Virus record (IMG/VR): IMGVR_UViG_3300026116_000004
Location: 5,499 to 69,498 of that record
Length of the DNA: 64,000 bases
Strand: one strand, 5' to 3'
DNA from: a virus
The position numbers and the translations under genes are program-made. Positions within the stretch are counted from its first letter, which is position 1; every line of letters begins with the position of its first letter. This document shows, in pieces, positions 1-64,000 of the stretch. Under the pieces are notes generated by a model. It made no database searches and was not told the DNA's origin. It was given only the letters and a program-made list of their open reading frames with translations.

Positions 1-447
1 AATGGCGATATAGTGAAACCCAGTTCTAAGAGCAAATTCCCAGAACCTCGCACGATCGTCATTCTTCAGATATGTGTTAATCTCATGAATAACTGAAGAC
101 AGGATCAGACAACACTTATGGTCATCATCCATTGCCTCAATGCATTGCTCTAAGATAAACTCCCAATCGGAAGAGAACACTGCATTAGGTAACTCCATGC
201 CCATAGCATCTTCGATCATATCCGCATTAGCATCAAACCCAAAGAACTTAGCATCAGGGTAGATTTCAGAGAGATAATAGATCATCGAGCCATCAGCACA
301 ACCAAAGTCAAAGAAGACTTTAGCGTCTTTAATCACTTTCGTGAAATAGAGTTTGTCCTTCATCCCCAAGTGCATCTTGTGATTGTAATTCTCCAAGTTC
401 ACTATCGGGACTTCCGTTATCGTTGGCGAAGTCTCTAAGCCAGCCAT
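1..447 (-). CDS. Class I SAM-dependent methyltransferase (runs off the window; not in ORF track)
   Basis: Manual translation from ATG 447 (start could be GTG 402 or ATG 375) gives ...KVFFDFGCADGSMI...FFGFD...LILSSVIHE..., i.e. motif I DxGxxxG, an acidic motif II and an SSVxHE motif; the frame is open to position 1. Confidence 0.8.
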   Translation of the reverse strand, partial: MAGLETSPTITEVPIVNLENYNHKMHLGMKDKLYFTKVIKDAKVFFDFGCADGSMIYYLSEIYPDAKFFGFDANADMIEDAMGMELPNAVFSSDWEFILEQCIEAMDDDHKCCLILSSVIHEINTYLKNDDRARFWEFALRTGFHYIAI

Positions 448-634
448 AGATGTCATCCTGGTTTTCGTAATCGAGTTTGAGTTCTTCGACACTCTCTTTG
501 CATTCTTTGCAGAGCGAGTAATGTTCATTCGTCGGGTCGGGATAGAAACCATCTTCACAGAAATCTCCTGCATTTGTTTCTATCTCTTTGTCATCCACTT
601 TATTGCAAATAACGCATCTAAACTTCTCGGACAT
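329..634 (-). CDS. Small putative zinc-binding protein
   Basis: CVIC...CKEC pairs; AAGGA RBS upstream; 3' end overlaps the methyltransferase. Confidence 0.55.
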   Translation of the reverse strand: MSEKFRCVICNKVDDKEIETNAGDFCEDGFYPDPTNEHYSLCKECKESVEELKLDYENQDDIYGWLRDFANDNGSPDSELGELQSQDALGDEGQTLFHESD

Positions 635-648
635 TCGCCCTGTTCCTT

Positions 649-780
649 ACTATAGAGTTCTTTTACTCATAGAGTACTAACTCTAAGAGTATAACTATTA
701 GGTTATTAAGTAATATTACTCATAGAGTTATAACCCCTATAGTAAGATAATCTTTACTACAGAGTTATAACTCATAGAGT
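649..780. repeat. Array of ACTC-N3-GAGT palindromes in an AT-rich intergenic region
   Basis: ACTCATAGAGT at 665, 718, 770; ACTCTAAGAGT at 680; variants ACTATAGAGT 649 and ACTACAGAGT 756. Confidence 0.85.
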
Positions 781-799
781 ATAAAACCTATAGATATTA

Positions 800-828
800 A
801 TTATATATGATTTATAACTATTTGTCAA
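800..828 (-). promoter_or_regulatory. Consensus sigma70 promoter
   Basis: TTGACA (828-823), 17-nt spacer, TATAAT (805-800). Confidence 0.9.
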
Positions 829-848
829 GTGTAAAATATGGTTGGTAA

Positions 849-1604
849 TCAGTGGATGTCATCGTTGGATAGAAGTGTGTCCCTATGACCCATTAAGTAC
901 TCGTATTTAGCCTCTTCAGATACTGGTTCAGCAGCCATTCTCAAGACTTTATCCATTGCTGCCTTCCTACGTCTGAAAGCAGTTCCAGGCTCTTGGTCAG
1001 CCCCTACAATTGAGCTAGGAGTGATGTAGTCGTAGAAGTCCATTCCACTGATCTTTCTCCTACTTGGGTACTGACAAGAAGGATAAGTACTCATGTCCTT
1101 GTCCTTCCAGTAGTCATCGATAGCGACGTAGATGAACGCCTCTGTCCATGGCATACCCTTGTAGTATAACCCATCTGAAGGGGATTGGTCTTCAACAGAA
1201 ATCTTGACTTTAATTCGTCTAGCCTTCTGACCAAGACAGAACTGACGATCCATCAAATGGATTATCTCAGCATTTACGTAGTAAAGTTCACCACGCATAC
1301 GCTGTCTGATCACCTCTGACGCACCAACAACGAATACTACCGGATGGAGAGCATAATGTCTCTTGAGGATATAATGGGGAGACATCGTGTGTGCCGCTCC
1401 ACAGTACTCAGCCCCATCCAATAATCTATGGTTTGACCCACCATCTTTCTCTGTAGTCAATGCAAGATAAGGGATACGAGTATACCACTTGAGTTCATGA
1501 AAGTCCGGTGTGATATCTCCCCTATCGTACAGAGGACCATAGATAGAACCTTGGTAATCAGGAAGGTTCTCACCCTTCGGTCTAGCACTAACAATAGAAG
1601 CCAT
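849..1604 (-). CDS. Divergent gamma-glutamylcyclotransferase (AIG2/GGACT)-like protein
   Basis: LTTEKDGGSNHRLLDGAEYCGAAHT...RGELYYVNAEIIHLMDRQ aligns by eye with the GGACT pattern YGTLKxGxxNHxLL...GEVY...LDxLE; likely start MASIV at 1604. Confidence 0.6.
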   Translation of the reverse strand: MASIVSARPKGENLPDYQGSIYGPLYDRGDITPDFHELKWYTRIPYLALTTEKDGGSNHRLLDGAEYCGAAHTMSPHYILKRHYALHPVVFVVGASEVIRQRMRGELYYVNAEIIHLMDRQFCLGQKARRIKVKISVEDQSPSDGLYYKGMPWTEAFIYVAIDDYWKDKDMSTYPSCQYPSRRKISGMDFYDYITPSSIVGADQEPGTAFRRRKAAMDKVLRMAAEPVSEEAKYEYLMGHRDTLLSNDDIH

Positions 1605-1605
1605 G

Positions 1606-2685
1606 TCATTCAACCTCTGCAAAGTTGTCAGGTAACTTATCAACAGTGATATTGCCGTTCTTGAAATCTGCAATAAGTTTGCTTGCCTTTGCGAGTTTCG
1701 CCATCATCTTTTCATTCTTTTCACCAATTCTCTTCATAGCGTCTGTAGCATAGAAGAGTAAGCAAGGAAGGTCTTGAGGTTCAGACCTACGAATGAAATC
1801 TTCCCACTCAATATGAGTGACATTCGCGAGTTCCTGCCAACCATTGTCGTTGTAGATATCCCAATCTTCCAACAGATGTAACATCGCCTCAGACAATTGG
1901 AACTTGTTCTTGAATGGCATGGAGATCAGCGGCGATAGCTCTTTCGTAGAAGCTCTCGCGGTGGGAACACGAACGACTGAATTATTCTTCGCACGCGCCT
2001 CTTCCTCTCTTTTCTTCCTTTCCGCATCCAACCTCTCCTTTTCAGGACCACGCTGAACGGTGTTCCAATAATCATCGTTAGACGACTTGAAAGGTTGTCC
2101 TTGATCGAACGTCTTAGTGGACCAAGCTGCAGGAGAGAAGAAGTAAGGTTCCTGATCCGACGAGATAAGAAGACCTCTATTGTTCGACCCCGGCCAGAAC
2201 TTCTCCAAGATGTCTCTGACATACGGGTCTTCAAGATCAGCGATACCCCTTGTGCCCACTAAACGAGTGAGCATAGGTGTTAGCTGAAGTTCAGCATACC
2301 TACGGCTGTCAGATGCCCCCTGTAACGCCTCTGGATCGGTCTGCTGGCCCCTCCAAGCCTGCATGGTACCATTGTGCATGAAATACAACGAACGCTTCTT
2401 GGTGGACAGCACAGGGAACGGCTGGGTATTCGCCTCGTTAATTTCTCCTTCAGTTCTATGACGAAGATGAACAAAACGTTCAACATCCTCGTTATCCTTC
2501 AAAATCTTATAGATTTCTTGAGGATCACAAATCTTATCGTCAGAGTCCGAACAGCCCTTACGAACCTCAAGCTTTCCATTGGCCTTGAGGATAATGCCGT
2601 AACTATGCCAATTGTTGAACACACACGTCTCCAACTTCTCGTAAGGCAGAGTATAACCCGGCTGTTGAATAAAGATATTGCACAT
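1606..2685 (-). CDS. Class II (Ntn) glutamine amidotransferase
   Basis: True start MCNIF (catalytic Cys2) coupled by TAATG at 2685; HLRHRT, NTQPF, MHNG and SDS motifs. Confidence 0.85.
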   Translation of the reverse strand: MCNIFIQQPGYTLPYEKLETCVFNNWHSYGIILKANGKLEVRKGCSDSDDKICDPQEIYKILKDNEDVERFVHLRHRTEGEINEANTQPFPVLSTKKRSLYFMHNGTMQAWRGQQTDPEALQGASDSRRYAELQLTPMLTRLVGTRGIADLEDPYVRDILEKFWPGSNNRGLLISSDQEPYFFSPAAWSTKTFDQGQPFKSSNDDYWNTVQRGPEKERLDAERKKREEEARAKNNSVVRVPTARASTKELSPLISMPFKNKFQLSEAMLHLLEDWDIYNDNGWQELANVTHIEWEDFIRRSEPQDLPCLLFYATDAMKRIGEKNEKMMAKLAKASKLIADFKNGNITVDKLPDNFAEVE

Positions 2686-3071
2686 TACTTCGTTTCTTCC
2701 TTGCGCTCTAAAGACTTTTCCCAATCATCGTACGTTTTATATTCAGCTTTCGTATCTTTTTCCGTCCTAATGAGAGCCTTTGACCAGAGTTCAACAATAT
2801 TGTCTGTTTTCGATGAACGAAAGTAATCAACCTGCTTCCAACCATTGGTCCGGAGGATAGACTTCTCCTTTTCGTTGGTAGAAATGACAGTGCATAAAGC
2901 AAAATCATAACCGAACTTGCGAGCTGTGGTCAGTCTCTGTTCGTGTGCTACTTTACCACACCCTTTACCCCTGTTGTCTTTTGGTGTCCACACGTTGTGA
3001 AACACAGCAATCTGGTCACAGCCAGGTAACGAAGTGATCTCTGACACCACTCCTCCAACATTGTATCTCAT
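2685..3071 (-). CDS. GNAT-family acyltransferase
   Basis: RGKGCG acetyl-CoA loop; CTV...N...IL..NGW motif B. Confidence 0.75.
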   Translation of the reverse strand: MRYNVGGVVSEITSLPGCDQIAVFHNVWTPKDNRGKGCGKVAHEQRLTTARKFGYDFALCTVISTNEKEKSILRTNGWKQVDYFRSSKTDNIVELWSKALIRTEKDTKAEYKTYDDWEKSLERKEETK

Positions 3072-3838
3072 TGTGCTAAAGCCCTAGCATAGTTCTGAAC
3101 GGTAGTACCCGTAAGACCAGGTGCAGTATTAACCTCCAACACAAATGCCTTAACTCCCTTGCGCTTATCGTTATAAACGATGTCAACGGCACCGAAGTCA
3201 AGACCAGAATGTCTAATGGCCTCAATGGCGGCAGCTCTGACTTCATCTGGAGGGCGAATGTTTTCCCTCTGATAGATGAAACCATTTGCAAGGTTTCTGA
3301 TCTTCCAGTTGATGTCGTCACCACTGTCAGCCTTCTGCTTGGAGAGCACTTTACGCTGTTGGTCAATGATCTCGTTACCCACTACGTGAATACGATATTC
3401 TTCCGTCTTCTTTACGTATTCAGTATAAAGTGGAGCACGAACAAACCCATCAGGATGATCACGGTCCATAATAACAATACCGTTACCTGAATGACCATTA
3501 AGAACGGTACGAGCAACCACCACTTTGCCTTCTGCGCACCACCGGATGGCTTCTGCTTGGTCAGTCGTCCAGGGAGGAAGAATTTCATTGTTGCGTTCCG
3601 ACACCTTTCTAAAGAAGTCCAACTTGTTGGAAGCAATTCGGACAACTTCAGGCTTATTAATGATATTGCACTTTGCAACTTCAGGAGAAACTTGAGAAGA
3701 ACCCCAATTGATCACCCTCTTACGTTGTGATCCAACGAAACGAGAGTTTTCATTCTTGATTTTCGTGATACCCATTGCATCCTTGAGTGCAATAGCACCC
3801 TCAGAATGGGCATTCCATGAATAGATATAAGTAGGCAT
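3068..3838 (-). CDS. ATP-grasp peptide ligase (RimK-like, phage type)
   Basis: NKL, GHSGNGI, EYRIHV, DFGAVD and LEVNTAPG motifs. Confidence 0.9.
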   Translation of the reverse strand: MPTYIYSWNAHSEGAIALKDAMGITKIKNENSRFVGSQRKRVINWGSSQVSPEVAKCNIINKPEVVRIASNKLDFFRKVSERNNEILPPWTTDQAEAIRWCAEGKVVVARTVLNGHSGNGIVIMDRDHPDGFVRAPLYTEYVKKTEEYRIHVVGNEIIDQQRKVLSKQKADSGDDINWKIRNLANGFIYQRENIRPPDEVRAAAIEAIRHSGLDFGAVDIVYNDKRKGVKAFVLEVNTAPGLTGTTVQNYARALAQ

Positions 3839-5013
3839 TAGTCATTGTTTCTCCAAGGATCATTTACAACTGGCTGGTTTACCACACCACCAAGAATGTC
3901 ACCGCGTGCTTGACGAACAGGTATAGGACGAGCAGCTGCTCTTAAAGCTAAGTCTCTGATACGCTGCTCTTCCGCTTCCCAAGGGCGAATTGCTGCATCA
4001 CCATCGTCGAACTCAGCCTGAGGAATTTCTACATCGCCACCTTGACGAAGCACGGCGAGTTGTTCAATACCGCGCAGCTCTTCGAAAGGACGATTGTATA
4101 ACTGTCGGGCAATTGTGTCCAAGTCGGAAGACTTTACCTTCTTTGGTTTTTGGACAGCATCCAACTTGTCCCAACCCTTTGAGTCAGGAACTGATAACGC
4201 AATGTTAGCCGCATACCAGAAGTTATTCTCGATAAGTTTCGCTTCATCGTCAAACTTTAAGTTCTTTCTATACTTGCCAAAGATGTCCGTGAGTAGCTCT
4301 ACACCCTTGTCTTTGTAATTGTTGATGATATCCCCTGGATACATCTTGTCCTGACGAGAGAACTTGACAATCTCATGGAGAATACCAACCCAATCTTCAA
4401 TTTCCTTGATATCAGTCGTTCCTCTGAACGATCTTACTTCAAGAGAACCAAAGTTAGACAACGAATGAAGGTTCAACGCAGCATACTTAGTCAACTCACG
4501 GTCAAAGAGCATGTGTTGATAGTTCGGTTGTGATTTACCTTTCACTGTCGAAAGGTTCTTCAACATGTTAACAATGTTCTTGTAAGTCTCTTCTGCGTCA
4601 CACATAGGAAGACAAAACATGTTACCATTGCGTCCCTCACCTGAATACTTGATGAGTAGATTTTCAACGAGAGCGTATGTCGTTAAGAAGTTACCAAACG
4701 AAGGGAAACTCTCATTGAGCATGTTCACATGGACATGAACACTCGTTGTAATCGAATTTTTCTTGAAGTTAGCGTGAACTAACTTAGACTTGAACTCCTC
4801 AAGTGCCTGAGGGATCACATCGAAGTCCAGTGGTTGACGGAGTACGTACTCACGACCAAACCCACGGAGAGAACCATCTGCGTGAATATCCCAAAAGGCG
4901 AACTCGGGGATACGATACTCTGCATCGCTCTCCGTTTCGATCTCAAGACCGAACAAACCCTTATGTTTAGTAAAGGTTCGCCCAGTCTTTTCTAAAGCAT
5001 CACAAATCGACAT
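3838..5013 (-). CDS. Putative amidoligase (COOH-NH2 ligase, glutamine-synthetase-like fold)
   Basis: GLEIE, HADGSL, E, SVHVHVN, KYAALN and SLEVR motifs. Confidence 0.85.
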   Translation of the reverse strand: MSICDALEKTGRTFTKHKGLFGLEIETESDAEYRIPEFAFWDIHADGSLRGFGREYVLRQPLDFDVIPQALEEFKSKLVHANFKKNSITTSVHVHVNMLNESFPSFGNFLTTYALVENLLIKYSGEGRNGNMFCLPMCDAEETYKNIVNMLKNLSTVKGKSQPNYQHMLFDRELTKYAALNLHSLSNFGSLEVRSFRGTTDIKEIEDWVGILHEIVKFSRQDKMYPGDIINNYKDKGVELLTDIFGKYRKNLKFDDEAKLIENNFWYAANIALSVPDSKGWDKLDAVQKPKKVKSSDLDTIARQLYNRPFEELRGIEQLAVLRQGGDVEIPQAEFDDGDAAIRPWEAEEQRIRDLALRAAARPIPVRQARGDILGGVVNQPVVNDPWRNND

Positions 5014-5014
5014 T

Positions 5015-5692
5015 TCACTGAATATCCCAGGCTAATTCATGGGAAAGATAACGAGACACAATCCAACCCATGGCGTTGTTAGGAACTCTTACGAGCATTT
5101 CGTCAGGTGCGATCCACCCAACCCAACTGTCCTTGAAATACACATTGATGTTACCCATTGCATTAATGGACAAAGCAATGTTTCTAGAGACAGCCTTTTG
5201 ACAAATGATGTCTGCCTCTTTGAGGTTTACTACAGAAGTCTTGGAGTAAATACCCCTTAACTCCTTGATGGCGGAGTCGAGTGAAGGGTAGATTCCTTCA
5301 ACCATGTCTGCAAACTCTTTGGTGAAGAAGATGTTATCGACGTACTTCGCCCTACCCCCTCCATTACCCGTTGCAGACGAAATCCTGAGCGACCTTCCTT
5401 CGACACCTTGCTTTGTTCTCCTTGCAGGAATACGAGAGACGTAGACGACTTCTTTGCTATCCTTCTGGTTCATATAACCCAGAGGAAGGCTTGAAATGTC
5501 AAACTCTTCATCAGTTGACTTAATACGGAATTTGGCCTCCGCATTGGAACCCGCTCTGCAATCGTACAGATCGAGTTGTCCTTGCCTGTCCCTTACTCGA
5601 ACGTAAACTGGCGCACCCTTGTAACGACAAATAGTGCCATCGAGTTTCTGAGTAAGATCAACATCAGGAATTGTGCAGCGCATTGGCTTCAA
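5015..5692 (-). CDS. Hypothetical protein within the ligase cluster
   Basis: 225-aa ORF tightly packed between the two ligases; contains LPLGYMN...SRIPAR. Confidence 0.7.
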   Translation of the reverse strand: MKPMRCTIPDVDLTQKLDGTICRYKGAPVYVRVRDRQGQLDLYDCRAGSNAEAKFRIKSTDEEFDISSLPLGYMNQKDSKEVVYVSRIPARRTKQGVEGRSLRISSATGNGGGRAKYVDNIFFTKEFADMVEGIYPSLDSAIKELRGIYSKTSVVNLKEADIICQKAVSRNIALSINAMGNINVYFKDSWVGWIAPDEMLVRVPNNAMGWIVSRYLSHELAWDIQ

Positions 5693-6377
5693 TATCCTCC
5701 ATTCTCGAAATGATTGAACGATACATCATTCTACGGTCGTCTTCCTTTTCCACCCAGCGGGAGGAAGGGCTTCTAAGCTCAACTCCGTAGGTCTTAGGGC
5801 GAAACGAACTTTCTCCTCCGTAGTACCTGATGCGCTCGAACTCTTCAGGTGTAACCGGCTTGAAGTACGTCGCATTACGGAAGGACTTAGCGATATGTCT
5901 GCAGTCTTCAAAATGTGAAGGGTCAAAGGGATCGGCTCCTTCAGTCCACCCAAGATGCACGTGTCCCGCTGTCGTTCTGAATGGACGATGTTCGAGGTCT
6001 CCCGGAGGTGCTTTCTGCATTCCGGTTTCAGCAGAGTAGTCAGGATCGCAGCCAAGGATTTTGCTTTCTACTGGTAAGATGCTGAAGTACAGCGGATCGA
6101 ACCTAGCGATAGGAATGAAACGGAGCTTAAGGTCTCGATCAACCTTGTGAACCATTTCAGTCATCTGGTTAAGAACAGTAACAATGTTGTTATTGAACTC
6201 TTCTTCAGAATTAGCCGGCTCAATATTAAACTCAAGGGCCATACCGTCCACTTGGACAGCGCCCTTATCAACCTTGTGGGGTTCTTTCTTCGTCCCAGGG
6301 AACAAACCGTGGGCACTAATGAACTGTGCTCCATCATGAAGAAAAACTTCTGGGTCACAGCCGATAGTAACTTTCAT
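5664..6377 (-). CDS. phiEco32-like COOH-NH2 ligase type 2
   Basis: IGCDPE, DGMALE, GCDPD, RTTAGHVH and FRPKTYGVELR motifs. Confidence 0.9.
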   Translation of the reverse strand: MKVTIGCDPEVFLHDGAQFISAHGLFPGTKKEPHKVDKGAVQVDGMALEFNIEPANSEEEFNNNIVTVLNQMTEMVHKVDRDLKLRFIPIARFDPLYFSILPVESKILGCDPDYSAETGMQKAPPGDLEHRPFRTTAGHVHLGWTEGADPFDPSHFEDCRHIAKSFRNATYFKPVTPEEFERIRYYGGESSFRPKTYGVELRSPSSRWVEKEDDRRMMYRSIISRMEDIEANALHNS

Positions 6378-6378
6378 G

Positions 6379-7431
6379 CTAGTTCAAAGCCTTTCTACTG
6401 GTTAAATCGATCTCTAATTGCTTTTCTTTTTGATACTGTAACTCGTAACACTCTGCACAAGTATACACGTTCACAGGTTCTTCGTGACCCTTGTATTGGT
6501 CGTAAAGGTCCATTTCTTTCCTACAATTCCTGCAAATCTCAGGAAGAATTTCTCTACCTTTTGGAGTATTCTGCGTCAAGCGCAGAGGGGTCTCATTACT
6601 GTTTGACGGATAAGTACCCAAACGAGATTTGTTCCCTATAGGAATAACCTTCGCTCCTGCCGCTGGACCCCATACTGTTCTAGCCTCTAAGTTTGCTTGA
6701 AACCCGTAGAGAGGTTGCTTGTCCCAGTCAGGTTCTCTATTAGTTTCAATATCGTCTGGACCAAAACGATACACATAGTCAGGTTCGAACGCAGTGATCT
6801 CCTTGAGCTTCACACCATGCCGGGAAGCAGCGAACTGGATCATACGAGCTTCGCTAGCCCAGTAAAACACCTTGCGTTCTTTGTTGATTGCGTAAAACAG
6901 TGGTCTAGAAATTTCTCTCGTAAACACAAACTCAAAGTGTTTCTTTTCAAACGCAACTATCGCGTATGCACTCTTAGAAGAGAGACCACGGAGTACATTT
7001 TCAATACCACGCTTGTCCATGTCTTCGAACATCATTTCTGAGTCCGTTTTCGTGGAGTCTTTGTATTGATCATCTTTTAGAGTACCATTGTGCATGCCAA
7101 TGATATTGGTCTTTTCGAAAGGATGTGCGTTCTCTGCGTTCACAGCACCCATCGTTGCTGCTCTCACGTGAAGCGCCATGAACGTATCGTGTGTATCGTT
7201 CAGGATTTTGTTGTCAGCTTCCTTTGATGAAGTCTGATTGAACCAAAGAAAATAACCAACTTCGTGTTCATTCTTGAGGATGCGATACCGGCGCTTCTTT
7301 CCACTATGGTAACCTTGGAGAACGCCAGTGCCGTCAATCCCCCTTAGGCCCAGAACATAAGCGAGATCGCGCATCATACTTATATCTGATACGTTGATCC
7401 CTGGACCCATCATTCCTGCATGACCACACAT
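6379..7431 (-). CDS. Class II (Ntn) glutamine amidotransferase with C-terminal Cys cluster
   Basis: MCG start; RGIDGTG, HVRAAT, NAHPF, HNGTL, TDSE; CxxC...CxxC tail. Confidence 0.9.
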   Translation of the reverse strand: MCGHAGMMGPGINVSDISMMRDLAYVLGLRGIDGTGVLQGYHSGKKRRYRILKNEHEVGYFLWFNQTSSKEADNKILNDTHDTFMALHVRAATMGAVNAENAHPFEKTNIIGMHNGTLKDDQYKDSTKTDSEMMFEDMDKRGIENVLRGLSSKSAYAIVAFEKKHFEFVFTREISRPLFYAINKERKVFYWASEARMIQFAASRHGVKLKEITAFEPDYVYRFGPDDIETNREPDWDKQPLYGFQANLEARTVWGPAAGAKVIPIGNKSRLGTYPSNSNETPLRLTQNTPKGREILPEICRNCRKEMDLYDQYKGHEEPVNVYTCAECYELQYQKEKQLEIDLTSRKALN

Positions 7432-7441
7432 TCTATGCCTT

Positions 7442-8080
7442 TCAGTTGAACATTAGGTAGTCGATTAAGTTGAAGAAATAAGCTTGATTGCCACTGTTTT
7501 TGTTTTCAGACAACCAGTACTCAGGGTGAGGTTGATAACACAAAGACATCGTTTCCTTGTACCATACAACCTCCGTGTCGTACTTTGGTCTCTTTCTGCT
7601 CGCCTTTTTGCTCTCAAACTGTGTTGCACAATGGGCGACTGCGATAACAGTTCCTTCTTTCGAAGGGATCATCATCTGATGGTGTGTACTTGTGACAAAA
7701 ACAGTCTTCTTTGACAAAAGAAGGTCAAGCATCTGGTGACCACCAGTTAACCCATGGTTGTTAACGTGTTGCCACATAGAACCACCAGACATCACGTTGA
7801 GAAACTGTCCACCTCGACAAATACCCACCTTTGGGAGGGATCGGTATTTCTCAAAGATTTCCATTTCTTTGATGTCACGTTTCCAATTGTTGTGGGTTTT
7901 CTCATGGGGTTCCTCCTGGTAGAGTTCAGGACTTACATCCTCTCCACCAGTAAAACAAATAAGGTCAGCTTTTGTATCCTTATCGTTCTCATCAACCAAC
8001 TCCCACCCACGATTGAGAAACATCTTCTGAGTGGCTTGGGTTGGTAGGATGATTTTTACTTTTCTCTTAGTAGTTGACAT
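7442..8080 (-). CDS. Class I glutamine amidotransferase / peptidase C26 (PuuD-like gamma-glutamyl hydrolase)
   Basis: TGGEDV, GICRGGQ, STHHQ and QPHPE (Cys-His-Glu triad). Confidence 0.9.
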   Translation of the reverse strand: MSTTKRKVKIILPTQATQKMFLNRGWELVDENDKDTKADLICFTGGEDVSPELYQEEPHEKTHNNWKRDIKEMEIFEKYRSLPKVGICRGGQFLNVMSGGSMWQHVNNHGLTGGHQMLDLLLSKKTVFVTSTHHQMMIPSKEGTVIAVAHCATQFESKKASRKRPKYDTEVVWYKETMSLCYQPHPEYWLSENKNSGNQAYFFNLIDYLMFN

Positions 8081-8922
8081 ATTTCTTCCGCGCCGTTCAT
8101 TAAATCTTCAAGGGTTAACTCGTAGTATTGAGACCAATTTGAGTGTTTGAGCCTGCCCATCTTGCCAATAGCTTCCGCAATCTTATCGTATTGAGGAGGC
8201 TCCCAATAGATTTTATCCTCAAGGCAAAACACAGACATAGAGAAACTTGCGTCCATACGCATTTTGCCTTCATTGAAACCTTCAACATCGAACTTCTGTT
8301 GAGAAACAATCCAATGGTTGAAGTTACCGACATTACCTTTTCGGATATTTCCTGCCACATCCATACTAAATCTGGATACAATAAAAAGGGCATCACCAGG
8401 AGTAAGACCCTTTTCCATCAGTACCTTCCATAGTCTCATATGGGCAGGGAACTCACTGCAAGCCCTCATCGCAATCATCAAACACTTTGTGATGCTCTTG
8501 TTGTACTTTTCGATGAAGTCACTCGTTATCAAGAAGCCTGTTTGTTCTCCCTTGGCATTCTTAAAGAATTCAAATCCTTCTTCTGGTAAAATACTCTTGA
8601 AGGGACTCAAATCCTTATCCATCAAAAAGTCACACCAAGGCTGTGCGAATTCCTTATTTGACTCTTTGATTGGGCAGCAAGAACCGATAGCCATTGGCTT
8701 TCTATAGTTATCAGTCCAATGAGTAAAAACTGGAGCACTACATGGAGCAGCAGTTGACGATCCAATCCTTCCAGTATAACTACCGACAGATATCTGCATA
8801 CTTGTAGGATACTCAAAAAAGTATGTAGTTCTATCCTGATCAGCTGGCATTAAAACAATTTGGGAATAAAAATTTCTAGCTCTTTGGTAAGCTAGTTCTA
8901 ATTCTTCAGTCGTTGGTCTCAT
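8056..8922 (-). CDS. Hypothetical protein
   Basis: 288-aa ORF overlapping both neighbours in the operon. Confidence 0.7.
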   Translation of the reverse strand: MRPTTEELELAYQRARNFYSQIVLMPADQDRTTYFFEYPTSMQISVGSYTGRIGSSTAAPCSAPVFTHWTDNYRKPMAIGSCCPIKESNKEFAQPWCDFLMDKDLSPFKSILPEEGFEFFKNAKGEQTGFLITSDFIEKYNKSITKCLMIAMRACSEFPAHMRLWKVLMEKGLTPGDALFIVSRFSMDVAGNIRKGNVGNFNHWIVSQQKFDVEGFNEGKMRMDASFSMSVFCLEDKIYWEPPQYDKIAEAIGKMGRLKHSNWSQYYELTLEDLMNGAEEICQLLREK

Positions 8923-9538
8923 CGTGAGTGTCTAAAGCTCTTTTAACAATACGATAATTAATTGCTTTTGCTATCTCAGCATCGTTATGCCAGTAAGGAT
9001 CGTGATTAGGAAGATCAAAATTGAACTCTTCTTTAACCCACTCACGAAGCTTGGTACGTCCCTTTCGACGACCGTCCCCAAGGGTAAGAAAGCTCCTTAC
9101 AGACTCAACTGTAACCCTCTTAAGGCCAGCTTCTTCGAGTACTTTAAGTCGCTTAAGTCTCTCCTCTTCCTTGGCCTTCGCAGCAGCCTTACGAGCTTCC
9201 ATTTGCTTACGGACTTGTTCTGCCCTCTTTTCTCTATAAGGAGCAAGACCAACGTTCAGATCATGGTCAGAAGCCGCATAACAACTAAGTGGTTCATCAC
9301 CATACTTTTCGTCATGTGTAGTAGGTGTTTTCTTGAAGCCAATAGCCTCAAGATATTCTGCTTCCTTATCTTGTTCATCGTTTAAAAGCACTACATTTAT
9401 ACGTGAATAACCGTGGTCAATAATTGCGTAAGCAAAGTCTTCAACGCTTTTGTAGCGAGGATAGCCGTGTGCATAGCCAACGTTATAAAAATTAGCAGAT
9501 GCACAACAACCAGCAATAGAACCTCTAGATAATGCCAT
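8906..9538 (-). CDS. Hypothetical protein, degenerate GNAT-like N-terminal domain
   Basis: AGCC...FYNV; VVLLNDEQ...YLEAIGFKK; AAGGA RBS. Confidence 0.6.
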   Translation of the reverse strand: MALSRGSIAGCCASANFYNVGYAHGYPRYKSVEDFAYAIIDHGYSRINVVLLNDEQDKEAEYLEAIGFKKTPTTHDEKYGDEPLSCYAASDHDLNVGLAPYREKRAEQVRKQMEARKAAAKAKEEERLKRLKVLEEAGLKRVTVESVRSFLTLGDGRRKGRTKLREWVKEEFNFDLPNHDPYWHNDAEIAKAINYRIVKRALDTHDETND

Positions 9539-9558
9539 TTTTCCTTTAAATCCTTTAG

Positions 9559-10158
9559 TTACCTTCTAGCGAAGGGATTAACAATTTCAGTACCAAATAT
9601 TTCATTAGCAATAGGTTGTAAAATAGGTCTAATGTCTCTGTGAAAATCTCCTATCCACGTAATACACTGATGGTCAGAACGACCTCTTTCTTCGGGAGTA
9701 CCAAACTTTGATGTTTCTGCCGCCTTCTTGAAACCAGAATTCTCAAACATTTCGACTGCGTGAGTTTCATTATGGTTTGTAACAGCAACAATTGAACCAA
9801 CAGCAACCCACTGTGCACTTACAGGTGACTTGAGACAATGCACTAAGAGTTGCTGATTAAGTCTCAGGTTCGAGGTAATGTACTGCGAGCTTTCTTTTTG
9901 TATTTGGGTACGTAGTTTATGTCTGTTTTCACCCCACATTTCTGTAGAAGACAGATGAGAATTAAGGCTATCCGTGATATGAGCCTGGTAGACTTCCTCG
10001 TCTGAATACTTGTTTTTCATTTTTAAACGAAGGGGCTCTCCAGGTACACTTTCTCTGATAACATTACCGTACTGATCGTAGGCATAAACTATGGGAGTAT
10101 TATACACTCCGAGCAACAATCTGCCACCACAGAACAGAGGAAAAAGACACATGCGCAT
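9559..10158 (-). CDS. Hypothetical protein, degenerate GNAT-like
   Basis: FPLFCGG; IVAVTNHNE...MFENSGFKK. Confidence 0.6.
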   Translation of the reverse strand: MRMCLFPLFCGGRLLLGVYNTPIVYAYDQYGNVIRESVPGEPLRLKMKNKYSDEEVYQAHITDSLNSHLSSTEMWGENRHKLRTQIQKESSQYITSNLRLNQQLLVHCLKSPVSAQWVAVGSIVAVTNHNETHAVEMFENSGFKKAAETSKFGTPEERGRSDHQCITWIGDFHRDIRPILQPIANEIFGTEIVNPFARR

Positions 10159-10160
10159 GA

Positions 10161-10376
10161 TTAACAGGCCCTTATTTTGTCTTCGTCGAACGAAGGGATT
10201 TCGAAAATAGTATATTCTTCTTGCTTCATTTCTGGCATCTTACGGTGCTTACACACAGCCGCATGATACGAATTGAATAAACAAGAAACAGCTCGTCGGC
10301 CACTGTAGATTTGTTTCAGAGCCTGAACTGCGTGCCAATCGCTACGAGCGATTATCCATTTTTCTGCCGTTGCCAT
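10161..10376 (-). CDS. Hypothetical protein
   Basis: ORF tiling in the operon. Confidence 0.6.
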   Translation of the reverse strand: MATAEKWIIARSDWHAVQALKQIYSGRRAVSCLFNSYHAAVCKHRKMPEMKQEEYTIFEIPSFDEDKIRAC

Positions 10377-10377
10377 G

Positions 10378-10719
10378 TTAGTCTTTCACAGTGTATTCAA
10401 TTTCAATCCAATCAATGATTTCGTAGCAATGTAGCATGTCAAAGTGCTCTTTGTTCACGTAAGACTTGCCACTTATGAAAGGCATTGTGTTTTTAGCAGT
10501 TTTATACTTTAAAATAGGTATCCATGCTTTGAGAACAATAGGTTCTTTGTATTCAATCCAATATGTCTTTGCGTCATCTAAACGCAATCTATCTGAGTGA
10601 AAGTGTCCATCAGAGCCTACCCACCAGATAAGAACTGTTTGTTGGTGAATTTTAGCTACTGTCCAATGACTAGCAGAGTTTAGTGATGTGTACTCTTTAC
10701 CTTCAAGGATTTCAGTCAT
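10378..10719 (-). CDS. Hypothetical protein
   Basis: ATGA overlap with the upstream gene. Confidence 0.65.
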   Translation of the reverse strand: MTEILEGKEYTSLNSASHWTVAKIHQQTVLIWWVGSDGHFHSDRLRLDDAKTYWIEYKEPIVLKAWIPILKYKTAKNTMPFISGKSYVNKEHFDMLHCYEIIDWIEIEYTVKD

Positions 10720-11114
10720 CTTACCACTCTACCCTGCCACAAATGGCATCCATTTTCATTTACACCACATTCGGACATTTCTGTGTAGGGGAAGTGTTTA
10801 CCTCCCACATACATAGAAACTTCTAGTGGTTCTTCTTGGTTTCCAAGGACATAGGCTTTTACCACCTTTCGATGGTACATATAGCCTTCCCCTTCGAGAC
10901 GATCCAAACGAGCGAGAGTAGCATCATTGTCGCCAATGTCCCACACCTCTCCTATCGCTTTACTGTTTTCGTCTTCCTTGGCTACAGGAAAGCCATACTG
11001 GTAGAGTTTAAACCCCTCGACAACAGCGTCACCTATCTTTCTATGAGCACCTTCTGATAGGATGTAGTTATTGCCGTACCCACTTTTCAGTGTTCCATAA
11101 ACAAAAACTTTCAC
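10716..11114 (-). CDS. Gamma-glutamylcyclotransferase (AIG2/GGACT family)
   Basis: VFVYGTLK, GEVW, LDRLEG, YHR. Confidence 0.92.
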   Translation of the reverse strand: MKVFVYGTLKSGYGNNYILSEGAHRKIGDAVVEGFKLYQYGFPVAKEDENSKAIGEVWDIGDNDATLARLDRLEGEGYMYHRKVVKAYVLGNQEEPLEVSMYVGGKHFPYTEMSECGVNENGCHLWQGRVVR

Positions 11115-11344
11115 AGTTCCCTTCTTTTCCAGTTCACAGTTTGGACATTTAGAGGTTCAAAAATCTCTCCCGTTAAGGTGTAAATTGGCCCATAAGCACC
11201 TCTACCACGGGCTTCCGAATGGTGTCCATCTTGAGCCTCCGAGAGTGTATTAAACACACTAAAAATAGAGACATCGTCTCCTATGTATACCATTCTACCG
11301 TACTTCATGAGAATAACTCCAACCATTTGACATACAACCAGCAT
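11111..11344 (-). CDS. Hypothetical protein
   Basis: GTGA overlap with the GGCT gene; start uncertain. Confidence 0.5.
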   Translation of the reverse strand: MLVVCQMVGVILMKYGRMVYIGDDVSIFSVFNTLSEAQDGHHSEARGRGAYGPIYTLTGEIFEPLNVQTVNWKRREL

Positions 11345-11436
11345 CCAACACCTACAATGGTGCCAATGCCGAGTACACAGATGACACTAGTTGCAAATAT
11401 GCCACTCATGGTATCCTCTTTGATTTGAAGTGAATT

Positions 11437-11521
11437 TGGTGCCCACGGTCGGACTCGAACCGACACGCCTTACGACAAGGGATTTTAAGTCCCTCGCGCC
11501 TACCAATTACGCCACGTGGGC
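11437..11521 (-). tRNA. tRNA-Leu (anticodon UAA)
   Basis: GCCCACG acceptor stem, AGGGA-CTTAAAA-TCCCT anticodon arm, long variable arm, GGTTCGAGTCC T arm, encoded CCA. Confidence 0.97.
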
Positions 11522-11528
11522 CGGTTTC

Positions 11529-12008
11529 TTAATGGTCCGACAACAGACCTGGTTTGTCTATCTCTATTCGTATCCCAAGCCTTTCCCTTTCGGTTTCAAG
11601 GCGAGACATGAATTCTTTCGCGTCAATCAAATAGAGACGCGTTCTTGTTCCATTCTTTGCGTTAGAGGTATCACCAGCGTTCAAAAAGCCGAAAGTTTCA
11701 AGGAACCCATTGAGTTTATCAACGCCAACCAATGAAGTGGCCATGATTAAACCAAAGTGATCAATCCTAAATCTCTTTAAGACTTGGTATTCACCTGAAC
11801 TCTGTTGGTTTATCTCAAGGTGTTCAGTGCTAGATTCTGGGTCATGATGCCAGTTAACAGCCTTTACTAATTCACTAACGAAACTAGTGTAGTCTTGGTT
11901 CTGTGCTAAACTCAAATGAGAAAAATTACCCATGATGAGAGTGGAGCACATGTACGTATTATGAGCAATACGAAACTGTATACCAAAATTATTGTGATTG
12001 GAGGGCAT
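11529..12008 (-). CDS. Hypothetical protein, degenerate GNAT-like
   Basis: Likely start MPSNH (TAATG coupling to a 27-aa hydrophobic ORF at 12008-12091); LIMATS...FLETFGF...KNGTRTRLY. Confidence 0.6.
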   Translation of the reverse strand: MPSNHNNFGIQFRIAHNTYMCSTLIMGNFSHLSLAQNQDYTSFVSELVKAVNWHHDPESSTEHLEINQQSSGEYQVLKRFRIDHFGLIMATSLVGVDKLNGFLETFGFLNAGDTSNAKNGTRTRLYLIDAKEFMSRLETERERLGIRIEIDKPGLLSDH

Positions 12009-12149
12009 TAGTGTAGTCCCCATGTCGTGTAGACAATAAAAGAAAAGGAGGCTATGAAGATTAGCCAAGCGATAATTCCTTGAACGTTCATCACAGCCTC
12101 CTTAGGTTACGCAAGCCTTGGGAGGTATAGGCTCACGTGCAGTCGTCTC

Positions 12150-12683
12150 TTAAAGTTCTACGTTGAGGTTACCCTTCTTCAGGTAATATTCCTTGCCACC
12201 CTGGAGCCATTCCTCCAAGCGTTGCTGATAGTCTGCCTGGTCAACAAACCCACCTGCAACACGAGGAACGTCTCTGTTAGCATTGATGATATCTTCGATA
12301 CGATCCCAATCGGGTTCAGTATAGGAACCACGCTCAATGGTCTCGTATGGTCTTCCACGTTCAAAGCCGAGCGCAATCAAATGGTGACGCGCTTCCACTC
12401 GTACTTCGTTCTTTCGTCTGTGCTGAAGGCCCCAGAACGTGTCCATCGACTCTTTGATGAACTTTTCAGTATTCCCAGCTTCACGAACCTTTATCACCTT
12501 CACAGATGGCTCAGGAGGCTTAGGAGGCTCCACGCCCTTGGCGTGCTTCTTGCTATACCAGCATCTTAATGTCCTTGCGTTTGCAAGGTGGTGTCGTTCG
12601 GCCAAGCGGACCAACGTGCTCTCATGCGCAAGAGCAGCGATCCTTACGGTAAGAAGTGTCTTTTTCATGTTACTGTTTCCCAT
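12150..12683 (-). CDS. Hypothetical phage protein
   Basis: 177-aa ORF; EARHHLIALGFERGRPYETIE segment. Confidence 0.7.
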   Translation of the reverse strand: MGNSNMKKTLLTVRIAALAHESTLVRLAERHHLANARTLRCWYSKKHAKGVEPPKPPEPSVKVIKVREAGNTEKFIKESMDTFWGLQHRRKNEVRVEARHHLIALGFERGRPYETIERGSYTEPDWDRIEDIINANRDVPRVAGGFVDQADYQQRLEEWLQGGKEYYLKKGNLNVEL

Positions 12684-13110
12684 GGTTTTGGATCAATTCA
12701 GACGCATCACCCTTGAAGTCAATGTCAGGGAGAATTGTCTGAGGTTTGAAGACCACGCGATAGTGATATGTGCTCACATCTGCAGTCTCCATCTGTTCAG
12801 CAAAGTAAGTCACGTTGTCAGACAGACCAAGAAAGTTCTTTTTGTATGCGTTTGGTCCCGTCTTGCATGTGACAGTTACTTCACGAGCAGCGTCGTGGTT
12901 CCCAAGAGAACACAATCCCTCCATAGAGAGCATGTATTCACCTGTGATACCATTGTAGAATACGATGCGACGTTCAATCTCGAAGTTGTCAGCCGCAGTG
13001 GACAGGTTCTTTGATGCAATATCCGCATCGTTACAACCCACAAGAAGAGCACCAATGGTAAACACCATGGCGCAAAAGAGCTTCTTCTTTTTTTCTTTAG
13101 AAGACATCAT
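12670..13110 (-). CDS. Phage lipoprotein
   Basis: Basic N-terminus, hydrophobic stretch, lipobox LVGC; ASKNLS..ADNFE..RRIVFYNGIT segment. Confidence 0.8.
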   Translation of the reverse strand: MMSSKEKKKKLFCAMVFTIGALLVGCNDADIASKNLSTAADNFEIERRIVFYNGITGEYMLSMEGLCSLGNHDAAREVTVTCKTGPNAYKKNFLGLSDNVTYFAEQMETADVSTYHYRVVFKPQTILPDIDFKGDASELIQNHGKQ

Positions 13111-13298
13111 TCCCTCGCGATAGCAACGTAGATTGCAGCAAAGAAAACAACAATCCAACTAACAGGCCAAAAGAAAGCCCACGTGAGGCACCATAAGGGC
13201 CTTGCTTGGCCACGAGTTCTACTATCGTCCAACGCAAAAATAGCAAACGACACACAGAACATGACTATGTAGTGCCAAATACCAATTGCGGTTTCCAT
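13107..13298 (-). CDS. Small membrane protein
   Basis: Two hydrophobic segments; GGAGG RBS. Confidence 0.65.
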   Translation of the reverse strand: METAIGIWHYIVMFCVSFAIFALDDSRTRGQARPLWCLTWAFFWPVSWIVVFFAAIYVAIARE

Positions 13299-13496
13299 TT
13301 AACCCTCCTACGGTTTGAATTCTATCCAGCAGTAATCACCAATTTTGGAAGAGGTGACTTGCAAACGGGTAGACATACCTGCTGGTGCATATGTCGCATT
13401 CAATGTGCTCCTGGTAGGTCAGCTACGCCTACATTTTCCCAGTCGGGTAACTTGTTTCCTTAAAGCCTTTTAGAAGACAGGAGCGTTCGAATAGGC

Positions 13497-13567
13497 ATTC
13501 TCTGCTAGCCGGTAGCGCACACATTGAAGGGAAGGGGCAACTACTCTTCTTCCCACTAGCAGAGAAT
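13497..13567 (-). ncRNA. Candidate structured RNA directly 3' of tRNA-Arg
   Basis: Perfect 12-bp closing stem 13497-13508/13556-13567 enclosing two interlocked stems. Confidence 0.5.
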
Positions 13568-13568
13568 T

Positions 13569-13645
13569 TGGTGACCACAGCACGCTTCGAACGTGCAACC
13601 TACGGCTTAGAAGGCCGTTGCTCTTTCCAGTTGAGCTATGTGGCC
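13569..13645 (-). tRNA. tRNA-Arg (anticodon UCU)
   Basis: GGCCACA/TGTGGTC acceptor stem, ACGGC-CTTCTAA-GCCGT anticodon arm, GTTCGAA T loop, encoded CCA. Confidence 0.97.
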
Positions 13646-13726
13646 TTTACCATTTACACCAAAGTGGTACCGTAGCTACCACGATTAGAATTACAACACA
13701 TAATCCTATTAAAACAACGCCAATGA

Positions 13727-14092
13727 TCACCATTTTGTGTCCTCGACAGCTTTGCGTAAAGTTTCTTTGAGTAACACAAAGGTATCTTTGGCTTCCTGGC
13801 TTTGAACAATGACTTCCGCGCTTTCAGAAGCTGCGATCAAGTACATCGTTTTTGGGCTTGGACACACAACAGCTAACAACAAGAAGAAAAACCAGATACA
13901 CCAAAAGCGCCATCTAGCAACAATTTTTGCTGCTACTTCATGCGTGTCTCTTTCATAGCTATTAGCGGTCGCGAAGAAACAAAGTGTGGTAAGAGCTAAA
14001 GCAATTCCACCAAGTATTGATACAGCAGCACACAAAATACCCAAGTTGTTGAGTACATCTGCACCATATAAAAACCATGAGAGTTTATTCAT
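13727..14092 (-). CDS. Membrane protein
   Basis: Two TM segments then PSPKTMYLIAASE. Confidence 0.75.
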   Translation of the reverse strand: MNKLSWFLYGADVLNNLGILCAAVSILGGIALALTTLCFFATANSYERDTHEVAAKIVARWRFWCIWFFFLLLAVVCPSPKTMYLIAASESAEVIVQSQEAKDTFVLLKETLRKAVEDTKW

Positions 14093-14310
14093 TGTTCTGA
14101 GCCTTCTACGACCTCTGATTGAAGTCGTTTAACTTGCAGCGCACTGTATTTGTGCACACGTAGCCTACGTGGTGTACCAAGTGCTACTGAGGTGAAGTGG
14201 ATGAGCGAATTGGCATCAAATTGCTCGTTGAGTAGCTTAAAGTTAGCATCATCAACTAGCACAGTTTGCTTATCGCCATTTGCTGTGAACAGCGTTACGA
14301 AATGCATCAT
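14089..14310 (-). CDS. Hypothetical protein
   Basis: ATGA overlaps at both ends. Confidence 0.6.
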   Translation of the reverse strand: MMHFVTLFTANGDKQTVLVDDANFKLLNEQFDANSLIHFTSVALGTPRRLRVHKYSALQVKRLQSEVVEGSEQ

Positions 14311-14540
14311 GTGGGGTAAATTTCTGCTTTCTTCTTCAACTGCTTTACATCAAAGGTATGCCCAGGGCACGCACTCATAGCGCGTTCAATGGCATTTTTG
14401 CGAGTAGTATTCTTGTATGTCATGACGACATAGGGGTTACCATCGACAATAAGCTCGAAGTCCCCCCTGTGAAAGAGACGGTTCTTGGGTTCTTTGCGTT
14501 TGCGAGACACAAAGGCGCTATCAGAAATTCTCACTTTCAT
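14307..14540 (-). CDS. Hypothetical protein
   Basis: GAGGA RBS; operon tiling. Confidence 0.6.
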   Translation of the reverse strand: MKVRISDSAFVSRKRKEPKNRLFHRGDFELIVDGNPYVVMTYKNTTRKNAIERAMSACPGHTFDVKQLKKKAEIYPT

Positions 14541-14681
14541 GGAAATCCAAGTCCTCGTTACCTAAGATGATTGTTTATAGTTCCTTAGTGGGCTAACTTA
14601 CGCTGGCAAACCCATCCAGCTTTTTAAAATTTCAGTTAGCCAAGAAGTCCCTTATTTTAGTCAAACTGAAAGCGTGAACCT

Positions 14682-14906
14682 TCACGCAAGGAACGTGTAG
14701 TTGTTTCTTATATTCCGATTGAAGTAACCACCCTTCGACTCGGATTGGAGTAGTTCATCGTACACAGCACGCGGAACACCCGCGTACCTTAGAACGGCAG
14801 GATGGCCATGTGAACCCGTCGTGTGAACTGTGAGCACCTGGCCATTATCGTCATAGTCAGCCCTGTCAATTGCAAAGCTGTCTCTAATTTTTGATTTAGT
14901 TCTCAT
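14682..14906 (-). CDS. KTSC domain protein
   Basis: YD...L.V...YAGVPRAVYDELLQSESKGGYFNRNIRNNY. Confidence 0.88.
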   Translation of the reverse strand: MRTKSKIRDSFAIDRADYDDNGQVLTVHTTGSHGHPAVLRYAGVPRAVYDELLQSESKGGYFNRNIRNNYTFLA

Positions 14907-15205
14907 TTAAGCTGGCACACTCCCTAGGACAATAGCGACCAAGAGAATAAAGATCGCCAGTAAGGGATTGAACACGAAAACAATGCACGCGATCAGGATG
15001 AGTAGAAAGACAAATCCACACATGGCTATCTCTTTTTCTGAGACATGCGCTTGAGGTTAGCCACCTTTGACGCCTCGCGACGAGCAGATTTATCCTTATC
15101 CACCTTGTTGTAGTGGGGACGCCTCAGGGGCGAAAGATGTTTGTATTGATTGACGGCTTGCTTGCGTCTACGGCGGGCAGTTCTTGCAACACACATGTCC
15201 AGTCC

Positions 15206-15484
15206 TCAATGGTCAAAACGATAGATGGTGGGTGTAAAGTCTACGTGCTCAACTACGTTGGCAAAAGCCATGTAGCGATCATCACATATTTTCGCCTGGT
15301 TTAGTGCAGCTCGGGAACCCTTGAAGTCCCCCTGCTCGGCTTTCTCTTTTGCTATCTGGCGATAGTAGAAAGCTGCGACCTCCCACTCTTCTTCGTTCTC
15401 AGCGACTTCTGCGAGAGTACCCAAGAGTGAGATATCATCCACATCACCCGCAGTTACGGGCGGTCGTCCCTGTACTGTTTTCAT
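15206..15484 (-). CDS. Hypothetical protein
   Basis: AGGGG RBS; 92 aa. Confidence 0.6.
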   Translation of the reverse strand: MKTVQGRPPVTAGDVDDISLLGTLAEVAENEEEWEVAAFYYRQIAKEKAEQGDFKGSRAALNQAKICDDRYMAFANVVEHVDFTPTIYRFDH

Positions 15485-15504
15485 AGTCAGCCCCTTGTTT
15501 GTTT

Positions 15505-15687
15505 TTACTTGTCTTGCCAGTTATGGTCTGGCACGCATGTGTAACCCACGGCAACGCGGTTATCTTGTATTGTGCTGTTCAACTGAGCTTGAGTACCTGC
15601 ATACTGACAGGTGTCGAAGTCTTTGAACCAACCAAGATCAGTCATGGATACACCATTAGTGATCCACAAGAATAAAACCAATTTGAA
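15505..15687 (-). CDS. Small secreted/membrane protein
   Basis: Hydrophobic N-terminus; F....C......CVP pattern. Confidence 0.6.
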   Translation of the reverse strand, partial: FKLVLFLWITNGVSMTDLGWFKDFDTCQYAGTQAQLNSTIQDNRVAVGYTCVPDHNWQDK

Positions 15688-15826
15688 CATCACCAAGCCT
15701 CGTTTCAACCCCTGTTATGTAGTTCTTTTTTGCGTTAGAGTGATTTCAAGAGGTTACAACATTATTGTAACATTGCCACTCGCATAGCAAACTCCCTCTG
15801 TTAGAGTTCACATCCTACATTTAGAC

Positions 15827-15982
15827 ACAAAAATAGCCCCTAGTGAACACCCTGGGCGACGGAGGGACTGGAAACGTGCCAAGGTATCACTAGGGGCGTA
15901 TTCGTGGTAAACTAGGAGGGGGATAGACAGTGCGCGAGTTAGGGAACACGCACATGATTACCTAGTCAATCGACCACGAACC
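15827..15982 (-). ncRNA. Candidate sRNA: two long hairpins with C-rich (anti-SD) loops and a U-tail
   Basis: Stems 15901-15908/15973-15980, 15911-15916/15961-15966, 15930-15934/15949-15953 and 15836-15846/15887-15897. Confidence 0.6.
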
Positions 15983-16576
15983 TGTTTATTCCGAATTTCG
16001 TTGAGCCTTTTAAAGACATGCTCAGGTCTGTTTTAGAGAATTTCTTGCTGGCCCTACCGGCTAACTGCTACAGGTCAACTGTTTGTGCGGACGGGCAAAG
16101 GCTTCTCTGTTTACCTAGGTTCTATTCGGACACGCTCCGGGTGAGTTGTTGCCCTACCCAAGGGCTCAATTTATCTCTATCAGGTTTTTTCAAGTGGACA
16201 GTTTAACCACATTTCCAGGTGGTATCTCTATCTGTGCCGATGCTTTTTTGGTCTTAATTTTATGTTCTAGCGCCTAGACCTAGCGCTCAACTACACAGCA
16301 TTCTAGTTGTATAATCCACGGCGATCGTTCTCCTACAAAATACCCATGTCCATGACCACTTCTATAAACAAACATGGGCGAACCAAATATTTACCAAATA
16401 GGTGTTGCCTAGTGAAACATGCGGCAGGAGAATGGAAGGTCAACCCGCCACTTGCCCAAATCACACTTAGCATTGTGTTCCTTTTTTCATTCCATTGGAA
16501 TTACTTGGTTCACTCTGCCACCTTCCTTGGCCGTATTAGGTACCATTCTGAAATGTGACTAGTTAACACTAGACAA

Positions 16577-16612
16577 CAAAAAACCCCACCGGACGAACCT
16601 AGTGGGGTTTTC
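16577..16612 (-). terminator. Intrinsic terminator (possibly bidirectional)
   Basis: AAAACCCCAC/GTGGGGTTTT inverted repeat flanked by A/T runs. Confidence 0.8.
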
Positions 16613-16646
16613 AACTGCCTAGAGGCACGTCTCTTGGACGAATTGG

Positions 16647-17225
16647 CTAGTCTTTGTTAGACTTAAATGGAAGAAATACTGTACCCTTTTTTTCATTCGG
16701 GTTTTTAACAGTTATTTTTTCTTTAGGTGGTGCTCCCGTTTGAGTAAAAGGCATGTACTTCTTTACCGTTCCATCTTTTGCAAACGACCTATACTTAAAG
16801 TCGTCTGGTTCAGGATGAAAACCATCATTACCAGTTGCGATTGTAACGGGTTTAGGTTTGATCTTTGCTCGTTTATCTTCAACGTTCTTGATGTGCATTG
16901 CCATTTCTTCCTTCAAAGTTTGTTTACGCTTTACAACTGCATCGTCCAAACCTTGGAGTTTATTCATCCGTTTTTGCATGATGAAATAAAGCTTATTTTT
17001 GTTCAATATAGAACGCTCTATTTCCGCACGCTGTACAGGTTCCCTAATCCCACGATGGATCAAGTGTTTTATTTGTGCTTCCACTTGTTTCATCTTTCGG
17101 GCAAGCTTGTGAATTTGTTCCTTTATAGGGACTTCCTTCACGTTTAATTCCAGGTGCCCTCTCATTTGGCCACTAAATGACCTTTGATGGGTAACGTCTT
17201 TCCAGTCTCTTGAAATCTTTGTCAT
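16647..17225 (-). CDS. Hypothetical basic coiled-coil protein
   Basis: Likely start MTKIS after GGA; lies between two terminators. Confidence 0.7.
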   Translation of the reverse strand: MTKISRDWKDVTHQRSFSGQMRGHLELNVKEVPIKEQIHKLARKMKQVEAQIKHLIHRGIREPVQRAEIERSILNKNKLYFIMQKRMNKLQGLDDAVVKRKQTLKEEMAMHIKNVEDKRAKIKPKPVTIATGNDGFHPEPDDFKYRSFAKDGTVKKYMPFTQTGAPPKEKITVKNPNEKKGTVFLPFKSNKD

Positions 17226-17265
17226 TGGTTTTTCCAGTCCCAAGTTTTCAAAGGTATTTAAACGC

Positions 17266-17311
17266 AAAAAACCCCACGCCAAGACAATGAAGCCTTGAAA
17301 CGTGGGGTTTC
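17266..17311 (-). terminator. Intrinsic terminator
   Basis: AAACCCCACG/CGTGGGGTTT stem with a U-run on the minus strand, just after the stop of 17329..18135. Confidence 0.8.
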
Positions 17312-17328
17312 TTTAGTTCACGTTGCCG

Positions 17329-18135
17329 TTAAGCCGAAACGCGATTTTCGCTTTCCGTTGCAGGCTTATTGCCGCCGGTCTGACCGACAGCCGTATCGGT
17401 TTCTTCCGAGATTTCTTCCTTCGGAATAGACTTGCCAGCGGCTTCACTTGCCGTTGCCAAATCATCGATTTCCTTCCGGCTCTTTGCGTCAAGCGGGCTG
17501 GAATTGACCATACGCAGAAGTTCGACGCGACCCATGCCGGAATGAGGCAAGTCTTTCGCAATGCGCTTGAAGGCCGAGATAAGGCCAGAAAGTGCCTTTG
17601 CCGGCGTGAGAACGTTGTCGGTTGCCGCCTGTTGAGGCGTAACCCAAGCAATCTCACGAAACTCGCCTTCGGTCTTGGAACGAGCATTCTTAAGCCCGTC
17701 CTTGATCGCTTGCGCAATTTCCGGCTTGTCCGACTTGTTAATGGTGAAAAACTCGCCGGTGTTCTTGCCGTCCTTCATAGGCTTGGCCGTGAACTTGAAG
17801 AAAGGAACCGGGCGGACTTTCCACTTGGTTTCATCTTCGGGATCACGCTGGCCGCCGATGCCATACGCATCCATCACGTTGTTGACGTAATAGGCGCGAA
17901 AGGCCAAACTGTCCTTCGGATGCATTTCCGAAAACAGCATGTTCATGTAAACGCAGCGTCCGTGCTGTATGGCGAACCAAACAGCCGCAGCGGCGCCATC
18001 GGCGATTGTATTGAAGCTTTCGTGTGACGCTTTGACGGCAAGGCCGACAAGACGCTTCACGCGTTGCTCTTCGGTTTCCTGCTTACCCTTGTCGACATTG
18101 GCCGCACGGGTTGTAGCAATTGAGACCTTAGCCAT
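17329..18135 (-). CDS. Hypothetical early protein, probably highly expressed
   Basis: GGAAGGA RBS; GC3-rich codons; own terminator. Confidence 0.85.
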   Translation of the reverse strand: MAKVSIATTRAANVDKGKQETEEQRVKRLVGLAVKASHESFNTIADGAAAAVWFAIQHGRCVYMNMLFSEMHPKDSLAFRAYYVNNVMDAYGIGGQRDPEDETKWKVRPVPFFKFTAKPMKDGKNTGEFFTINKSDKPEIAQAIKDGLKNARSKTEGEFREIAWVTPQQAATDNVLTPAKALSGLISAFKRIAKDLPHSGMGRVELLRMVNSSPLDAKSRKEIDDLATASEAAGKSIPKEEISEETDTAVGQTGGNKPATESENRVSA

Positions 18136-18230
18136 AACTGTTATTCCTTCCATTTTGGTTTAGCTTTGTCATGAAACGAAAAAGACGCAAAGAGACAAAG
18201 CATAAGCCTTGCGCCCATCGCGTTCCATAA

Positions 18231-18252
18231 CTTATTCGATTGTCAAACAACA
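18231..18252 (-). promoter_or_regulatory. rrn-type boxA antitermination element (copy 2)
   Basis: TGTTGTTTGACAATCGAATAAG; no -10 element at 17 nt from the embedded TTGACA. Confidence 0.6.
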
Positions 18253-18254
18253 CA

Positions 18255-18570
18255 CATTGGACCGTGTTGCGCATTAAGCAATCGATGCAAACCTTGCTCT
18301 AGGATTTTGGACATACCTAGAGTGTACTCCAAAAACGGTTTCCCGTTTGGAGAATAGGTTTGACGCCACTAGCGCCGGACCCTACCCCGCAAATGCGGTA
18401 CCTTGTCACCTCGAAAGGCGGTTGCGGGAAACCCTATGGCTTGGCACCTACAGGCACGAAGCGCGGCGGATCGGCCGCAGACAAGGCAAAAAGCCCATTC
18501 CGGACATATGCTCACAGATTGTTCCGCCTGGAAAGTCACTTAGTGTTTCACTATGTAACAATCCGTGATC
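18255..18570 (-). ncRNA. Large multi-stem structured RNA / 5' leader
   Basis: About 10 nested stems; G-U pairs and UUCG/GAAA tetraloops on the minus strand. Confidence 0.65.
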
Positions 18571-18594
18571 CTTGTGTGTCTCATATATTGAGTA

Positions 18595-18609
18595 GAACAA
18601 ATAGAGAAC
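18595..18609 (-). promoter_or_regulatory. Alphaproteobacterial LexA (SOS) box
   Basis: GAAC-AAATAGA-GAAC on plus = GTTC-N7-GTTC on minus. Confidence 0.7.
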
Positions 18610-18813
18610 GTATTCCAGGGGAGATTGGAGCTAGGCAATGGGGTTAGATAGGGTCTATTCAGCCCGTAGAGCGCGCTACAGTCGTTTCTCCCATTGATAG
18701 GGTATCACACACTCACTTTTGAGAACGCAACTGTAGGACCCCTACAAAGGCGATTTAAGAGCTATCACTAAACGTCAATGGATAGGAATATTTTCCTAAA
18801 AAGAATAACGCAA

Positions 18814-18849
18814 ATAGCTCCAAGAGCTTTTTAGGTCCCTTGGAGCTAT
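18814..18849 (-). terminator. Hairpin, probable terminator
   Basis: ATAGCTCCAAG/CTTGGAGCTAT 11-bp inverted repeat just after the stop of 18859..19074. Confidence 0.55.
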
Positions 18850-18858
18850 CTTTAAGTG

Positions 18859-19074
18859 TTATCTGTTATAAGCCTTGATTATTCGCTGTATAACCGTGTC
18901 ATCGTCACTAGGACTAGTACACATTATTGACTGTGATTTAGGATTATCACGCTTATCAGCGATTTGAGCCGCTCTAACCGTGTCTTTATCCCATGACCCA
19001 CAATCAAAACACCAAATCCTACCAGTTCGCACAAGCAAGAAATGGTATTGATTGAAAGCTAGATTGTTTCTCAT
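18859..19074 (-). CDS. Hypothetical early protein
   Basis: ATGA overlap. Confidence 0.6.
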   Translation of the reverse strand: MRNNLAFNQYHFLLVRTGRIWCFDCGSWDKDTVRAAQIADKRDNPKSQSIMCTSPSDDDTVIQRIIKAYNR

Positions 19075-19301
19075 TTGCCTGCTTGCTTTCTCGTTTGTTG
19101 ATACAACGCGTCGTTTGCTAGTCTACAAAAGTAACTTTGGTTAAGTTGGAAGTATTCAAAGTTAATGATGTTCCAAACTGCCCTTTCTTCTAGAATGCCA
19201 CCATAACGCGAGGCATTACGGAAGATTTCCGTAGCAACATCACTAGTTTGATTTCCAGCTAACCATGAATTACGAATGTATTTCACCATATCGTTACGCA
19301 T
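19071..19301 (-). CDS. Hypothetical early protein
   Basis: GGAAGGA RBS before MRNDM. Confidence 0.65.
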   Translation of the reverse strand: MRNDMVKYIRNSWLAGNQTSDVATEIFRNASRYGGILEERAVWNIINFEYFQLNQSYFCRLANDALYQQTRKQAGK

Positions 19302-19436
19302 AGTCTTTCCTTCCATTTTGACGTTTCACAAGAAAACACTCTGTTTTTGAGAGTGAATGCCTGTCATTCACAAGAGTTTAACAAAGCCGCCTGCTATTCT
19401 GGTTTCTAGATTAAATCATTAGTCGCTTATCAGCAA

Positions 19437-19676
19437 CTAAATCGGTTGTGTTAGTTCAATGACAAATAGACTGTCATCCATTACATACTCAATGCACCTA
19501 GTTTGATTGTCAGTTAAAGCATTGATAAGGTTTTCTACATTGGCAAATACTGGCATTTGCTTATGTGGATTGTCATGCTGTGACATATAGAAAAGTGATT
19601 GCTCTATATCACCTTCCTTTTTAGGTAGCTTACGTATCTTGATACTCTTGAAGATAGCTTTATTGACGAAAACCAT
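19437..19676 (-). CDS. Hypothetical early protein
   Basis: TAATG coupling. Confidence 0.6.
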   Translation of the reverse strand: MVFVNKAIFKSIKIRKLPKKEGDIEQSLFYMSQHDNPHKQMPVFANVENLINALTDNQTRCIEYVMDDSLFVIELTQPI

Positions 19677-19912
19677 TATCTTACAAATGCCTCCTTTACA
19701 GTCTCAAACCATGCTCTAGCACGTTCTGGACTATCAAAGTTTAGATCATGCAAGATTACTTCCTTGGTTTTCAACTTGATTATGTATCTAACCATGTTGA
19801 TTGCATGTCCTTTTACATAACCTTTAGTTTCTTCAGGCAGTGTTATTAGTTCAATCTGCAAATTCACATTAGGAATATTGCAGACATCACCATATTTGTT
19901 CTTACGTGGCAT
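19676..19912 (-). CDS. Hypothetical early protein
   Basis: GAGGG RBS. Confidence 0.65.
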   Translation of the reverse strand: MPRKNKYGDVCNIPNVNLQIELITLPEETKGYVKGHAINMVRYIIKLKTKEVILHDLNFDSPERARAWFETVKEAFVR

Positions 19913-20405
19913 TAGTTTTCCCTCTTGCGTTGTAGCAAGCGACTTAACTAAACTCTTGTGTGTTCCTACTAGCTAATAAAACCGCTCGCATGAGCGTTGG
20001 ATTTCAGATTAAACTGATTATCAGCCAGTAGATTAGGGCTGATATGATTATCCCTAAGATAATCCCTTGGATGTTATTCAGTTGCATTAGATTTCACCTC
20101 TCAAAGCCGCTAATGCAGCTTCCTTTGCCGCCTTAGACGCTATTTCTTTCACGATTGCTTTGATTGCCGTTTGGATTTGCTTATCCATTGTTCAATCCTC
20201 CTTTGGAGCAAAGAACATGAATGCAAGAAACACAACTGCTACCATTGGAACTGGAAAGCAGAAGATTAGCAGTTCAAGGTATTGGTACATTGCTAGTCCC
20301 TCTTGTTTGAATGCCTCTAGAGCGATCTAGAGAGCCCATACAAGCGGTTTAACTAGCCAGTAGGAAATCCCAAGAGTTAATAAAACCGCTTGAATGAGCG
20401 ATTGA

Positions 20406-20576
20406 TTATTTATTGTCGTAACGAGTTGCTGCGATACGTTCTAGCTCTAGTGTCTCTTGATAAGACAAACGTTCTAAAGCGTCTAAGGCTTGCTTGTGTT
20501 CCTTAAGGTCTGCCCATCCTTTCTTGTACAAACGGCGAGCGATTTCTTCGATAGAAAGCTTGATTGGCTTAGACAT
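20406..20576 (-). CDS. Small hypothetical protein (56 aa, below track cutoff)
   Basis: MSKPIKLSIEEIARRLYKK...; manual translation. Confidence 0.5.
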   Translation of the reverse strand: MSKPIKLSIEEIARRLYKKGWADLKEHKQALDALERLSYQETLELERIAATRYDNK

Positions 20577-20597
20577 GGTTAGCTACTTTTGTGTTGA

Positions 20598-20780
20598 TTA
20601 GAAGTTATAAGGCTTGAAACCGCTATCTTTGCAGATTTGGTTTGCCTCTTTCTTTCCAGATACAGCAATCTTTTGAGCGTTGTTGAATTCATCACCATTG
20701 CAAGGCTTAGGGCAGATAGTAAGCACATAGCCTTGTTTGGTCTTATTCAGATACGCGACTGCGATATGAGTTGATTGCAT
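20598..20780 (-). CDS. Hypothetical protein, first gene of the leftward early operon
   Basis: AGGAG RBS. Confidence 0.65.
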   Translation of the reverse strand: MQSTHIAVAYLNKTKQGYVLTICPKPCNGDEFNNAQKIAVSGKKEANQICKDSGFKPYNF

Positions 20781-20894
20781 TTGGATAGCTCCTGATTAGG
20801 TCACAGAAGCTCACACAAGCGGTTTGACTAACCCTTGGGATAGATCATGCCAAACACAACGAAAGACGCTCTAGGGCGCTTCGCTGTGAGTGGT

Positions 20895-20915
20895 CTTATT
20901 CAGTTGTCAAAGAGC
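20895..20915 (-). promoter_or_regulatory. rrn-type boxA antitermination element (copy 1)
   Basis: GCTCTTTGACAACTGAATAAG; compare E. coli boxA TGCTCTTTAACA. Confidence 0.75.
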
Positions 20916-20947
20916 GGGCTGATGTCCCTGGAAAGCACAGGTGAGCC

Positions 20948-20974
20948 ATAGTAGAACAAAAGTAGACCATACAA
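20948..20974 (-). promoter_or_regulatory. Early promoter with overlapping LexA-like box
   Basis: TTGTAT-GGTC-TACTTTT-GTTC-TACTAT: GGTC-N7-GTTC immediately before a -10-like TACTAT. Confidence 0.55.
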
Positions 20975-21060
20975 ATGTGGCAACAATAAGGCATGTCAAG
21001 CCGCTCGTTTCACTCGCTCGTCACGCTCTTCGAGCGCTCCAGCCCCTAAATCGTACAACC

Positions 21061-21088
21061 AGTATGATAACATGATTAAACCAGTCAA
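21061..21088 (-). promoter_or_regulatory. Possible leftward sigma70 promoter
   Basis: TTGACT-16 nt-CATACT. Confidence 0.45.
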
Positions 21089-21199
21089 GATAAGAAATAA
21101 CCATAAGAGTACAAGCCGTGAGACGGCGCGCATAACCTACTAAATAACCAATATATACACGTAAGAACTGATTAATTTCGTACAAAATGCATTATTCTC

Positions 21200-21228
21200 T
21201 TGACAAACAATTACAATTGTAGTATAAT
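21200..21228 (+). promoter_or_regulatory. Consensus sigma70 promoter
   Basis: TTGACA (21200-21205), 17-nt spacer, TATAAT (21223-21228). Confidence 0.9.
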
Positions 21229-21861
21229 TAATGTATAGACTAAAGAAAACTATGAGCTATTCGAAGATCATGTTTCATACTATGGATTTGTTCTTCAGAT
21301 ATTGTTCTTATCAAGTGTACACATCGATAAGTACAAACTAGTAAGAACAATCAAGACTAAAGAGAACTAAACAACCTTAAGCTAGAACCTTATGGGAATA
21401 CTAAAGAGTAACTTATGTAGTTATAACTCTAGGAGTAATACAGTAATAACATGTAGCATTGTCTAGTGGATGAACTGACCATAAGTAGACAAACTAAAGT
21501 AGTCCCTAAGTGTAGGCGCTTAGAGCTCCCATTCTCCTCTAGTTTATTCTAGCTCATTTCTCTTCAAGAGAACACCTGGCCGCGCTCCTAATAACTCCTG
21601 GAGTATATCAAGTAGACTATATTTATACGTGTAGTTTATACTCTAATAGAGTAAGTAACGATAGAATTATATATTGGTTGTGATAAGTATAACGCCCAGT
21701 TATATTCACCTGTGGAGAAAGTATATTACCCCTGGTGAGCCACAGGTGCCAGGCCGGGGGGTACCCATATCGTATACGCCATTGGCATAATTTGGGTAAA
21801 AACGAGGTGTAAACTTTCACCTTAAGAAACAATATAGTTTTGAATAGAGGTTTAACAAATC

Positions 21862-22272
21862 ATGAAGAAAGAGCGTACTTTAACTGTTAATCAACAGGCG
21901 TTTCTTGATGCTCTTTTTGGGGAAGCTAAGGGCGACCCTACTCTTGCTAAGAAGCTCGCTGGTTATGCAGACAGTGTTAAGGTCTCAGAAATCACAAGAT
22001 CGTTGAAGCAAGAACTCGCAGAGTTAGCGCACGATAAGCTCTCCATTATGGCCACTAAGGCGGCTATCTCTCTAGTAGAATTACTGGATGACCCTAATCA
22101 GGCTGGCGCAGTCACCAAGATTAAAGTCATTCAAGATATCTTAAACCGTACTGGCGTACAATCTAAAAGCGACAGTATTGAGGTTAAGGTACCCCATGGT
22201 GGGTTGTTCATCATGCCAGCAAAGGAGATTAAAGATGCTGAAGCCACGAAGGACACTACTGAAGAGGAATAG
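21862..22272 (+). CDS. Terminase small subunit
   Basis: LT..QQAFLDALF...AKKLAGY HTH, DILNRTG; directly upstream of TerL. Confidence 0.8.
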   Translation: MKKERTLTVNQQAFLDALFGEAKGDPTLAKKLAGYADSVKVSEITRSLKQELAELAHDKLSIMATKAAISLVELLDDPNQAGAVTKIKVIQDILNRTGVQSKSDSIEVKVPHGGLFIMPAKEIKDAEATKDTTEEE

Positions 22273-22275
22273 TTT

Positions 22276-24216
22276 ATGGTTGATGAGACAACGAGGCTAG
22301 ACGATGAGTTACTGCAGAAGTATCCTGAACGTCCTAGACTCACGCGCATCCCGTACGGATATTGTAAGAAAGTAGGTGATCCTGATCTCCTCGTCCCTGA
22401 TCCGGTTGTGATCCCACTCCTAGAGTCAGCCTTAGATCAGTTAGACGCAGGTATCTCACTCCGGGTAGTTGTGGAGTGGTTGAATGCAGCTACCCCAGAC
22501 GGTGTAGAAATATCTCACCAAGGACTATCAAAGATCAGGCGTTACTATAGACCTGACTTTGTACGCAAACAAGTTAAACCAAAGACAGTACGTAAACTCA
22601 CTCACGCAGAGTTGCTTGAGAAGAGACGTAAACACAAGATCGCTCAAGAGAAGAAGCGATTAACTAATACTAAGAAACGCATTGCTAAGCACCAAGAAGA
22701 AATCGATATCATTCGTGGTAACGATAAAGATGTTAAGTCTGATACTTCGTTATTACTAGAGATCGACTATGGTGCAGAAGAGTTTAAAGAGATTGACCAA
22801 GAAGTTGAGGTTGTATTTAAACCTAACCCTGGTCCACAGACTGCTTTCTTCCAAGCTTCTGAAAGAGAAGTACTCTACGGAGGCGCGGCAGGTGGTGGTA
22901 AGTCTTATGCTCTTATTGCTGACCCTATGCGTTATTTTGATAACAAGCATTTTAGGGGGTTGATCCTTCGTCGTACGAATGATGAACTGCGTGAGCTTAT
23001 TTGGAAGTCACAAGAACTCTATAAGCAAATCTGGCCCAAGGCTGAATGGCGCGAGAAAGATAAAGAGTGGCGCTTTCCCTCTGGGGCTAGACTATGGATG
23101 ACTTATCTCGAAAGAGAAGAAGATGTTCTTCGTTACCAAGGTCAGGCTTTTACTTATATTGGTTTCGATGAACTAACACAGTATCCTACCCCTCACGCTT
23201 GGGATTACATGCGTTCTCGTCTCCGTGATGCTTCAGGTACTTTACCTTTATACATGAGAGCCACTTCTAACCCCGGTGGCCCAGGTCATGGTTGGGTAAA
23301 GAAGATGTTTATTGATCCCGCGCCTTATGGTAAAGCATTCGATGCTCGTAACCTAGAGACTAATGAAGTCTTATTGGTTCCAGAAGATGATGAAGACTTT
23401 CCTAGGGAGCGTTGGGGCAAGCCTCTATTCCAAAGGAGATTTATTCCTGCCAAGCTTTCAGACAACCCACATCTTGCCAAAGGTGGAGAATACAAATCTA
23501 ATCTTCTCTCTCTTAGGGAAGACTTACAAAGACAGTTGCTAGATGGCGACTGGGATGTGGCCGATGGGGCTGCTTTCTCAGAGTTTAGAGCCAAAATCCA
23601 CGTCGTGGAACCCTTTGAGATACCTACCAACTGGAAGAGATTCAGAAGCTGTGACTTTGGTTACAGCACAAGACAAGCCTCCGCAGTCCATTGGTTTGCT
23701 ATCCACCCCACCACTAATCAGCTAATCGTTTATAGAGAACTCTACGTTAACCAGAAGACTGGTAAAGAGTTAGCTAAAATGGTTCTCGACTTAGAGAAAC
23801 ACGAGACGATTATGTATGGCGTACTCGATAGCTCAGTTTGGTCCGTAAGAGGACAGACCGGCCCGAGTATTGCAGAAGAAATGATTAGGGCTGGTTGTAG
23901 ATGGCGTCCATCTGATCGTTCTCAAGGGTCGCGTATTGCTTCTAAGAATAGACTCCATGAACTCCTTCGCGTAGACCCATTTAATGGTTTACCGGGTATC
24001 GTATTTTTCAACACGTGTCGTCAGATCATCGCCGACCTCCCAATCATACCATCCGATAAGGACTCCGATGACATTGACCCCAAATACGCTACTGACCACG
24101 CTTATGACTCCATTCGTTATGGCATTCAGTCCAGACCTAAGGGTGGATATGATGGTCTTTCAATTAAACATGATAGCTCATCGTGGCGTCCAGCTCATTC
24201 GGCCTTTGGTTACTAA
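22276..24216 (+). CDS. Terminase large subunit with a ~175-aa N-terminal DNA-binding-like extension
   Basis: GGAAGGGKS Walker A, GFDE Walker B, ATSNPGG, DFG and DHAYDSIRY nuclease motifs. Confidence 0.95.
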   Translation: MVDETTRLDDELLQKYPERPRLTRIPYGYCKKVGDPDLLVPDPVVIPLLESALDQLDAGISLRVVVEWLNAATPDGVEISHQGLSKIRRYYRPDFVRKQVKPKTVRKLTHAELLEKRRKHKIAQEKKRLTNTKKRIAKHQEEIDIIRGNDKDVKSDTSLLLEIDYGAEEFKEIDQEVEVVFKPNPGPQTAFFQASEREVLYGGAAGGGKSYALIADPMRYFDNKHFRGLILRRTNDELRELIWKSQELYKQIWPKAEWREKDKEWRFPSGARLWMTYLEREEDVLRYQGQAFTYIGFDELTQYPTPHAWDYMRSRLRDASGTLPLYMRATSNPGGPGHGWVKKMFIDPAPYGKAFDARNLETNEVLLVPEDDEDFPRERWGKPLFQRRFIPAKLSDNPHLAKGGEYKSNLLSLREDLQRQLLDGDWDVADGAAFSEFRAKIHVVEPFEIPTNWKRFRSCDFGYSTRQASAVHWFAIHPTTNQLIVYRELYVNQKTGKELAKMVLDLEKHETIMYGVLDSSVWSVRGQTGPSIAEEMIRAGCRWRPSDRSQGSRIASKNRLHELLRVDPFNGLPGIVFFNTCRQIIADLPIIPSDKDSDDIDPKYATDHAYDSIRYGIQSRPKGGYDGLSIKHDSSSWRPAHSAFGY

Positions 24217-24227
24217 GGAAACTGTTA

Positions 24228-26405
24228 ATGGAAACAACTAAGACTACGACATCTAGTAAGTTCTGGTCACCTGAAAAGGGTGATGGGTTTATGTCGGTTG
24301 GCACATCTACTGAGATCACTGCAACCTCCGATGAAATTCTAGCCCTCAAGGATAGTAAAGCCGAAGACGATGCCCTTAAGTATCAAAGCTTAATATCGTT
24401 TGTAAAGGAACGCTACTCTAGATCGAAATCCAAAAGACTAACTGATGAACAGCGTTGGTTGTCAGCCTACAGAAACTTCAGAGGTATCTACGGACCAGAA
24501 GTTGCATTCACGGATACTGAGAAGTCTCAGGCATTCATTAAGATTACCAAGACTAAGGTACTCGCTGCATTTGCTCAGGTCGTAGATATTCTCTACTCTG
24601 GCTCTAAGTTTCCTATCGGTGTTGAGTCTTCTAAAGACCCCGAGGGTATTGCCAAAGATGTTCATCTTGATCCCAAAGAGCCTGATCCCAACGCACCTCC
24701 TGGTGGAGGACAAGGCGGCCCAAGTCCTGCTACGGGTAGCACGATAGCCCGGCCTGAGTTAAAGGCACAACTTGGTTTATTTCAGAAGAAGCTTGAACCA
24801 GTACAGGACAAATTAAAAGATGGTCCTGGTTTAACACCTACTTCGTTTACATGGTCCCCTGCGATTGAAGCTGCAAGGAAGATGGACCAGAAAATGCAAG
24901 ACCAACTTGCAGAAGCTAACGCAGATAAAAGCTTACGTAGTACTGCGTTTGAAATGTGCTTGTTTGGTACTGGTATCTTTAAGGGTCCACTTGCTAAAGA
25001 CAAAGAATACCCCAAGTGGTCAGACGACGGTACTTATACTCCGTTGATTAAGATGATCCCAGATATGGAATTCGTTTCCATTTGGGACTCATACCCTGAC
25101 CCAGATGCTACGAGCATGGCTGATTGCGAATACTTCATTCAGCGTCACAGAATGACTCGTACTCAACTTAGAGAACTAAAGAAACGTCCGTACTTCAGAG
25201 CTGAAGCAATTGAACAGGCCATCACAGATGGCTTCAATTATCAGGAAGAGTACTGGGAGAATACTATCAAGGATTATGTGTTACGCCAAGGTACAGAACG
25301 ATTTGAAGTTCTCGAATATTGGGGTAACGTTGATAAGTCCTTCGAGGAGATCACAGACCTTGACATCCCTAAGGACTACAAGGATCGTGACCAAGTACAA
25401 GTCAATATTTGGGTTTGTAATGGTAACGTTCTTCGAGTTGTGTTTAATCCTTTTACTCCCGCTCGCATTCCTTATCATAGTTGCCCTTACGAGCTAAACC
25501 CTTATTCGTTCTTCGGCGTTGGTGTCGCAGAGAATATGGAAGATACTCAGTTGCTCATGAATGGCTTTATGCGTATGGCTGTTGACAACGGTGTGCTCTC
25601 TGGAAATGTTATTCTTGAGATTAATGAAGACAACTTAGTACCCGGTCAAGATTACAAAATCTACCCAGGTAAGGTCTTCAGAACTCAGGGTCAGTTAGGT
25701 CAGTCGATCCATTCGGTTGATATTAAGTCTGTTTCTCAAGAACTCTCTATGCTTTTTGATAAAGCTCGACAGCTTGCAGATGAAGCTACTGGTATTCCTA
25801 GTTACTCTCACGGGCAAGGTGGTATTCAAGGTATTGGTCGTACCGCTTCAGGTATGCAGATGCTTATGGGTGCTGCAGCTCAGAATATTAAAGCAGTAGT
25901 CCGTAATATCGATGACTACCTATTAGTTCCCCTCGCAAGAGACCTTTTTGCCTTTAATATGCAATTCGAGTTCGATAAAGAATTTATCGGGGACCTTCAC
26001 GTTGTTGCTCTCGGTACTACTTCTCTCATGAGAAATGAAGTTCGTTCCCAGAAAGTTCTTCAGTTTCTTCAACTTACTAATAATCCTATCGATAATCCGT
26101 GGGTTAAGCGTGACTATCTCCTGCGTGAACTTGCAGAGTCTCTTGATCTTGAAGCAGACAAGTCAGTTAATGATCCTCGTGAAGCTGGTCTTCAGGCTGA
26201 GATCATGAAGCAGATGATGATTGCTCAGGGCATTGACCCTAATAAACAGCAAGGTTCACAGGCTAAAGCTCCTGGAAATGCCACCGGTCAAGGTGGTTCC
26301 CCTGTCCCCGGTGAACAAGGGTTCTCTGGGGGTGGTGGCGGTGCCAACTCTCCACCGCCTACGTCGAACCCCTCCCAGCCACCCGCTCAAGGTGGCGCTC
26401 AATAA
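24228..26405 (+). CDS. Portal protein
   Basis: Follows TerL; KITKTKV, FGTG, G.GVAE, RTASGM segments; AAGGA RBS before METTK. Confidence 0.9.
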   Translation: METTKTTTSSKFWSPEKGDGFMSVGTSTEITATSDEILALKDSKAEDDALKYQSLISFVKERYSRSKSKRLTDEQRWLSAYRNFRGIYGPEVAFTDTEKSQAFIKITKTKVLAAFAQVVDILYSGSKFPIGVESSKDPEGIAKDVHLDPKEPDPNAPPGGGQGGPSPATGSTIARPELKAQLGLFQKKLEPVQDKLKDGPGLTPTSFTWSPAIEAARKMDQKMQDQLAEANADKSLRSTAFEMCLFGTGIFKGPLAKDKEYPKWSDDGTYTPLIKMIPDMEFVSIWDSYPDPDATSMADCEYFIQRHRMTRTQLRELKKRPYFRAEAIEQAITDGFNYQEEYWENTIKDYVLRQGTERFEVLEYWGNVDKSFEEITDLDIPKDYKDRDQVQVNIWVCNGNVLRVVFNPFTPARIPYHSCPYELNPYSFFGVGVAENMEDTQLLMNGFMRMAVDNGVLSGNVILEINEDNLVPGQDYKIYPGKVFRTQGQLGQSIHSVDIKSVSQELSMLFDKARQLADEATGIPSYSHGQGGIQGIGRTASGMQMLMGAAAQNIKAVVRNIDDYLLVPLARDLFAFNMQFEFDKEFIGDLHVVALGTTSLMRNEVRSQKVLQFLQLTNNPIDNPWVKRDYLLRELAESLDLEADKSVNDPREAGLQAEIMKQMMIAQGIDPNKQQGSQAKAPGNATGQGGSPVPGEQGFSGGGGGANSPPPTSNPSQPPAQGGAQ

Positions 26406-26414
26406 GGAGGACTA

Positions 26415-26666
26415 ATGTTTAGAAAACGTAAACGTCGTTGTAGGAGAATTATCATTATGGTTCTTGACACTTCTGCCCTCGCTGCTGAGGTTGATCGTTT
26501 CGTTGCTGCTGTCGATAAGCTTGCAGAGGCATTGAATAATGCTGGTGCAGACGATGCAGCTAACCAGGCTGCCATTGATGCCCTTGCGGTTAAAATGAAG
26601 GCTGGTAACGATAAGGTTGACGAGCTGACTACTCCGCCTGCTCCTGTTGAAGAGCCGGTTGTTTAA
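26415..26666 (+). CDS. Hypothetical protein (two possible starts)
   Basis: AAGGAGG RBS before 26415; AGGAG before 26457. Confidence 0.7.
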   Translation: MFRKRKRRCRRIIIMVLDTSALAAEVDRFVAAVDKLAEALNNAGADDAANQAAIDALAVKMKAGNDKVDELTTPPAPVEEPVV

Positions 26667-26717
26667 TTAACTAAGGTCCTAGGGGTGTAAAAGCCCCTAG
26701 TGACTTAGAGGAACCAA

Positions 26718-26942
26718 ATGGATAAAAGACTCTCCGAAAAGATTATAAAGCATTTTGACTTCGGTACTATGGAAGTCTTGAAAGAGTATGTTGCTGATCG
26801 ATTAGTGTCTGTCCACAATTTGATGGACGTTACGAGTGATGCTGACGAATGGCGTAAACTCCAAGGTGAAGCGAGAGCTTTAAAGACTTTAGAAAAAATT
26901 AGAGATCACGCTGTAGCTGTAAAGGATCAAAAGAATGGCTGA
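26718..26942 (+). CDS. Small protein typical of the post-portal position
   Basis: W..LQG....L..L motif; GAGG RBS. Confidence 0.7.
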   Translation: MDKRLSEKIIKHFDFGTMEVLKEYVADRLVSVHNLMDVTSDADEWRKLQGEARALKTLEKIRDHAVAVKDQKNG

Positions 26943-29829
26943 TAGTCAATACGCTGATGACGAATACTATCAGCCCTCTCCTCAAGATATGCCAAAAGGT
27001 CCACTTGCTATTCCTCATGTCACTAGAGACGCAGAGGGAAACGCAAAGACTATTTACCTTGATCTAAATACTGGCCAAGAAGTTAAAAACCTTAAAGACT
27101 ACACCATCTATGATGGTAATCAATACTGGACTCCTAAGAAGTCTGACGATACTAACAAGGACGACAAGATTGACCCCGGTGAAGTAGCTAAGGCTCTTCC
27201 TAATATGAAAGCTAATTCGGGTAGCGGTAAGTCCGTTGTAGCCGGTGGTGGTCCTAAGGGTACAGCTAGTAACAACTTTGGTTATCAACATAAACCCGGC
27301 TTCCTTGGTCCTGCAGCCACTATCGCTGGATTAGTTAATCCTGGTGTTGGTGCTGTCGGAAGTATGCTTTCAAAGGCGTACAACGTAAATAACATGGATG
27401 CTGTCAATAATGCACGAAAAGGTTTAGGTCTTTCTGCATTGTCTGGCAAGTCGATGGTCAAAGGGGCCTTTAAAGACAATAAGGGTCAGATTGCCAATGT
27501 GAATATTGGTGATAACAAATACTCTGTCGGTTTTGAGGCTATGTCTCCCGACAAGAAAACTAATTTAACTTACAATGAAGCAAAGACTCGTGCTGCTATT
27601 CTTGGTAGGAAGGTTACTGAAACACCTAAGGATGAAGTAACTGCTCCCCCAGAGGAAGCAAAGCAACAGTCTCTTATGTCTAAGATCACTGGTCTCGACA
27701 AGGGATTTGCTAGAAGAGCGCTTGGTATTGAAAAGAAGACACCGGAAGCAAAAGTAGAAGCTGCTGTTAATCCAAAGGAGTCTCCTGCATCTAAAGTTAC
27801 TGGTCTTCAGAAAGGTTGGCTTTCGAAAGCTTTAACTGATCTGACTACTACAAATAAAGTAACTCCTGAAGTTGCTTCTAAAATGCCTGAGACTATATCC
27901 AAAACAGTTGCTCCTTCTAAAGAAGCATCTATTGGACTCCCTGATAAAGCAGTTGGTCCTTCTCAGGCTAATCCTTTAGGTGTAGGTGCTGGTTCAGTAG
28001 GTTTTGCTGGCGCTATGGCGAGTAATCCTGCGAAAGCAGCTGTGAATACTGCGAGATCAGTTCCGGCAGGGGCTATCGTTGATGGTTCTAAACCAGATCA
28101 TCTTGGACGTGTTGGTCTTATGTCTGTTGATTTTGATAAGATGGGTCTTCAGTCTGCCCAAGCAGCCCAAATGAAGTCTTATCAACAGAAGGCAATTGAT
28201 GCTGGTATTGCTGATAAACTCTCAGTTGACGTGACTCACGCAGTTCGTACTCCTGAACAACAGGCCGCTATCCAAGCCGCTGGTTTTTCTAAAACCAAAC
28301 TTGGTTATCACAATATTGGTTTAGCTGTTGACGTTTCTCCTACTGCAATCAATGCAAAAGATCAGATTACTGACCAAGAGACTCTCGATAAGTCTAGAGC
28401 AATTGCTCAAGAATTGGGAATGAATACCTTAGATAAGTCTTGGGACCCTGCTCACATTGAGTCCAGAATTTCTGGGATGACTGCTAAGCAAATCAGTCAA
28501 CAACCTATTGATCCTCAAACTGGACTTCCTAGTTTAAGTCCTGAACAAGACCTTAGTGTTAGACAGAGTTCTGTTCCCACTCCTACTGCTCGTCCCGCAC
28601 CTACTGCTCCTGAACAGGATAGAAACTATGCTGGACAAGCTTACCAAGGTGTAACCCCTAGTTCTAGTCTTGGAGAAGATGCTAAAACCAATACTGGTTC
28701 TGTTGCTAATGCTCCTAACGCTGGTAATTTTACTTCGCAGGATGAACGTTCTAGTTTAAATGATAGATTAGGGATGACTGCCGCCCCAGCGCAAGAGACT
28801 AATGCTTTTGGTAAGATGAAACAAGACATGAGTAGTCTAGCTACTCCTAATGCGGTATCTCCTACTGCTAGTGTTAATCTTGGAAATTCTCCCGCAGCTT
28901 TGGCTGCTATGGGTTTCACTAATAGAACTCCAGAAGAAAGAGCTGCAATCTCAAGAACGATTGCTGGTGAACTCGGTCAAAAGTCTCTTAGAGCTTTGTC
29001 CAGTGATGATCCTGCTGCAAGAGCTAACGCTTTAGCAGAAGTTGGTAGTATCGCTGCTACAATTGAAAACAGGGCTGCAACTACTAAGTTCGCTGGTGTT
29101 GCTAAAACTATCGCTCCTTCTCAGTATAACGCTAATTTTGCCAGTAATGCTAAGGTTACTAACCAGAACTACGCTAATAACCCTGCAGTTTCTAAGGCTG
29201 TAGGACAGTTCTACAATGGTGGTATCCCTGGTACACAGTATGGTGCTACTAATTACCATGCTACCGCAATGGCTAATCCTCCGAGTTGGTCTGGACAGAT
29301 GGCTGATGCCACTCAGTTAGGTCAACATACTTTCGGAACACTTCCTGGGTACTCTCCTGACGCTGCTACCCAAGCTGCTCAAAAGGCGTTTGGTACTATG
29401 GCAGGGACTCAGTTCTCACCGGGTAAGAAAACAGATGACACCGTGTCTAATCCTGGTTTCTCTGGTATGAATACTCCTGGTGGAATGAAGAGCTCTCTTG
29501 GGTCTTCATCTGCTACTACAGGCTTAGGTGTCCACGATCCAAGTAAATCTAACACTCCCGGTTATGGTGGTGCAGGGCTTGGCTACAGTGGGGCAAGTTC
29601 AGGCGCAGCTGCTGGTTCACTAGGTAACCCTGGTGGTTCTAGTGGCGCTGGTGGTGCTTCTGGCTCACAAGGTTCTAGTTCGTCTAGTTCTTCTGGCTCT
29701 AGTAGCAGTGGTTCTAGCAGTTCTGGTTCGAATGGTGGCGGCTCTAGCAGTAACTCTCGGTCAGGCTCTTCGAGTCCTGCAGGTGGTTACGCATCAGGCG
29801 CCTCTAAAGGCTCTACAGGAGGTCTGTAA
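26935..29829 (+). CDS. Large putative virion protein with M15-type peptidase and SleB-like (Hydrolase_2) domains
   Basis: RTPEQQ...YHNIGLAVD...WDPAHIE; RTIAGE...IENR...SQY...GATNYHA...PSW...GQHTF; Gly/Ser-rich tail. Confidence 0.8.
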   Translation: MADSQYADDEYYQPSPQDMPKGPLAIPHVTRDAEGNAKTIYLDLNTGQEVKNLKDYTIYDGNQYWTPKKSDDTNKDDKIDPGEVAKALPNMKANSGSGKSVVAGGGPKGTASNNFGYQHKPGFLGPAATIAGLVNPGVGAVGSMLSKAYNVNNMDAVNNARKGLGLSALSGKSMVKGAFKDNKGQIANVNIGDNKYSVGFEAMSPDKKTNLTYNEAKTRAAILGRKVTETPKDEVTAPPEEAKQQSLMSKITGLDKGFARRALGIEKKTPEAKVEAAVNPKESPASKVTGLQKGWLSKALTDLTTTNKVTPEVASKMPETISKTVAPSKEASIGLPDKAVGPSQANPLGVGAGSVGFAGAMASNPAKAAVNTARSVPAGAIVDGSKPDHLGRVGLMSVDFDKMGLQSAQAAQMKSYQQKAIDAGIADKLSVDVTHAVRTPEQQAAIQAAGFSKTKLGYHNIGLAVDVSPTAINAKDQITDQETLDKSRAIAQELGMNTLDKSWDPAHIESRISGMTAKQISQQPIDPQTGLPSLSPEQDLSVRQSSVPTPTARPAPTAPEQDRNYAGQAYQGVTPSSSLGEDAKTNTGSVANAPNAGNFTSQDERSSLNDRLGMTAAPAQETNAFGKMKQDMSSLATPNAVSPTASVNLGNSPAALAAMGFTNRTPEERAAISRTIAGELGQKSLRALSSDDPAARANALAEVGSIAATIENRAATTKFAGVAKTIAPSQYNANFASNAKVTNQNYANNPAVSKAVGQFYNGGIPGTQYGATNYHATAMANPPSWSGQMADATQLGQHTFGTLPGYSPDAATQAAQKAFGTMAGTQFSPGKKTDDTVSNPGFSGMNTPGGMKSSLGSSSATTGLGVHDPSKSNTPGYGGAGLGYSGASSGAAAGSLGNPGGSSGAGGASGSQGSSSSSSSGSSSSGSSSSGSNGGGSSSNSRSGSSSPAGGYASGASKGSTGGL

Positions 29830-30131
29830 TGAAGTGGAAAGGTGGTAGGCAGTCTACCAATATTGAAGACAAGACACTGGAAGACTTTACTCCTAAAGAA
29901 GGAGAAGTCGTTATGGGTGGGATGTTTGGTAATGGGCCTGGTTCTAACCAACCATTTTCTAGCAAAAACCCTAAAGCAAAACAGTGGAATGACCAAGTTC
30001 GCGTATCTAAAGACATTGCTAGACGTGGTGATGATGTTCCCACTCCCACACCTCGTCCTAGTGGTCCTACTGATAATGGAACGCACGACAATCTAGTCAC
30101 TCCAGGTAAATGGAAGACTAAAACTAACTAA
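29829..30131 (+). CDS. Hypothetical protein
   Basis: TAATG coupling; MKWKGGRQSTNIED N-terminus; VTPGKW near C-terminus. Confidence 0.7.
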   Translation: MKWKGGRQSTNIEDKTLEDFTPKEGEVVMGGMFGNGPGSNQPFSSKNPKAKQWNDQVRVSKDIARRGDDVPTPTPRPSGPTDNGTHDNLVTPGKWKTKTN

Positions 30132-30178
30132 TTTTATGGGCTACCCTGTATATACGGCCCCCAGCAAAGGAAATTTTT

Positions 30179-31030
30179 ATGACAAAATACCGTAATGATG
30201 AACGTGATCGTCTTTTAGACGAAGAGTTAGCCGCAGAAGAGGCTGCTTATCGTAAGCAGTTCGGCCCCAAGACTGAAGAAGTCACGGAGGTTGATCCTCC
30301 TGCGGTAACTCAGGACGAGGAAGTCTGGAAAAAGCGTCATTCTGACCTTAGGAGTTATACTCAGAAGCAGATTAATGACCTAAACTCGAAGATCAACGAA
30401 CTTACTAAGCAGTTAGGTGAGAAAGAAAAGTCTCACGCTATGCCTGCTAATAGAGAAGAAGTTGAACAGTGGGTTAAAGACTATCCCGACCTAGCACGTG
30501 TCCTCGGTAATCTCATTGATGAGAGAGCAGAAAGACAAGTTTCGTCCGTTTCTGACGAAGTTAAGACAGTTAAAATGGAATTGGAAGCCGAAAGAGAAGC
30601 AATTGCTTACGAAAGAGCGATGGCTGCCATCATTAAGGCACATCCTGACTTCTTAACGCTCGTTAATCAGGACGATTTCAAGGAATGGGTTGAAGAACAG
30701 CCCGTTAAGAGAGGTCCACGTATCGGTCAAGCCCTTTACGATGCTCTCTATGAGAATAAAACCGATGCTGAAGCCGCTATTCAGGCAATCAACATCTTTA
30801 AAGCCGATAAATCGGCAAGCAAACCGAGTAAAGCACCCCGTGAGGCTGCTCTTTCGGTTTCTAGAACATCTTCGGCCTCTCCGTCACCTACTGGTGGTGG
30901 TAAGCGTGTCTTCACTGAGAGTGAAATCGACGCTATGGATCGTTTTACTTTCGATAAGTACTACGAAGAGATCGAAGACGCAAGACGTGAAGGAAGAATT
31001 ACTTACGATCAGAGCGGAGCCGCTCGCTAA
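30179..31030 (+). CDS. Capsid scaffolding protein
   Basis: Coiled coil, WKKRHSDLR, HPDF, C-terminal FTESEI..M...EGRI; upstream of MCP. Confidence 0.85.
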   Translation: MTKYRNDERDRLLDEELAAEEAAYRKQFGPKTEEVTEVDPPAVTQDEEVWKKRHSDLRSYTQKQINDLNSKINELTKQLGEKEKSHAMPANREEVEQWVKDYPDLARVLGNLIDERAERQVSSVSDEVKTVKMELEAEREAIAYERAMAAIIKAHPDFLTLVNQDDFKEWVEEQPVKRGPRIGQALYDALYENKTDAEAAIQAINIFKADKSASKPSKAPREAALSVSRTSSASPSPTGGGKRVFTESEIDAMDRFTFDKYYEEIEDARREGRITYDQSGAAR

Positions 31031-31219
31031 GATCAATTGCGGGCCACCTTCGGTGATCTAGTATTCTAAATTCATAAGAACTACTAAACATTAAAGACTA
31101 CCTATTGAGTTGACCCCTGAACGACTGATCATTTAGTAAGGACACTCAACAATACATAGCCTCTCCAGATGTGACGTTGGTTTAACTTATATTATCAACA
31201 TTACAAAAGGACATATATA

Positions 31220-32278
31220 ATGGCTTTTCAGTCTGCCTCAGGTTATAGTAACCTGCCCAATGGCGTATTTTCGCCGACTATCTACTCCAAGATGGTTCAG
31301 AAGCAGTTCCGTCGTACCGCCGTTTCGGAAGCGATTACGAACTCTGACTATTTTGGTGAAATCAAGAACTTTGGTGACTCTGTTAAGATCATCAAGGAGC
31401 CTGAAATCACTATCTCCGCGTATGCTCGCGGTACGCAGCTCACGCCGCAGGACCTGAACGACAGTGACTTCTATCTGATCGTTGATCGTGCCAATTCATT
31501 TATCTTTAGAATTGACGACATCGAGAAGCAGCAGTCGCATGTTAACTGGATGGACCTCGCGTCGAACCGTGCTGCTTATGACATGTCGATGGTCTATGAC
31601 CGTGATATGCTTGGCTACATGAGTGGCTACGAGTACAATGAACAGACTGGTGTCTGGGCTGCTCGTACGACTGCAGTTGGTTCTAAGTCGGAAGCTTCGG
31701 CTGACGCTGATGAACTGCTTGGTATCCACAAGCTGGCTCGTAATGCTTTCGTCTCGGGTGGTGCGTCTACGGACTCCATCGTGGTTGGTGTTTCGGGTAC
31801 CTATGACGCGACTCCGCTTCAGGTCCTGAACCGCTTTAACCGTCTCCTTGACGTTCAGAACGTGCCGAAGGATGGCCGCTTTGTTGTGGTTGACCCGATC
31901 TTCGTTGAGAAGCTCATGGATGAAAACTCCAAGCTGGTTAACAACGACTACAACGCCAACCAGAATGCTGGTGGTCAGCTCACCAATGGTAAGCTTGTCG
32001 CTCAGAAAATTCGTGGGTTCGAAGTCTACGAGTCCAACAACCTGCCGTCTCTCGGTACGGGTGCTGGTACCATTGATGCTAATGGTGACGCTTCGAACTT
32101 CGGTGTGATTGTTGCTGGTCACCAGAGCGCTGTTGCTTCGGCTCAGCAGCTCGAAAAGACCGAGCACTATCGTGATCCGTATTCGTTCGGCGATATTGTT
32201 CGCGGTATGCACCTCTATGGCCGTAAAATTCTCAAGCCGGCGGGCCTTGTCCGTGCGATTTGGAATGTGAACGCCTAA
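31220..32278 (+). CDS. Major capsid protein
   Basis: FSPTIYS, GDSVKI, VP..GR..VV.P, D.VRG...YG; strong codon bias. Confidence 0.93.
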   Translation: MAFQSASGYSNLPNGVFSPTIYSKMVQKQFRRTAVSEAITNSDYFGEIKNFGDSVKIIKEPEITISAYARGTQLTPQDLNDSDFYLIVDRANSFIFRIDDIEKQQSHVNWMDLASNRAAYDMSMVYDRDMLGYMSGYEYNEQTGVWAARTTAVGSKSEASADADELLGIHKLARNAFVSGGASTDSIVVGVSGTYDATPLQVLNRFNRLLDVQNVPKDGRFVVVDPIFVEKLMDENSKLVNNDYNANQNAGGQLTNGKLVAQKIRGFEVYESNNLPSLGTGAGTIDANGDASNFGVIVAGHQSAVASAQQLEKTEHYRDPYSFGDIVRGMHLYGRKILKPAGLVRAIWNVNA

Positions 32279-32296
32279 TTTAAGGAGAATTAATTA

Positions 32297-32791
32297 ATGG
32301 CTACTGTATCTCTCGCCGAAGCCGCCACTCGGACCCAGCGTCCGTCTGGTGGTGCTAATATTAAGCGTCCGTATCTGGTTGAGTTTACTCTCGACCTTGC
32401 TGCGGCTGCTACTGCTAAGGGTTCGGCTCTTGCCGCTGCTGACGTTATCCAGTGCATTCGTGTACCGGCTGAGTCGGTTGTGCTCTTCGCTGGTCTTGAA
32501 GTTGTTACTGCCCAGGCTGGTGGCTCTGCTGACCAGTCGATTGGTCTTGGTGACTCCGGCTCGACCTCGCGTTGGGTTGCTGCCTTTGACCTTGATGCTG
32601 CTGCTGCCGGTGCTCATGCACCAATCGCTGTCGCGACTGCAAATCCGACTGTGTTTGGTACTGCGAGCACTGTCGATCTGATCATCACTGCTGCTACTAC
32701 GGTTGGTACCTCTGGTGTCCTCCGTATCTATGCTTGTATGGTTGACGTTTCGAACAAGGCTAATCCGGGTCTCGCCCAACTTAAGTCGTAA
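32297..32791 (+). CDS. Capsid decoration/cement protein
   Basis: Directly after MCP, same codon bias, Ala-rich beta protein, followed by a terminator. Confidence 0.7.
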   Translation: MATVSLAEAATRTQRPSGGANIKRPYLVEFTLDLAAAATAKGSALAAADVIQCIRVPAESVVLFAGLEVVTAQAGGSADQSIGLGDSGSTSRWVAAFDLDAAAAGAHAPIAVATANPTVFGTASTVDLIITAATTVGTSGVLRIYACMVDVSNKANPGLAQLKS

Positions 32792-32803
32792 TTATTAAAC
32801 TTT

Positions 32804-32836
32804 CTCCCCCTAGTTAACTCTGGGGGGAGTTCTTTT
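32804..32836 (+). terminator. Intrinsic terminator after the capsid genes
   Basis: CTCCCCCTAG/CTGGGGGGAG stem followed by TTCTTTT. Confidence 0.85.
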
Positions 32837-32853
32837 AAGAAAGATGCCAATTC

Positions 32854-33150
32854 ATGAGTGAAATCACTTTAAGGACTTGTAATGCAGTCTCCGTCACTTC
32901 TGTGGCGTCTTCTGCTTCTTCCGTATCTTTGATTACGGCTAATGTCGCCCGCAAGGGTCTCTCTATTCAGAATACCTCTACGGCTATTCTTTATGTATTA
33001 CTTGGTGGTGGTACTGCTACCGCTACTACTTCTCATTCTGTTCAAATCCCATCGAATGGTTACTATGAAGTTCCTTATGGCTTCACCGGTGCCGTATCTG
33101 GTATTTGGGCTTCTGCAAATGGTTCAGCAAATCTCACGGAGTTCCTGTAA
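32854..33150 (+). CDS. Virion structural protein
   Basis: Small beta-rich ORF in the morphogenesis operon. Confidence 0.65.
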   Translation: MSEITLRTCNAVSVTSVASSASSVSLITANVARKGLSIQNTSTAILYVLLGGGTATATTSHSVQIPSNGYYEVPYGFTGAVSGIWASANGSANLTEFL

Positions 33151-34370
33151 TGTGGACTAATCCCTATACTAGAACAAGAAACTCTTTAAGTGTGGGGGTT
33201 GGAAAATCGTTTATTGCTAACGTAGGATTTACTCAAGACATCGATTGGACAACTGGCACCGTATTGAAGGGTGGTCCTCAATCTTTTAGTGGTTCCCCTG
33301 GTGCTGGTAATGATTTCCGTCAAGGCGGTAATGGAGTAGCTACTTTCGGGCCAAATCAAGCTGGCTTACTCGTTGCTATGTCGTCGTCGGCTTTTCGGCG
33401 TACTGATCGCGGAGAAATGCAGTACCCATCGATCAACACCGCCATTCTTTGGAACCGCGATTTCACCAACGCAGCGTGGACTAAGCAAGCGGGTGTCACG
33501 GCTGCAAAGAACCAAACTGGTGCTGATGGTGGTGCTAACGCGTGCTCGTCATTAACTTGGACTGTTGATAACGCCGAATGCAGTCAGCCGTGGACATCGA
33601 CTGTTAATGATAGATTGTTTCAGTGTGACATCCGTCGCATATCTGGCACTGATCCACTTGAAATGTCCATTGACGGCACGACTTGGCAAACAGCCGTTGT
33701 TCAGGGCAACTCGTTCGATGTGATGCGCCCCTCTGTCATATTCCAGGCGGCTGTTACAAATCCAATATTCAAATTTAGAAGCAAGGCAGGAAACGCATTT
33801 GCTTTCGATTTTGCAATCGGAATTAATCCCCCAACGAATTGGCCTTCTTTGGCTCCCATCCATACACGGCCTGCCACGACTTCCGCGACGGTCCAGACTT
33901 TCCTTGAACGTGCCTATGCATCCTTCCCCGATAGTTCACCACTTGCGACTATAGCTCGCGGTCCTTTTGCATTCTATTGGCAAGGTCGCTCAAGTCGTCA
34001 AGGTGGCTTCCCTATAACTTCAGCATCAAATCTTTTTGTTACTGTTGTACAGGGCACAGGCGCTGTAAAATTTCAGAATGGTGCTTCTGGTGTAGCACAA
34101 ACAGCAGACGGTGTATGGCGTTTTGATAATGCATTGACTCAAGTTAACAAAATTGCTGGTTGGTGTAATGCAACCAATCTACGTATGGCTTGTAATGGTG
34201 TTCTAGCTGGTGCTGCTACAGGTACTCTTGGTCTTGACGCTGCTCTAGACCACTGGGATTTAGGAACGAATGGTTCAGGTGCAAACTCGATCTTTGGTAT
34301 CAATGAGCGCATAGCTATGGGACCGGGTTTTTCTATAAGTGATGCTGATCTTATTACTATGACAACTTAA
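33150..34370 (+). CDS. Putative head/tail fibre or spike protein
   Basis: TAATG start MWTNP; N...W.RDFTNAAW motif; lectin-like C-terminus. Confidence 0.6.
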   Translation: MWTNPYTRTRNSLSVGVGKSFIANVGFTQDIDWTTGTVLKGGPQSFSGSPGAGNDFRQGGNGVATFGPNQAGLLVAMSSSAFRRTDRGEMQYPSINTAILWNRDFTNAAWTKQAGVTAAKNQTGADGGANACSSLTWTVDNAECSQPWTSTVNDRLFQCDIRRISGTDPLEMSIDGTTWQTAVVQGNSFDVMRPSVIFQAAVTNPIFKFRSKAGNAFAFDFAIGINPPTNWPSLAPIHTRPATTSATVQTFLERAYASFPDSSPLATIARGPFAFYWQGRSSRQGGFPITSASNLFVTVVQGTGAVKFQNGASGVAQTADGVWRFDNALTQVNKIAGWCNATNLRMACNGVLAGAATGTLGLDAALDHWDLGTNGSGANSIFGINERIAMGPGFSISDADLITMTT

Positions 34371-34406
34371 TGGATTATGAATTCATTAAATTCCTAAGGA
34401 GATTAA

Positions 34407-34838
34407 ATGTCTGCTACAAACACAACCGAAGACAATGTACTTAAGTTGATCTTCAATGCCACCGCATGGGGTAATATTGCAGATAATACTGCTACTTCTC
34501 CTGCAACTAATCTTTATATCTCACTTCATACTGCTGACCCAGGTGAAACTGGTTCTCAGACTACTTCCGAAAGTGCTTACACATCTTATGCTCGTGTGGC
34601 TGTAGCAAGAACCTCGGGTGGTTGGACTGTTTCTAACCCCACGGTTTCTAATGCTGCTGCTATTAGTTTTCCTGCTTGTACCGGTGGTTCTAGTACCATT
34701 ACCCATTTTGGTATTGGTTTAAGTTCGGCTGGTGCTGGTACTCTCTTATTTTCTGGAGCTTTGAGTGCTTCTCTTGCAGTTTCTAATGGTATTACACCTC
34801 AGTTTGCAATTGGGCAATTAACTACTACGTGTGACTAA
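34407..34838 (+). CDS. Virion structural protein (fibre-associated)
   Basis: LYISLHTADPGE...YARVAV...ITHFGI. Confidence 0.7.
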   Translation: MSATNTTEDNVLKLIFNATAWGNIADNTATSPATNLYISLHTADPGETGSQTTSESAYTSYARVAVARTSGGWTVSNPTVSNAAAISFPACTGGSSTITHFGIGLSSAGAGTLLFSGALSASLAVSNGITPQFAIGQLTTTCD

Positions 34839-36322
34839 TGGCTGATACAATCCTCTTTGTAACTTCTGGTACTTCATGGTCTAAACCTGTTGACTGGACT
34901 AATGTCAATACGATTTATTGTATTGGTGCTGGTGCTTCTGGAGGGTATAGATCAAGCGGTGGTATTGCCACTGGAGGCGGTGGAGGTGCATGTTCTTTCT
35001 CAAGTAATATTACCCCCTCTTCTTCTACCGTTACCGTGCAAGTAGGAACTGGTGGTGCTAGCCAAACGGTTACTGCTACTAACGGTAATGCTGGAACAGA
35101 CACATGGTTTGACGGGGCTAGTTTAGCTGCTTCACAAGTGGGCGCTAAAGGTGGTTCTGGAGGACAAACAGGAGCTATCGCTACCGTAAATGGTGGTGCT
35201 GGAGGTGTTGGAACTAGTGGAATTGGTACTACCAGAAACTCTGGTGGAGCCGGCGGCACTGGATCAAACGGTGGTAGTTCTACTGGTGGTGGTGGTGCAG
35301 CTGGTCCTAATGGTGCTGGAAATGCCGGTGTTGGCACTACCGGTACTAACCAGAATACTGATGGAGGTTCAGGTGATGCCGGTTCTGGTGGTGCTGGAGG
35401 TGTTGGAGGTGGTAGTGGTTCTGCTGGTGGTAATGGAGCAGAATTCACACAATGGAATGGAGTTACAGCCGGTTCTGGAGGTGGAGGCGGTGGCAGAGGA
35501 AGTAGTACTGCGTGGGCTGGAGGCAATTACGGTGGTGGTGGTGGTGGGTGTGTAAATGGAACATCTAGTGGTGCGGGTGCTAATGGACTTATCGTAATAA
35601 AGTATACTCCGATTTCACTTATAGGTTCTACTACACTTACATTTACTCATTCAGGCTCTATTAAAGGTACAGGTGGACTTATTGGTTCTGGTACTATAAC
35701 GTTCTCTTTGAGTTCAACTCTCAAGGGTACTGGTGCTGCTACTGCATCTAGTACTATTACGTTTACTCCTTCTGGAACTCTTAGAGGCACAGGAAATATC
35801 TCAGGCTCTGAGACACTAACTTTCTCTCCTATCGCCACAATAAAAGGTATAGGTGGTCTATCTGGTAATAATGATTTTGTATTTATATCAAGTGCTGTAA
35901 TCTCGTCGATTGCTTCTATTTCTGGTAACACAAATCTTTTATTCACTAACGCTGCTACTGGTGAAATAATAACTGTCGGCCCTATGTCTGGTGCTTTGAA
36001 CTTATTATTCTCCAACAATGGTCTCTTGACTGGTACAGGAAATATAGATGGTTCTGTATTAATCTCTTTTGACGCTGAAGGCTGCGGACACGTATTCGTT
36101 ATCCCGTATATTTTCAGCGAAGGCGATAGTTCAGAGGCTCTTTATGAACAGGAGAATTTAAACGATGGATCACTCTTTCCTGTAACAAGTGGAAATAATC
36201 CAGACAATCCTTTTGAGGCAGAGTCAAGCTCTGGCTCTACTTTATACATCGTGACTACAGGAACTAACCCTGATGATATTTATGATACATCAAAAGATAA
36301 TACTTGCTGTGGAGATTGCTAA
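34838..36322 (+). CDS. Glycine-rich fibre protein
   Basis: GGGGG-rich domain followed by ~19-aa repeats (G...TF...G.LKGTG). Confidence 0.7.
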   Translation: MADTILFVTSGTSWSKPVDWTNVNTIYCIGAGASGGYRSSGGIATGGGGGACSFSSNITPSSSTVTVQVGTGGASQTVTATNGNAGTDTWFDGASLAASQVGAKGGSGGQTGAIATVNGGAGGVGTSGIGTTRNSGGAGGTGSNGGSSTGGGGAAGPNGAGNAGVGTTGTNQNTDGGSGDAGSGGAGGVGGGSGSAGGNGAEFTQWNGVTAGSGGGGGGRGSSTAWAGGNYGGGGGGCVNGTSSGAGANGLIVIKYTPISLIGSTTLTFTHSGSIKGTGGLIGSGTITFSLSSTLKGTGAATASSTITFTPSGTLRGTGNISGSETLTFSPIATIKGIGGLSGNNDFVFISSAVISSIASISGNTNLLFTNAATGEIITVGPMSGALNLLFSNNGLLTGTGNIDGSVLISFDAEGCGHVFVIPYIFSEGDSSEALYEQENLNDGSLFPVTSGNNPDNPFEAESSSGSTLYIVTTGTNPDDIYDTSKDNTCCGDC

Positions 36323-37065
36323 TGCCTAGTACTTATATGGACTTGACTAATCGTCTCCTTCGTAGAGTTAACGATGTAGAGATTACAGAGTCTGACTTTA
36401 TTTCAGCTAGAGGTATTCAAGCAATGGCTAAAGACGCTGTTCTTGATACTATCAGGGAAATCAATAATTCTAGAATTGACTGGCCCTTTAATGCAGTAGA
36501 ACACACTCAAGTGTTAGAGATTGGCACAGAAGAATACTCTTGGCCTACACAGTTTACTGCAGCTGATTGGGACTCCTTTCAAATTCAGAAGGATGATGTT
36601 CTAAACGTTAAACACCAACAGCTAAAGCCAATTACTCGTGAAGAGTGGTATGCTAATTACAGAGATTTAGATTACGATACTGGAACTATTGGCAAAGCCG
36701 TTCCTTGTTACTGTTTTCCTTCTCATGGTAACGGTTGGGGTGTTACTCCTTCTCCTAATCATGCTTACACAATTAAATTTAGATACTATAAAAACCCTAC
36801 TGACTTAGTTAACTTTGATGATGAGACAACTATCCCTGATAAGTTTGATTACGTAATCACTGCTGGTGCTCTTTACCATATGAACTTATTCAAAGAGAAT
36901 GCTCAAGGTGTCGCTATCATGAAACAGAAGTTTGACTCTGGCATCAAAGATATGGTCAACCTCTTTCTTCCTAACCCTGCTTATGCTTGGGATGGAAGAG
37001 TTAATTTTGGTGGTGGTCAAGTAATGCGCAGTGGTTATTACTTTTATAAAGGAAGTGGTGTATAA
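36322..37065 (+). CDS. Tail adaptor / tubular protein A-like
   Basis: TY..L.N..LRR...WPF...P.P...Y.I.F.YY; synteny. Confidence 0.75.
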   Translation: MPSTYMDLTNRLLRRVNDVEITESDFISARGIQAMAKDAVLDTIREINNSRIDWPFNAVEHTQVLEIGTEEYSWPTQFTAADWDSFQIQKDDVLNVKHQQLKPITREEWYANYRDLDYDTGTIGKAVPCYCFPSHGNGWGVTPSPNHAYTIKFRYYKNPTDLVNFDDETTIPDKFDYVITAGALYHMNLFKENAQGVAIMKQKFDSGIKDMVNLFLPNPAYAWDGRVNFGGGQVMRSGYYFYKGSGV

Positions 37066-38633
37066 TGGCTGGTGGCATGGAAGGACTTCAATCCTATAAA
37101 CTAATTTGTGAAGGTGGATTGAATTCAAATCTCAACTACCTTGAACTTTCAGAAAGAACTCCTGGAGCTGCCACTACTCTCGTTAATTTTGAGCCCTCTT
37201 TGTTTGGTGGTTATAGAAGAATTAATGGTTTTGAACCTCTAGAAGCAACAGCCCCTGAAGTTGATCCTACCGGAGCTGAAGGAAGAATACTCGGTATTTC
37301 TATCTTTATTGAAGACATTATTGCTTCAAGAAAACAGCAATCTGGAAATACTTACAAATTCTATCAGTGGCAATCTGGTGGTGCTTGGACCGCATACGTA
37401 ACTGGTTTAACTCTTAGTACTATTAATATCGATAAGGTCAGATCAGACACATGGAACTTTGATGGTACGGATAAGATTGGTTTTGTGGATGGAGTCAATG
37501 GTGTTATCGTGTTTGACGGTACTAATTGGACCCAGCCTACAGGTGATCAGTCTATTAGCACTCCTAAGTATATTACGGTCTTTAAAAATACCGTATTCGT
37601 TTCTGGTGATAGCACTCATCCTGAACTTGTTGTGTATTCTGCTCCTAACGATGAAAGCGATTGGACAGCAGCTTCTGGCGCTGGTCAGATTAATGCAGGC
37701 TTTATTGTTAAACAGATAATTCCATTCCGTGATGAACTTTATGTCTTTGGTGAAACGAAGATTAAGAAGATCGTAATCGATAATACTGATTTTGTGCTCC
37801 AAGACGTTACTAAAAACATTGGCTTAGTCGCATCAGATGGTGTTGAAGAAATAAATGGTGATCTTCTCTTCTTGTCTCAAGACGGTTTTAGAACTATCGC
37901 AGGTACTAATCGAATTGGAGACGTTGAATTAGGTATTCAGTCTAAGAATATACAGCAGGATGTCATCGATTTGATTAAGAGTGCTGATTTACCATCGGTG
38001 AACACAGTTATTGTTCGAAGAAAGTCTCAATTTCGTTGTTTCTTTTCTGATGAAGGTCTCGATACCGAGAAAAATAACGGTATTGTTGGTGGTTTGAAGG
38101 GTGAAGACAACGGAATTTCATGGGAATGGGGTCGACTAAAAGGTATTAGGACCTCTGTTGCTACTTCTGGTTATATTGGAACAGAAGAATTCGTACTCCA
38201 TGGGGATTTTAATGGTAAAGTGTATCGACAAGAAGAAGGAACTTCCTTTGATGGAGGTGAAATTACTGCCATTTACACTACACCTTACTTTGATTTTGGT
38301 GAGTCAAACGTTAGAAAAACCATTCACAAAGTTGATGTATTTATTCGTGCCGAAGGTGATTTAACTCTAAATGTTGCTATGCAGTTTGATTGGAATTCGA
38401 GAGAAGTTTTCAATCCTACAACATACGTTTTTGAAGGTAATGTTTCTGGAACAACCTATGGAACAGGTGTTTACGGTACTTCAACTTACGCAACTCAGGT
38501 TCTCCCTGTGAGAATTAAGAATGTTGAAGGCTCCGGCTTCTCTAACAGGTTAACTTTCTCAACATCTGACATGAATGATAGTTATTCAATTCAAGGCATC
38601 GTTTATGAGTATGCCGTAAACGGAAGGAAATAA
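37065..38633 (+). CDS. Tail nozzle / stabilisation protein (tubular B-like)
   Basis: GGL...NFEP...GGYRRI; beta-propeller-like; synteny. Confidence 0.75.
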
Positions 38634-38634
38634 T

Positions 38635-40317
38635 ATGGGTACTGGTTATACTCGGCAATCAGACGCTGAAATTGATGATGGATTAACTATTGAGGCTGTC
38701 GATCTCGATAATGAATTCGATGCTATTCAGGCTGCTTTTAACGGCACTTCTGGTCACTCTCATGATGGAACTTCTGGTGAAGGTCCTAAGATTTCTCTTA
38801 CGACTTCTGTTACAGGTGTTCTTCCAGTAGCTAATGGTGGTAATGCTGGTATTAACAATATCACAGCTACAACTGATCCTACGATTAATGATGATAGTAA
38901 TGATGGTTATGCAGTAGGCTCTCTTTGGGTTAATACAACTACAGATTTAGTTTTTATTGTGACTGACGTCACTGTTGGTGCTGCTGTTTGGAAAAGGTAC
39001 CAGCCGTATGATGCTGATCTCACTGCTTTAGCTGGTGTAACAAGCGCTGCTGATAAGGTTCCTTACTTCACTGGTTCTGAGACTGCAGACGTAACTACTC
39101 TTAGTTCTTATGGCAGAACTCTTATCGATGACGCAGACGCAGCTACTGCAAGAGCAACTCTCGGTGTTGTCATCGGTACTAATGTACAAGCGTATGATGC
39201 AGAGTTAAATGCGATTGCAGGTGTAACTAGCGCAGCAGACAAAGTTCCTTACTTTACTGGAAGTGGAACAGCCGATGTTACTACGTTATCATCGTATGGT
39301 AGAACTCTAATAGATGACGTTGATGCGTCGGGTGCTTTGGGAACTCTTGGGTTCACAACTTATACTAAAACTCTTATTGACGATATAGATGCATCTACAG
39401 CGTTAGGAACTCTTGGTTTTAGTTCCTTTGCTAAGACTGTTATTGATGATGCCGATGCTGCCACAATGAGAGCAACGATTGGTGTTGATGCTGCAGGTGC
39501 TAATCAGCCGTTAGATGCTACTCTTACTGCTTTAGCAGGACTTAACTCGACTGCTGGGCTTGTTGTTGAAACTGCTGCAGATGCTTTTACTAAGAGAACA
39601 CTCACAGGCACTGCTGCTGAAATTACTGTAACTAATGGTGATGGTGCTTCTGGCAATCCAACGATTAGCATTCCCACTTCTGTGACTTTTACGGGTAAAA
39701 CTATTACTGGTGGTACTTACGCATCAGGTGCCTTTAATGGTACTCTTGGCGCTACTACTCCCAGTTCTGTTGCTGCTACGACTGGTACATTTTCTAGTAC
39801 TTTGAGTGTGACAGGAACTTCTACATTAGGCACTACGAACACCGGTGCTTTAACAAGTTCTAGCAATATTACTGCAAATCAGAACTTTCAGAGTTCTACA
39901 GGTGCAGCTGTACTTGGTTGCACTGGTGCTGGTGGTGTTTACCTTCGTCCTAATGGTGTCGGAAGTACTACCGGACAAATGGTGGTGGATAGTGCGGGTA
40001 ATGTTACTATCTCTGGCACTACAACCTCTACTGGTGATATTACGTATTCTTCTGACGAAAGAGTTAAGAAAGATATTTTCCCTCTGAACTCTCAATGGGA
40101 TATTGTTAAAAATATTACTCCTGTCAGATTTACCAGAAAAGAAACTGAGAAAAAGAGTATTGGTTTTATTGCTCAGAACGTTAGAATGTTTGCGCCTGAG
40201 TTAGTATTAGAAGACGGTGAGGGTATGTTGTCTGTTGCTTATGGTAACATGGTGGCTATTCTTTGGGAGACTGTTCAAGAATTACAGAAGAGAATTGAAG
40301 AATTAGAGGCTAAATAA
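38635..40317 (+). CDS. Tail fibre with internal repeats and C-terminal intramolecular chaperone (peptidase S74-like)
   Basis: GYTRQ...H.HDG N-terminus; [21 protein letters not shown] repeated twice; SDERVK...GFIAQ...VQEL. Confidence 0.9.
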
Positions 40318-41126
40318 TGACACTTCCTGCTTCTCCCCCTATTAAAGCAAGTGATATAAACGTTGAATTAGGACGTTCTGGTAGTGCAGCGTTTGATATA
40401 AACGGTTCTGAAGAAAGAGCGTTAGCGGGAATTCCATCTGGAGCTATTAAATTTTCAGACTTTCTAGGAAAATCCTCCTTTAGTGTAACCTATCAAGGAA
40501 TTTTCTCCACAAGTATGATTGGCTTAACAAATATAACGGTCTCAGGTGCAACTTTTGGTACGGCAAGTTCTAGCAGACGCATGTTTGCGGCCATTCATGC
40601 AATTGGTGGCGCTGGTGCTGCAAGAACTTTAAGCAGTGCGAGTATTGGAGGTGTTGGGGCTACAATCCATGCAAACATCAGTGACCATTTCGGCGCTGGA
40701 ACCGCCACTTGGAATTTAGCTATTATCAGCGCATTGGTTCCTTCTGGTAGTTCAGGTAATATTGTTTTAAACTACCCAGCAAGCTGGACTAGTGGAACTG
40801 TATATGTTGCCATGACTAATGCAATTGGTTTAGTAGGAAATACGGCTAACGACACTGCTTCCAATTTTCCTCCAAGTGGAGGTGCTTCTGCAAGTACGAC
40901 GATTTCTGTACCGGCCAATGGTGTCCTTATCGCCTGTGGACTGCAGGAGTTAGCCACAGATATCACGATGAGTGCGCCTACGCCCGTTACCTATGACACT
41001 ACAGACTATTGTGGGGCTATTTTGTCCGGACAGTCTTCAAATGGGTCAAGATCACTAGCTCTCACTTCTTCTGGGGGTTCAACACCTTCTTGCGCAATCG
41101 CAGGCGTAACATGGGTTGGACAATAA
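40317..41126 (+). CDS. Tail-fibre-associated protein
   Basis: TLP.S.PI..SDIN.ELG...I.FSDF.GKS N-terminus; follows the fibre gene. Confidence 0.7.
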   Translation: MTLPASPPIKASDINVELGRSGSAAFDINGSEERALAGIPSGAIKFSDFLGKSSFSVTYQGIFSTSMIGLTNITVSGATFGTASSSRRMFAAIHAIGGAGAARTLSSASIGGVGATIHANISDHFGAGTATWNLAIISALVPSGSSGNIVLNYPASWTSGTVYVAMTNAIGLVGNTANDTASNFPPSGGASASTTISVPANGVLIACGLQELATDITMSAPTPVTYDTTDYCGAILSGQSSNGSRSLALTSSGGSTPSCAIAGVTWVGQ

Positions 41127-41143
41127 TTTATAAGGAATATTAA

Positions 41144-41749
41144 ATGAGAACGTTAAATAACGCGACTCTCGACCTCATTAAGTCTTTTGAAGGTTGTAGA
41201 CTGAAAGCTTATAAAGACTCAGTTGGTGTCTGGACTATCGGATATGGTCATACTTCTGCCGCTGGTGGACTACAGGTTAGTTCTGGTTTGACTATTACTC
41301 AGGCTCAGGCAGATACTCTTTTAGAAAAAGACCTTATTAAATATCAGTCTTATGTAGAAGCAGCTATCAAAGTGCCTGTTAATGACAATCAGTATGGGGC
41401 TATGGTTTCATTATGTTACAACATTGGTCCTGGTAATTTCGCTAAGAGCACTGTAGTCAAAAAAACTAACGCTAGTGACTGGAAGGGTGCAGCAGCCGCA
41501 TTTTCCATGTGGAATAAAGCAGGTGGTAAGGTTCTTGCTGGTTTAACTAGACGTAGGGCGGATGAAGCCAAACTGTATTTAAAGCCCTCTGAGAAGGTTT
41601 CTACTCTTGAGGTATCTGTACCGCAGAAATCTACTGAAACCCCTGTAGCGCCTCCTGTGGCCGATACAGAGCCTACTGAGAAGACTTCGTGGCTTTCTGC
41701 ATTGATTAATCTCGCAATGGTACTCTTTAATGGAAAGGCAGGACGCTAA
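41144..41749 (+). CDS. Endolysin, GH24 lysozyme
   Basis: FEG.RL.AY.D..G.WTIGYGHT (E-D-T triad), YNIG, GL.RRR..E. Confidence 0.95.
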   Translation: MRTLNNATLDLIKSFEGCRLKAYKDSVGVWTIGYGHTSAAGGLQVSSGLTITQAQADTLLEKDLIKYQSYVEAAIKVPVNDNQYGAMVSLCYNIGPGNFAKSTVVKKTNASDWKGAAAAFSMWNKAGGKVLAGLTRRRADEAKLYLKPSEKVSTLEVSVPQKSTETPVAPPVADTEPTEKTSWLSALINLAMVLFNGKAGR

Positions 41750-41973
41750 TGCCAAAAGGACAAGCCCCTTATAATAAAGACTCTAATACTCATGATCCCG
41801 ATGACAATCATTCTTTCGATGCCCCAATGACTGCTAACGATGGCACGAGACTTATGACGCGAAAGACTTCTATGGGATCACAAAGGGTTCGCGAAAGTTC
41901 TAAGCCACCAAAAGACCAAGTTACCCCCGGTAAATGGAACTCTAAAGATTGTATTGATGGTAAAATGCCATGA
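41749..41973 (+). CDS. Hypothetical protein
   Basis: TAATG coupling; VTPGKW motif. Confidence 0.6.
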   Translation: MPKGQAPYNKDSNTHDPDDNHSFDAPMTANDGTRLMTRKTSMGSQRVRESSKPPKDQVTPGKWNSKDCIDGKMP

Positions 41974-42149
41974 GAGATTGGATAGCAGAAAGATATAAGG
42001 CATTCGTGCCTCTGATTATGGTTGGTATCTATTTAATCAATCAGCACTATGGTTGGGAACTTCCGTTGACTAACGATGATGTCGTAGCACTCCTTGGTGT
42101 TATAATCTCTATTGGAGTTCACGCAGTTCCTAACAAACGGAGAGACTAA
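41970..42149 (+). CDS. Putative holin (2 TM, 59 aa; below track cutoff)
   Basis: MRDWIAERYKAFVPLIMVGIYLI...VVALLGVITLIGVHAVPNKRRD; ATGA overlap. Confidence 0.6.
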   Translation: MRDWIAERYKAFVPLIMVGIYLINQHYGWELPLTNDDVVALLGVIISIGVHAVPNKRRD

Positions 42150-42530
42150 ATGTGGAGTGCAATAGCTAGTTTACTCGGTGGGTTCTTCTCTGGACCTCTA
42201 AAACAAATTTCTAATGATCTTAAAGAAGCCTACCAGTCCAAGCTAGCTGCTGCTAACGACGCAGAAAGGATTGCCGCTGATGAACGAATTAATACTCTTG
42301 AAGCTAGGAAGTCAATCATCCTGGCTGCTCAATCAGACCCTTTGGAAAGATTGGTCCGTATTGGTTTTGCTTTACCTTTCGTCATTTATAATGCAAAACT
42401 CCTAATCTGGGATAAAGTCTTAGGTTTTGGTATCACGGATGGACTTTCACCTGAACTCACACAGTTAATGTGGATTGTAGTTGGTGGCTATTTCTTAGAT
42501 ACAACTGTGAAAAGGATATTTAAAAGATGA
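42150..42530 (+). CDS. Holin-like membrane protein
   Basis: N-terminal amphipathic segment, two TMs, GGYF..T..R tail. Confidence 0.65.
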   Translation: MWSAIASLLGGFFSGPLKQISNDLKEAYQSKLAAANDAERIAADERINTLEARKSIILAAQSDPLERLVRIGFALPFVIYNAKLLIWDKVLGFGITDGLSPELTQLMWIVVGGYFLDTTVKRIFKR

Positions 42531-42733
42531 CAGAGGAACCTGATTTCAAGGATGACGAACTCATCAACATTAAACTTCCCCGTTCACAATATGAACTATT
42601 AAAAACAATGATCAAAAGAGAAGAAGCGAATTTGTGGCTTACTAATGCATTAAAGAATAGCTGGATTTGGATTGTTGGTGGTGGAGTCTTGACTATTTGG
42701 CTTCTATTTGATAAATTTAATGGAGTTAAATAA
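42527..42733 (+). CDS. Small membrane protein
   Basis: C-terminal TM segment. Confidence 0.6.
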   Translation: MTEEPDFKDDELINIKLPRSQYELLKTMIKREEANLWLTNALKNSWIWIVGGGVLTIWLLFDKFNGVK

Positions 42734-44391
42734 TGTCTCAAGGTGATACTCCTAACTCTCATGATGTGACTGGTGGAACTAATGGAAGTCTAGTTAATCC
42801 CCCTGTGACACCCACTCCGACCCCAACACCAACGCCTACACCTACTCCAACCACTCCTACTGCTGCTACCGCAGATAACGCTACTAGTATTGTAGCAGGT
42901 CAGCCAGTAGCTGGTTCAGGACAGATCAATGTTACAGACTATGCTTCTCAAGTTGCACTTGATCCTAGTCTTGCGTTAGCAAAGGATGATCCTAATACCT
43001 CTCAGAATGAGAGCGAATACTTACAGGATCACGTTCAAAATATTGATCCTAACGCGGCTGGTACTAATGTTACTGCCCCAACTCAAGGAGCTACACAGGA
43101 AGGTCAGACCACTCAGGCTCAAACTGCCCAACAGGCTCAGGTTGATCCTAGAGACGCTACAACTTATGACGCTGCTACTTCCCAACAGAATGTTGAAGAA
43201 AATGGACAGGCAACTGCACAGCAGGGTCAAGTAGATCAAAGTCATTTAGTTGATGCCCCTCAGGAAGATGTTCAGGCCATGGCTAATGGTCAGGGTCCTG
43301 TAGGTCAAGCACTTAACGATTATGCTAAGCAGAACCTTTCTAACATCATTGACACTAGTACTCCTAGTGGTAAAGCTCTCGCAGAAGCTCTTGGTGATGG
43401 CAACTATGTTGACTCCAAGGCTACTCTTAAGGGTCAGTTAGATACTCTACAATCTGAATTCGTAGATGCTAATGGTAATCCTAAGATACCCGGATGGGCT
43501 GCTGGTACTGCTAGAAACGTTTCTAAGATTGCTGCTTTCAAAGGTATGTCTGGTACTGCTGCTACTGCAGCGATGGCTCAGGCTATCATGGAGGCTTCTA
43601 TCCCTGTTGCTCAACAGGACGCTTCATTCTTTCAAACTCTTACTCTTAAGAACTTAGATAACAAACAACAGGCTACTATAAACAAAGCCAATGTGTTAGC
43701 TAATTTCGAAATGACTAACTTAGACAACAGAATGACTGCTGCTGTTGAGAACTCTAAAGCATTCCTTCAGATGGATATGCAGAACCTCGACAACAAACAG
43801 CAAGCAGAAATGCTTAATACTCAGTCTAGAGTTCAGTCTATTCTTGAGGATAGTAAGCAGGAAAATGCTTCTAGACTTTTCGCTGCACAATCTCAGCAGG
43901 ATATGGATAAGTTCTACGATAGTCTAAATGCTTCGATTGGTCAGTTTAACACTTCTCAGTTGAATACTATGTCTCAGTTTAATACTGGACAGTCAAACGA
44001 TATGTCTAAATTTAACGCTGATTTAGAAAATAACAGAGATCAGTTTTATAAGACCATGCAGTACAACGTAGACACTGCTAATGCTAAATGGCGTCAAACG
44101 GTTACTCTTCAGGATAATGCAAACCAGTTCGAAGCTGCTGCTACTGATGTTAAAACTATGACTACTATTTCTCAGGAACAGTTAAATCAGATTTGGGATC
44201 GTTCAGACGCCCTTCTTGATTACGCTTGGAAGTCTGCAGAGAATGAAGCAGATCGTAAGGCTCAGATGACTATGGCTAAGTTTCAAGCTAACGCTGCTAA
44301 TAAGGCAGCTAATTCAGCTGGAATTGGTGCCATTGCTGGTAGTATCGCAGGTAAAGCTGCAGGCTCATTACTCGATTGGGCATTTGGTTAA
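42733..44391 (+). CDS. Internal virion (ejection) protein
   Basis: (PT)n linker, Q/N/A-rich with QFN repeats, G/A-rich C-terminus. Confidence 0.75.
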   Translation: MSQGDTPNSHDVTGGTNGSLVNPPVTPTPTPTPTPTPTPTTPTAATADNATSIVAGQPVAGSGQINVTDYASQVALDPSLALAKDDPNTSQNESEYLQDHVQNIDPNAAGTNVTAPTQGATQEGQTTQAQTAQQAQVDPRDATTYDAATSQQNVEENGQATAQQGQVDQSHLVDAPQEDVQAMANGQGPVGQALNDYAKQNLSNIIDTSTPSGKALAEALGDGNYVDSKATLKGQLDTLQSEFVDANGNPKIPGWAAGTARNVSKIAAFKGMSGTAATAAMAQAIMEASIPVAQQDASFFQTLTLKNLDNKQQATINKANVLANFEMTNLDNRMTAAVENSKAFLQMDMQNLDNKQQAEMLNTQSRVQSILEDSKQENASRLFAAQSQQDMDKFYDSLNASIGQFNTSQLNTMSQFNTGQSNDMSKFNADLENNRDQFYKTMQYNVDTANAKWRQTVTLQDNANQFEAAATDVKTMTTISQEQLNQIWDRSDALLDYAWKSAENEADRKAQMTMAKFQANAANKAANSAGIGAIAGSIAGKAAGSLLDWAFG

Positions 44392-44402
44392 AAGGAATTA
44401 AG

Positions 44403-45161
44403 ATGGGTGTTACATTCGAAGATATGGTTACCAAGTCTATGCGTCTCTATTGGAAGAAGACCAAAGACTATGGCGGTATGACTTCTACAAAGGACACGAA
44501 GTATAATAAATCTTATTTCGATAATGTCGAGAAAGAAATGCTTCCTGCCGATCAGAAATACACTAAACCAAAATTACCAGATGCTAAAAACATGAGTGGT
44601 ATTCCTGGGATGATGCCTACTCCAAATGGTCCTATTCCCGGAGAAAATTATACTTCTGATACCAAGAACTATCCTTGGCATCGTCCCCCAGAGGTTACTA
44701 ACCTCGACGACGCTATTCAACTTTCAGCTAAACAGTTGATGGATGAAGAGAAGTCAACGGGTCTTTTAACTATGATGCAGATGGGTACTCCCATTTCGTT
44801 ACTTACCGATATCTTTGTTACAAGTGGTATTGGTGCAGGTAAGTGGACTCCGGATTATGCTATTCTATTAGCTGGCCCTGTTAGTCATATCATGATGTTG
44901 ATGGCTAAAGCAGAAGGTATTGAACCTGATCTTGGTATTGATTTACCAAATAATCCTCATACTATTTCTTACATGAAAGCTATTACAGAAGATCAACAGA
45001 ACGTTGCTAACGTTTATAAGTCTCTCGATGAGCCTGAAACGATTGCCTCTATGCAGAATGCAGTTAAAGGTTTTATGGGTATGGGTCAACAGACGTCTGC
45101 CCCTAGTGAAGAATTAAATGAAACTACACCAGATAATGAAGTGACTGAAGGAGAACAATAA
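44403..45161 (+). CDS. Virion-associated protein
   Basis: PIPGENYT...YPWHRPP and G.WTPD motifs; AAGGA RBS. Confidence 0.7.
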   Translation: MGVTFEDMVTKSMRLYWKKTKDYGGMTSTKDTKYNKSYFDNVEKEMLPADQKYTKPKLPDAKNMSGIPGMMPTPNGPIPGENYTSDTKNYPWHRPPEVTNLDDAIQLSAKQLMDEEKSTGLLTMMQMGTPISLLTDIFVTSGIGAGKWTPDYAILLAGPVSHIMMLMAKAEGIEPDLGIDLPNNPHTISYMKAITEDQQNVANVYKSLDEPETIASMQNAVKGFMGMGQQTSAPSEELNETTPDNEVTEGEQ

Positions 45162-47041
45162 TGGCAGGTGGATTTGCTGCAGGCTTTGGGTCTGCCTTTG
45201 CCCAGTCCTTTAATCAACAGACACAGAACGATGCTCAGCATAACGAAGATGCTTTTCGTCTACAGTACCAAGACTATATCTCCCAGAGAGATTATCGTCA
45301 GAAGATGGACTTAGAGAATAAAAAGAACCTTCGTGTTGCTCGTAGTATTGTTGCGGCTACTGGTGCCCCTCCTGAGACTGTTTCGTATGCTTACGATCAG
45401 TTAACTGGTGGTGCAGACCCCATGAGTGTTCAGAAGTACTTAACTGAAAATCAGGCCGTTGTCACAAAGAATACAAATACTACTCAGCCCGGTGCTGGTG
45501 CTACTGCGTCTGATGCACAACCTGCTGATCCTAGAGACAGTTTAACTCAGTCTGCTCAGTCTTCTGTTGACTCTCAGATGAAGTCTTCTGGTTTAAAAGC
45601 TCCTGCTTCTGGTGGTATCTTTGGAGATATCAAACAGGGTATCCACAATGTGTTCCATAGTGGTGCACCTACTGCGGGCAGACAGTCTAACGCTAGAACT
45701 CAAGAGATTGCTGATGCTTCTGGTACTACTGCTCAGAACGTTCAGGATACTCTCGGTGGTAATAATATGCCGGGTGATCCTGTCGATGGTATGCCAAATG
45801 CTTCTGTTAAGTTTGTTCCCAAGGGTGCAACCTTTGAAGCTCTTAGAGACAAGGCCAACAACTTGGGTGATGCTCAGGCATTGGCTGTGTGGACTGAGAA
45901 CAATGGTACACCTGAACAAAAGAATTACGCTAATACTCTCTTAGAGAAGTATAAATTACTTAAGGCTAATGAGATTAGAGATAATGGTTATGCCCTTGAT
46001 CCTTCAAAGGCTCCTCAGAGAGGTATGGTGAGAAATCCTGATGGTTCTTATCAAAACCAGTTTGTCACTCCTGATTACTCTCAAGGATATGATAATCCCG
46101 TTTGGAAAGACGCTAAGGGCAACGTGGTTGATGCCAAGAGTGTTGCTCCCATTGGTCCTGCACAAGAAAAAGATATGCAGGGTGTTGCCAATGAAGGTTC
46201 TGATGACCTGAAGACTTACGATCAAGCTAAGAATGACCAGAAGAACTTCATCCGTACTGCTAGCGATTACATTAAGTTGTTGAAAGACACTAATGGTAAA
46301 TACGACGGCAAGGTCATGGATTTGACTGGCGATGTTTCTCAGGTTGCTGATAGAGTTCGTAGGGCTGTTGTTAACATTGCTGACTTAGTGTCACCTCGTG
46401 GTGAAGTGCCAGATGCTAATGTTGCTATTGCCTCTCTCGATAAGACAGAGAAAGCTCTTCGTGACGAATTAATGTCTGGAAAGCTCGTTGATAGAGTTTC
46501 TATTAACGCTGCTAAGGCAACTCTCGTTGATATCCAGGGTACTAAACTCGCGTATCAGATGGCGGCTCAGGCCAATGGTTCTACCAAAGGTATCTCTAAT
46601 AAAGACTTTGAGAACTACAAGAACGTAGTGGCTGGTGGTGGTAACCCTCAGACTGCTGCTAAGGCTCTACAGATGTCCATCCAGCAGGGTAATCAGTCTA
46701 TCGCTGATATGGAGAAGAATGTTAAAACTGGTAGAGGCGCGGCTGCTTACTACAAGCAGAAGTATCCGGGTGCTCCCACTGGTTTTGATATGGGTAAAGA
46801 CTTTAATACTGAGTCTGCTGAAGACCCAACTCTCGCTGAAGCTTTAAAGAATATCAATGCGGATGCTGGTGTGGAAGACAATCCTGGTCAACAGGTAGAT
46901 ACTACTCCAAATGTGCCTGATTGGGCACAGAAAGCTACTAAACCTATTCTAGATTTCAAAGGTGAACCTGTCCTTCCTGGTGCTTGGAAGTATATGTCCC
47001 CTGAACTTCAAGAGTATCTCAAGAAAAAGAATGGACTCTAA
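45161..47041 (+). CDS. Internal virion (ejection) protein
   Basis: MAGGFAAGF N-terminus; synteny. Confidence 0.7.
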   Translation: MAGGFAAGFGSAFAQSFNQQTQNDAQHNEDAFRLQYQDYISQRDYRQKMDLENKKNLRVARSIVAATGAPPETVSYAYDQLTGGADPMSVQKYLTENQAVVTKNTNTTQPGAGATASDAQPADPRDSLTQSAQSSVDSQMKSSGLKAPASGGIFGDIKQGIHNVFHSGAPTAGRQSNARTQEIADASGTTAQNVQDTLGGNNMPGDPVDGMPNASVKFVPKGATFEALRDKANNLGDAQALAVWTENNGTPEQKNYANTLLEKYKLLKANEIRDNGYALDPSKAPQRGMVRNPDGSYQNQFVTPDYSQGYDNPVWKDAKGNVVDAKSVAPIGPAQEKDMQGVANEGSDDLKTYDQAKNDQKNFIRTASDYIKLLKDTNGKYDGKVMDLTGDVSQVADRVRRAVVNIADLVSPRGEVPDANVAIASLDKTEKALRDELMSGKLVDRVSINAAKATLVDIQGTKLAYQMAAQANGSTKGISNKDFENYKNVVAGGGNPQTAAKALQMSIQQGNQSIADMEKNVKTGRGAAAYYKQKYPGAPTGFDMGKDFNTESAEDPTLAEALKNINADAGVEDNPGQQVDTTPNVPDWAQKATKPILDFKGEPVLPGAWKYMSPELQEYLKKKNGL

Positions 47042-49993
47042 ATGGCTACAGAACAAGAACTCCAATTAGAGTATGAATACGCTCAGGCCAAAGCAAAAGC
47101 AGAGGCTGAACAAAATTCTGCCATGGAACAGGAGATTAATGCTAGAGGACCAATGAATGCCTCTGGTTCTCCTGATGATCGTCAGGTAATTAGCGATGAA
47201 GAAAACGCTAATAACTACCAAAGCGGTATAGAAAATATTCCTCATAACACATACCTCGAAGCTAGAGGCTTAGCAAAAGGTGTAGCTCACACAGGAGTTG
47301 GCCTTGCTAGAACTGCGCAAGCAGTCGGTAGTACCATTGGTTTTGGTTTGGGTAATGTTTACGACTACGCTGCCAATCACTCTGGAGGTTATCTTACTCC
47401 TAGAAGTGAAGAAACTATTGCTGCTGGACACCGCAATGCGGATGAAAGTCAGAAAGAAATGGCATCTTGGGATGAAGCTATTGGTGGGGCCAAAGGTACT
47501 CCTGAAAAAATCATGATGCCAATAGGCCAGATCGGTGCTAATATTGCTTTTGCTGGCGGTGCTGGTGCTGCAGTTAAGAATGCTATTGTTCCAGCTGTTG
47601 GAAAGGTGGCAGGTTATCTTGGTGGAGCACTAGCAGGTGGAGCAGTTGCTGCCTCTAGTATGCCCGATCAAGAAGGTCTTATCGTTCGTTCTGATGGTCC
47701 TGTTGGCTTCAAAATCAACCCCGATGACGACGCTGCTACCCAACAGACCAAGAAGTTTATGAACCAATCGTTGGATAACATGGCTCTTGGTATTGTTGGT
47801 GACGGTGCTTTTGCCCTTGGTAAAAAGGGCGTTGAAGTTGTTAACAACATTAGGAAAAGCATCTTTACCAATTGGAATAATCTTCCTGCCATGAAGCAAC
47901 AGGCTGCTGAAGATGTCTTAAGTGTCTATGGTCAGTTAGGTGAACATCCTACTGCTGAACAACAGAGACAAGCTGCCCAAGAAGTCGTTGATCTTATCGA
48001 TCAACATGGTGAGAAAGCCTATGACTTTGGTGAAGGTGTTGGGACTAAGACAGTCAAACAAGACACCATTAGCACTATTAACTCTGGTTTGGATGAAACC
48101 AATCCTGAACAGTTGTCTGTTAAAACCAAGATGGAAGCTTTACGTTCGTCTGCAAAGAGAGGTAACGCTCCTAAGACTGCGGTACAATTACAGGAACCAG
48201 AACGAGTTCTAAATGAAGGACTCCAAGAGGCCCAAGCTGCAAGAGGTGGTAAAGCTGCAATTGATCAAACAAGACAGGCTCTCCAAGAGAGAGCTCAAGT
48301 AGCCGCTGCTAGCGAAGATGTTCCTGCTCAAATGGCTAAAAATAATTTAGTTAAGCAATCTTCTGACTACACTGATGTCCTCAGGAACGATCCAACTTTT
48401 TCCCCTATTATTAAACAGGCGGAAGATAGTGGTATTAAACTAGACATTAACAAACTTGAGAATAGTAAGAAGAGTGAGATTGTTCAGGCAGTAAAAGATA
48501 TCCGTAGTGCAGACGCTTCGGTTAGAAATGCTGCTTACGATAAGATATCTGAAACTGGTGTACCTTATGGGCCTAAACTCTGGGGGGATGCAGTAGAAAA
48601 AGCGAAGGATTATATCCCTAGTAACATTGAAAGTCTCATTGAGAAATCAGATGGTACTTTTGGTTATTTGAATAACGAAATTCGCCCTAGACTCTCTGAA
48701 ACTATCAGTGCTGCGCGTAAAGCAGGCGATTATGAAACTGCCTCTGCTTTACAAGAGCTGAGAGATAATATCACTAAGAGTCAGATTGATTATATCAAGA
48801 AGAAGGCTGGTGGTTCTGCCACCGCTCGTTTGGTCGATGAAGCTACTGCAGAGAACATTAGATACTCTGAGAAATACAATCAAGGTATCGGTAGAGAACT
48901 CAAACAGAACGAGAAAACCTTTAGTCCTAAAACTATGCCTATTGACTTTGAAGAAAAGGGTAGGCAAATCGTAGATAATGCTATTGGTAACCCCAATAGA
49001 GATAAATCTATTGGACAACTGAAGGAAATTCTTGGTCCTGAAAAGGAAGGTTTGGTTGCTGATACTGCTTTAGTAAAAGCTACTAAAGACATTCAGGCAG
49101 GTAAAGGTGCTGACTTCGATAAGATTACTGATGATCTTCAGAAGATGGGTCATAACTTCGGTCCTGAGCAGCAAGCTAGACTTGAAGGTTTTCTAAATGA
49201 TGTCAAGAACAAAAAGATGTCTCTTGACGATTTAGAGAAAGAAATCCCTGAACTTGAAAAAGCTTCAACTATTGCTAAAGATAAGATTTTCAATGACGAT
49301 TTTCCCACTCTCTTTGAAAATGTTTCTGGCAAACAAGTTCCTAAAGGTAGAGGTTATGAAGTCTTTGAAGACGCAATGAATGCAAAACAACCTCGTGTTA
49401 TTGAGAAACTCGTTGAACAAGCATCTAAAAATCCTAGAGACCTCGAAGGTTTAAAGACTGCTTGGCTTAAGTCTGCAGAAGGAAAGATTAGTTCTAATCC
49501 TAAATCAATTGGAGAACTCTCTGAGAACTTCGTTGAGAATGGTAAGAAAATCTTTGGTGATGACTCACCAGAAGTTAAAGCTGTTACTGGTCTAAGAAAC
49601 GAAGTTGAAAAACTTCAACAGTCTCTAAATAGACCTGGAATGGAAGGACTTTCTGCTACAGAGAACCAATCGAAGTTCAGAAGCGCTATTGCATTCTTAT
49701 CTACGTTTGCTTTCGGTGTTCTTAATCCTACAGCTGCTAGAGTGAATAAAATCACTAGTAACCTAGCGGAGTCTTATAACTCTACAACTAAAGCTCATGA
49801 AGCTATCGATACTATCCTTTCGGATAATAAAGAAATGAGAGACGCTATGGTTAACTTGATTAACAAATCGAGAAACCAATTGTCTCCTGCTCAGTGGAAA
49901 CAGTTGTATGCTGCGGGTGCTCGCATTGGTCTTTACAATTTGAGATCAAGTAAGCCCTTGAACATTCAAACCGATACAGCTATTAGCAAATAA
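47042..49993 (+). CDS. Large internal virion (ejection) protein
   Basis: 983 aa, helical; last gene of the late operon. Confidence 0.7.
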   Translation: MATEQELQLEYEYAQAKAKAEAEQNSAMEQEINARGPMNASGSPDDRQVISDEENANNYQSGIENIPHNTYLEARGLAKGVAHTGVGLARTAQAVGSTIGFGLGNVYDYAANHSGGYLTPRSEETIAAGHRNADESQKEMASWDEAIGGAKGTPEKIMMPIGQIGANIAFAGGAGAAVKNAIVPAVGKVAGYLGGALAGGAVAASSMPDQEGLIVRSDGPVGFKINPDDDAATQQTKKFMNQSLDNMALGIVGDGAFALGKKGVEVVNNIRKSIFTNWNNLPAMKQQAAEDVLSVYGQLGEHPTAEQQRQAAQEVVDLIDQHGEKAYDFGEGVGTKTVKQDTISTINSGLDETNPEQLSVKTKMEALRSSAKRGNAPKTAVQLQEPERVLNEGLQEAQAARGGKAAIDQTRQALQERAQVAAASEDVPAQMAKNNLVKQSSDYTDVLRNDPTFSPIIKQAEDSGIKLDINKLENSKKSEIVQAVKDIRSADASVRNAAYDKISETGVPYGPKLWGDAVEKAKDYIPSNIESLIEKSDGTFGYLNNEIRPRLSETISAARKAGDYETASALQELRDNITKSQIDYIKKKAGGSATARLVDEATAENIRYSEKYNQGIGRELKQNEKTFSPKTMPIDFEEKGRQIVDNAIGNPNRDKSIGQLKEILGPEKEGLVADTALVKATKDIQAGKGADFDKITDDLQKMGHNFGPEQQARLEGFLNDVKNKKMSLDDLEKEIPELEKASTIAKDKIFNDDFPTLFENVSGKQVPKGRGYEVFEDAMNAKQPRVIEKLVEQASKNPRDLEGLKTAWLKSAEGKISSNPKSIGELSENFVENGKKIFGDDSPEVKAVTGLRNEVEKLQQSLNRPGMEGLSATENQSKFRSAIAFLSTFAFGVLNPTAARVNKITSNLAESYNSTTKAHEAIDTILSDNKEMRDAMVNLINKSRNQLSPAQWKQLYAAGARIGLYNLRSSKPLNIQTDTAISK

Positions 49994-50037
49994 AAAAACC
50001 CCCGGCGTCCACTTAAGGATACCGGGGGTTTTCTTTT
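49992..50037. terminator. Bidirectional intrinsic terminator at the convergence of late and replication operons
   Basis: A7-CCCCCGG...CCGGGGG-TTTTCTTTT. Confidence 0.9.
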
Positions 50038-50206
50038 ACTCTATGTGTACTACAGCTTCATCAATAAGTTTCATAATCTCTTTGAGAGCTTCTGACTTAC
50101 CAAGTATTTCATCATCGTAGTCACCATGGGTTGAAGGGTGATATGAGATATAAATTTCATTTAAAAGAACGTCATAAATACGCTCTTCTAGTTCTTCTCT
50201 AGTCAC
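50036..50206 (-). CDS. Small hypothetical protein (56 aa, below track cutoff)
   Basis: GTG start overlapping the upstream stop; MTREELEERIYD... Confidence 0.55.
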   Translation of the reverse strand: MTREELEERIYDVLLNEIYISYHPSTHGDYDDEILGKSEALKEIMKLIDEAVVHIE

Positions 50207-50502
50207 TCAACAACTCTTAGTTCTTGAGAATACTTAAAGTACTTTTCGAACTTCTCTTGTTTTGCTATTACGGCAGCTTCAGTAACAGGAAATTCAGGTA
50301 AAGGTAAGATTTTCTCTTCATGAGCTAAATTGATTAAAGCAAACATATCAGTAATTTCGTTAACGATACGTTCTCTATTAGTAAATTCAGACTTATGGTA
50401 TTTCTCGTTTAAACCAAAGATGAGTGTTTTATTGATATCTTGGATTACTTCAGCGGCTTCTTCAGCAATTTTAATGAGAATATACTGTTCGCGACTAAGC
50501 AT
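50203..50502 (-). CDS. MazG-like all-alpha NTP pyrophosphohydrolase
   Basis: AEEAAEV...EITD pattern. Confidence 0.65.
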   Translation of the reverse strand: MLSREQYILIKIAEEAAEVIQDINKTLIFGLNEKYHKSEFTNRERIVNEITDMFALINLAHEEKILPLPEFPVTEAAVIAKQEKFEKYFKYSQELRVVE

Positions 50503-50848
50503 AGTAGTCCTCACTAGCACGCCAGTTGTCTAAGATTTCCTGAGTTGCAGTCGAGTTATTACCAATGACTTCAGGGCGATCATCAATCCAGACATCCGGG
50601 TTCCAACCATGATCCACGGGGGACTTCTTGTCAACAAACCAATTGCAAAAGAAACGTTTAGCGATACCATCAGTATAAATAACAGGGATATCTGAACGGA
50701 CCTGGTTCTCTGAGAGTTTATCATCTACAGGAGAACGATACGTAACAATACGTACCTCGTGACCTTTCTTCTTAGCTAGGTCAACAACGTCATTCCAGAA
50801 ATCTCTATCTAAGTTATAACACTTGTCGTAATCAAGACCGATCTTCAA
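50495..50848 (-). CDS. HAD-superfamily phosphatase
   Basis: IGLDYD motif I, VTYR, K, WIDD motif IV. Confidence 0.75.
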   Translation of the reverse strand: MKIGLDYDKCYNLDRDFWNDVVDLAKKKGHEVRIVTYRSPVDDKLSENQVRSDIPVIYTDGIAKRFFCNWFVDKKSPVDHGWNPDVWIDDRPEVIGNNSTATQEILDNWRASEDYYA

Positions 50849-51275
50849 GTTTATTCCCTTCTGTCCAAGCCTCTACAGCGTTAGGATACTTCTCAATAAT
50901 AGCTGTGGCCTTTTCGTTTAGTTCTTTAATCCAACCATCATTCATTTTCGGGGGTCTATCATCGTTGAACTTACCAGCGATCATAGCATCACGGAGAACC
51001 ATAAGGGTTGCAATAGCTTTGACCACATGGGAGAGACCGCTATCAGGATCGATGTCTTCTCCTTCCCACCAGGCCATCATATGTCTAAATAAAGCATCAT
51101 AATAAACACTCGCAGAAATACCTGCAACTCTATAATTATGTCTGCCATACTTACGAGCCCCTTCGAGCATAGCTAATCCTACTTCCATCATTGCGGGAGA
51201 GGACACAGTGCTCATAGGGGCTTTTTTCGTTCCTACACTATCCTTAGGGTTAGTATCTTTCTTACTTGCTTCCAA
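50832..51275 (-). CDS. dATP/dGTP diphosphohydrolase (DUF5664-type)
   Basis: NPKD..G..K, GARKYG..N, YYDAL.RH..AW..GED.DPDSGL.H. Confidence 0.85.
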   Translation of the reverse strand: MEASKKDTNPKDSVGTKKAPMSTVSSPAMMEVGLAMLEGARKYGRHNYRVAGISASVYYDALFRHMMAWWEGEDIDPDSGLSHVVKAIATLMVLRDAMIAGKFNDDRPPKMNDGWIKELNEKATAIIEKYPNAVEAWTEGNKLEDRS

Positions 51276-51555
51276 GCTTCTTCAAATCCTTCTCTAGTTC
51301 TTCTGCGTAGGCTTCTAACTTTGCGAGAGTATCCATTGCATTTTGGATTGCTCTCTGATTGGACTCTACTGTTTTCTTCCAGGAGTTAATCTGATTGTTA
51401 ACCCTATCGAGGTTATTCTTGATCAACTTACGGGAAGGGGTGGTATCAACGTAGTTATTACCCAACTGCTGTGGAGGAGTATAAATAGGAACCTCTACAC
51501 GAGGCATTACTGTAGTACTCGGTACTAAATCAAAATAGTCTAAATGATTTGCCAT
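51262..51555 (-). CDS. Hypothetical coiled-coil protein
   Basis: Operon tiling. Confidence 0.6.
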   Translation of the reverse strand: MANHLDYFDLVPSTTVMPRVEVPIYTPPQQLGNNYVDTTPSRKLIKNNLDRVNNQINSWKKTVESNQRAIQNAMDTLAKLEAYAEELEKDLKKLGSK

Positions 51556-51737
51556 TAATCTAAATCTAACTCCAATTGTCTCTCTTGAACCATTACGGCT
51601 GTTCTATATTTACCATCAATCTTTACGATCTCACCTTTGATAAAATCATGTTCCATTTCTAGTTCGTAGAACGTGTCTTCCAACCAAAGGCTTGCATCCT
51701 CCAGATTGTCGAATTCTTCTAGACGAAACTCTCTCAT
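51555..51737 (-). CDS. Hypothetical protein
   Basis: AAGGA RBS before MREFR. Confidence 0.55.
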   Translation of the reverse strand: MREFRLEEFDNLEDASLWLEDTFYELEMEHDFIKGEIVKIDGKYRTAVMVQERQLELDLD

Positions 51738-51832
51738 TTTGTTTATCCTTCCAGTGAACAAAGCCAATCGGTTGTTGGAGTTCTGTTTCATAAACTGTCA
51801 TAGTTCTATCTGTAGGCCAGAAAAACTCATCA

Positions 51833-52408
51833 TCATCCCCATTGGGCTGCCATTGCTTCTGCGAACCCTTTAAAGGTTGTACTCCTGATGTTACTTCTCT
51901 CTGCTGAGGGAGGGAGGTTATACCACGTTGGGAGACTCTTGCCGGACTTCGTGACATGTCTTTCTCCTTTATCTACGATATTGGTCGGTTCTAACAACGG
52001 GAGTCCTTTCAACCAGAGTCCTGTTTTCTTAGAGAACGGATCGCCGAACATCCACGGATGTACATACTGGTCAGCTTTGCGAAACATCTTACCGAGACGT
52101 CCCACAGGGTTCTCAATAGCAACGCGATCAGCATACTCGAAGAAACTAGAAGCAAAGGTAATAGCAGGAAGGTATAAGTCTGGGCGGTTTGCATACCATC
52201 TATTTCCTGATACAGCTAGGTAAGTACACGATGGATGAGCAATGATAATATCCCAGCCACGTCCAATAACATCAGCGACATCACCAACATAGTGATTATC
52301 GCTCCCGTCAGTTGCAGGAAGAAGGTCGCACGAAAGTACTTCATGACCCCTTGCACGAAAAGCTTCCCGTACTGTTCCACTAAATTCACACGCAACAAGT
52401 ACTTTCAT
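51833..52408 (-). CDS. Putative DNA cytosine methyltransferase (short phage type)
   Basis: VLVACEFSG, SCD, AHPSCT (PC-like), IENP, KKT.LW, RS.TF.G.A.AMA.QW. Confidence 0.75.
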   Translation of the reverse strand: MKVLVACEFSGTVREAFRARGHEVLSCDLLPATDGSDNHYVGDVADVIGRGWDIIIAHPSCTYLAVSGNRWYANRPDLYLPAITFASSFFEYADRVAIENPVGRLGKMFRKADQYVHPWMFGDPFSKKTGLWLKGLPLLEPTNIVDKGERHVTKSGKSLPTWYNLPPSAERSNIRSTTFKGFAEAMAAQWG

Positions 52409-52484
52409 GAACCTCTAAACATACAAAAGATAACAACACCAATACACAGAAAGAAAACACTTACTGCAAAACAACTATAAAACA

Positions 52485-52865
52485 TTATCTAACTCCACGT
52501 GCTAATTCGTCAGCTCGCTCATTGTATTCATGACCGGCATGACCTTTAACCCATGTGAATTTAACTGACTTCTGTCTCTTAGACCAAATATCGTATAAAT
52601 CCCACAGATCATTATTAATGTTTCTTTTCCAGCCAGTAGCACATCCAATTACATATTGACTATCAGTGATAATTTCTACGTCAGTGGATATACCACGTCG
52701 ATCAAGATAAAGGAGTGCCTCTAACACCGCTGTTAGTTCCATACGATTATTAGTAGTATCTTCAGTCTTACCAAAGATGCTAATCTCTTCGTTGTCACTA
52801 ACTGTGATAATGGCACTCCATCCACCTTGCCGACGGCTACATGAACCATCGGTGTATACTCTCAC
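52485..52865 (-). CDS. rnhA: Ribonuclease HI
   Basis: [27 protein letters not shown]. Confidence 0.95.
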
Positions 52866-53011
52866 TTATGCTTCTTCTTTTTGTTCTTCTTACTTTTACC
52901 TGCTTCACTCATAGCAATAGCGATAGCCTGATCCTGTGGTTTACCATTGCTACGTTCAATTGCAATATTTGCAGAAATAGCCTTCTGCGAGCTACCTTTC
53001 TTCAGGGGCAA
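52862..53011 (-). CDS. Small basic phage protein (49 aa, below track cutoff)
   Basis: TTG start; [15 protein letters not shown]....[18 protein letters not shown]. Confidence 0.65.
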
Positions 53012-53174
53012 TACGCGGGTCTCCTTTTCTTCCATTCGTAGATGGCGTATTCATAACCATCGAAATACGTTAATGTTTTATAATCGCACTTAGTACATTT
53101 CAGTTGGTCAATGAATGGTCCGTTATCGACATACTCTGCGTGACCACCACATTCACACTTTAAGTCTTTTAATT

Positions 53175-53651
53175 TCATTCAGCGTCTACCACTTCATAAT
53201 CATGAAGTTTAAACCATTCTCCTGAATGTAAACTGTCTTTGAACTTCTCATGAAATTCTTTCTCTCTATAACCACCGTCTTCAATAAATCGAACTATACT
53301 TATGTGGTAAGGGTTAGCAGCCTTTAATTGTGAGACTCTTCGATTTAAATCGTCTGTTCTTCCTATTTTAACAAATTCATTGCAACGAATGAAATAAAGA
53401 TGTCTACCAGTCTCATGTATCATTTTAATTCTCTTCGAAGAAAGTTCTTTCGCTAGACACCCACAAGATTTAACTGAGTTAGACACTAAATGAGAAGACT
53501 TTACTTGAGTCTCATTTCCACAAGAGCAGGTACACCTCCATAAGATGTACCCACCCTTACGAGTCTTACCAACTGGCTCTACTGCTGTTAATCTTCCGAA
53601 GACTTTACCACTATGGTCTTTAGCTTTATGTGGTAATATCAACGAATTCAC
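53175..53651 (-). CDS. Putative homing endonuclease (Cys-rich N-domain + T5orf172/GIY-YIG-like domain)
   Basis: FGRLT...WRC.C.CG...SCGC; LYFI...VKIG...R...L...NP...E...H...GEWF. Confidence 0.75.
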   Translation of the reverse strand: MNSLILPHKAKDHSGKVFGRLTAVEPVGKTRKGGYILWRCTCSCGNETQVKSSHLVSNSVKSCGCLAKELSSKRIKMIHETGRHLYFIRCNEFVKIGRTDDLNRRVSQLKAANPYHISIVRFIEDGGYREKEFHEKFKDSLHSGEWFKLHDYEVVDAE

Positions 53652-55581
53652 ATGAGTCAGCTGTACAACTTAGAATCTGCATACCAGAAGTATTATCTTC
53701 TTGTTCATAATACGAGAGGTCTTCCCACCTTATCTCTTTAGGCATCTTCCCTTTCAATGCTTCATACTCTTCTTTAGTGCATTCCTGATAAGGAGCTTGT
53801 CTATAAGTGTGATTTGAATAAGGGAGAAAACTAACCCCACTGATAATATCGAAGTTCTTATAAACCCATCCACCAACTTCTGGCCATTCGTTTTCCTTGA
53901 CCGATACAGTAATGGAGGGTTTGTGTTCACACCAATTCTCCTGAATTCTCTTCCAGTACTCAAGTTGTTCTAAAGCTGACCAATCATCACGTTTGATTGA
54001 ACCTTCTGGTGATTTCATAGGAAACGAAAACACAGTGGTTGTGTTTGGTTTCATCACATCGGGTTCATGGGGGATGCCACTCTCAATCAGAAAAGTCGTG
54101 AGAGGGTCTTTGTTATCGGCTCGTACTGTACGTATATAATAAGCAGAATGTCTGCCGTGCAAACCACTGGCGCTATCCACGAGCTGCGATACAGTGCCAG
54201 AAGGCTTAACACAAGTACTAGCGGTACTGGTAGGAATGCCAATAAGAGAAGCGTATTCACTGTTGGTTGCATTTACTACATCCTTTAAAATACTCTCGCT
54301 AATTTCCCCTTTAACAAACGCAACGTTGTCAAGTTGACCCGTTAAGCTTACACCTAAGAGTCGTTCTTCTTCAGTGTTATCTGTCCAGATTTTTCTAAGG
54401 TAGGGAAAATAAGTGAGGGTACTTTGGAGCGTACCAAGGATTGCTGCAAGACGTGCTTTAGCTCGTAGAGTCTCTTCTGTATCATAGGATCGGATAACAA
54501 TCTCTGTAAGATTACAGAACTGGTATGGTCTAAGGATAATTTCACTACAGGGGTTTGTCCCAAAGTCAATATCCGATTTACGTCTTCCGTTTCGAGCTGC
54601 TTGTCGTTGACTAGCGACACGATTAAAGATACCTCGCTCGCCTGATTTACTTTCATATAATGATAACCATTCTTGAAGGAATGCTCCAACCTCTGGTTTC
54701 TCTGTGTACGTTACAGAGTTATTTGCTAACGCTCGTTGTCCTTCTGTTTCCCACCAACTACCACTCTTAGCTTTTCTCATACGATCATCGCTGAGATTAC
54801 TAAGAGAGATCATTGCACTACGGCGAACTCCTCCGACAACGACGATCTCTCCAATCTTACAGAGGATATCGTGGCACTCAAGGGAGTTAAGCTTTCGACC
54901 AGATGCATTTCGAAACTTAGAAATGACGAACTTAAACAAGTCCTCCAAAGGACCGGGACCACTAGCGCGACCTCCGAAAGTCTTGAGACGAGCGCCTGCG
55001 GGCCGAATTCTACTGATGTCCCATTTGGGAATTTCACCAGCATACAATAGTGAGACCACTTGCCGTAAGGCTTTGGCCCAACCTTCTTTAGAGTCTCTGA
55101 CAACAACTGTCGTCTCGCTCTCAAATAGTTTGCTTGGAACCTCTGGTAGCTTCTGGACGTATTGTCGTTCAACGCTAAATCCTACTCCTGTACCACACAA
55201 TAGAATAAACATTGCTTCATCAAATGACTTAACATCATCGATAGGTAAGTATGCACAATTGTAACCAGCAGTGTTGTCTCTCTCTAGTGCAGGACCTGCA
55301 GTCATCAGTGCCCTCATAGAGGGCATTACTTCTAGGTTATATATCGCATCATATAATTCACCATACAGATCGTCTCCGACAACAAATCCGTGCTTGTCGA
55401 GAACGTGTGACTGAATGAAGTCAAGGTAACGCGAGACCGTTTCGTCCCAGTTTTCACGCCGTTTTTCATCTGGTTTAAACCTTGAGTACCTGCTCTTGTA
55501 AATGAATTCTTCGTAGAATGTCGGGAAAGGCGAAGCCTTTGGCTTACTTGGAAAGGGTGAGGGTTTATTGGTCTTTGTCAT
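53626..55581 (-). CDS. nrdJ: Class II (adenosylcobalamin-dependent) ribonucleotide reductase
   Basis: PSMR, YNC, GTGVG, GGVRRSA, TNPCSE, FCNL, CVKPSGT; C-terminal C....C; no beta-subunit gene nearby. Confidence 0.92.
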   Translation of the reverse strand: MTKTNKPSPFPSKPKASPFPTFYEEFIYKSRYSRFKPDEKRRENWDETVSRYLDFIQSHVLDKHGFVVGDDLYGELYDAIYNLEVMPSMRALMTAGPALERDNTAGYNCAYLPIDDVKSFDEAMFILLCGTGVGFSVERQYVQKLPEVPSKLFESETTVVVRDSKEGWAKALRQVVSLLYAGEIPKWDISRIRPAGARLKTFGGRASGPGPLEDLFKFVISKFRNASGRKLNSLECHDILCKIGEIVVVGGVRRSAMISLSNLSDDRMRKAKSGSWWETEGQRALANNSVTYTEKPEVGAFLQEWLSLYESKSGERGIFNRVASQRQAARNGRRKSDIDFGTNPCSEIILRPYQFCNLTEIVIRSYDTEETLRAKARLAAILGTLQSTLTYFPYLRKIWTDNTEEERLLGVSLTGQLDNVAFVKGEISESILKDVVNATNSEYASLIGIPTSTASTCVKPSGTVSQLVDSASGLHGRHSAYYIRTVRADNKDPLTTFLIESGIPHEPDVMKPNTTTVFSFPMKSPEGSIKRDDWSALEQLEYWKRIQENWCEHKPSITVSVKENEWPEVGGWVYKNFDIISGVSFLPYSNHTYRQAPYQECTKEEYEALKGKMPKEIRWEDLSYYEQEDNTSGMQILSCTADSCEFVDITT

Positions 55582-55775
55582 TATTCTCCTTCATCTTCGT
55601 CTTCCATTGGATGATCATCTTGAATATCAATTAAGTCTTGTAGAGCAGCACAGAAAGCATTCCATGCAAGGTTCATATCAGGATCGTCATCGATAGGTCT
55701 TTGACCCATGTAGTGAAACATATCCTCAAAGGAACCCTCCCAGTCCATCTTCTTGAAGAACTCGTTTTTTGTCAT
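55581..55775 (-). CDS. Hypothetical protein
   Basis: Coupled at both ends. Confidence 0.6.
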   Translation of the reverse strand: MTKNEFFKKMDWEGSFEDMFHYMGQRPIDDDPDMNLAWNAFCAALQDLIDIQDDHPMEDEDEGE

Positions 55776-56071
55776 TCCTTGTTTCTCTCTTCAAGCTTAC
55801 TATAGTTGAAGTCAATCATTTCCTGGAATGTGATACCAAAGGTATTGAGTACACCTGCTACACCCCAGAAGGTATCACCAATTTCATCAATGATCTTTTC
55901 GCGATCAATCTCTTTACCTTTACGGTTTGCCTTCGTGAGCAATTCAAGGACTTCGCCCGCTTCGCTAACCATTTCCAAAATGGACTGTGCCTTCGCGTCT
56001 TTGTCATTAAACTTCTTCTTTACGTAAGCCGCATAGGTCGGTTGCCAATTCATATATTCATCAAGAGTCAA
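55772..56071 (-). CDS. MazG-like nucleotide pyrophosphohydrolase
   Basis: SEAGEV...EIGD...N..KL..R. Confidence 0.85.
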   Translation of the reverse strand: MTLDEYMNWQPTYAAYVKKKFNDKDAKAQSILEMVSEAGEVLELLTKANRKGKEIDREKIIDEIGDTFWGVAGVLNTFGITFQEMIDFNYSKLEERNKE

Positions 56072-56222
56072 TCTGGTTCTCCTGCAACATTAACTTTAAA
56101 AATGTAGTACGGACCGTCGTAACCTAATTCCTTAACATAAAAATTCTCGTGAAACTCTTCAGCTTCCTTCTTTTTAAAGAAATAGTACTTTTCACCATCT
56201 TCAGTTTCAAGTCTGAATATTG

Positions 56223-56453
56223 TCAATTGACATCCTTCTTATCTTTAACTTCAGGGGGTTCAATCTCCCACATTGTCTTAACTAGTTCAGTAGCTACAAG
56301 TTCAGCAGACTGTTCTGGATCAGGAAGAAGATCAATAGTCACCTGATAGATTTCATTCACAGTTTCAATAATGAAATGAGCTTCAAGTTTTGGCATGTGA
56401 ACCTCAAGGAGTTTATACTCCTGGGGTAAGTACTTACTAATCAAGTCTTTCAA
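56223..56453 (-). CDS. Hypothetical protein
   Basis: Operon tiling. Confidence 0.5.
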   Translation of the reverse strand: MKDLISKYLPQEYKLLEVHMPKLEAHFIIETVNEIYQVTIDLLPDPEQSAELVATELVKTMWEIEPPEVKDKKDVN

Positions 56454-56692
56454 ACTAATTCACTCTTTTTGAGAATTGCAATAGCAACTTTGCACTGTTC
56501 TATAGTTATGTCGTAGTCAAGAATAAACCCTTTTAATTCAACGATAGCGTCTTCATTTGACTTAATACTTCTAGTGTTATTCTCTTTCTGACTTTCGCAA
56601 AGTTTAATTTGTCTTTCTAGAGACTTAATTACTCTGTCAACGCCTTCCATGAGTAGTCTAACTCCTTGATATTTCCGATTGTATCCTGCCAC
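56450..56692 (-). CDS. Hypothetical coiled-coil protein
   Basis: Operon tiling; start uncertain. Confidence 0.5.
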   Translation of the reverse strand: MAGYNRKYQGVRLLMEGVDRVIKSLERQIKLCESQKENNTRSIKSNEDAIVELKGFILDYDITIEQCKVAIAILKKSELV

Positions 56693-57330
56693 ATCTTAGC
56701 AAGGTCTTGTATTTCCTTCTGAGCATGAGGATCAATACGTAGTTTATAAGCTCTAGCCCAAGCAGCTAGAGAACCCGTCGTATAATACTCGGTGTACATC
56801 GATTGAGGGAGAACCATACGAGCTTGTTCAGGGGCGACTTCGTTTTCAATCATTGTATTGTAAAGCCACTCAGCGTGGTCTAGAAATTGAAGATACAACT
56901 CCTTGACATCTTTAGTTGCAAATTCAGATCTAATCCATCCATCCTCGTATCTTTCTTTATCAATTTCCCATTGAAGTTTTAAGATGAATTCATCAGATGA
57001 TCCTTGTTTAACTGATCCTTCTGGTCGTTTACGCCAAGTGTCAGGAGTGAAGAATTCAGGGGCATCATCAACATAACGTCTGGAGACTTCATTGTAGGAA
57101 AAACCCACCATGTGTTTAAATCTCTGTCTTGCAACAAAAATGGGCACTTTTTCTCTAAGAGTGATTTGTACATGGGTGAAGGGTGTGAAATGATTGTTTC
57201 TCGCTAGAAAATTTATTAGACCTTGGTTCTGATCTTTAGTGTAATTACTGGCTTCCTTATGAAAGGAAACTCTTGCTGCGTCTGCAACACGGTCGTCAGA
57301 ACCCATGAAATCAATTAAGGTTACCTGCAA
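56629..57330 (-). CDS. thyX: Flavin-dependent thymidylate synthase
   Basis: AARVS, H.TPF, ARQRFKH...NEVSRRY, EQARMVLP, AQKEI. Confidence 0.95.
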   Translation of the reverse strand: MQVTLIDFMGSDDRVADAARVSFHKEASNYTKDQNQGLINFLARNNHFTPFTHVQITLREKVPIFVARQRFKHMVGFSYNEVSRRYVDDAPEFFTPDTWRKRPEGSVKQGSSDEFILKLQWEIDKERYEDGWIRSEFATKDVKELYLQFLDHAEWLYNTMIENEVAPEQARMVLPQSMYTEYYTTGSLAAWARAYKLRIDPHAQKEIQDLAKMWQDTIGNIKELDYSWKALTE

Positions 57331-57656
57331 ATTATAGGCTCCAAATAAGAAAAAAGTTCTTGAGCCTTCTTTAGTCTACGCTCTCCTAAATGAGGCATAA
57401 CTCTTATTAAAGTATCAAAAACTTCTTGTTGTCTTTGTATTGTTAAAATCCATGTAGGTTTTCTAGTTGGGCGGGGTGCCCTATAAGACACCCTTCCTAC
57501 ACCCAATTCTTTATGAAGTTTATTGATAATATCTTCATCAGTCATTTCACATTGGATAGAACACTGAAATGTTTTACCCTTTCGTCGTTTGAAAATACTA
57601 AAACAACCTTCACCTTCTAGAATACCAGAGGACCACTTAAAGTCCTCTTCCATCAT
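57321..57656 (-). CDS. Single-motif LAGLIDADG homing endonuclease
   Basis: WSSGILEGEGCF; MTD; G.V; PHL..R. Confidence 0.8.
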   Translation of the reverse strand: MMEEDFKWSSGILEGEGCFSIFKRRKGKTFQCSIQCEMTDEDIINKLHKELGVGRVSYRAPRPTRKPTWILTIQRQQEVFDTLIRVMPHLGERRLKKAQELFSYLEPIICR

Positions 57657-58454
57657 TTACTGATAAACCTTCTTGGTTTCTGCTGCGGGAGCAGTACTCT
57701 TTTCGGCAGTCTTATCATCCTTCTTCTTAAAGACATCAGACAAAGCAGTCTCAAGGTAGTCGTTAATCTCTGTTACAGGAGTGTAGTAGTTGATGTAGCT
57801 AGCACGAGGATAGCCACCAGTAAGAACACCAATCAACTTATACTTACCATTGTCAAAGGTGAACATACCAGAACCACTTGAACCAGGGGCAGTATCCGGA
57901 GTTGCTCTATAGAACATACGGGACTGAGAGATATCGTTAAAGGCGTCCTGCTGTTCAAGATACCCAAGCTTACCTTCAGTTTCCGTCTGGCCTAAACCAA
58001 GGGGGAAACCCTCGACGATGACAGCCTGACCATACTGAAGATTGATGTCACGAGAAGCTACTTCTGCGACGTTCTCGAAAAGGTCCTTCTCGTCACGAAG
58101 TTTAACAAGGGCTAGATCAGACTTGTAGGACTGACCAAAGACATCACCATCACTGATCGACTTGCCATTCTTCTTAATACCATCATACTGGTCCTTAGCG
58201 ATAGGAACCATAGACTTATCGTCGTCCTTAACACAGTGCTTGGCAGTCAGTACGTATGTAGCCACCTTTCCAGTCTTGTCATCCCGCTTAGACGAAATGA
58301 TTGTTCCTGAGCAGTAAGCATCGAGACGAACAACAGGGGCACGAACCTGATCAACAAGGGGATCAGCCTTTGCATTGCAAGAGCCAATTGCAATTAATCC
58401 AATCAACCCCAGAGCAACTCCAAGGGCGAAAGATACATTAGGTCTAGTAAACAT
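57657..58454 (-). CDS. Trypsin-like serine protease with N-terminal signal/TM segment
   Basis: LTAKHC, DLALV and GSSGSG triad motifs. Confidence 0.9.
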   Translation of the reverse strand: MFTRPNVSFALGVALGLIGLIAIGSCNAKADPLVDQVRAPVVRLDAYCSGTIISSKRDDKTGKVATYVLTAKHCVKDDDKSMVPIAKDQYDGIKKNGKSISDGDVFGQSYKSDLALVKLRDEKDLFENVAEVASRDINLQYGQAVIVEGFPLGLGQTETEGKLGYLEQQDAFNDISQSRMFYRATPDTAPGSSGSGMFTFDNGKYKLIGVLTGGYPRASYINYYTPVTEINDYLETALSDVFKKKDDKTAEKSTAPAAETKKVYQ

Positions 58455-58464
58455 GAGTCTCCTT

Positions 58465-58719
58465 TTAGTTTTCAAGGTATTTAAAAATATCTACGTTGGT
58501 AGTGAGAGTTTCATTACTGTCATCGACCTTCAGATCAATCACCTCCATGAAATAGTGTTCATCAATAATACCCATTTCGATGGCCTTCTTAGTGAACATT
58601 TCACCAAGGATATGAAACGTAATTTCTATAGTTGCCGGCTTATAGATATCGTACATAGCCGGACGATGAGTGGGTGTAATTTTTGTCTCCGCCTCGGGGC
58701 GCACCTCTTTGGTGGTCAA
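58465..58719 (-). CDS. Hypothetical protein
   Basis: Operon tiling. Confidence 0.5.
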   Translation of the reverse strand: MTTKEVRPEAETKITPTHRPAMYDIYKPATIEITFHILGEMFTKKAIEMGIIDEHYFMEVIDLKVDDSNETLTTNVDIFKYLEN

Positions 58720-58911
58720 TTACACATCACTCGTTAGGATTTCCCTGAGGTTCTCAGGGTTAAATGCTCCTGCACTAAACAGGAGAATGAATGCATCTAC
58801 GGGATCAACATCTAGTTCCTCTAGGAGGTCTTCAAACGAATAGTCTTCCAAGTAGCCCTGAACGAACTTCTCTAAATCCCTTTCTAATTCTTTGTTCATA
58901 TTATGTTCCAT
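58720..58911 (-). CDS. Small acidic hypothetical protein
   Basis: YSFEDLLEELDV; start uncertain. Confidence 0.55.
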   Translation of the reverse strand: MEHNMNKELERDLEKFVQGYLEDYSFEDLLEELDVDPVDAFILLFSAGAFNPENLREILTSDV

Positions 58912-58915
58912 TCTA

Positions 58916-59134
58916 TTATTCGTCACTGAAGAGGTTGAAGTCTCCTTCTTCTTCATCGGTTGACGGTAGTTGTCTAAGATCAATACGCTCACGGACATAC
59001 TTTCCTTTTTTAGCGTTAGTGATTTTCATTGCGAACGCGCCATGGTTCTCGTTCAATGCCTGTGCCACAGGATTACGAGACTTCTTTTTCTTGTACTTCA
59101 TAGCGCGTTTAGTCCTAGTCTCAAAGTCGCTCAT
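58916..59134 (-). CDS. Small basic hypothetical protein
   Basis: RNPVA..L...K.Y.R. Confidence 0.6.
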   Translation of the reverse strand: MSDFETRTKRAMKYKKKKSRNPVAQALNENHGAFAMKITNAKKGKYVRERIDLRQLPSTDEEEGDFNLFSDE

Positions 59135-59640
59135 TTTACTCTAAGGTCTTCAATATTCACAGGAGTATAATCAATCTGCTCAACACAGACACACTTATAT
59201 GGACCCTTTGGTGAAGCTTTCTCATGAATATGCCCATGAACATTAATAGCGCCTTCGCCAGCTCTTACAATTGAGCTTTCATGCACGGGAACGTGAGTAA
59301 GCATTAAACCAAATTCTTTAAAACATCTAAAGAGGTAAATCTTTTGGAATACTTCACCAAGTTTAATTGGACCCATGGGTCTCTTAAGGTCATCATGATT
59401 TCCTAAGATCAAACGTTTCTTGCCGTTTAACCTAGAAAAAATCTTAGCCATACGATCACCATCACTCATGTAAACATCACCAAGATGATAAATCTTATCC
59501 CCTGGTTTAACCACAGAGTTCCACTTTTCAATCATGTGTTCATTCATATGGTCAACGTCTTTGAATGGACGGTTTGAGTAACCAATGATATTCTCATGGT
59601 TGAAGTGAGTGTCGCTAATAACCCAAATGTTCCTCGTCAT
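59131..59640 (-). CDS. Calcineurin-like metallophosphoesterase
   Basis: SDTH, HLGD, GNHD, HGHIH. Confidence 0.92.
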   Translation of the reverse strand: MTRNIWVISDTHFNHENIIGYSNRPFKDVDHMNEHMIEKWNSVVKPGDKIYHLGDVYMSDGDRMAKIFSRLNGKKRLILGNHDDLKRPMGPIKLGEVFQKIYLFRCFKEFGLMLTHVPVHESSIVRAGEGAINVHGHIHEKASPKGPYKCVCVEQIDYTPVNIEDLRVK

Positions 59641-59778
59641 TTCTTAGCCCACTCCTGAGCAACAACGGCAATCCAGTATTCAAGTTCTTCTTTTATATCT
59701 CTCTTGGGATTATCTTTATGATCCATAACCCATCTAAAGAGTCTATGGGAAGCTTCCTCTTCGATCTTATAAAATTGA

Positions 59779-60543
59779 TTACTTTCCATATTCTTTCTTT
59801 AACCATTCCATACTAATCCATTGCAAATCGTAGTTACCGTCTTCAACGTCTCTCTTAACGACAAGACCCCTAGACCACAGATCATTTATGGCGCCAGCCC
59901 AATCTGTTTGGTAGTCTACGAAGCAACCAGCTACTAGTCCGTGGATGCGTTTACGTGCGTCCACAGCGCGTACGCTGTAATCAAAAGTGTGAGAGTGGCC
60001 GGCAGTGCAGGACTTGAAATTTTTAGTAATGAGAGAGTACCCAGGGTGCTCACCAGAGACATTCCTACCGCTGACGCCAGCAATAAAGTAATGCGCGTAT
60101 GTGACCCCATCGACCTCAAGTGTGCCAGGAGTTTGTCCTTGATATCGGACAATATCGTTGTAATCTTTGTCAAGTTGAAAATCCTTAAATCCAATTGTGC
60201 CTTCAAGTTCTGAAGATTGTTCGAGAACTCTACTCATTCTCTCTTCGTGGTTACCCTCGAAGAACACAGAGTAAGGCCGTTTCTTTTTCGCTTTACGGAA
60301 AGGTGCCCATAATCTTTCAGAGAACTCTAACCCAGCATCTAAGTCTTTACGATAGGCTCTGCCGTGAAATGAGGCTTTACCTTTGTCGTATCCACTAAAT
60401 GCGGGAAGGTCCCATTGATCACCTAAGTTGATAAATACGTCTGGTTTCAAATCCACCATGAACTTACCAACCCAGTCAGCACGGTCGTTGTCATGGTCGC
60501 CGTGAGCGTGAGGGTCAGGCAGTACTAGGTGAACTCTACTCAA
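59779..60543 (-). CDS. Metallophosphoesterase
   Basis: PDPH, LGD..D, GNHE, GHSH. Confidence 0.9.
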   Translation of the reverse strand: MSRVHLVLPDPHAHGDHDNDRADWVGKFMVDLKPDVFINLGDQWDLPAFSGYDKGKASFHGRAYRKDLDAGLEFSERLWAPFRKAKKKRPYSVFFEGNHEERMSRVLEQSSELEGTIGFKDFQLDKDYNDIVRYQGQTPGTLEVDGVTYAHYFIAGVSGRNVSGEHPGYSLITKNFKSCTAGHSHTFDYSVRAVDARKRIHGLVAGCFVDYQTDWAGAINDLWSRGLVVKRDVEDGNYDLQWISMEWLKKEYGK

Positions 60544-60848
60544 TCATCCAAACCCTTCTCAACTCTAATAACTCTAGACCAAGTACCCGTCTTAAAGACT
60601 GCATGAATTGTCTGAACAGGGTATACACGGTGCCTGTGACCTCCGATAGGAACAGGATAATCATAAGGTTCACCAAATTCATCTTGGTCTTGCTCACTTT
60701 CATCTACAGGAAACTGAAAGGGACGTTCGTAAACAAAGAACGCTAGGGGTGCTTCTACCTGTCCACCATAACCTACGTTATTCATAATACCATGAGCCAA
60801 GACTTCTTCCTTGACACCATCGTTAAGAGTAACAATATACTTATTCAT
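60540..60848 (-). CDS. Hypothetical protein
   Basis: ATGA overlaps. Confidence 0.6.
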   Translation of the reverse strand: MNKYIVTLNDGVKEEVLAHGIMNNVGYGGQVEAPLAFFVYERPFQFPVDESEQDQDEFGEPYDYPVPIGGHRHRVYPVQTIHAVFKTGTWSRVIRVEKGLDD

Positions 60849-61288
60849 TCTTCAAACCATTCGCTAGGGACTGAGTTACCAATGGCGAATACAAAACCGT
60901 ATTTCTTGGCCCAATCCGATTGTTTCATAAATGTGCCATCACGTCTTGTGGCACCAACTTTACCGTCTCTATAAAACATAATCCTAAGATCAAGGTCAGG
61001 ATGCTGCTGTTTAACTGCAATCATCTTCTGCTTCACCTTGTGATCAAAGGCACGACCATTGCCCTTGCACTCGATGTAAATCTTAGAACCATCCTTCTTA
61101 GTTATAACAAAGTCACAAAGATAATCACCTTCAATATAATATTCAATCTTCTCCTGCTCATAGTCTAATTGAGCATACTTAGGAAGCTTTGATTTAATGT
61201 CAAGATAAATATCGTGTTCGTACTGTGATCTAACAGTCTTCTTACCAATTTTAGGTAGCTTAGGCTGAGTTTTCTTTCTCCTGCTCAA
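60845..61288 (-). CDS. T7 gp3-like endonuclease I (junction resolvase)
   Basis: RS.YE, Y..DF, IECKG, HPDLDLR, WA.K.GF. Confidence 0.88.
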   Translation of the reverse strand: MSRRKKTQPKLPKIGKKTVRSQYEHDIYLDIKSKLPKYAQLDYEQEKIEYYIEGDYLCDFVITKKDGSKIYIECKGNGRAFDHKVKQKMIAVKQQHPDLDLRIMFYRDGKVGATRRDGTFMKQSDWAKKYGFVFAIGNSVPSEWFEE

Positions 61289-61398
61289 TAAGTTTTATTC
61301 TCCTATGTATGTCGATGGCCTCGAACTGTAATTCAGTTACGTAGGTAGGCCACCAAGAGTATTTATAAATTTCATCGTCAATAACACGAAGTCGTCTC

Positions 61399-62259
61399 TT
61401 AAGTAATTTCGTTGACACGAGGCTCAAGTTCCACTTTCGTTAGAGTAATAGGTCCAGTACTGTAAAGGAACGTTCTGGCTTCTGGCCAGCAAGATTTTTT
61501 AAAGGGACAATACGAACAGTTTACACCAAGTTTCATATTACCCGATTGCCCGAAGGGTTCATCTTGGAAACCCCTGGGTGGTATATTGTCTTTGTCTGCG
61601 ATAACTTCTTTTTTGGCTGCATAGACTTCAGCCCAGTTTGTTTCATCCTTTTGATGAATGTCGAGGGTAAGATGCCCAAGTGTCTTATCAAGAACAAGGA
61701 ATGCAGCTCTCGATTTGTCTGTGATTTGATCGTCGGTCTGGCCAGCAGATAAATACGATTGCAACTGAGGGACGTATCCAAACGAGTCGTTCTCTTTAAG
61801 CGTTCCCTCTTTAAACTTCTTAAAGCTGTAGGTCGATGCCGACTTAACATCAACCAACGTTCCGTCAATGACTGCATCACGATGGCCTTTAACATTTTCG
61901 ATCTCTTGTTCGTCTTGACGCCCAGTAACTTCATGTCCTGCTAGCTCCGCTAGGAATAAGATTAACTCTTCGATAATATCACCGAAGAGAAACTTCATAT
62001 AAGTTTCTGCTCTAAGAGGCTCACCTAGTTCTGGTTGATTTACCTCGTACCATAATTGTCTTTCACAGGGTTTACCTATGTTAGACATCCTTAACTCTGG
62101 TCTTCGCTCGGTCCGAATAAGACGGTCAGAAATAGTGCGAGCAAGAGAATTAGCGAAATTACTAATAATACCAGAGTTATCTTCATTATCTTCTAGTCCT
62201 TTAACAAGGACACCTTCAATATCACTTACGAGTGTCGCTATGTTCTTGGTAATATGCAC
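61399..62259 (-). CDS. PD-(D/E)XK exonuclease (Cas4-like)
   Basis: LRMSNIG.PC.RQLW, GH.D...D...DVKS, Y..Q, CSYC....C. Confidence 0.85.
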   Translation of the reverse strand: MHITKNIATLVSDIEGVLVKGLEDNEDNSGIISNFANSLARTISDRLIRTERRPELRMSNIGKPCERQLWYEVNQPELGEPLRAETYMKFLFGDIIEELILFLAELAGHEVTGRQDEQEIENVKGHRDAVIDGTLVDVKSASTYSFKKFKEGTLKENDSFGYVPQLQSYLSAGQTDDQITDKSRAAFLVLDKTLGHLTLDIHQKDETNWAEVYAAKKEVIADKDNIPPRGFQDEPFGQSGNMKLGVNCSYCPFKKSCWPEARTFLYSTGPITLTKVELEPRVNEIT

Positions 62260-62428
62260 TCCATTCGTTTTTCTTGTATGTCTGTACTTCTTTAATCTTA
62301 AAAGGTGCTGTGGATGTGTTGTAAAACACTAAGTCACCCTTATTAGTAACATATGCGTAGTCCGAATTAAGGAAGACTGTTCTGCTGATACCTTCAACAG
62401 GATCATTTAACTTCACACGCCACAGCAT
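62222..62428 (-). CDS. Hypothetical protein
   Basis: AGGAG RBS. Confidence 0.55.
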   Translation of the reverse strand: MLWRVKLNDPVEGISRTVFLNSDYAYVTNKGDLVFYNTSTAPFKIKEVQTYKKNEWSAYYQEHSDTRK

Positions 62429-62525
62429 CTACTTCTCCTAAGTTATAAAGGGCGGCTTTATACCGTTAACTGTAAAACCACTAACCCACGCTGCACTATA
62501 CAGAAGGGTCAACGCGCTAGTTATA

Positions 62526-63086
62526 CTACCAGGGCGCGGTAGGTTCTTCTCCGTTAGCCACTTGGTCTTCAATTTTCTTTGCTACCTCCGAGGGAGTTTC
62601 TGGCTTCTTGTACTCAATAAGGTCAAGAATACGAAGCGTTTCAAGTCTACAACCAACACCCATTGCAGTGGGGAAGTAAGAGACATTGATTTTCACAATA
62701 GAACCATTACCAATGAGGATAGGCTCACCAACACGCTTAATATTTTTGTTCTTATCTTCGTAACTTCTAACTTCGTTACCAGCATCATCAACGTACTTAA
62801 CGATTGCATTACCATCCTTATCGTAGATGAAAGGAGCAGTAAAATATACAAGCTTACCCTTCATTAACTTTACAGTAGGACGATGCATCGGGAAGTACTT
62901 ACCAAAGTCCCTTTCCTTAGGAACCTTCTGGATACCAGTCTTCTTGAACTTATCCCATTCATCCTGATCTTCAGGAACGAGGTCTACACCCCAACGAACG
63001 GAACCACGGAATTCATCCGGTTGATAAACTCTTGCAAAATATGCTTTACCAATAAAATCAACGTACTGCGTCTTAGTCTCTGCCAT
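62526..63086 (-). CDS. Single-stranded DNA-binding protein (T7 gp2.5-like)
   Basis: G...FA....PD, IGNGS, acidic tail ending in an aromatic residue (APW); next to the polymerase. Confidence 0.75.
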   Translation of the reverse strand: MAETKTQYVDFIGKAYFARVYQPDEFRGSVRWGVDLVPEDQDEWDKFKKTGIQKVPKERDFGKYFPMHRPTVKLMKGKLVYFTAPFIYDKDGNAIVKYVDDAGNEVRSYEDKNKNIKRVGEPILIGNGSIVKINVSYFPTAMGVGCRLETLRILDLIEYKKPETPSEVAKKIEDQVANGEEPTAPW

Positions 63087-63110
63087 TAAAAATCTTTCCT
63101 TAATGTTATG

Positions 63111-64000
63111 TTAGTGGGTTGTACACCAATTGTAACCAGTACGGAATGTACCAGCTTGTGGGCATTTAACACCTAGGTCTTTACCAGCTTGCACAATTGC
63201 GTCTGCTTGGATTTGACCTACGTATTCAGGCAAACCTTCTTTGTCAATAACTTCAGTCTGCCATTCATCATGAATAAAATTCACTTGTCTGAAATTGATC
63301 TTCTCTTCTTTGAGTTTCTTTCTCCATAACCAATTTGCGTACTTCATAATGCAGACTTCTCCATTTTGGAGATAACCTGCAAGCATCAGATGATTGCTAT
63401 CGCATTTAACGATACGACCATCAAATCCAATGAATTGCCCCATCTTAACATCTTCGGGGATAACTTCTTCTTTAACCCTTTTAAGTCCGGGATAACCATT
63501 GAGGAAACTCTCTCTGGCTACTACAGCTTCACCTACGGAACATTCAAGAACTGCTGCAGTTTTGGTAGCAGATGCTCCAAGCACCCATGAATAGATAAAG
63601 GTTTTTGCTGCATTGCGATCCTTACACACAATCCCAAGTTTGTTTTTGTTGAGAGTGTGAACATCCGTACCATCTTTCGATGAGCCCGATACAAGAGCCT
63701 TGGTGAAAGACTCATCTTCCATGTAATGCGCAAGTACCCTGAGCTGGATACCTTCTGCGTCGCAGCCAACCAGTTTATATCCTGGACGCGCCATCCATAG
63801 AGATCGATAGTCAGCACCCCATCCACCGTCCTCGCCAAATAGAGGATGTCCCTCTTTATCAGTTTGGATGCGGATGATGTTTCCTGTGTTAGGGGCTTTG
63901 TGTGAACTACGATGTGTCCATGTACCGATTGCGTTGATTTGTCCATGGATAGACTTAGTCCTTTCGTTATAAGCGAATATCCACTCGTCTAATGTGGTTA
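63111..64000 (-). CDS. DNA polymerase family A (C-terminal part; frame open to the window edge)
   Basis: HG...GT.T.R.SH..PN; DAEGIQLR (motif A); KTFIY (motif B); HDE (motif C). Confidence 0.95.
   Translation of the reverse strand, partial: TTLDEWIFAYNERTKSIHGQINAIGTWTHRSSHKAPNTGNIIRIQTDKEGHPLFGEDGGWGADYRSLWMARPGYKLVGCDAEGIQLRVLAHYMEDESFTKALVSGSSKDGTDVHTLNKNKLGIVCKDRNAAKTFIYSWVLGASATKTAAVLECSVGEAVVARESFLNGYPGLKRVKEEVIPEDVKMGQFIGFDGRIVKCDSNHLMLAGYLQNGEVCIMKYANWLWRKKLKEEKINFRQVNFIHDEWQTEVIDKEGLPEYVGQIQADAIVQAGKDLGVKCPQAGTFRTGYNWCTTH

Follow-up and report, generated by a model that had tools for sequence, protein, structure and literature searches.

Short-tailed phages of the phiEco32, LUZ24, RIO-1 and PA11 type carry an amidoligase cassette, which also appears in the literature as the "gamma-glutamyl amide" or "peptidoglycan modification" cassette. 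The published accounts located consist of predictions, and an experimental product, substrate or phenotype was not found there for any copy, in agreement with an earlier note on the present DNA that knew of no identified product. The module described in Sinorhizobium phage phiM6 (gp94 to gp70; Brewer 2018, PMC6256558) has a gene set and order nearly identical to those of the locus analyzed here, lacking only the GNAT gene, and three Rhizobium phages likewise carry the set without the GNAT. The order is also matched in phage RHph_N3_19 and in PA11 (gp001-009), while phiEco32 (gp88-77) and LUZ24 (gp14-22) share the ligases, a protein here called X, an Ntn class-II amidotransferase (GATase) and the ATP-grasp enzyme; in these last two phages, however, the Ntn GATase comes after Amidoligase_2, and a GGCT is present but C26 is not. 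The cassette lies directly upstream of a primase/helicase gene in every reference phage.

The window, a stretch of 64,000 nucleotides from an IMG/VR virus record, contains an operon (849-11344, minus strand) that we assign with high confidence to this cassette, because of the family matches of seven named enzyme genes, the sub-threshold match of a GGCT-like protein, the fold of the GNAT and the shared gene order (Table 1). The core runs C26, Ntn GATase, COOH-NH2 ligase, X, Amidoligase_2 and ATP-grasp. Beyond these six genes the locus carries an AIG2/GGACT gene on the upstream side, a minimal GNAT, another Ntn domain and a GGCT-like protein that is catalytically degenerate, together with about six to seven ORFs of no family in addition to X. 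The co-directional, tightly coupled operon proposed in the earlier note was borne out, since its 16 genes are closely spaced (after start-codon correction, neighbors overlap by up to 25 nt or lie no more than 20 nt apart), and every enzyme listed there was recovered through family matches, the GNAT fold or homology to phiM6 gp70. The link to the phiEco32-type cluster holds as well, and the locus is indeed expanded relative to phiEco32 and LUZ24, although the expansion is not new, given phiM6 and the three Rhizobium phages.

Table 1. Features of the cassette region, listed in the direction of transcription (positions in the window; gene symbols in brackets)
Feature	Position	Strand	Match or remark
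77-aa ORF	11111..11344	-	no family; 4-nt overlap with next gene
AIG2/GGACT-type gamma-glutamyl(amine) cyclotransferase	10716..11114	-	Pfam PF06094 3.6e-20; phrog_2520 3.7e-14
113-aa ORF	10378..10719	-	no family
71-aa ORF	10161..10376	-	no family
199-aa ORF	9559..10158	-	no family; lineage-specific
210-aa ORF	8906..9538	-	no family; lineage-specific; middle rich in Lys/Glu
288-aa ORF	8056..8922	-	no family
Peptidase_C26 (C)	7442..8080	-	class-I GATase-fold gamma-glutamyl amide hydrolase; Pfam 5.7e-18; phrog_7218 4.5e-47
Ntn class-II GATase a (N)	6379..7431	-	GATase_6 5.3e-12
phiEco32-type COOH-NH2 ligase (L)	5664..6377	-	phrog_3815 5.7e-56
Protein X	5015..5683	-	phrog_11055 4.4e-17
Amidoligase_2 (A)	3838..5013	-	PF12224 8.3e-08; phrog_7469 3.6e-44
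RimK-like ATP-grasp ligase (R)	3068..3838	-	phrog_2599 3.3e-82; Pfam RimK 2.1e-04
Minimal GNAT-fold protein	2685..3071	-	NCBIfam ArsN1a 7.4e-06, residues 26-86
Second Ntn class-II GATase domain (n)	1606..2685	-	GATase_4 7.1e-06
Long GGCT-like protein	849..1604 (start 1604)	-	Pfam GGACT 0.0043, under cut-off
Sigma-70-type promoter-like site	800..828	-	12/12 consensus match, inside 275-nt gap after operon

The 3' boundary of the operon is supported by the 275-nt gap together with the sigma-70-type site within it, with which the next unit begins, a methyltransferase-like gene followed by the primase/helicase (2601-4148 in genome coordinates); the regional total of such sites was no higher than in shuffled sequence, so that the perfect match alone is noted. 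On the 5' side a 184-nt gap (11345-11528) follows and the boundary is not fixed, the 77-aa ORF being possibly the first gene, with uncertain membership. The carrier is a phiM6-like podophage of about 69.4 kb from rhizosphere and soil metagenomes, whose genome also encodes thymidylate synthase and ribonucleotide reductase. Since the place of the cassette just upstream of the primase/helicase is fixed across lineages, and since it adjoins replication and nucleotide-metabolism genes here as in phiM6, PA11, LUZ24 and phiEco32, a role in hypermodification of phage DNA or nucleotides was considered, with the two nucleotide-metabolism enzymes of the carrier in its favor. We regard this as most improbable: the location may merely mirror a shared early/middle gene arm, and Pfam and PHROG scans of the operon gave no base-modifying transferase, kinase or glycosylase-type family.

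The core enzymes retain features expected of their families. Peptidase_C26 has both the GICRGGQ and HPE motifs, and its closest NCBIfam models are gamma-glutamyl-CDP-amidate hydrolase and PuuD, with scores far under the cut-offs for both. The first Ntn GATase begins MCGHAG, with the Cys right behind Met1, keeps the HNG and DSE motifs and carries a CxxC...CxxC motif at the C-terminus, and a synthase domain is absent. The COOH-NH2 ligase belongs to a group of 2354 homologues, some with PF14395; the copy in the window gave no match in the Pfam scan at E<=0.01, yet it retains the invariant columns of its alignment. Amidoligase_2 is a GS-like ATP-dependent carboxylate-amine ligase with a C-terminal tail that looks disordered, and the ATP-grasp ligase, with relatives in 315 phage records, reaches 21.4 bits in Pfam RimK against a cut-off of 21. 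The AIG2/GGACT protein keeps both the YGTL motif and the LDRLEG Glu in its alignment; to our knowledge, GGCT enzymes act on gamma-glutamyl amines only.

From this repertoire we tentatively favor an early cytoplasmic pathway forming amide bonds by way of a gamma-glutamyl intermediate; the immediate expression stated for the homologous HP1 cassette (see below) speaks for it. The three ATP-dependent ligases (COOH-NH2 ligase, Amidoligase_2 paired with X, and ATP-grasp) would make these bonds, their substrate being either a cell-wall precursor or a small molecule taken from the host; at least one bond would be a gamma-glutamyl amide, cut later by C26 and/or GGACT, so that gamma-glutamyl would serve as a temporary handle or carrier. 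Either the Ntn domains provide a ligase with glutamine-derived ammonia or they cleave a gamma-glutamyl amide in the manner of EgtC, and X may be a target-selecting or regulatory subunit of Amidoligase_2. As a counterpoint, C26 and the Ntn domains may all act simply as glutaminases that supply the ligases with ammonia, in which case a gamma-glutamyl intermediate would not be needed.

The stem peptide of peptidoglycan contains a gamma-D-glutamyl bond and free carboxylates, which are amidated elsewhere by ligase-plus-glutaminase pairs (MurT/GatD). This chemistry would suit a possible but doubtful reading in which the stem-peptide precursor, while still in the cytoplasm, has residues added or amidated by the ligases and amidotransferases, so that the wall is altered after infection, blocking superinfection or tuning lysis. 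In the Pfam, PHROG and NCBIfam scans, none of the cassette enzymes matched a family of secreted or membrane proteins, and the proposal itself comes from literature that cites Iyer 2009 and/or Hardies 2013. However, it is purely predictive, muropeptide data not having been found in the literature searched; the carriers are lytic, and that such phages block superinfection through wall chemistry is conjectural; the cassette holds no Mur-ligase or lipid II-related gene; and many other carboxylate or amine substrates suit the same enzymes.

Among the added genes, the second Ntn GATase was in the right frame in the earlier note, but its start has been moved to the ATG at 2685 (MCNIF). It was found in only four of 50,697 phage records, namely phiM6 and the three Rhizobium phages, and in 13 of 80 IMG/VR loci, and is an add-on limited to the phiM6 lineage. 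The long GGCT-like protein is homologous to phiM6 gp70 (7.1e-09), and in the alignments a Phe replaces the catalytic Glu of family members, so that it is probably a pseudo-enzyme rather than an eraser. The division into writers and erasers is thus weaker than the earlier note put it, the more so as donation of ammonia to the ligases is just as plausible a role for the Ntn and C26 enzymes. The GNAT-fold protein (128 residues) gave no match in the Pfam scan; its AF2 model (pLDDT 83.1) matched 138 chains of solved structures at E<=0.001, the top-listed being acetyltransferases, nearly all named GNATs, with Foldseek probability 1.00 and a TM of about 0.6 for GNAT chains. The model indicates that the fold is real but truncated. 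Relatives occur at varying positions in seven of the 80 loci, and the gene is a floating accessory of the cassette.

The ORFs of no family gave none in the Pfam and PHROG scans, and for the 210-aa ORF the NCBIfam scan was negative as well. Among the 80 loci, the 113-aa ORF had no match, the 199-aa ORF had relatives in two, the 210-aa ORF in one (L009, 36% identity), and the 288-aa ORF had weak matches in four. The last had no match in the phage record set and reached 0.0012 against phiM6 gp80 in phmmer (92-protein set), which weakly suggests a positional counterpart.

Protein X, with 2757 cluster representatives (E<=1e-3), is modelled by AF2 (pLDDT 91.6) as an SH3/Tudor-like barrel at the N-terminus followed by an alpha/beta part; solved structures gave nothing at Foldseek E<=1e-3, and the best Z was 5.0, over residues 1-96. 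The model of X with Amidoligase_2 scored an ipSAE of 0.61 (median of 0.69, 0.61 and 0.51), a value that 58 of 80 solved complexes but also two of 110 mismatched pairs attain; these counts apply only roughly here because custom alignments and three chains were used. The best of three controls scored 0.01, as did replacement of Amidoligase_2. The runs had at least 56% of contacts in common, with partner pLDDT of at least 78, and the modelled interface involves X residues 83-94, including the near-invariant R84, P86, R88 and Q92. X is thus modelled as a conserved partner of Amidoligase_2, on a model score rather than a measurement.

Docking through its most conserved loop, X, conserved and non-enzyme-looking, could be an acceptor or adaptor if the cassette tagged proteins reversibly, the ATP-grasp enzyme and ligases glutamylating or peptidylating a protein of the host or the phage, with the tag taken off by C26 and GGCT and acetylated by the GNAT. 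The closest curated ATP-grasp models (MptN, the RimK family and ATP-grasp RiPP maturases) and the presence of the protein N-acetyltransferases RimI, HP0935 and Ard1 among the top GNAT fold matches are consistent with this, and such RimK/RimI likeness fits protein substrates as well, which counts against the gamma-glutamyl handle. We nevertheless consider protein tagging unlikely. The ATP-grasp scores fall far under curated cut-offs (RimK equivalog, 21.4 bits vs 331), the GNAT matches are generic, the second putative eraser has no catalytic Glu, and an alignment of five X sequences revealed neither a conserved acidic C-terminal tail nor a conserved Lys, the C-terminal residue being variable and the Lys before Q92 being Val in two of the five. 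The earlier note had left a reversible protein tag and a small-molecule pathway side by side, and the present sequence evidence fits both.

Conservation was assessed in the 80 IMG/VR loci, picked by their ligase pattern. The COOH-NH2 ligase and Amidoligase_2 occur in all 80, ATP-grasp in 79, X in 79 (by HMM), Ntn in 76, C26 in 71 and a GGCT-family ORF of any kind in 29. In 77 loci the ligase-X-Amidoligase_2 run is unbroken, and the full core order is kept in 40. The recurrence of the order in phiM6, RHph_N3_19 and PA11 and of that run in the 77 loci, which answers the synteny comparison suggested earlier, places the arrangement far from chance. Among 54 loci with full flanks, C26 is present in 53 and a GGCT-family ORF in 26 (missing from 28), and no locus lacks both. 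That one or the other is always there, as with the GGCT of LUZ24 and phiEco32, which have no C26, favors the gamma-glutamyl reading, while the 28 loci without GGCT count against it. A survey of 185,579 species, one genome each, returned only 12 loci, every one of them from a MAG record, the contigs being 2.5 to 68 kb long. Altogether, the cassette is widely conserved and apparently phage-restricted.

These counts also bear on a counter-defence or host-takeover metabolism, in which the cassette would deplete or convert an amine or gamma-glutamyl compound of the host (glutathione, gamma-glutamyl-polyamines or a signalling molecule, for example) instead of building a product for its own sake. Three to four of the enzymes would cleave gamma-glutamyl or glutamine amide bonds, the accessory genes differ by lineage, as is typical of conflict genes, and the homologous cassette of Pseudoalteromonas phage HP1 is stated to be "expressed immediately" (Howard-Varona 2020, PMC7082346). 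However, the ligases are kept more strictly than the hydrolases, which points to synthesis, and the Pfam, PHROG and NCBIfam scans gave no known anti-defence family, so that we hold this explanation to be quite unlikely. Overall, the copy in the window is a known cassette, already described in many short-tailed phages, with a few extra genes.

The minus-strand genes running co-directionally from position 11344 to 849 of the window form a copy of the amidoligase cassette found in phages of the phiEco32, LUZ24, RIO-1, and PA11 types. The earlier note had described an operon with a GGCT, a C26 amidotransferase, two Ntn amidotransferases, two COOH-NH2 ligases, an ATP-grasp ligase, and a second GGCT-like protein, and both the gene string between 849 and 11344 and each of these enzymes were confirmed (family matches in the table). 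Three starts were corrected: the second amidotransferase now begins at 2685 (MCNIF), the GGCT-like protein at 1604, and protein X at 5683. With these starts, neighbouring genes overlap by up to 25 nt or lie up to 20 nt apart. Both this copy and five reference phages (phiM6, RHph_N3_19, PA11, phiEco32, and LUZ24) hold a COOH-NH2 ligase, an Amidoligase_2, a RimK-like ATP-grasp protein, an Ntn domain with N-terminal Cys, and a gamma-glutamyl cleaver (GGACT plus C26 in the window) in a co-directional operon, with ligase, X, and Amidoligase_2 adjacent and the cassette upstream of the primase/helicase gene, just upstream of it in all five references.

Table. Features of the cassette and of the surrounding phage genome (window positions unless marked as genome), with family matches and the number of loci holding a relative, counted in the best 80 of 85 confirmed COOH-NH2 ligase loci from IMG/VR
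Feature	Position	Strand	Match	Loci with a relative
AIG2/GGACT	10716-11114	-	Pfam 3.6e-20; 73.2 bits, cut-off 22.8	
288-aa ORF	8056-8922	-		
Peptidase C26	7442-8080	-	Pfam 5.7e-18; 65.9 bits, cut-off 20.5	71/80
Ntn amidotransferase a	6379-7431	-	GATase_6 5.3e-12; 46.3 bits, cut-off 27; N-terminus MCGHAG	76/80
phiEco32-type COOH-NH2 ligase	5664-6377	-	phrog_3815 5.7e-56	
Protein X (222 aa)	5015-5683	-	phrog_11055; no named family	39/80 by tblastn, 79/80 by profile
Amidoligase_2 (PF12224)	3838-5013	-	Pfam 8.3e-08; 32.8 bits, cut-off 22	80/80
RimK-like ATP-grasp	3068-3838	-	phrog_2599 3.3e-82; Pfam RimK 21.4 bits, cut-off 21	79/80, 24-63% identical to window
GNAT-fold protein	2685-3071	-		
Second Ntn amidotransferase	1606-2685	-	Pfam 7.1e-06	13/80
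Long GGCT-like protein, weak	849-1604	-	Pfam 0.0043, below cut-off	2/80 by tblastn
Other window unknowns				0-4 of 80 each
Sigma-70 consensus site	828-800	-		
Methyltransferase-like gene	1-573			
Phage_VG64 protein (162 aa)	12670-13158	-	Pfam Phage_VG64 1.1e-53; phrog_478	
Large terminase	22276-24216			
Portal	24183-26405			
Major head protein	31220-32278			
Ribonucleotide reductase (replication arm)	53626-55581			
Thymidylate synthase (replication arm)	56629-57330			
Metallophosphoesterase (replication arm)	59779-60543			
Cas4-like exonuclease (replication arm)	61399-62259			
DNA polymerase fragment (replication arm)	63111-63794			
Primase/helicase	genome 2601-4148			

Judged by its gene content, the source is a tailed phage, and its genome is of lytic type. 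The window corresponds to bases 5499-69498 of one contig of 69,498 bp. The two ends of this contig share a 99-bp overlap, and the assembly is therefore circular; the DNA polymerase fragment, found at the end of the contig, may belong to a gene that runs on over the circular junction. The closest named relatives by terminase and ATP-grasp (about 50-57% identity) are Sinorhizobium phage phiM6, the Rhizobium phages RHph_N3_19, N3_13, and I3_11, the Roseobacter CRP phages, and Puniceispirillum phage HMO-2011. The phage collection held no near-identical record, and megablast of the 11.2-kb region returned one 72-bp match only, while near-identical DNA was found in rhizosphere and soil metagenome runs, with no RNA run among those listed.

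Beyond the last gene of the cassette, a 275-nt gap contains a perfect TTGACA-17-TATAAT sigma-70 consensus, the sole 12/12 match in 14 kb. This gap and its putative promoter support an operon 3' end at this point, the 5' end not being fixed. The gene on the far side of the gap is methyltransferase-like and extends in the genome to 318 aa. Upstream of the cassette lies the Phage_VG64 protein, whose phrog_478 match is annotated as a recombination directionality factor; no integrase has been seen so far in the genome.

The motifs that we take as catalytic hallmarks, including the Cys-His-Glu triad of C26 and class-I GATases, are legible in the sequence and intact in AIG2/GGACT (YGTL and LDRLEG), C26 (GICRGGQ and HPE), and both Ntn domains, in which a Cys right after the initiator Met is accompanied by HNG and DSE/SDS motifs. 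Likewise, both ligases retain the invariant Glu, His, and Arg positions of alignments A3 (COOH-NH2 ligase) and A4. The COOH-NH2 ligase of the window has no Pfam match at E<=0.01 but is homologous to LUZ24 gp16 and phiEco32 gp86, and PF14395 is recorded on several homologues. Phmmer comparison of the ATP-grasp protein and both ligases with PDB sequences gave nothing meaningful. In the C-terminal 50 residues of the first Ntn amidotransferase, a CxxC-21-CxxC pattern has the look of a zinc ribbon; a synthase domain is lacking. In LUZ24 and phiEco32, the corresponding proteins are longer, with 510 and 676 aa, and their C-terminal parts have no Pfam match. For the 288-aa ORF, no match was obtained by tblastn against phage records, no relative in the related-locus search, and no usable match in the ESM Atlas, whose model was poor (pLDDT 0.35).

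The GNAT proposed in the earlier note found no match among the Pfam GNAT families at E-values up to 5, and NCBIfam ArsN1a aligned over residues 26-86 at 7.4e-06, with 25.8 bits against a threshold of 170. Nonetheless, the assignment was borne out by structure prediction: an AF2 model built from eight sequences (pLDDT 83.1) matched 138 solved chains at Foldseek E<=0.001, and the top-listed matches were acetyltransferases, nearly all named GNAT and led by RimI, HP0935, ArsN, and Ard1 (probability 1.00, TMq 0.58-0.65 for the top ones). The sequence carries RGKGCG, in keeping with R/Q-x-x-G-x-G/A, the motif of the beta4-alpha3 acyl-CoA-binding loop of the fold, and the model is without the usual N-terminal helices. 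By predicted fold and motif only, the protein is thus a truncated GNAT. No homologue was detected in phage records by tblastn or in phiM6 by phmmer, and relatives occur in 7 of the 80 loci (best 80 of 85), placed variously within the cassette, which makes the GNAT a floating accessory.

The nearest known arrangement is that of phiM6 (MH700630, gp94 to gp70), RHph_N3_19, N3_13, and I3_11, which share with the window the order AIG2, unknowns, C26, Ntn-GATase, COOH-NH2 ligase, X, Amidoligase_2, ATP-grasp, second Ntn-GATase, and long GGCT-like protein. The genomes are alike in their 68 kb class and the large terminases are about 51% identical, whereas the cassette proteins are only 23-55% identical. 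phiM6 differs from the window by an HNH insertion, a run of small paralogous ORFs, and the lack of a GNAT-fold homologue, and the unknowns upstream of C26 have no detectable likeness between the two, save for a weak one between the 288-aa ORF and gp80. The small paralogues of phiM6 comprise about twelve ORFs of 70-110 aa between AIG2 and the core (L001 157-4152; phmmer 1e-4 to 1e-9), and RHph_N3_19 carries a smaller set (L002 77-2472, 4910-5146, and 10732-10986), two of them inside the cassette, with no clear counterpart in the window.

In the PA11/RIO-1/HP1/CW02-type phages (Zobellviridae and relatives), a "seven-gene peptidoglycan modification cassette" directly upstream of primase/helicase has the core order of the window, and PA11 gp001 and gp004-008 are 29-47% identical to its core. 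PA11 has no match to the second Ntn, the long GGCT-like protein, or the GNAT, and no gamma-glutamyl cyclotransferase is annotated within the 15 kb examined. The HP1 copy is reported as "expressed immediately" (PMC7082346), the one functional datum that literature searches yielded for the cassette. In phiEco32 (gp88-gp77) and LUZ24 (gp14-gp22), the order is COOH-NH2 ligase, X-like protein, Amidoligase_2, Ntn-GATase, ATP-grasp, and GGCT, with two extra unknowns of 320-400 aa before the ligase and without C26, second Ntn, or GNAT. The predictions for the cassette are said to originate with Iyer and colleagues in 2009 and Hardies and colleagues in 2013, the former reportedly with the phiEco32 and LUZ24 cassettes as type examples. 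Iyer et al. (2009) are cited in PMC10580990 and PMC11318856. The literature proposes that the cassette modifies a peptidoglycan precursor, an account that we regard as rather doubtful. Full-text literature searches returned no experimental product or phenotype for any copy and no relevant metabolomics of LUZ24.

The conservation of the cassette was assessed in IMG/VR loci retrieved with a pattern from alignment A3, which matched 90 stretches; confirmation left 85, and the best 80 of these were used. This sample favours PA11- and phiM6-like ligases and excludes LUZ24- and phiEco32-like ones, and some genes are absent because a number of the loci are truncated where their contigs end. Ligase, X, and Amidoligase_2 were contiguous in 77 of these loci (best 80 of 85), and the commonest order, C26-Ntn-ligase-X-Amidoligase_2-ATP-grasp, was found in 40. 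Apart from the GNAT, the extended set of genes was publicly available before, in phiM6; the GNAT recurs in related uncultured phages (7/80, best 80 of 85). Among 50,697 records of the phage collection, the ATP-grasp gene was present in 315 and C26 in 59, while no more than four had the second Ntn, namely phiM6 and three Rhizobium phages. In prokaryotes (one genome for each of 185,579 species), the ligase pattern found only 12 loci, each of them from a MAG record and on a contig of between 2.5 and 68 kb, and the cassette therefore looks restricted to phages. Locus L089 (QFPW01000021.1) is a phage-sized contig of 67,886 bp binned in a Rhodovulum sulfidophilum MAG, with a ligase 48% identical to that of the window; its DNA is probably that of a related phage and not bacterial.

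Protein X is a further constant of the core. Among 1.84 billion cluster representatives (50% identity), its profile matched 2757 at E<=0.001, 1116 at E<=1e-10, and 157 at E<=1e-30, with lengths of 151-245 residues among the 150 matches listed. The profile also matches phiM6 gp75, the RHph orthologue, and PA11 gp006, and in a 92-protein set it reached phiEco32 gp85 at 5.2e-05, which in turn matched LUZ24 gp17 at about 2e-04. The AF2 model is confident (pLDDT 91.6, pTM 0.87) and had no solved match at Foldseek E<=0.001; the best match of the wide VIA comparison (Z 5.0, rmsd 2.9, 56 residues) was to Tudor/SH3-like barrels over residues 1-96 only, barely covering the C-terminal half, and is too weak for a family name. 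Eleven BFVD matches at E<=0.001 comprised five labelled as uncharacterised phage proteins and others without a name, and the ESM Atlas gave no usable match (poor model, pLDDT 0.49).

A complex was predicted from three chains with our own alignments: the COOH-NH2 ligase, residues 1-290 of Amidoligase_2, and X as partner. X obtained an ipSAE of 0.61 (median of 0.69, 0.61, and 0.51; best control 0.01). Of 80 solved complexes, 58 attained this mark, as did 2 of 110 mismatched pairs, although these counts are only a rough guide here, given own alignments and three chains. The runs had at least 56% of contacts in common and a partner pLDDT of at least 78, and all confident contacts joined X (1, 4-5, 64-65, 83-94, 184-185, and 204-215) to Amidoligase_2 (88, 127-143, 173-178, and 230-276). 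When Amidoligase_2 was swapped for an unrelated protein, the score of X fell to 0.01, and this run gave no support for an interface between X and the COOH-NH2 ligase, which is not evidence against such binding. Loop 83-94 holds four of the 15 near-invariant positions of X (R84, P86, R88, and Q92). The model thus supports, without showing it, that X is likely a dedicated partner of Amidoligase_2. A LysW-like carrier-protein logic was set aside for X, which has no conserved acidic C-terminus.

The earlier note had named C26 and GGCT as "erasers," and the second GGCT-like protein is probably not one. We take the catalytic Glu of LDxxEG and the YGxL motif as the marks of GGCT/AIG2 enzymes, and the window protein has MDRQFCLG and YLAL at these sites, the Glu being replaced by Phe. 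An alignment of 15 long GGCT-like proteins of the lineage (the window, phiM6 gp70, the RHph orthologue, and 12 from IMG/VR) with two short references, the GGACT of the window and LUZ24 gp22, showed that nine keep the Glu, phiM6 gp70 among them, and six have replaced it (the window by Phe, the other five by Leu, Gln, and, in three cases, Met). The protein is a homologue of the GGCT fold family and probably not active as a cyclotransferase, best read as a catalytically degenerate paralogue and therefore not to be counted as an eraser.

In its wider interpretation, the earlier note repeats a prediction that already existed and finds partial support. The reversible protein tagging that it suggested is, in our view, unlikely. 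The ATP-grasp protein is RimK-like in fold and family and not an orthologue of RimK, the ribosomal protein S6 glutamate ligase, as the curated cut-offs are not reached (PRK10446, 21.4 bits against 331; rimK_fam, 30 against 143.4). The operon encodes three ATP-dependent ligases that form amide bonds, all of them intact and each of a different fold or family, together with three intact amidohydrolase domains that have a Cys nucleophile and recognise glutamine or gamma-glutamyl amides, an intact cyclotransferase for gamma-glutamylamines, and a GNAT. Modification of DNA or nucleotides seems very improbable.

In the 54 loci with full flanks (the ligase being preceded by at least 5 kb and followed by at least 6 kb), C26 was present in 53, a GGCT-family ORF in 26, both in 25, and neither in none, while the LUZ24 and phiEco32 types have GGCT in place of C26. 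A strict alternation of C26 and GGCT was set aside, given the 25 loci with both. Since each full-flank locus keeps C26 or GGCT, which act only or mainly on gamma-glutamyl amines, a gamma-glutamyl amide intermediate is plausible. In the handle pathways of butirosin (BtrJ/BtrG), putrescine (PuuA/PuuD), and ergothioneine (EgtA/EgtC), a ligase makes a gamma-glutamyl amide that a GGCT, C26, or Ntn enzyme removes, and the cassette appears to offer the same three ligase-remover pairings. Orthology is not involved (NCBIfam PuuD, 20 bits against 266; EgtC, 19.7 against 218.65), and the cassette differs from these pathways in having no carrier protein, decarboxylase, or oxidase partner. By this analogy, we tentatively favour a pathway that would pass through a gamma-glutamyl amide, later removed, with the Ntn domains feeding ammonia to a ligase or working as EgtC does. 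That the cassette depletes or converts a host metabolite, in the service of takeover or counter-defence, we hold to be improbable. The gamma-glutamyl mechanism and its rivals overlap, as a wall precursor could itself be the substrate of a gamma-glutamyl pathway.

Altogether, the cassette is among the most widespread phage enzyme sets without a known product, and its chemistry has only been predicted since 2009, as far as literature searches reach. The copy described here, from an uncultured rhizosphere phage, is no more testable than those of LUZ24, phiEco32, PA11, or phiM6. Our analysis sharpens the parts list to a six-gene core of fixed order with X as the likely, model-supported partner of Amidoligase_2, one or more enzymes that cleave gamma-glutamyl amines (54 of 54 full-flank loci), and the GNAT, second Ntn domain, and pseudo-GGCT as optional parts. 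As a joint reading, which we offer as a long shot, X and Amidoligase_2 might form a phage-only two-subunit ligase with the X loop (R84, P86, R88, and Q92) as target selector or acceptor, the Glu-less GGCT-like protein might act as a gamma-glutamyl "reader," and the cassette would add, and later strip, a gamma-glutamyl-linked modification on a host target early in infection. If true, this would be a new chemistry of phage takeover and not a variant of wall amidation.

Follow-up and report, generated by a model that had tools for sequence, protein, structure and literature searches.

The leader of bacterial rRNA (rrn) operons is an untranslated RNA that follows a sigma-70-type promoter and carries a boxB hairpin, boxA and boxC, with NusB, NusE/S10, NusA, NusG, SuhB and S4 as its factors. 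Non-rRNA cellular boxA sites reportedly include the leaders of CRISPR arrays, in work attributed to Stringer et al. in 2020. The early leader RNA of lambdoid phages, nut, engages host Nus factors together with N through a boxA of shorter form followed by boxB with a conserved N-binding loop, while put of HK022 is not known to need boxA or Nus factors. The rrn boxA consensus is given as UGCUCUUUAACA and GYTCTTTAANA (PMC13753749, PMC5725501), eight nucleotides of boxA (positions 1–8) are recognised by NusB-NusE (PMC3177189), and the rrn complex is described as blocking Rho and moving NusA away from hairpin stabilisation (PMC8632103). Related systems include the N-like Gp17 of the non-lambdoid mEp021 group (PMC11893012), the factor-independent, RNA-mediated antitermination of HK022 put RNA (PMC6256539) and the suhB 5′UTR, a cellular and repressing case in which boxA alone brings Nus factors to a non-rRNA transcript (PMC5725501).

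The phage leader described here resembles rrn leaders in its hairpin-then-boxA order, its G[CT]UCUUU core, its predicted location in an untranslated leader behind a putative sigma-70-type promoter and its lack of an evident phage protein partner; with the 16S leaders of Hyphomicrobiales it also shares the same 3′ extension. Unlike an rrn leader, it precedes protein-coding genes and has no conserved GT-rich boxC, and its boxA is followed by a phage-specific hairpin, GGCATGAT and TAGTYAAACCGCTTGT, where the host has a AAGAAAGAGAAAC stretch. As in lambdoid nut, an early leader RNA with boxA would engage host Nus factors, but this boxA is of the full rrn type as against the shorter lambda form, the hairpin precedes it and has loops that differ among relatives, no N-like family was found, and downstream loops and stems vary across the six leaders compared. 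Like HK022 put, the proposed leader would be a cis-acting RNA through which host polymerase resists termination with no phage protein; neither sequence nor Rfam likeness to put was detected in it. The literature that we searched contained no report of an rrn-type boxA in an N-less phage. On the comparisons below we regard it as reasonably probable that boxA 1 serves N-independent, rrn-type recruitment of NusB/NusE.

BoxA 1 and the first leader

The window is a 64-kb stretch of phage DNA, and the leader at the start of its leftward early operon was compared with those of five related phage sequences (six leaders in all). Its features are as follows.

21061..21088, minus strand: upstream promoter-like site TTGACT-16-CATACT, from a consensus scan (9/12 matches)
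20994..20999, minus strand: -35-like TTGACA of the putative leftward leader promoter, conserved in the alignment of the six leaders
20917..20947, minus strand: two-part hairpin GGCT..CCTG / CAGG..AGCC in boxB-like position, ending 1 nt before boxA 1 and containing CTTTCCAGG (20935-20927)
20895..20915, minus strand: boxA 1, rrn-leader type, GCTCTTTGACAACTGAATAAG, core GCUCUUU GACAA plus 3′ extension CUGAAUAAG
20855..20888, minus strand: stable hairpin just 3′ of boxA 1, CACAGCGAAGCGC...TTTCGTTGTG
20844..20851, minus strand: conserved GGCATGAT, (G/C)G(C/T)ATGAT aligned in 6/6 leaders
20815..20830, minus strand: conserved TAGTCAAACCGCTTGT element, invariant in 6/6 leaders
20598..20780, minus strand: 60-aa ORF that opens the leftward early operon, no family

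BoxA 1 lies on the sense strand about 115 nt upstream of the first ORF, and boxA is found 80–185 nt downstream of promoter-like sites (predicted starts). The pattern TTTGACAAYYGAATAAG has exactly two exact matches in the window, both on the minus strand, where about 3e-5 would be expected per window by arithmetic; two further matches appear only at three mismatches, and shuffled sequences with up to three mismatches allowed gave a mean of 0.85. BoxA 1 is not due to chance. Its core positions 2–8, GCUCUUU (GUUCUUU in the five relatives), equal the E. coli rrn consensus in both published forms, and over the positions read by NusB-NusE boxA 1 follows the consensus, whereas the second boxA of the window departs from it at position 5. 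The core is mostly unpaired in predicted folds, with an opening cost of 0.7–2.9 kcal/mol. Across bacteria, NTC precedes the boxA 17-mer in 47 of 122 matches, and 13 of 120 loci lie directly before 16S or 23S; judged by such surroundings, the 17-mer is a mark of rrn sites across bacteria. No ribosomal or Nus genes were present among the downstream ORFs of 20 bacterial 17-mer loci that had a boxA-type prefix and no rRNA within 2 kb.

The sequence-only reading had placed a boxB-like hairpin before boxA 1, in the rrn order, and this hairpin is present. In this leader the minimum-energy fold is a different one from its inverted repeat (GGCT..CCTG-loop-CAGG..AGCC), while the equivalent two-part hairpins of the relatives, 1–3 nt before boxA, are minimum-energy folds; a predicted hairpin ends 1–3 nt upstream of boxA in 6/6 leaders, with differing stem sequences. 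That reading had also treated CTTTCCAGG as a motif shared by two leaders. The motif does occur at 20935-20927 and 18535-18527 on the minus strand, but it is absent from the leaders of the five relatives and is therefore not a conserved signal; it marks a likeness between two leaders within this one genome.

A second hairpin follows boxA in 6/6 leaders, with unrelated stems and loops. The 46-nt stretch from boxA to GCATGAT folds at -16.8 kcal/mol here, and a 62-nt window with more flanking pairs at -20.9 kcal/mol; the boxA-GCATGAT spacing is constant (40–45 nt) across the leaders. GGCATGAT opens a six-codon mini-frame that closes at the TAG of the TAGTCAAACCGCTTGT element, as seen by eye in three of the first four leaders. 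Extra copies of TAGTCAAACCGCTTGT lie at 20355-20340 and 19950-19935, where they form long hairpins with a complementary stretch upstream. E. coli can do without boxC, and the six leaders have no conserved GT-rich block after boxA; GTTGTGTTTGG lies within the downstream stem of this genome and is missing from the relatives.

The conserved elements downstream allow another explanation of the block, namely that it is kept for pairing with the conserved TAGTYAAACCGCTTGT about 75 nt downstream in a long-range helix, such as an RNase III site comparable to the later intergenic hairpins, and that its likeness to boxA is incidental. RNAalifold does set UUUGAC(AA) of boxA opposite (UU)AGUYAAA, and the later intergenic copies of the TAGTYAAACCGCTTGT element do pair with an upstream complement. 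Every pair of the helix is invariant, however, so that there is no covariation, the sole natural core change (C to A, in relative L395) breaks a pair without compensation, and single-sequence folds do not use the helix. Pairing would also leave the G[CT]TC and GAATA parts unexplained, and host rrn leaders carry the same 21-mer without the TAGTYAAACCGCTTGT element. We hold this explanation to be quite unlikely.

The motif might instead act in DNA, either with its TTGACA as the -35 of a further early promoter or with the whole block as an operator that a phage regulator binds. As a -35 hexamer TTGACA is perfect, and TAGAAG (which lacks the final T) stands 16 nt downstream in 3/6 leaders; yet the six leaders lack, 16–18 nt downstream, any hexamer that combines A at position 2 with T at position 6, and L395 has TTGAAA. 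A -35 role requires neither the invariant G[CT]TCTT before the hexamer nor the GAATA after it, and the same 21-mer occurs in host rrn leaders about 200 nt upstream of 16S. An action in DNA is, on this evidence, very improbable.

Conservation in related phages and likeness to rrn leaders of likely hosts

The phage belongs to a clade of lytic-looking uncultured soil podophages that are kin of rhizobiophages. The named relatives include rhizobiophages, and the stretch was matched in rhizosphere and soil DNA runs only. The phage is low in G+C. TerL identity is 62–66% for two complete relatives, and the proteins of the six phages have diverged to 62–83% identity, while G[CT]TCTTTGA[CA]AAYYGAATA stays unchanged as a block in 6/6 leaders, at the same place and between diverging flanks. 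Three of the five relatives were found without using boxA, V3 via a structural protein and L385 and L395 via an unrelated 16-mer; this 16-mer had 41 matches, four of them related, with boxA 78–80 nt upstream in 4/4. Two negative results count against our reading: the named relative phiM6 has no boxA match at up to two mismatches, and none of 80 HMO-2011-like TerL loci has boxA plus the extension.

Direct sampling of 16S leaders covered 27 loci in 23 genomes of Hyphomicrobiales that contain a full 16S. The strict core G[CT]TCTTTGACA was present in 17 of these genomes, mostly 183–258 nt upstream of 16S, and was accompanied by the 3′ extension in 10/23; its absence from 6/23 counts against our reading. 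A predicted hairpin ends 0–4 nt before boxA in 15/16 Hyphomicrobiales rrn leaders. BoxA 1 differs from a Hyphomicrobiales 16S leader at 2/21 positions and the relatives at 0–2, the 21-mer of V3 being identical to that of one host leader (21/21). The exact string TCTTTGACAAYYGAATA was found in 3/301 sampled genomes of the class, a figure that counts against our reading and is uninformative because many of these genomes have no assembled rrn operons. The alignment with likely host leaders that had been proposed as a check gave phage 21-mers within 0–2 mismatches of the Hyphomicrobiales 16S-leader boxA, and the guess of a Rhizobiaceae-like host agrees with this match, the rhizosphere metagenomes and the rhizobiophage relatives. 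Comparison supported boxA 1 as an rrn-leader-type element within the predicted untranslated leader that precedes the leftward early genes, conserved in relatives and with the hairpin-then-boxA arrangement seen in rrn leaders of likely hosts.

The block could also be functionless, either a fragment of host rrn DNA picked up recently or a coincidental match. A low-G+C phage bearing strings typical of bacterial rrn leaders, with a second boxA that looks degraded, would fit this; against it stand the invariance of the block in six leaders despite the protein divergence given above, flanks of the phage block that are unlike host leaders, and the two exact matches in the window against the minute number expected. 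This explanation is disfavoured and has hardly any probability.

The second leader and boxA 2

A second untranslated region precedes a later gene of the leftward unit.

18225..18605, minus strand: structured untranslated RNA of the second leader, starting at TTTGTTCTACT (18601-18591) and containing CTTTCCAGG (18535-18527)
18231..18252, minus strand: boxA 2, boxA-like string TGTTGTTTGACAATCGAATAAG, with G for C at core position 5
17329..18153, minus strand: 274-aa ORF without a family, 3′ of boxA 2; a strong terminator lies beyond it (~17310-17265)

There are no minus-strand ORFs longer than 56 aa between 18858 and 18154. The RNA folds at -132.6 kcal/mol (z = -3.5; 0/100 shuffles fold as well), and its counterpart in V3 has z = -4.0. 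In alignment the two regions are ~37% identical, no better than chance, except for short islands. TTTGTTCTACT is common to the first leader (20960-20950) and the second region (18601-18591), and the two share three words in the same order, a sharing that resampled sequences equalled in 0.5–1.3% of 2000 trials.

BoxA 2 lies ~80–100 nt upstream of the 274-aa ORF and is partly paired in the predicted minimum-energy fold. At the corresponding position V3 has GGTTCTTTCTCAATTGAATAGACC, then the same AACGCGATGG and, downstream of both, a homologous ORF (30% identity); its boxA 2 keeps GUUCUUU. V3 is the only relative with a positional counterpart, and the only one that allows comparison, because no relatives of the 274-aa ORF were found in viral contigs. 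The GTTGTTTGACAA variant of boxA 2 also occurs in one Hyphomicrobiales rrn leader. In lambda boxA, a C5A change lowers NusB-NusE affinity (PMC3177189); the position-5 change of boxA 2 is a transversion, which counts against our reading. The sequence-only reading had likened both strings to rrn boxA: the second string is indeed present at 18252-18231, but as a weaker match, with G at position 5, partial pairing and a counterpart in one relative.

BoxA might recruit Nus factors without antitermination, by repression or attenuation as at E. coli suhB or by rRNA-like chaperoning and processing of the polycistronic early transcript with its structured RNAs. At the suhB boxA the effect of Nus factors is repression, not activation (PMC5725501), boxA 1 has conserved hairpins on both sides, long inverted repeats resembling processing sites lie between early genes, and the second region is predicted to be a strongly structured RNA. 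The suhB-type sites searched for in PMC5725501 lie <50 nt from the start codon, whereas boxA 1 and boxA 2 are ~115 and ~80–100 nt away; boxA 2 moreover sits after, not before, the structured RNA and so cannot chaperone its folding. Recruitment without antitermination appears unlikely to us.

Transcription of the early unit and proposed mechanism

By gene orientation the leftward unit spans ~40 kb, not the ~20 kb of early genes first estimated, with two tRNA genes and two untranslated stretches of ~700 and 940 nt in the operon. Its putative promoter consists of TTGAC[AG] (TTGAAA in V3), a spacer rich in GCC and then a -10-like box rich in A/T, aligned in 6/6 leaders; in this genome the -10 region is poor (CATTTG, 20977-20972, minus strand), which counts against our reading. 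The site at 21061..21088, for which the relatives show no aligned counterpart, may act here as the chief leftward promoter. On the minus strand, hairpins with T runs that resemble intrinsic terminators occur near 18847-18797, 17310-17265, 16615-16575 and 15900-15830, at the places where they had been noted earlier, and weaker sites at 20400, 19996, 19355 and 18505. Several terminator-like sites together with two long untranslated stretches point to a need for read-through. Rfam at gathering score gave two tRNAs only, a search of 15500-21300 with E up to 5 gave no credible match, and DNA searches of a phage collection with the region, in near and distant modes, gave no match.

Comparison of 41 ORFs with PHROGs and of 61 ORFs with Pfam revealed no RNA polymerase, sigma or N/Q families, which bears out the earlier remark that no RNA polymerase or N-like gene is visible. 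Six-frame searches with PF04542 and with PF00940 (T7-like RNA polymerase) gave nothing; for the latter, control genomes gave no signal either, so that it is a weak blank alone and is taken together with the PHROGs and Pfam results. One of the many early ORFs that lack an assignment may encode a small N-like protein, which counts against our reading. The genome has consensus sigma-70 promoters, and these are counted as a sign of dependence on host polymerase. As a phage without a detectable RNA polymerase of its own whose early operon opens with a near copy of a host rRNA signal, it probably borrows the host's anti-stopping factors.

In the N-independent, rrn-type recruitment that we favour, the leftward early transcript would carry a copy of the host rRNA leader signal, a hairpin and then directly boxA, which on emerging from host RNA polymerase would bind host NusB-S10(NusE). 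NusA, NusG and probably SuhB and S4 would join to give an rrn-type elongation complex that resists termination with no phage N protein. In the ~40-kb unit, with its long untranslated stretches, its two tRNA genes and its many hairpin-plus-T-run sites, such a complex would give protection from Rho and, to some degree, from intrinsic termination. The weaker boxA 2, at the 3′ end of the ~380-nt structured RNA, may reload the complex before the next gene block. The analysis shows the sequence, its place, its conservation, its resemblance to leaders of likely hosts and the absence of detectable polymerase, sigma or N/Q genes; Nus binding, read-through and start sites are what we infer from these. 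In E. coli, rrn antitermination gives poor read-through of intrinsic terminators. The strong terminators at 17.3, 16.6 and 15.8 kb may therefore mark true ends of operons, with new promoters beyond them, which counts against our reading.

In an extended and unlikely form of this proposal, the whole leader would be a self-contained N-free antitermination module (hairpin, host-type boxA with clade-specific 3′ extension, second hairpin, GGCAUGAU and UAGUYAAACCGCUUGU) whose mimicry of the host rrn leader goes beyond the NusB-S10 site, with UAGUYAAACCGCUUGU as a reloading or put-like RNA signal. This last element recurs after each of the first early hairpin/T-run sites. In the same form of the proposal, abundant early boxA transcripts might also divert NusB-S10 from the rRNA operons of the host.

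Studies of Nus use by phages centre on lambda-type N/nut in enteric bacteria. The phage boxA draws attention to a conserved 3′ extension of boxA, AAYYGAATARG, in alphaproteobacterial rrn leaders, and the match of boxA plus extension to Hyphomicrobiales leaders could help in finding the hosts of uncultured phages. If true, N-independent recruitment by an rrn-type boxA would give host-polymerase-dependent phages a simple, protein-free route through long, partly untranslated early operons.

Genome layout and the leader of boxA 1

The source virus record is 69.5 kb long, has a 99-nt terminal repeat and a G+C content of 43%, and is covered by the window from bases 5499 to 69498. ORF orientation divides the genome into two arms, and the two boxA-like sites lie on the leftward one.

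Window 21862 to 49993, plus strand: rightward arm with terminase, portal, capsid, tail, and lysis genes
From ~21000 to the left end and round the circle to window 50036, minus strand: leftward arm, ~40 kb
Window 20915–20895, minus strand: boxA 1, in the leader of the leftward early operon
Window 18252–18231, minus strand: boxA 2, at the 3' end of the structured RNA in the second leader, ahead of a 274-aa ORF

Small early ORFs and two tRNA genes are encoded on the leftward arm, together with an amidoligase/amidotransferase cluster and with replication and nucleotide genes. The closest named relatives by large terminase are the roseophages CRP-738 and CRP-3 (56–57% identity); identity to Sinorhizobium phage phiM6 and the Rhizobium RHph phages is ~51%, and HMO-2011 is also among the nearest named phages. 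Metagenome runs containing the window stretch derive only from rhizosphere and soil. At window 1606–8080 and 50832–51275 (minus strand), clustered amidoligase, COOH-NH2 ligase, glutamine amidotransferase, and S6-glutaminyl-transferase-like genes were noted along with a gamma-glutamyl cyclotransferase-like gene (10716–11114) and a dATP/dGTP diphosphohydrolase N-terminal domain (PF18909); the set may point to modification of nucleotides or DNA. LAGLIDADG and T5orf172/MUG113-type endonuclease-like ORFs (57321–57656 and 53175–53651, minus strand) adjoin thymidylate synthase and ribonucleotide reductase genes and are probably homing endonucleases.

Comparable early leaders were recovered from five related phage sequences. 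G001 (68.3 kb, complete; identity to the window of 62% for TerL, 62% for capsid, and 55% for portal) and M290 (a 1.85-kb metagenome contig) came from boxA-pattern scans and are thus a biased discovery, because the pattern itself was the query. V3 (70.7 kb, complete; TerL 66%, capsid 83%, portal 78%) was found via a search with a 964-aa structural protein, and L385 and L395 by scanning for TAGTYAAACCGCTTGT, a conserved word distinct from boxA. Four of the 41 matches of the latter scan were related leaders (V3, G001, L385, L395), the other 37 being unrelated, and all four had boxA 78–80 nt upstream of TAGTYAAACCGCTTGT.

Only three long blocks were invariant in the six-way leader alignment, i.e., boxA (G[CT]TCTTTGA[CA]AAYYGAATA), (G/C)G(C/T)ATGAT, and TAGTYAAACCGCTTGT, with the boxA-to-GCATGAT spacing fixed at 40–45 nt. 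In every leader, folding predicted one hairpin that ends 1–3 nt 5' of boxA and a second one (-13 to -18 kcal/mol) that begins 3–4 nt past GAATARG(A)C(C); the stem sequences are unrelated among the six. The boxA core is mostly open in the predicted folds, and constraining it to be unpaired costs 0.7–2.9 kcal/mol. A -35-like box, TTGAC[AG] (TTGAAA in V3), lies 60–115 nt 5' of boxA in the six leaders. We regard a -35 role of the TTGACA within boxA as very improbable: a matching -10 box is missing in all six. The signal was missing from named and more remote relatives: no boxA match at ≤2 mismatches was found in phiM6, and boxA with its extension was absent from 80 HMO-2011-like terminase loci. 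In four of the six leaders (M290, V3, L385, L395; not the window), the loop of the pre-boxA hairpin is conserved as (G)UU(A/U)ACC(Y)(N)GU and resembles GUUAAACC of the downstream 16-mer; the two may share a protein or RNA contact.

Downstream of boxA 1 lie two further conserved elements.

Window 20830–20815, 20355–20340, and 19950–19935, minus strand: 16-nt element TAGTYAAACCGCTTGT, invariant in the six related leaders
G001 327, ~750, and 1202: the same 16-nt element
Window 20851–20828, minus strand: 6-codon mini-frame opened by conserved GGCATGAT

Each of the three early intergenic regions that come first in the operon has a copy of TAGTYAAACCGCTTGT. Its later copies pair with an upstream complement, AAGCGGTTTTATTA, which overlaps a weak terminator-like hairpin; the resulting long hairpins of 10–14 bp could be processing, reloading, or protein sites. 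In three of the first four leaders compared, the mini-frame's TAG stop coincides with the opening triplet of TAGTYAAACC; the M290 frame stops after two codons, and no Shine-Dalgarno sequence was seen for the leader mini-frame.

Counterparts in bacterial rRNA leaders

Forty-one genomes from Chelativorans' order (Hyphomicrobiales) were sampled, 25 of which had a 16S match; the comparison used the 23 genomes (27 loci) whose 16S was full-length, the two with partial genes being left out. G[CT]TCTTTGACA was present in 17 of the 23 genomes, mostly 183–258 nt ahead of the 16S, with the TTTGACAANNGAATA extension additionally present in 10. The phage 21-mers differed from Hyphomicrobiales 16S leaders by 0–2 mismatches, that of V3 being identical to one leader (21/21). 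A hairpin ends 0–4 nt 5' of boxA in 15 of 16 host-order leaders, and one Hyphomicrobiales leader also carries GTTGTTTGACAA, the same variant as in the window's boxA 2. Among 301 sampled genomes of the class, only 3 contained TCTTTGACAAYYGAATA as an exact string, which counts against a host match; many of these assemblies probably lack rrn operons. RNAalifold paired boxA with TAGTYAAA in a long-range helix, which we regard as very improbable: it shows no covariation, and it is contradicted by an uncompensated C-to-A change in L395 and by the occurrence of the 21-mer in host leaders that lack the TAGTYAAA element.

When one genome per bacterial species was scanned for the 17-mer, at least 122 matches in at least 120 loci were obtained. 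NTC, which completes the boxA core, precedes 47 of the 122 matches listed (CTC 23, TTC 14, ATC 7, GTC 3; ~6% expected), and a 16S or 23S gene is directly downstream in 13 of the 120 loci listed. The 17-mer is thus enriched at rrn sites yet not confined there, because 16 of the first 20 loci checked with Rfam had no rRNA within 2 kb. Many full-prefix loci without rRNA within 2 kb (L010, L014, L015, L112, and others), such as ATTGCTCTTTGACAAYTGAATAAG in Acidobacteriota, may be non-rRNA boxA targets.

The second leader and boxA 2

Direct reading of the sequence located both boxA-like strings and both copies of CTTTCCAGG where the sequence-only reading had put them. TTTGACAAYYGAATAAG matches exactly twice in the window, each time on the minus strand (~3e-5 exact matches expected by arithmetic), TTTGTTCTACT is also common to both leaders, and the order of all three shared words is identical; this sharing was equalled in 0.5–1.3% of 2000 resampling trials. 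The proposal that CTTTCCAGG is a shared signal did not survive the six-way alignment, in which it is missing from all five relatives' leaders; on this comparison, it marks a resemblance of this genome's two leaders.

Window 18605–18225 and L317 12470–12070 (the V3 counterpart), both minus strand: strongly structured untranslated RNA, ~380–400 nt (z = -3.5 and -4.0)
Window 16646–15709, minus strand: untranslated stretch, ~940 nt, between strong terminators at ~16615–16575 and 15900–15830

No sizeable sense-strand ORF lies between 18858 and 18154, and none of 100 shuffles folded as well as the 381-nt segment that runs from TTTGTTCTACT to boxA 2 (z = -3.5). The structured RNAs of the window and V3 precede homologous ORFs (30% identity) but barely align. 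The V3 RNA closes with GGTTCTTTCTCAATTGAATAGACC, after which the same AACGCGATGG appears; in G001, the entire module is missing. Rfam gave no match for the structured RNA, nor, at E up to 5, for the ~940-nt stretch. The V3 copy of boxA 2 retains core positions 2–8. The window copy has G at position 5 and is partly paired in the minimum-energy fold, its GAAUAAGU tail pairing with 5' AUUUGUUC; these features make boxA 2 a weaker, though plausible, candidate site. In lambda boxA, a C5A change reduces NusB-NusE affinity (PMC3177189).

Host polymerase and a proposed rrn-type mechanism

In line with the sequence-only reading, which had seen no RNA polymerase or N-like gene, no RNA polymerase, sigma factor, or N/Q family was detected among 41 ORFs (PHROGs) and 61 further ORFs (Pfam). 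Six-frame searches with PF00940 and PF04542 gave no match either, the former result being weak alone because no control genome gave a PF00940 match.

Window 21200–21228, plus strand: perfect sigma-70 promoter TTGACA-17-TATAAT, facing the structural genes, with the first rightward ORF ~630 nt further on

In G001 and V3, sites that match just as perfectly were read at the corresponding place. The terminator-like sites reported earlier were confirmed as sense-strand hairpins with T runs. Antitermination of the E. coli rrn type copes poorly with intrinsic terminators, so transcription may truly end at the three strong terminators and resume from weak promoters, for example the site at 15790–15761.

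Full-text literature searches turned up work on cellular boxA sites and on N/nut systems of the lambda type, among them that of the non-lambdoid mEp021 group, which has an N-like protein (PMC11893012); in the papers searched, no phage lacking N was described with a boxA of the rrn type. It is conceivable, though we consider it unlikely, that boxA acts through Nus factors in repression or processing. Our best reading, held with somewhat more confidence than doubt and drawn from sequence comparison, is that boxA 1 recruits host NusB-S10 in an rrn-type, N-independent manner. In rRNA operons, boxA initiates assembly of the antitermination complex (PMC3177189), which blocks Rho and moves NusA away from hairpin stabilisation (PMC8632103); boxA is described as functional at non-rRNA genes too (PMC5725501). 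Nascent boxA 1 RNA of the phage would load host NusB-S10, which would build an rrn-type complex without N; the possible task of this complex would be the untranslated stretches (~700 and ~940 nt), the tRNA genes, and the many hairpin-plus-T-run sites.

Follow-up and report, generated by a model that had tools for sequence, protein, structure and literature searches.

What is the GC-rich, hairpin-rich stretch at positions 18255-18570 in the genome of an uncultured soil phage, and is its folding a feature of an RNA or a by-product of its composition? The window analyzed here is a 64,000-nt stretch of DNA comprising bases 5499-69498 of a 69,498-base virus record that has direct terminal repeats and is rated complete; the source genome is that of a 69.5-kb phage, and the public sequencing runs that contain the stretch are rhizosphere and soil metagenomes. 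In its large terminase, the phage shares 52-57% identity with Roseobacter CRP phages, Sinorhizobium phage phiM6, Rhizobium phage RHph_N3_19, and Puniceispirillum phage HMO-2011, and by this protein the Roseobacter CRP phages, phiM6, and HMO-2011 are its nearest named relatives. phiM6 has been assigned to the same marine phage group (PMC6256558). The phage itself looks to be a lytic phage of alphaproteobacteria.

The original prediction described the stretch as a structured RNA of three domains without a recognizable family, and this description is borne out in part. Our preferred answer, which we hold with even confidence for and against, is that the stretch forms the GC-rich, hairpin-rich core of a cis-acting untranslated 5′ leader of a 268-aa gene and carries a lineage-specific expansion. 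Features of the locus are collected in Table 1.

Table 1. Features of the locus and its surroundings, in window coordinates.
Feature	Position	Strand	Basis
Terminator-like inverted repeat (I12), immediately past the stop codon of the 268-aa gene	17261..17318	-	U-run read from sequence
268-aa gene, served by the putative leader; uncharacterized metagenome-only protein family	17329..18135	-	homologues, variants
AT-richer 3′ part of the leader, with more hairpins and the ribosome-binding site GGAAGGAA (18151-18144)	18136..18230	-	fold, sequence
BoxA-like motif GUUGUUUGACAAUCGAAUAAG	18231..18251	-	base-paired within a hairpin of the minimum-energy fold
Sharply bounded GC-rich (54.3%) non-coding segment, 280 nt; "expansion" between CUUUCCAGG and the boxA-like motif	18251..18530	-	GC scan, periodicity, motif scan
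CUCUAGG/CCUAGAG hairpin	18297..18322	-	p 0.99
GAAA-capped hairpin	18327..18352	-	p 0.76-1.0
GGUAGG/CCUAUU stem with inner hairpin	18353..18386	-	p 0.76
CCGC-AUUU-GCGG hairpin	18387..18398	-	p 0.99
CCUUGUC/GACAAGG-closed multi-helix element, ambiguous inner helices	18401..18486	-	p 0.96; local z ~0
Domain 1: 12-bp stem 18568-18557/18523-18512 closing a small three-way junction; holds CUUUCCAGG (18535-18527)	18512..18568	-	p ~0.69 over 9 pairs
TTTGTTCTACT motif (repeat D8)	18591..18601	-	second exact copy at 20960-20950
GTTC-N7-GTTC box, LexA-type	18595..18609	-	exact match
Terminator-like hairpin and U-run, closing the transcript of the upstream 71-aa ORF	18798..18849	-	intrinsic-terminator-like; read from sequence

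Setting and coding content of the stretch

Left of about 21,000, genes are carried by the minus strand, and the flagged region lies inside a 723-nt gap between a 71-aa ORF (18859-19074) and the gene at 17329-18135. The GC segment within it stands out against the genome average of 43.0% and against flanks of 39-40%, which bears out the description of a GC-rich island in AT-rich surroundings. It falls in the top 1.3% of 280-nt windows by GC and, by our reading against the ORF list, is the sole non-coding run among the seven runs of that class.

Translations of four ORFs from the stretch gave no Pfam matches, and the 3-base GC periodicity of the adjoining gene (0.62/0.44/0.57) is missing (0.59/0.52/0.53). 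ORFs of 46-95 aa are nevertheless present, and one of them, such as a 56-aa minus-strand ORF (18539-18369) or a 95-aa plus-strand ORF (18360-18647), might hide a small protein gene. We regard this as barely credible: besides the lack of periodicity and Pfam matches, 1-nt insertions in a natural variant of the phage (X4, after 18388, 18397, and 18438) frameshift every ORF that crosses them, no Shine-Dalgarno sequence was seen by us ahead of the minus-strand GTG, and tblastx found no peptide common to the stretch and the corresponding leader of a relative, G001. The stretch is thus non-coding, on the sense (minus) strand of its neighbors, as had been proposed. A coding remnant was rejected on the same Pfam, periodicity, and tblastx results. 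A MITE-like element was likewise rejected, as inspection by eye revealed no terminal inverted repeats at the segment edges.

Comparison with known RNA families gave no assignment. Against Rfam 15 (4227 models, including riboswitches, group I/II introns, GOLLD, ROOL, 6S, tmRNA, and RNase P), two tRNAs were the only matches to reach the gathering threshold in the whole window. In E-value mode, a search of 18100-18900 returned a single sub-threshold match, to DUF2800, which scored 16.9 bits where 60.2 are required (E 1.9) and lay outside the core. The earlier statement that no family can be recognized is therefore upheld by the Rfam check. A tRNA or tmRNA was rejected because neither was found in 17000-19500. 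The adjacent reverse-transcriptase gene expected of a retron was not found, and the downstream 268-aa protein and its neighbors have no Pfam or PHROG family. A consensus scan for promoters and terminators listed no sigma-70-like promoter on the minus strand from 18900 to 18136 and, within the region, just a weak 5-pair hairpin with a U-run at 18505-18493.

The downstream gene was listed as an ORF of 274 aa with its start at 18153; a database protein that is 97% identical (P0001) begins at the second ATG, 18135, which has the ribosome-binding site ahead of it. In the contig of a second natural variant (run X2), third codon positions dominate among the differences listed (at least 40, all in 17335-17989), and variant proteins differ at only about 8 residues, remaining 97% identical. 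These patterns of substitution show that the gene is real and under purifying selection. A HMMER scan with the 268-aa protein recovered 38 proteins at E <= 0.001, 17 of them at E <= 1e-10, mostly of 250-300 aa, and the motifs HG..N.L, FG.GG, and KW..RP are kept in this family, no member of which has a Pfam or PHROG assignment. The family was also sought in other genomes. Three members gave zero tblastn matches in an isolate-phage collection; no relative locus was found for the 268/274-aa protein in viral and metagenome contigs, nor for the proteins P0043 (viral contigs) and P0048 (viral and metagenome contigs). When the ORFs of 81 loci were searched with a profile of the family, the one gene recovered was that of the phage itself, and 5 and 30 further records held none.

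An AlphaFold2 model of the 268-aa protein reached a pLDDT of 83.9. Foldseek searches of the PDB with this model returned nothing at E <= 0.001, and a BFVD search gave weak matches to uncharacterized podophage proteins (best E 1.6e-3). With VIA-align, the best Z was 6.5 over ~65 helical residues, a match that may reflect a common helical arrangement only. In these structure searches, the protein displayed no recognizable RNA- or DNA-binding fold.

Local helices and folding energy

Pair probabilities (p) come from a partition-function calculation over the whole leader, 18600-18136. Many helices of the original prediction were present: p was ~0.69 for the 12-bp stem, 0.96 for CCUUGUC/GACAAGG, 0.99 for CCGC/GCGG, ~1.0 for the GAAA-capped hairpin, and 0.99 for CUCUAGG/CCUAGAG. 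Their grouping into three domains held up only in part. The GGUAGG/CCUAUU stem (p 0.76) takes the place of the two proposed closing helices, CCGGA/UCCGG (p 0.00) and AAACCU/AGGUUU (p 0.01), and the central junction folds at shuffle level; the three-domain arrangement is thus not what the energy model prefers. Within the CCUUGUC/GACAAGG-closed element, the inner helices UGCGG/CCGCA and GUGCC/GGUGC had p of 0.63 and 0.95, respectively.

Folding energies were compared with those of shuffled sequences, and the excess of folding over chance was found to depend on the boundaries taken. On the minus strand, z was -2.77 for 18255-18570 (1 of 100 shuffles as good; -1.54 for the plus strand) and -3.86 for 18240-18590. 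For the whole 465-nt leader, the minus-strand energy was -167.1 kcal/mol against -136.5 ± 5.6 for shuffles (z -5.50; 0 of 100), with the centroid near the minimum-energy fold, whereas the GC-rich core 18251-18530 gave a z of only -1.72 (11 of 200 shuffles). The proposal of a structured RNA therefore fares differently by extent: the core taken alone has an energy no better than shuffles, and the whole leader folds well beyond them.

A sliding scan of the leader area in 120-nt windows (n = 65) located the excess. Windows over domain 1 (18640-18501) gave z of -3.0 to -3.5, those at the 18440-18241 hairpins -2.5 to -2.9 (except 18420-18301, at -1.49), and those at the boxA-proximal hairpins (18300-18141) -2.5 to -3.4. 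Over the central junction (18560-18341), z ranged from -0.7 to +0.8. Windows over the upstream terminator-like hairpin, whose inner stem has 5 bp, went down to -7.7, and nearby coding windows also reached -3.8. After regression on GC (531 windows of 300 nt), the energy residuals of the leader had z of -2.28 (rank 3) and -2.01, alongside -2.19 for an adjoining coding window, and of 19 control windows of 465 nt, spaced evenly on the sense strand, 2 had z <= -5.5. Set against the genome as a whole, the leader ranges from unremarkable to moderately unusual.

The original prediction had also taken plus-strand A-C mismatches that become G-U pairs on the minus strand as a sign of selection on RNA structure. 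The asymmetry exists, as the minimum-energy fold of 18255-18570 contains 12 G-U among 105 pairs on the minus strand and 7 among 91 on the plus strand. As a sign of selection it fails: in territory of minus-strand genes, the minus strand folds better by a mean of 8.4 kcal/mol (sd 9.7) per 300 nt, and the 14.4 of this region lies within about 1 sd of that mean.

Such figures bear on a rival explanation in which no RNA structure has been selected. The GC segment would be a lineage-specific insertion or relic with only the short shared motifs and the terminators functional, and its hairpins would be what any 54%-GC sequence of such length yields. We judge this proposal rather unlikely, though it is the most substantial of the alternatives. 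The near-chance energy of the GC segment and of the central windows, the modest rank against the genome background, the control windows as extreme as the whole leader, and the genome-typical strand asymmetry are all as it would have them. It accounts less well for several helices with p >= 0.95 and for the z of -2.5 to -3.5 in domain 1 and the 18440-18241 windows. Nor would it lead one to expect a segment that lacks coding periodicity, is alone among the seven GC-richest runs in being non-coding by our reading, and has its edges at shared motifs.

A second rival would make the stretch a discrete functional RNA of a new class that sits within the leader or is processed out of it, either a riboswitch-like sensor of a ligand or protein, a decoy, or a trans-acting ncRNA cut at the long-range helix ACACACA/UGUGUGU (18579-18573/18256-18250). 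Consistent with this idea, the GC island is discrete and sharp-edged, its hairpins are well defined with GNRA- and UUCG-type loops, no known family matches, and the fold of 18240-18590 alone contains a possible enclosing helix of 8+5 pairs. In the whole-leader ensemble, however, the enclosing helix reaches a p of only 0.21, other pairings compete with the inner helices, we could identify no conserved junction, no relatives were found, and no sign of processing or of independent ends was seen. We therefore consider a discrete RNA of this kind improbable.

A leader motif architecture present twice

Three motifs at the locus, TTTGTTCTACT, CTTTCCAGG, and TTTGACAAYYGAATAAG, each occur exactly twice in the 69,498 bases when both strands are scanned, with their order and strand the same at 18601-18231 as at 20960-20895 (locus B). 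The distance from CUUUCCAGG to the boxA-type motif is 15 nt at locus B versus ~275 nt at the flagged locus, where the interval coincides with the 54.3% GC block and the edges of the block lie at two of the shared motifs. This architecture is a new result. Because the GC block fills an interval that is 15 nt at locus B, the flagged RNA best fits the description of an expansion segment within a leader module that occurs in duplicate.

The stretch had been placed between a LexA box and a boxA, and motifs of both kinds do flank it. The upstream one is the GTTC-N7-GTTC box (18609-18595), which we take to be of the alphaproteobacterial LexA type. The downstream one (18251-18231) contains GUUGUUUGACA (18251-18241), which matches 9 of 11 positions of GCUCUUUGACA, the rrn boxA of the alphaproteobacterial genome G301. 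At locus B, the motif (20915-20905) is GCUCUUUGACA itself, identical at 11 of 11 positions to what stands 193 nt ahead of the 16S gene of G301 and one position off its counterpart in a second alphaproteobacterial genome, G253. GCUCUUUGACA has one mismatch to the boxA consensus GYTCTTTAANA, which is given for gamma-proteobacteria in PMC5725501; the same source describes an E. coli boxA double mutant, C4T/T6C, that loses SuhB association. At consensus position 4, which is among the two altered in that mutant, the copy at the flagged locus has a G.

A 17-mer of the boxA-like motif recurs as a repeated intergenic motif in a metagenome-assembled bacterial genome, with no 16S gene within the 8 kb searched, and in viral contigs it was found in 48 stretches, only one of them (G001) a relative. 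A 21-mer scan of genome contigs gave one match, in a bacterial genome without other similarity and with no rRNA within 8 kb. Since the copy at the flagged locus is degenerate, is paired in the predicted fold, and has a 17-mer that occurs intergenically away from 16S genes, its identity as a boxA is plausible but not established.

The relative G001 has a genome of 68,296 bases with terminal repeats and a large terminase 62% identical to that of the present phage. It conserves leader B (72% over 116 nt), and its syntenic locus carries the box GAACAAATCGAGAAC, which is 14/15 nt identical to the plus-strand reading of the window and has the opposite orientation relative to the gene (15/16 nt match at G001 2353-2368 in the box alignment, inverted). 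That locus also holds a promoter-spacer copy, a leader of ~860 nt in which ORFs are few, and a GC-rich gene of 249 aa, linked to the family of the 268-aa protein only by a weak profile match over HG..N.L (probability 15%, E 0.0018). The 5′ 500 nt of the G001 leader fold at z -0.13, and a strong hairpin (z ~-6) stands just ahead of the start codon. Because the G001 leader cannot be aligned with the flagged one and its 5′ 500 nt are at shuffle level, a long leader is conserved at the syntenic position, but the flagged RNA itself is not.

A box kept in opposite orientation is what would be expected of a DNA site, and the stretch adjoins LexA-type boxes, so that an element working at the DNA level (an origin, a protein-binding array, or a recombination site, for example) was also considered. 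We think this very unlikely. Among the 20 of 22 direct-repeat families listed, just D8 (18591-18612, on the upstream border of the region) and D13 (18341-18358, 78% identical to a copy at 16734) fall in 18136-18612, and none of the listed repeats forms an iteron-like array. The minus strand also folds 15 kcal/mol better, with 12 versus 7 G-U pairs, although this asymmetry is genome-typical.

Homologues of the leader itself were sought at several ranges. None was found by blastn in the phage and plasmid collections or in phiM6 50000-68176, and the early region of G001 was not alignable. Among 80 loci related by large terminase, blastn gave just 17-30-nt matches (E >= 1.3) and nhmmer none. When 401 alphaproteobacterial genomes were compared with the leader, 13 had matches of 22-35 nt; these were rejected, as the 8 of 15 places inspected lay in unrelated, mostly coding-like GC-rich contexts with dissimilar flanks. 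The absence of the segment from G001 and phiM6 is in keeping with an unselected insertion or relic, for which, on the other hand, no donor appeared in the 401 genomes or in the phage or plasmid collections.

The two diverged variants in the sequencing runs, X2 and X4, provide a further view. The leader of X4 has the three 1-nt insertions noted above, and its gene has none. That after 18438 is at a loop edge, and those after 18388 and 18397 flank the hairpin 18398-18387 with no clean inserted pair by our reading of the indels; an unselected segment would likewise be expected to fail to keep the hairpin. The 258 nt upstream of 18600 hold six X4 indels and the 465-nt leader three, and this lower number in the leader than in the upstream spacer argues against an unselected segment. 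Five X4 indels fall in the putative -35/-10 region, 18638-18610, because of which we do not place a promoter there. In X2, we infer that at most 20 of 60 differences lie in 17990-19100 (1111 nt) versus 40 in 655 nt of coding sequence, and protein differences require that at least 6 of those in 17990-19100 fall in codons 2-19. The non-coding part therefore diverges far less than the synonymous sites of 17335-17989, a difference that could reflect constraint or a recombination block (mosaicism).

Several lines of evidence speak for reading the stretch as the core of a cis-acting leader. The layout is that of a transcript unit: a terminator-like hairpin lies upstream, the real gene has its ribosome-binding site, and a terminator-like repeat follows the gene; the three motifs occur twice, GCUCUUUGACA at locus B is identical to an rrn boxA, and the G001 locus is syntenic; and the whole leader has a z of -5.5, fewer X4 indels than its upstream sequence, and low X2 divergence. 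Counted against this reading are the z of the GC core and of the central windows, the two of 19 controls that equal the leader, the G001 leader that does not align, the lack of a leader homologue, the boxA-like copy with its G at position 4 and its pairing, the modest standing of the leader after GC regression, the X4 insertions that do not preserve a hairpin, the X4 indels in the putative -35/-10 region, and mosaicism as a possible source of the low X2 divergence.

Proposed function and comparison with known systems

If the leader reading is right, a leader of ~455 nt would be transcribed from the minus strand ahead of 17329-18135, starting near 18590-18640 or by read-through from upstream. 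It would reuse the module of the phage's other early leader (20960-20895), in which TTTGTTCTACT is followed by CUUUCCAGG in a hairpin and then by the boxA-type motif, with the hairpin-rich expansion of 280 nt sitting between hairpin and boxA-type motif in the flagged copy. A compact, mostly paired untranslated RNA might offer few Rho or RNase sites, and the leader may set the exposure of the boxA-like element and of the ribosome-binding site. In this way, a single abundant early transcript could be tuned in its elongation, stability, or translation.

Riboswitch, put-like, decoy, or free ncRNA roles, which had been suggested for the stretch, are speculation. There is also a bolder version of the leader proposal, which we think has little chance of being right: the 280-nt segment would be a lineage-specific structured module that was inserted, in an early leader under SOS control through the LexA box, between a hairpin of boxB type and boxA, acting as a sensor or factor platform that gates exposure of boxA and the ribosome-binding site, or else a ~300-nt ncRNA freed by cleavage at the enclosing helix. 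Were this true, the inserted module would represent a class of leader RNA not seen before, one that ties elongation control of the Nus type to a signal, or else a new ~300-nt ncRNA.

Should the leader be functional, one phage leader module (operator-like motif, hairpin, boxA) would be used twice, with one copy expanded by a large structured insert before a single abundant orphan gene. Such an arrangement would bear on the control of early transcription in alphaproteobacterial phages, a little-studied matter. The locus further draws attention to a protein family that is confined to metagenomes, has no known relatives, and is predicted to fold with confidence. As for the RNA, it is an orphan whose thermodynamic support is moderate, and it opens no long-standing question. 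Overall, the value of the locus lies, in our view, less in a demonstrated new RNA than in the duplication of the leader module and in the orphan protein family, and we rate it as ordinary to mildly interesting.

Several known systems resemble the flagged leader in part. Like riboswitches, it combines several helices in a 5′ leader and lies ahead of a ribosome-binding site; unlike them, it matches no known aptamer class in Rfam and has no conserved junction that we could identify. The large phage-associated ncRNAs GOLLD and ROOL and the phage cis-regulatory motif DUF2800 RNA are of comparable size and share the setting of a phage genome, here with tRNA genes in the window, but the flagged stretch is below every Rfam threshold. 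The put RNA of HK022 consists of two stem-loops of ~70 nt in total. As with put, a promoter-proximal structured RNA in a phage early transcript could act on polymerase; the two differ in length (~70 nt versus 280-455 nt here).

Long structured 5′ leaders and translational operators precede phage genes such as T4 gene 32. The flagged leader is akin to that type in being an untranslated structured leader before a single, apparently highly expressed gene with its own terminator, but it is much longer, and the 268-aa protein lacks a recognizable RNA- or DNA-binding fold.

The leaders of rrn operons and lambda nut sites load Nus factors on RNA polymerase. The cis elements of antitermination leaders are boxB, boxA, and boxC (PMC10250234). 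The flagged leader differs from rrn and nut leaders in that ~275 nt of additional structured RNA part its hairpin motif from the boxA-like one, and its boxA-like copy is off at 2 of 11 positions and predicted to be paired. It resembles them in the order of its parts, with one or more hairpins followed by a boxA-type motif early in the transcript, and in its sister leader the motif at 20915-20905 is GCUCUUUGACA, identical to the boxA of an alphaproteobacterial rrn operon.

Counterparts of the two leaders in a related phage

The early leader that shares three motifs with the leader of the 268-aa gene was compared with its counterpart in G001, a relative with a 68,296-base genome, and the region was found to be 72% conserved over 116 nt. 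The 17-nt promoter spacer is common to both phages, and the last element listed for this leader, GCUCUUUGACA, is an exact match to an alphaproteobacterial rrn boxA. At the syntenic locus of G001, the GAACAAATCGAGAAC box overlaps a copy of the promoter spacer, and the leader runs for approximately 860 nt with few ORFs. A very stable hairpin (z of approximately -6) lies immediately 5' of the start codon of the downstream gene, which is a GC-rich orphan.

Coordinates and composition of the features described
Feature	Position	Strand	Elements or relation
Second early leader	window 20895-20999	minus	5' to 3': CTTGACA, 17-nt spacer, TTTGTTCTACT, small hairpin with CUUUCCAGG, GCUCUUUGACA
G001 syntenic locus	L134 (G001) 2250-4006		in order: terminator, GAACAAATCGAGAAC box, leader, 249-aa gene
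14-mer CAAAAUGGAAGGAA, two copies	window 18144-18157 and 19307-19320	minus	identical; each precedes a gene
268-aa gene	window 17329-18135	minus
Antisense ORF, 234 aa	window 17323-18027	plus	overlaps 268-aa gene
Control window	window 30200-30664	plus	inside or adjoining 283-aa ORF 30179-31030

Specificity of the leader motifs

The sequence GGGYUGUUUGACAAUYGAAUAAG was found to recur in intergenic DNA of G006, a metagenome-assembled alphaproteobacterial genome, beside long palindromic repeats (loci L136, L137, and L143); one of these copies was searched for a neighboring 16S gene, and none was found in the 8 kb beside it. Together, these data indicate that the boxA-like 17-mer is not confined to leaders of rrn operons or phages. 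The LexA-type box GTTC-N7-GTTC has nine exact matches on both strands of the whole 69.5-kb genome, where we estimate roughly 2 by chance in random sequence; read against the ORF list, most appear to lie inside long ORFs. Separately, the control window was observed to fold far better than its shuffles (z of -7.55, 20 shuffles).

Start codons and the 268-aa protein family

In both copies of the 14-mer, the ribosome-binding site contains an in-frame ATG; therefore, ORF finders call an "MEG..." start 5 to 6 codons too early at both genes. The 268-aa protein is the founding member of a family known only from metagenomes, for which 38 hits were obtained at E ≤ 0.001; many of its members begin with MVT and end in -AA. 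No family was found in Pfam or PHROG, and its fold, predicted with confidence, has no clear relative in PDB or BFVD. The overlapping antisense ORF is probably a by-product of the GC richness of the gene; a similar sense/antisense pair is annotated in Sinorhizobium phage phiM6 (SmphiM6_102 and SmphiM6_103).
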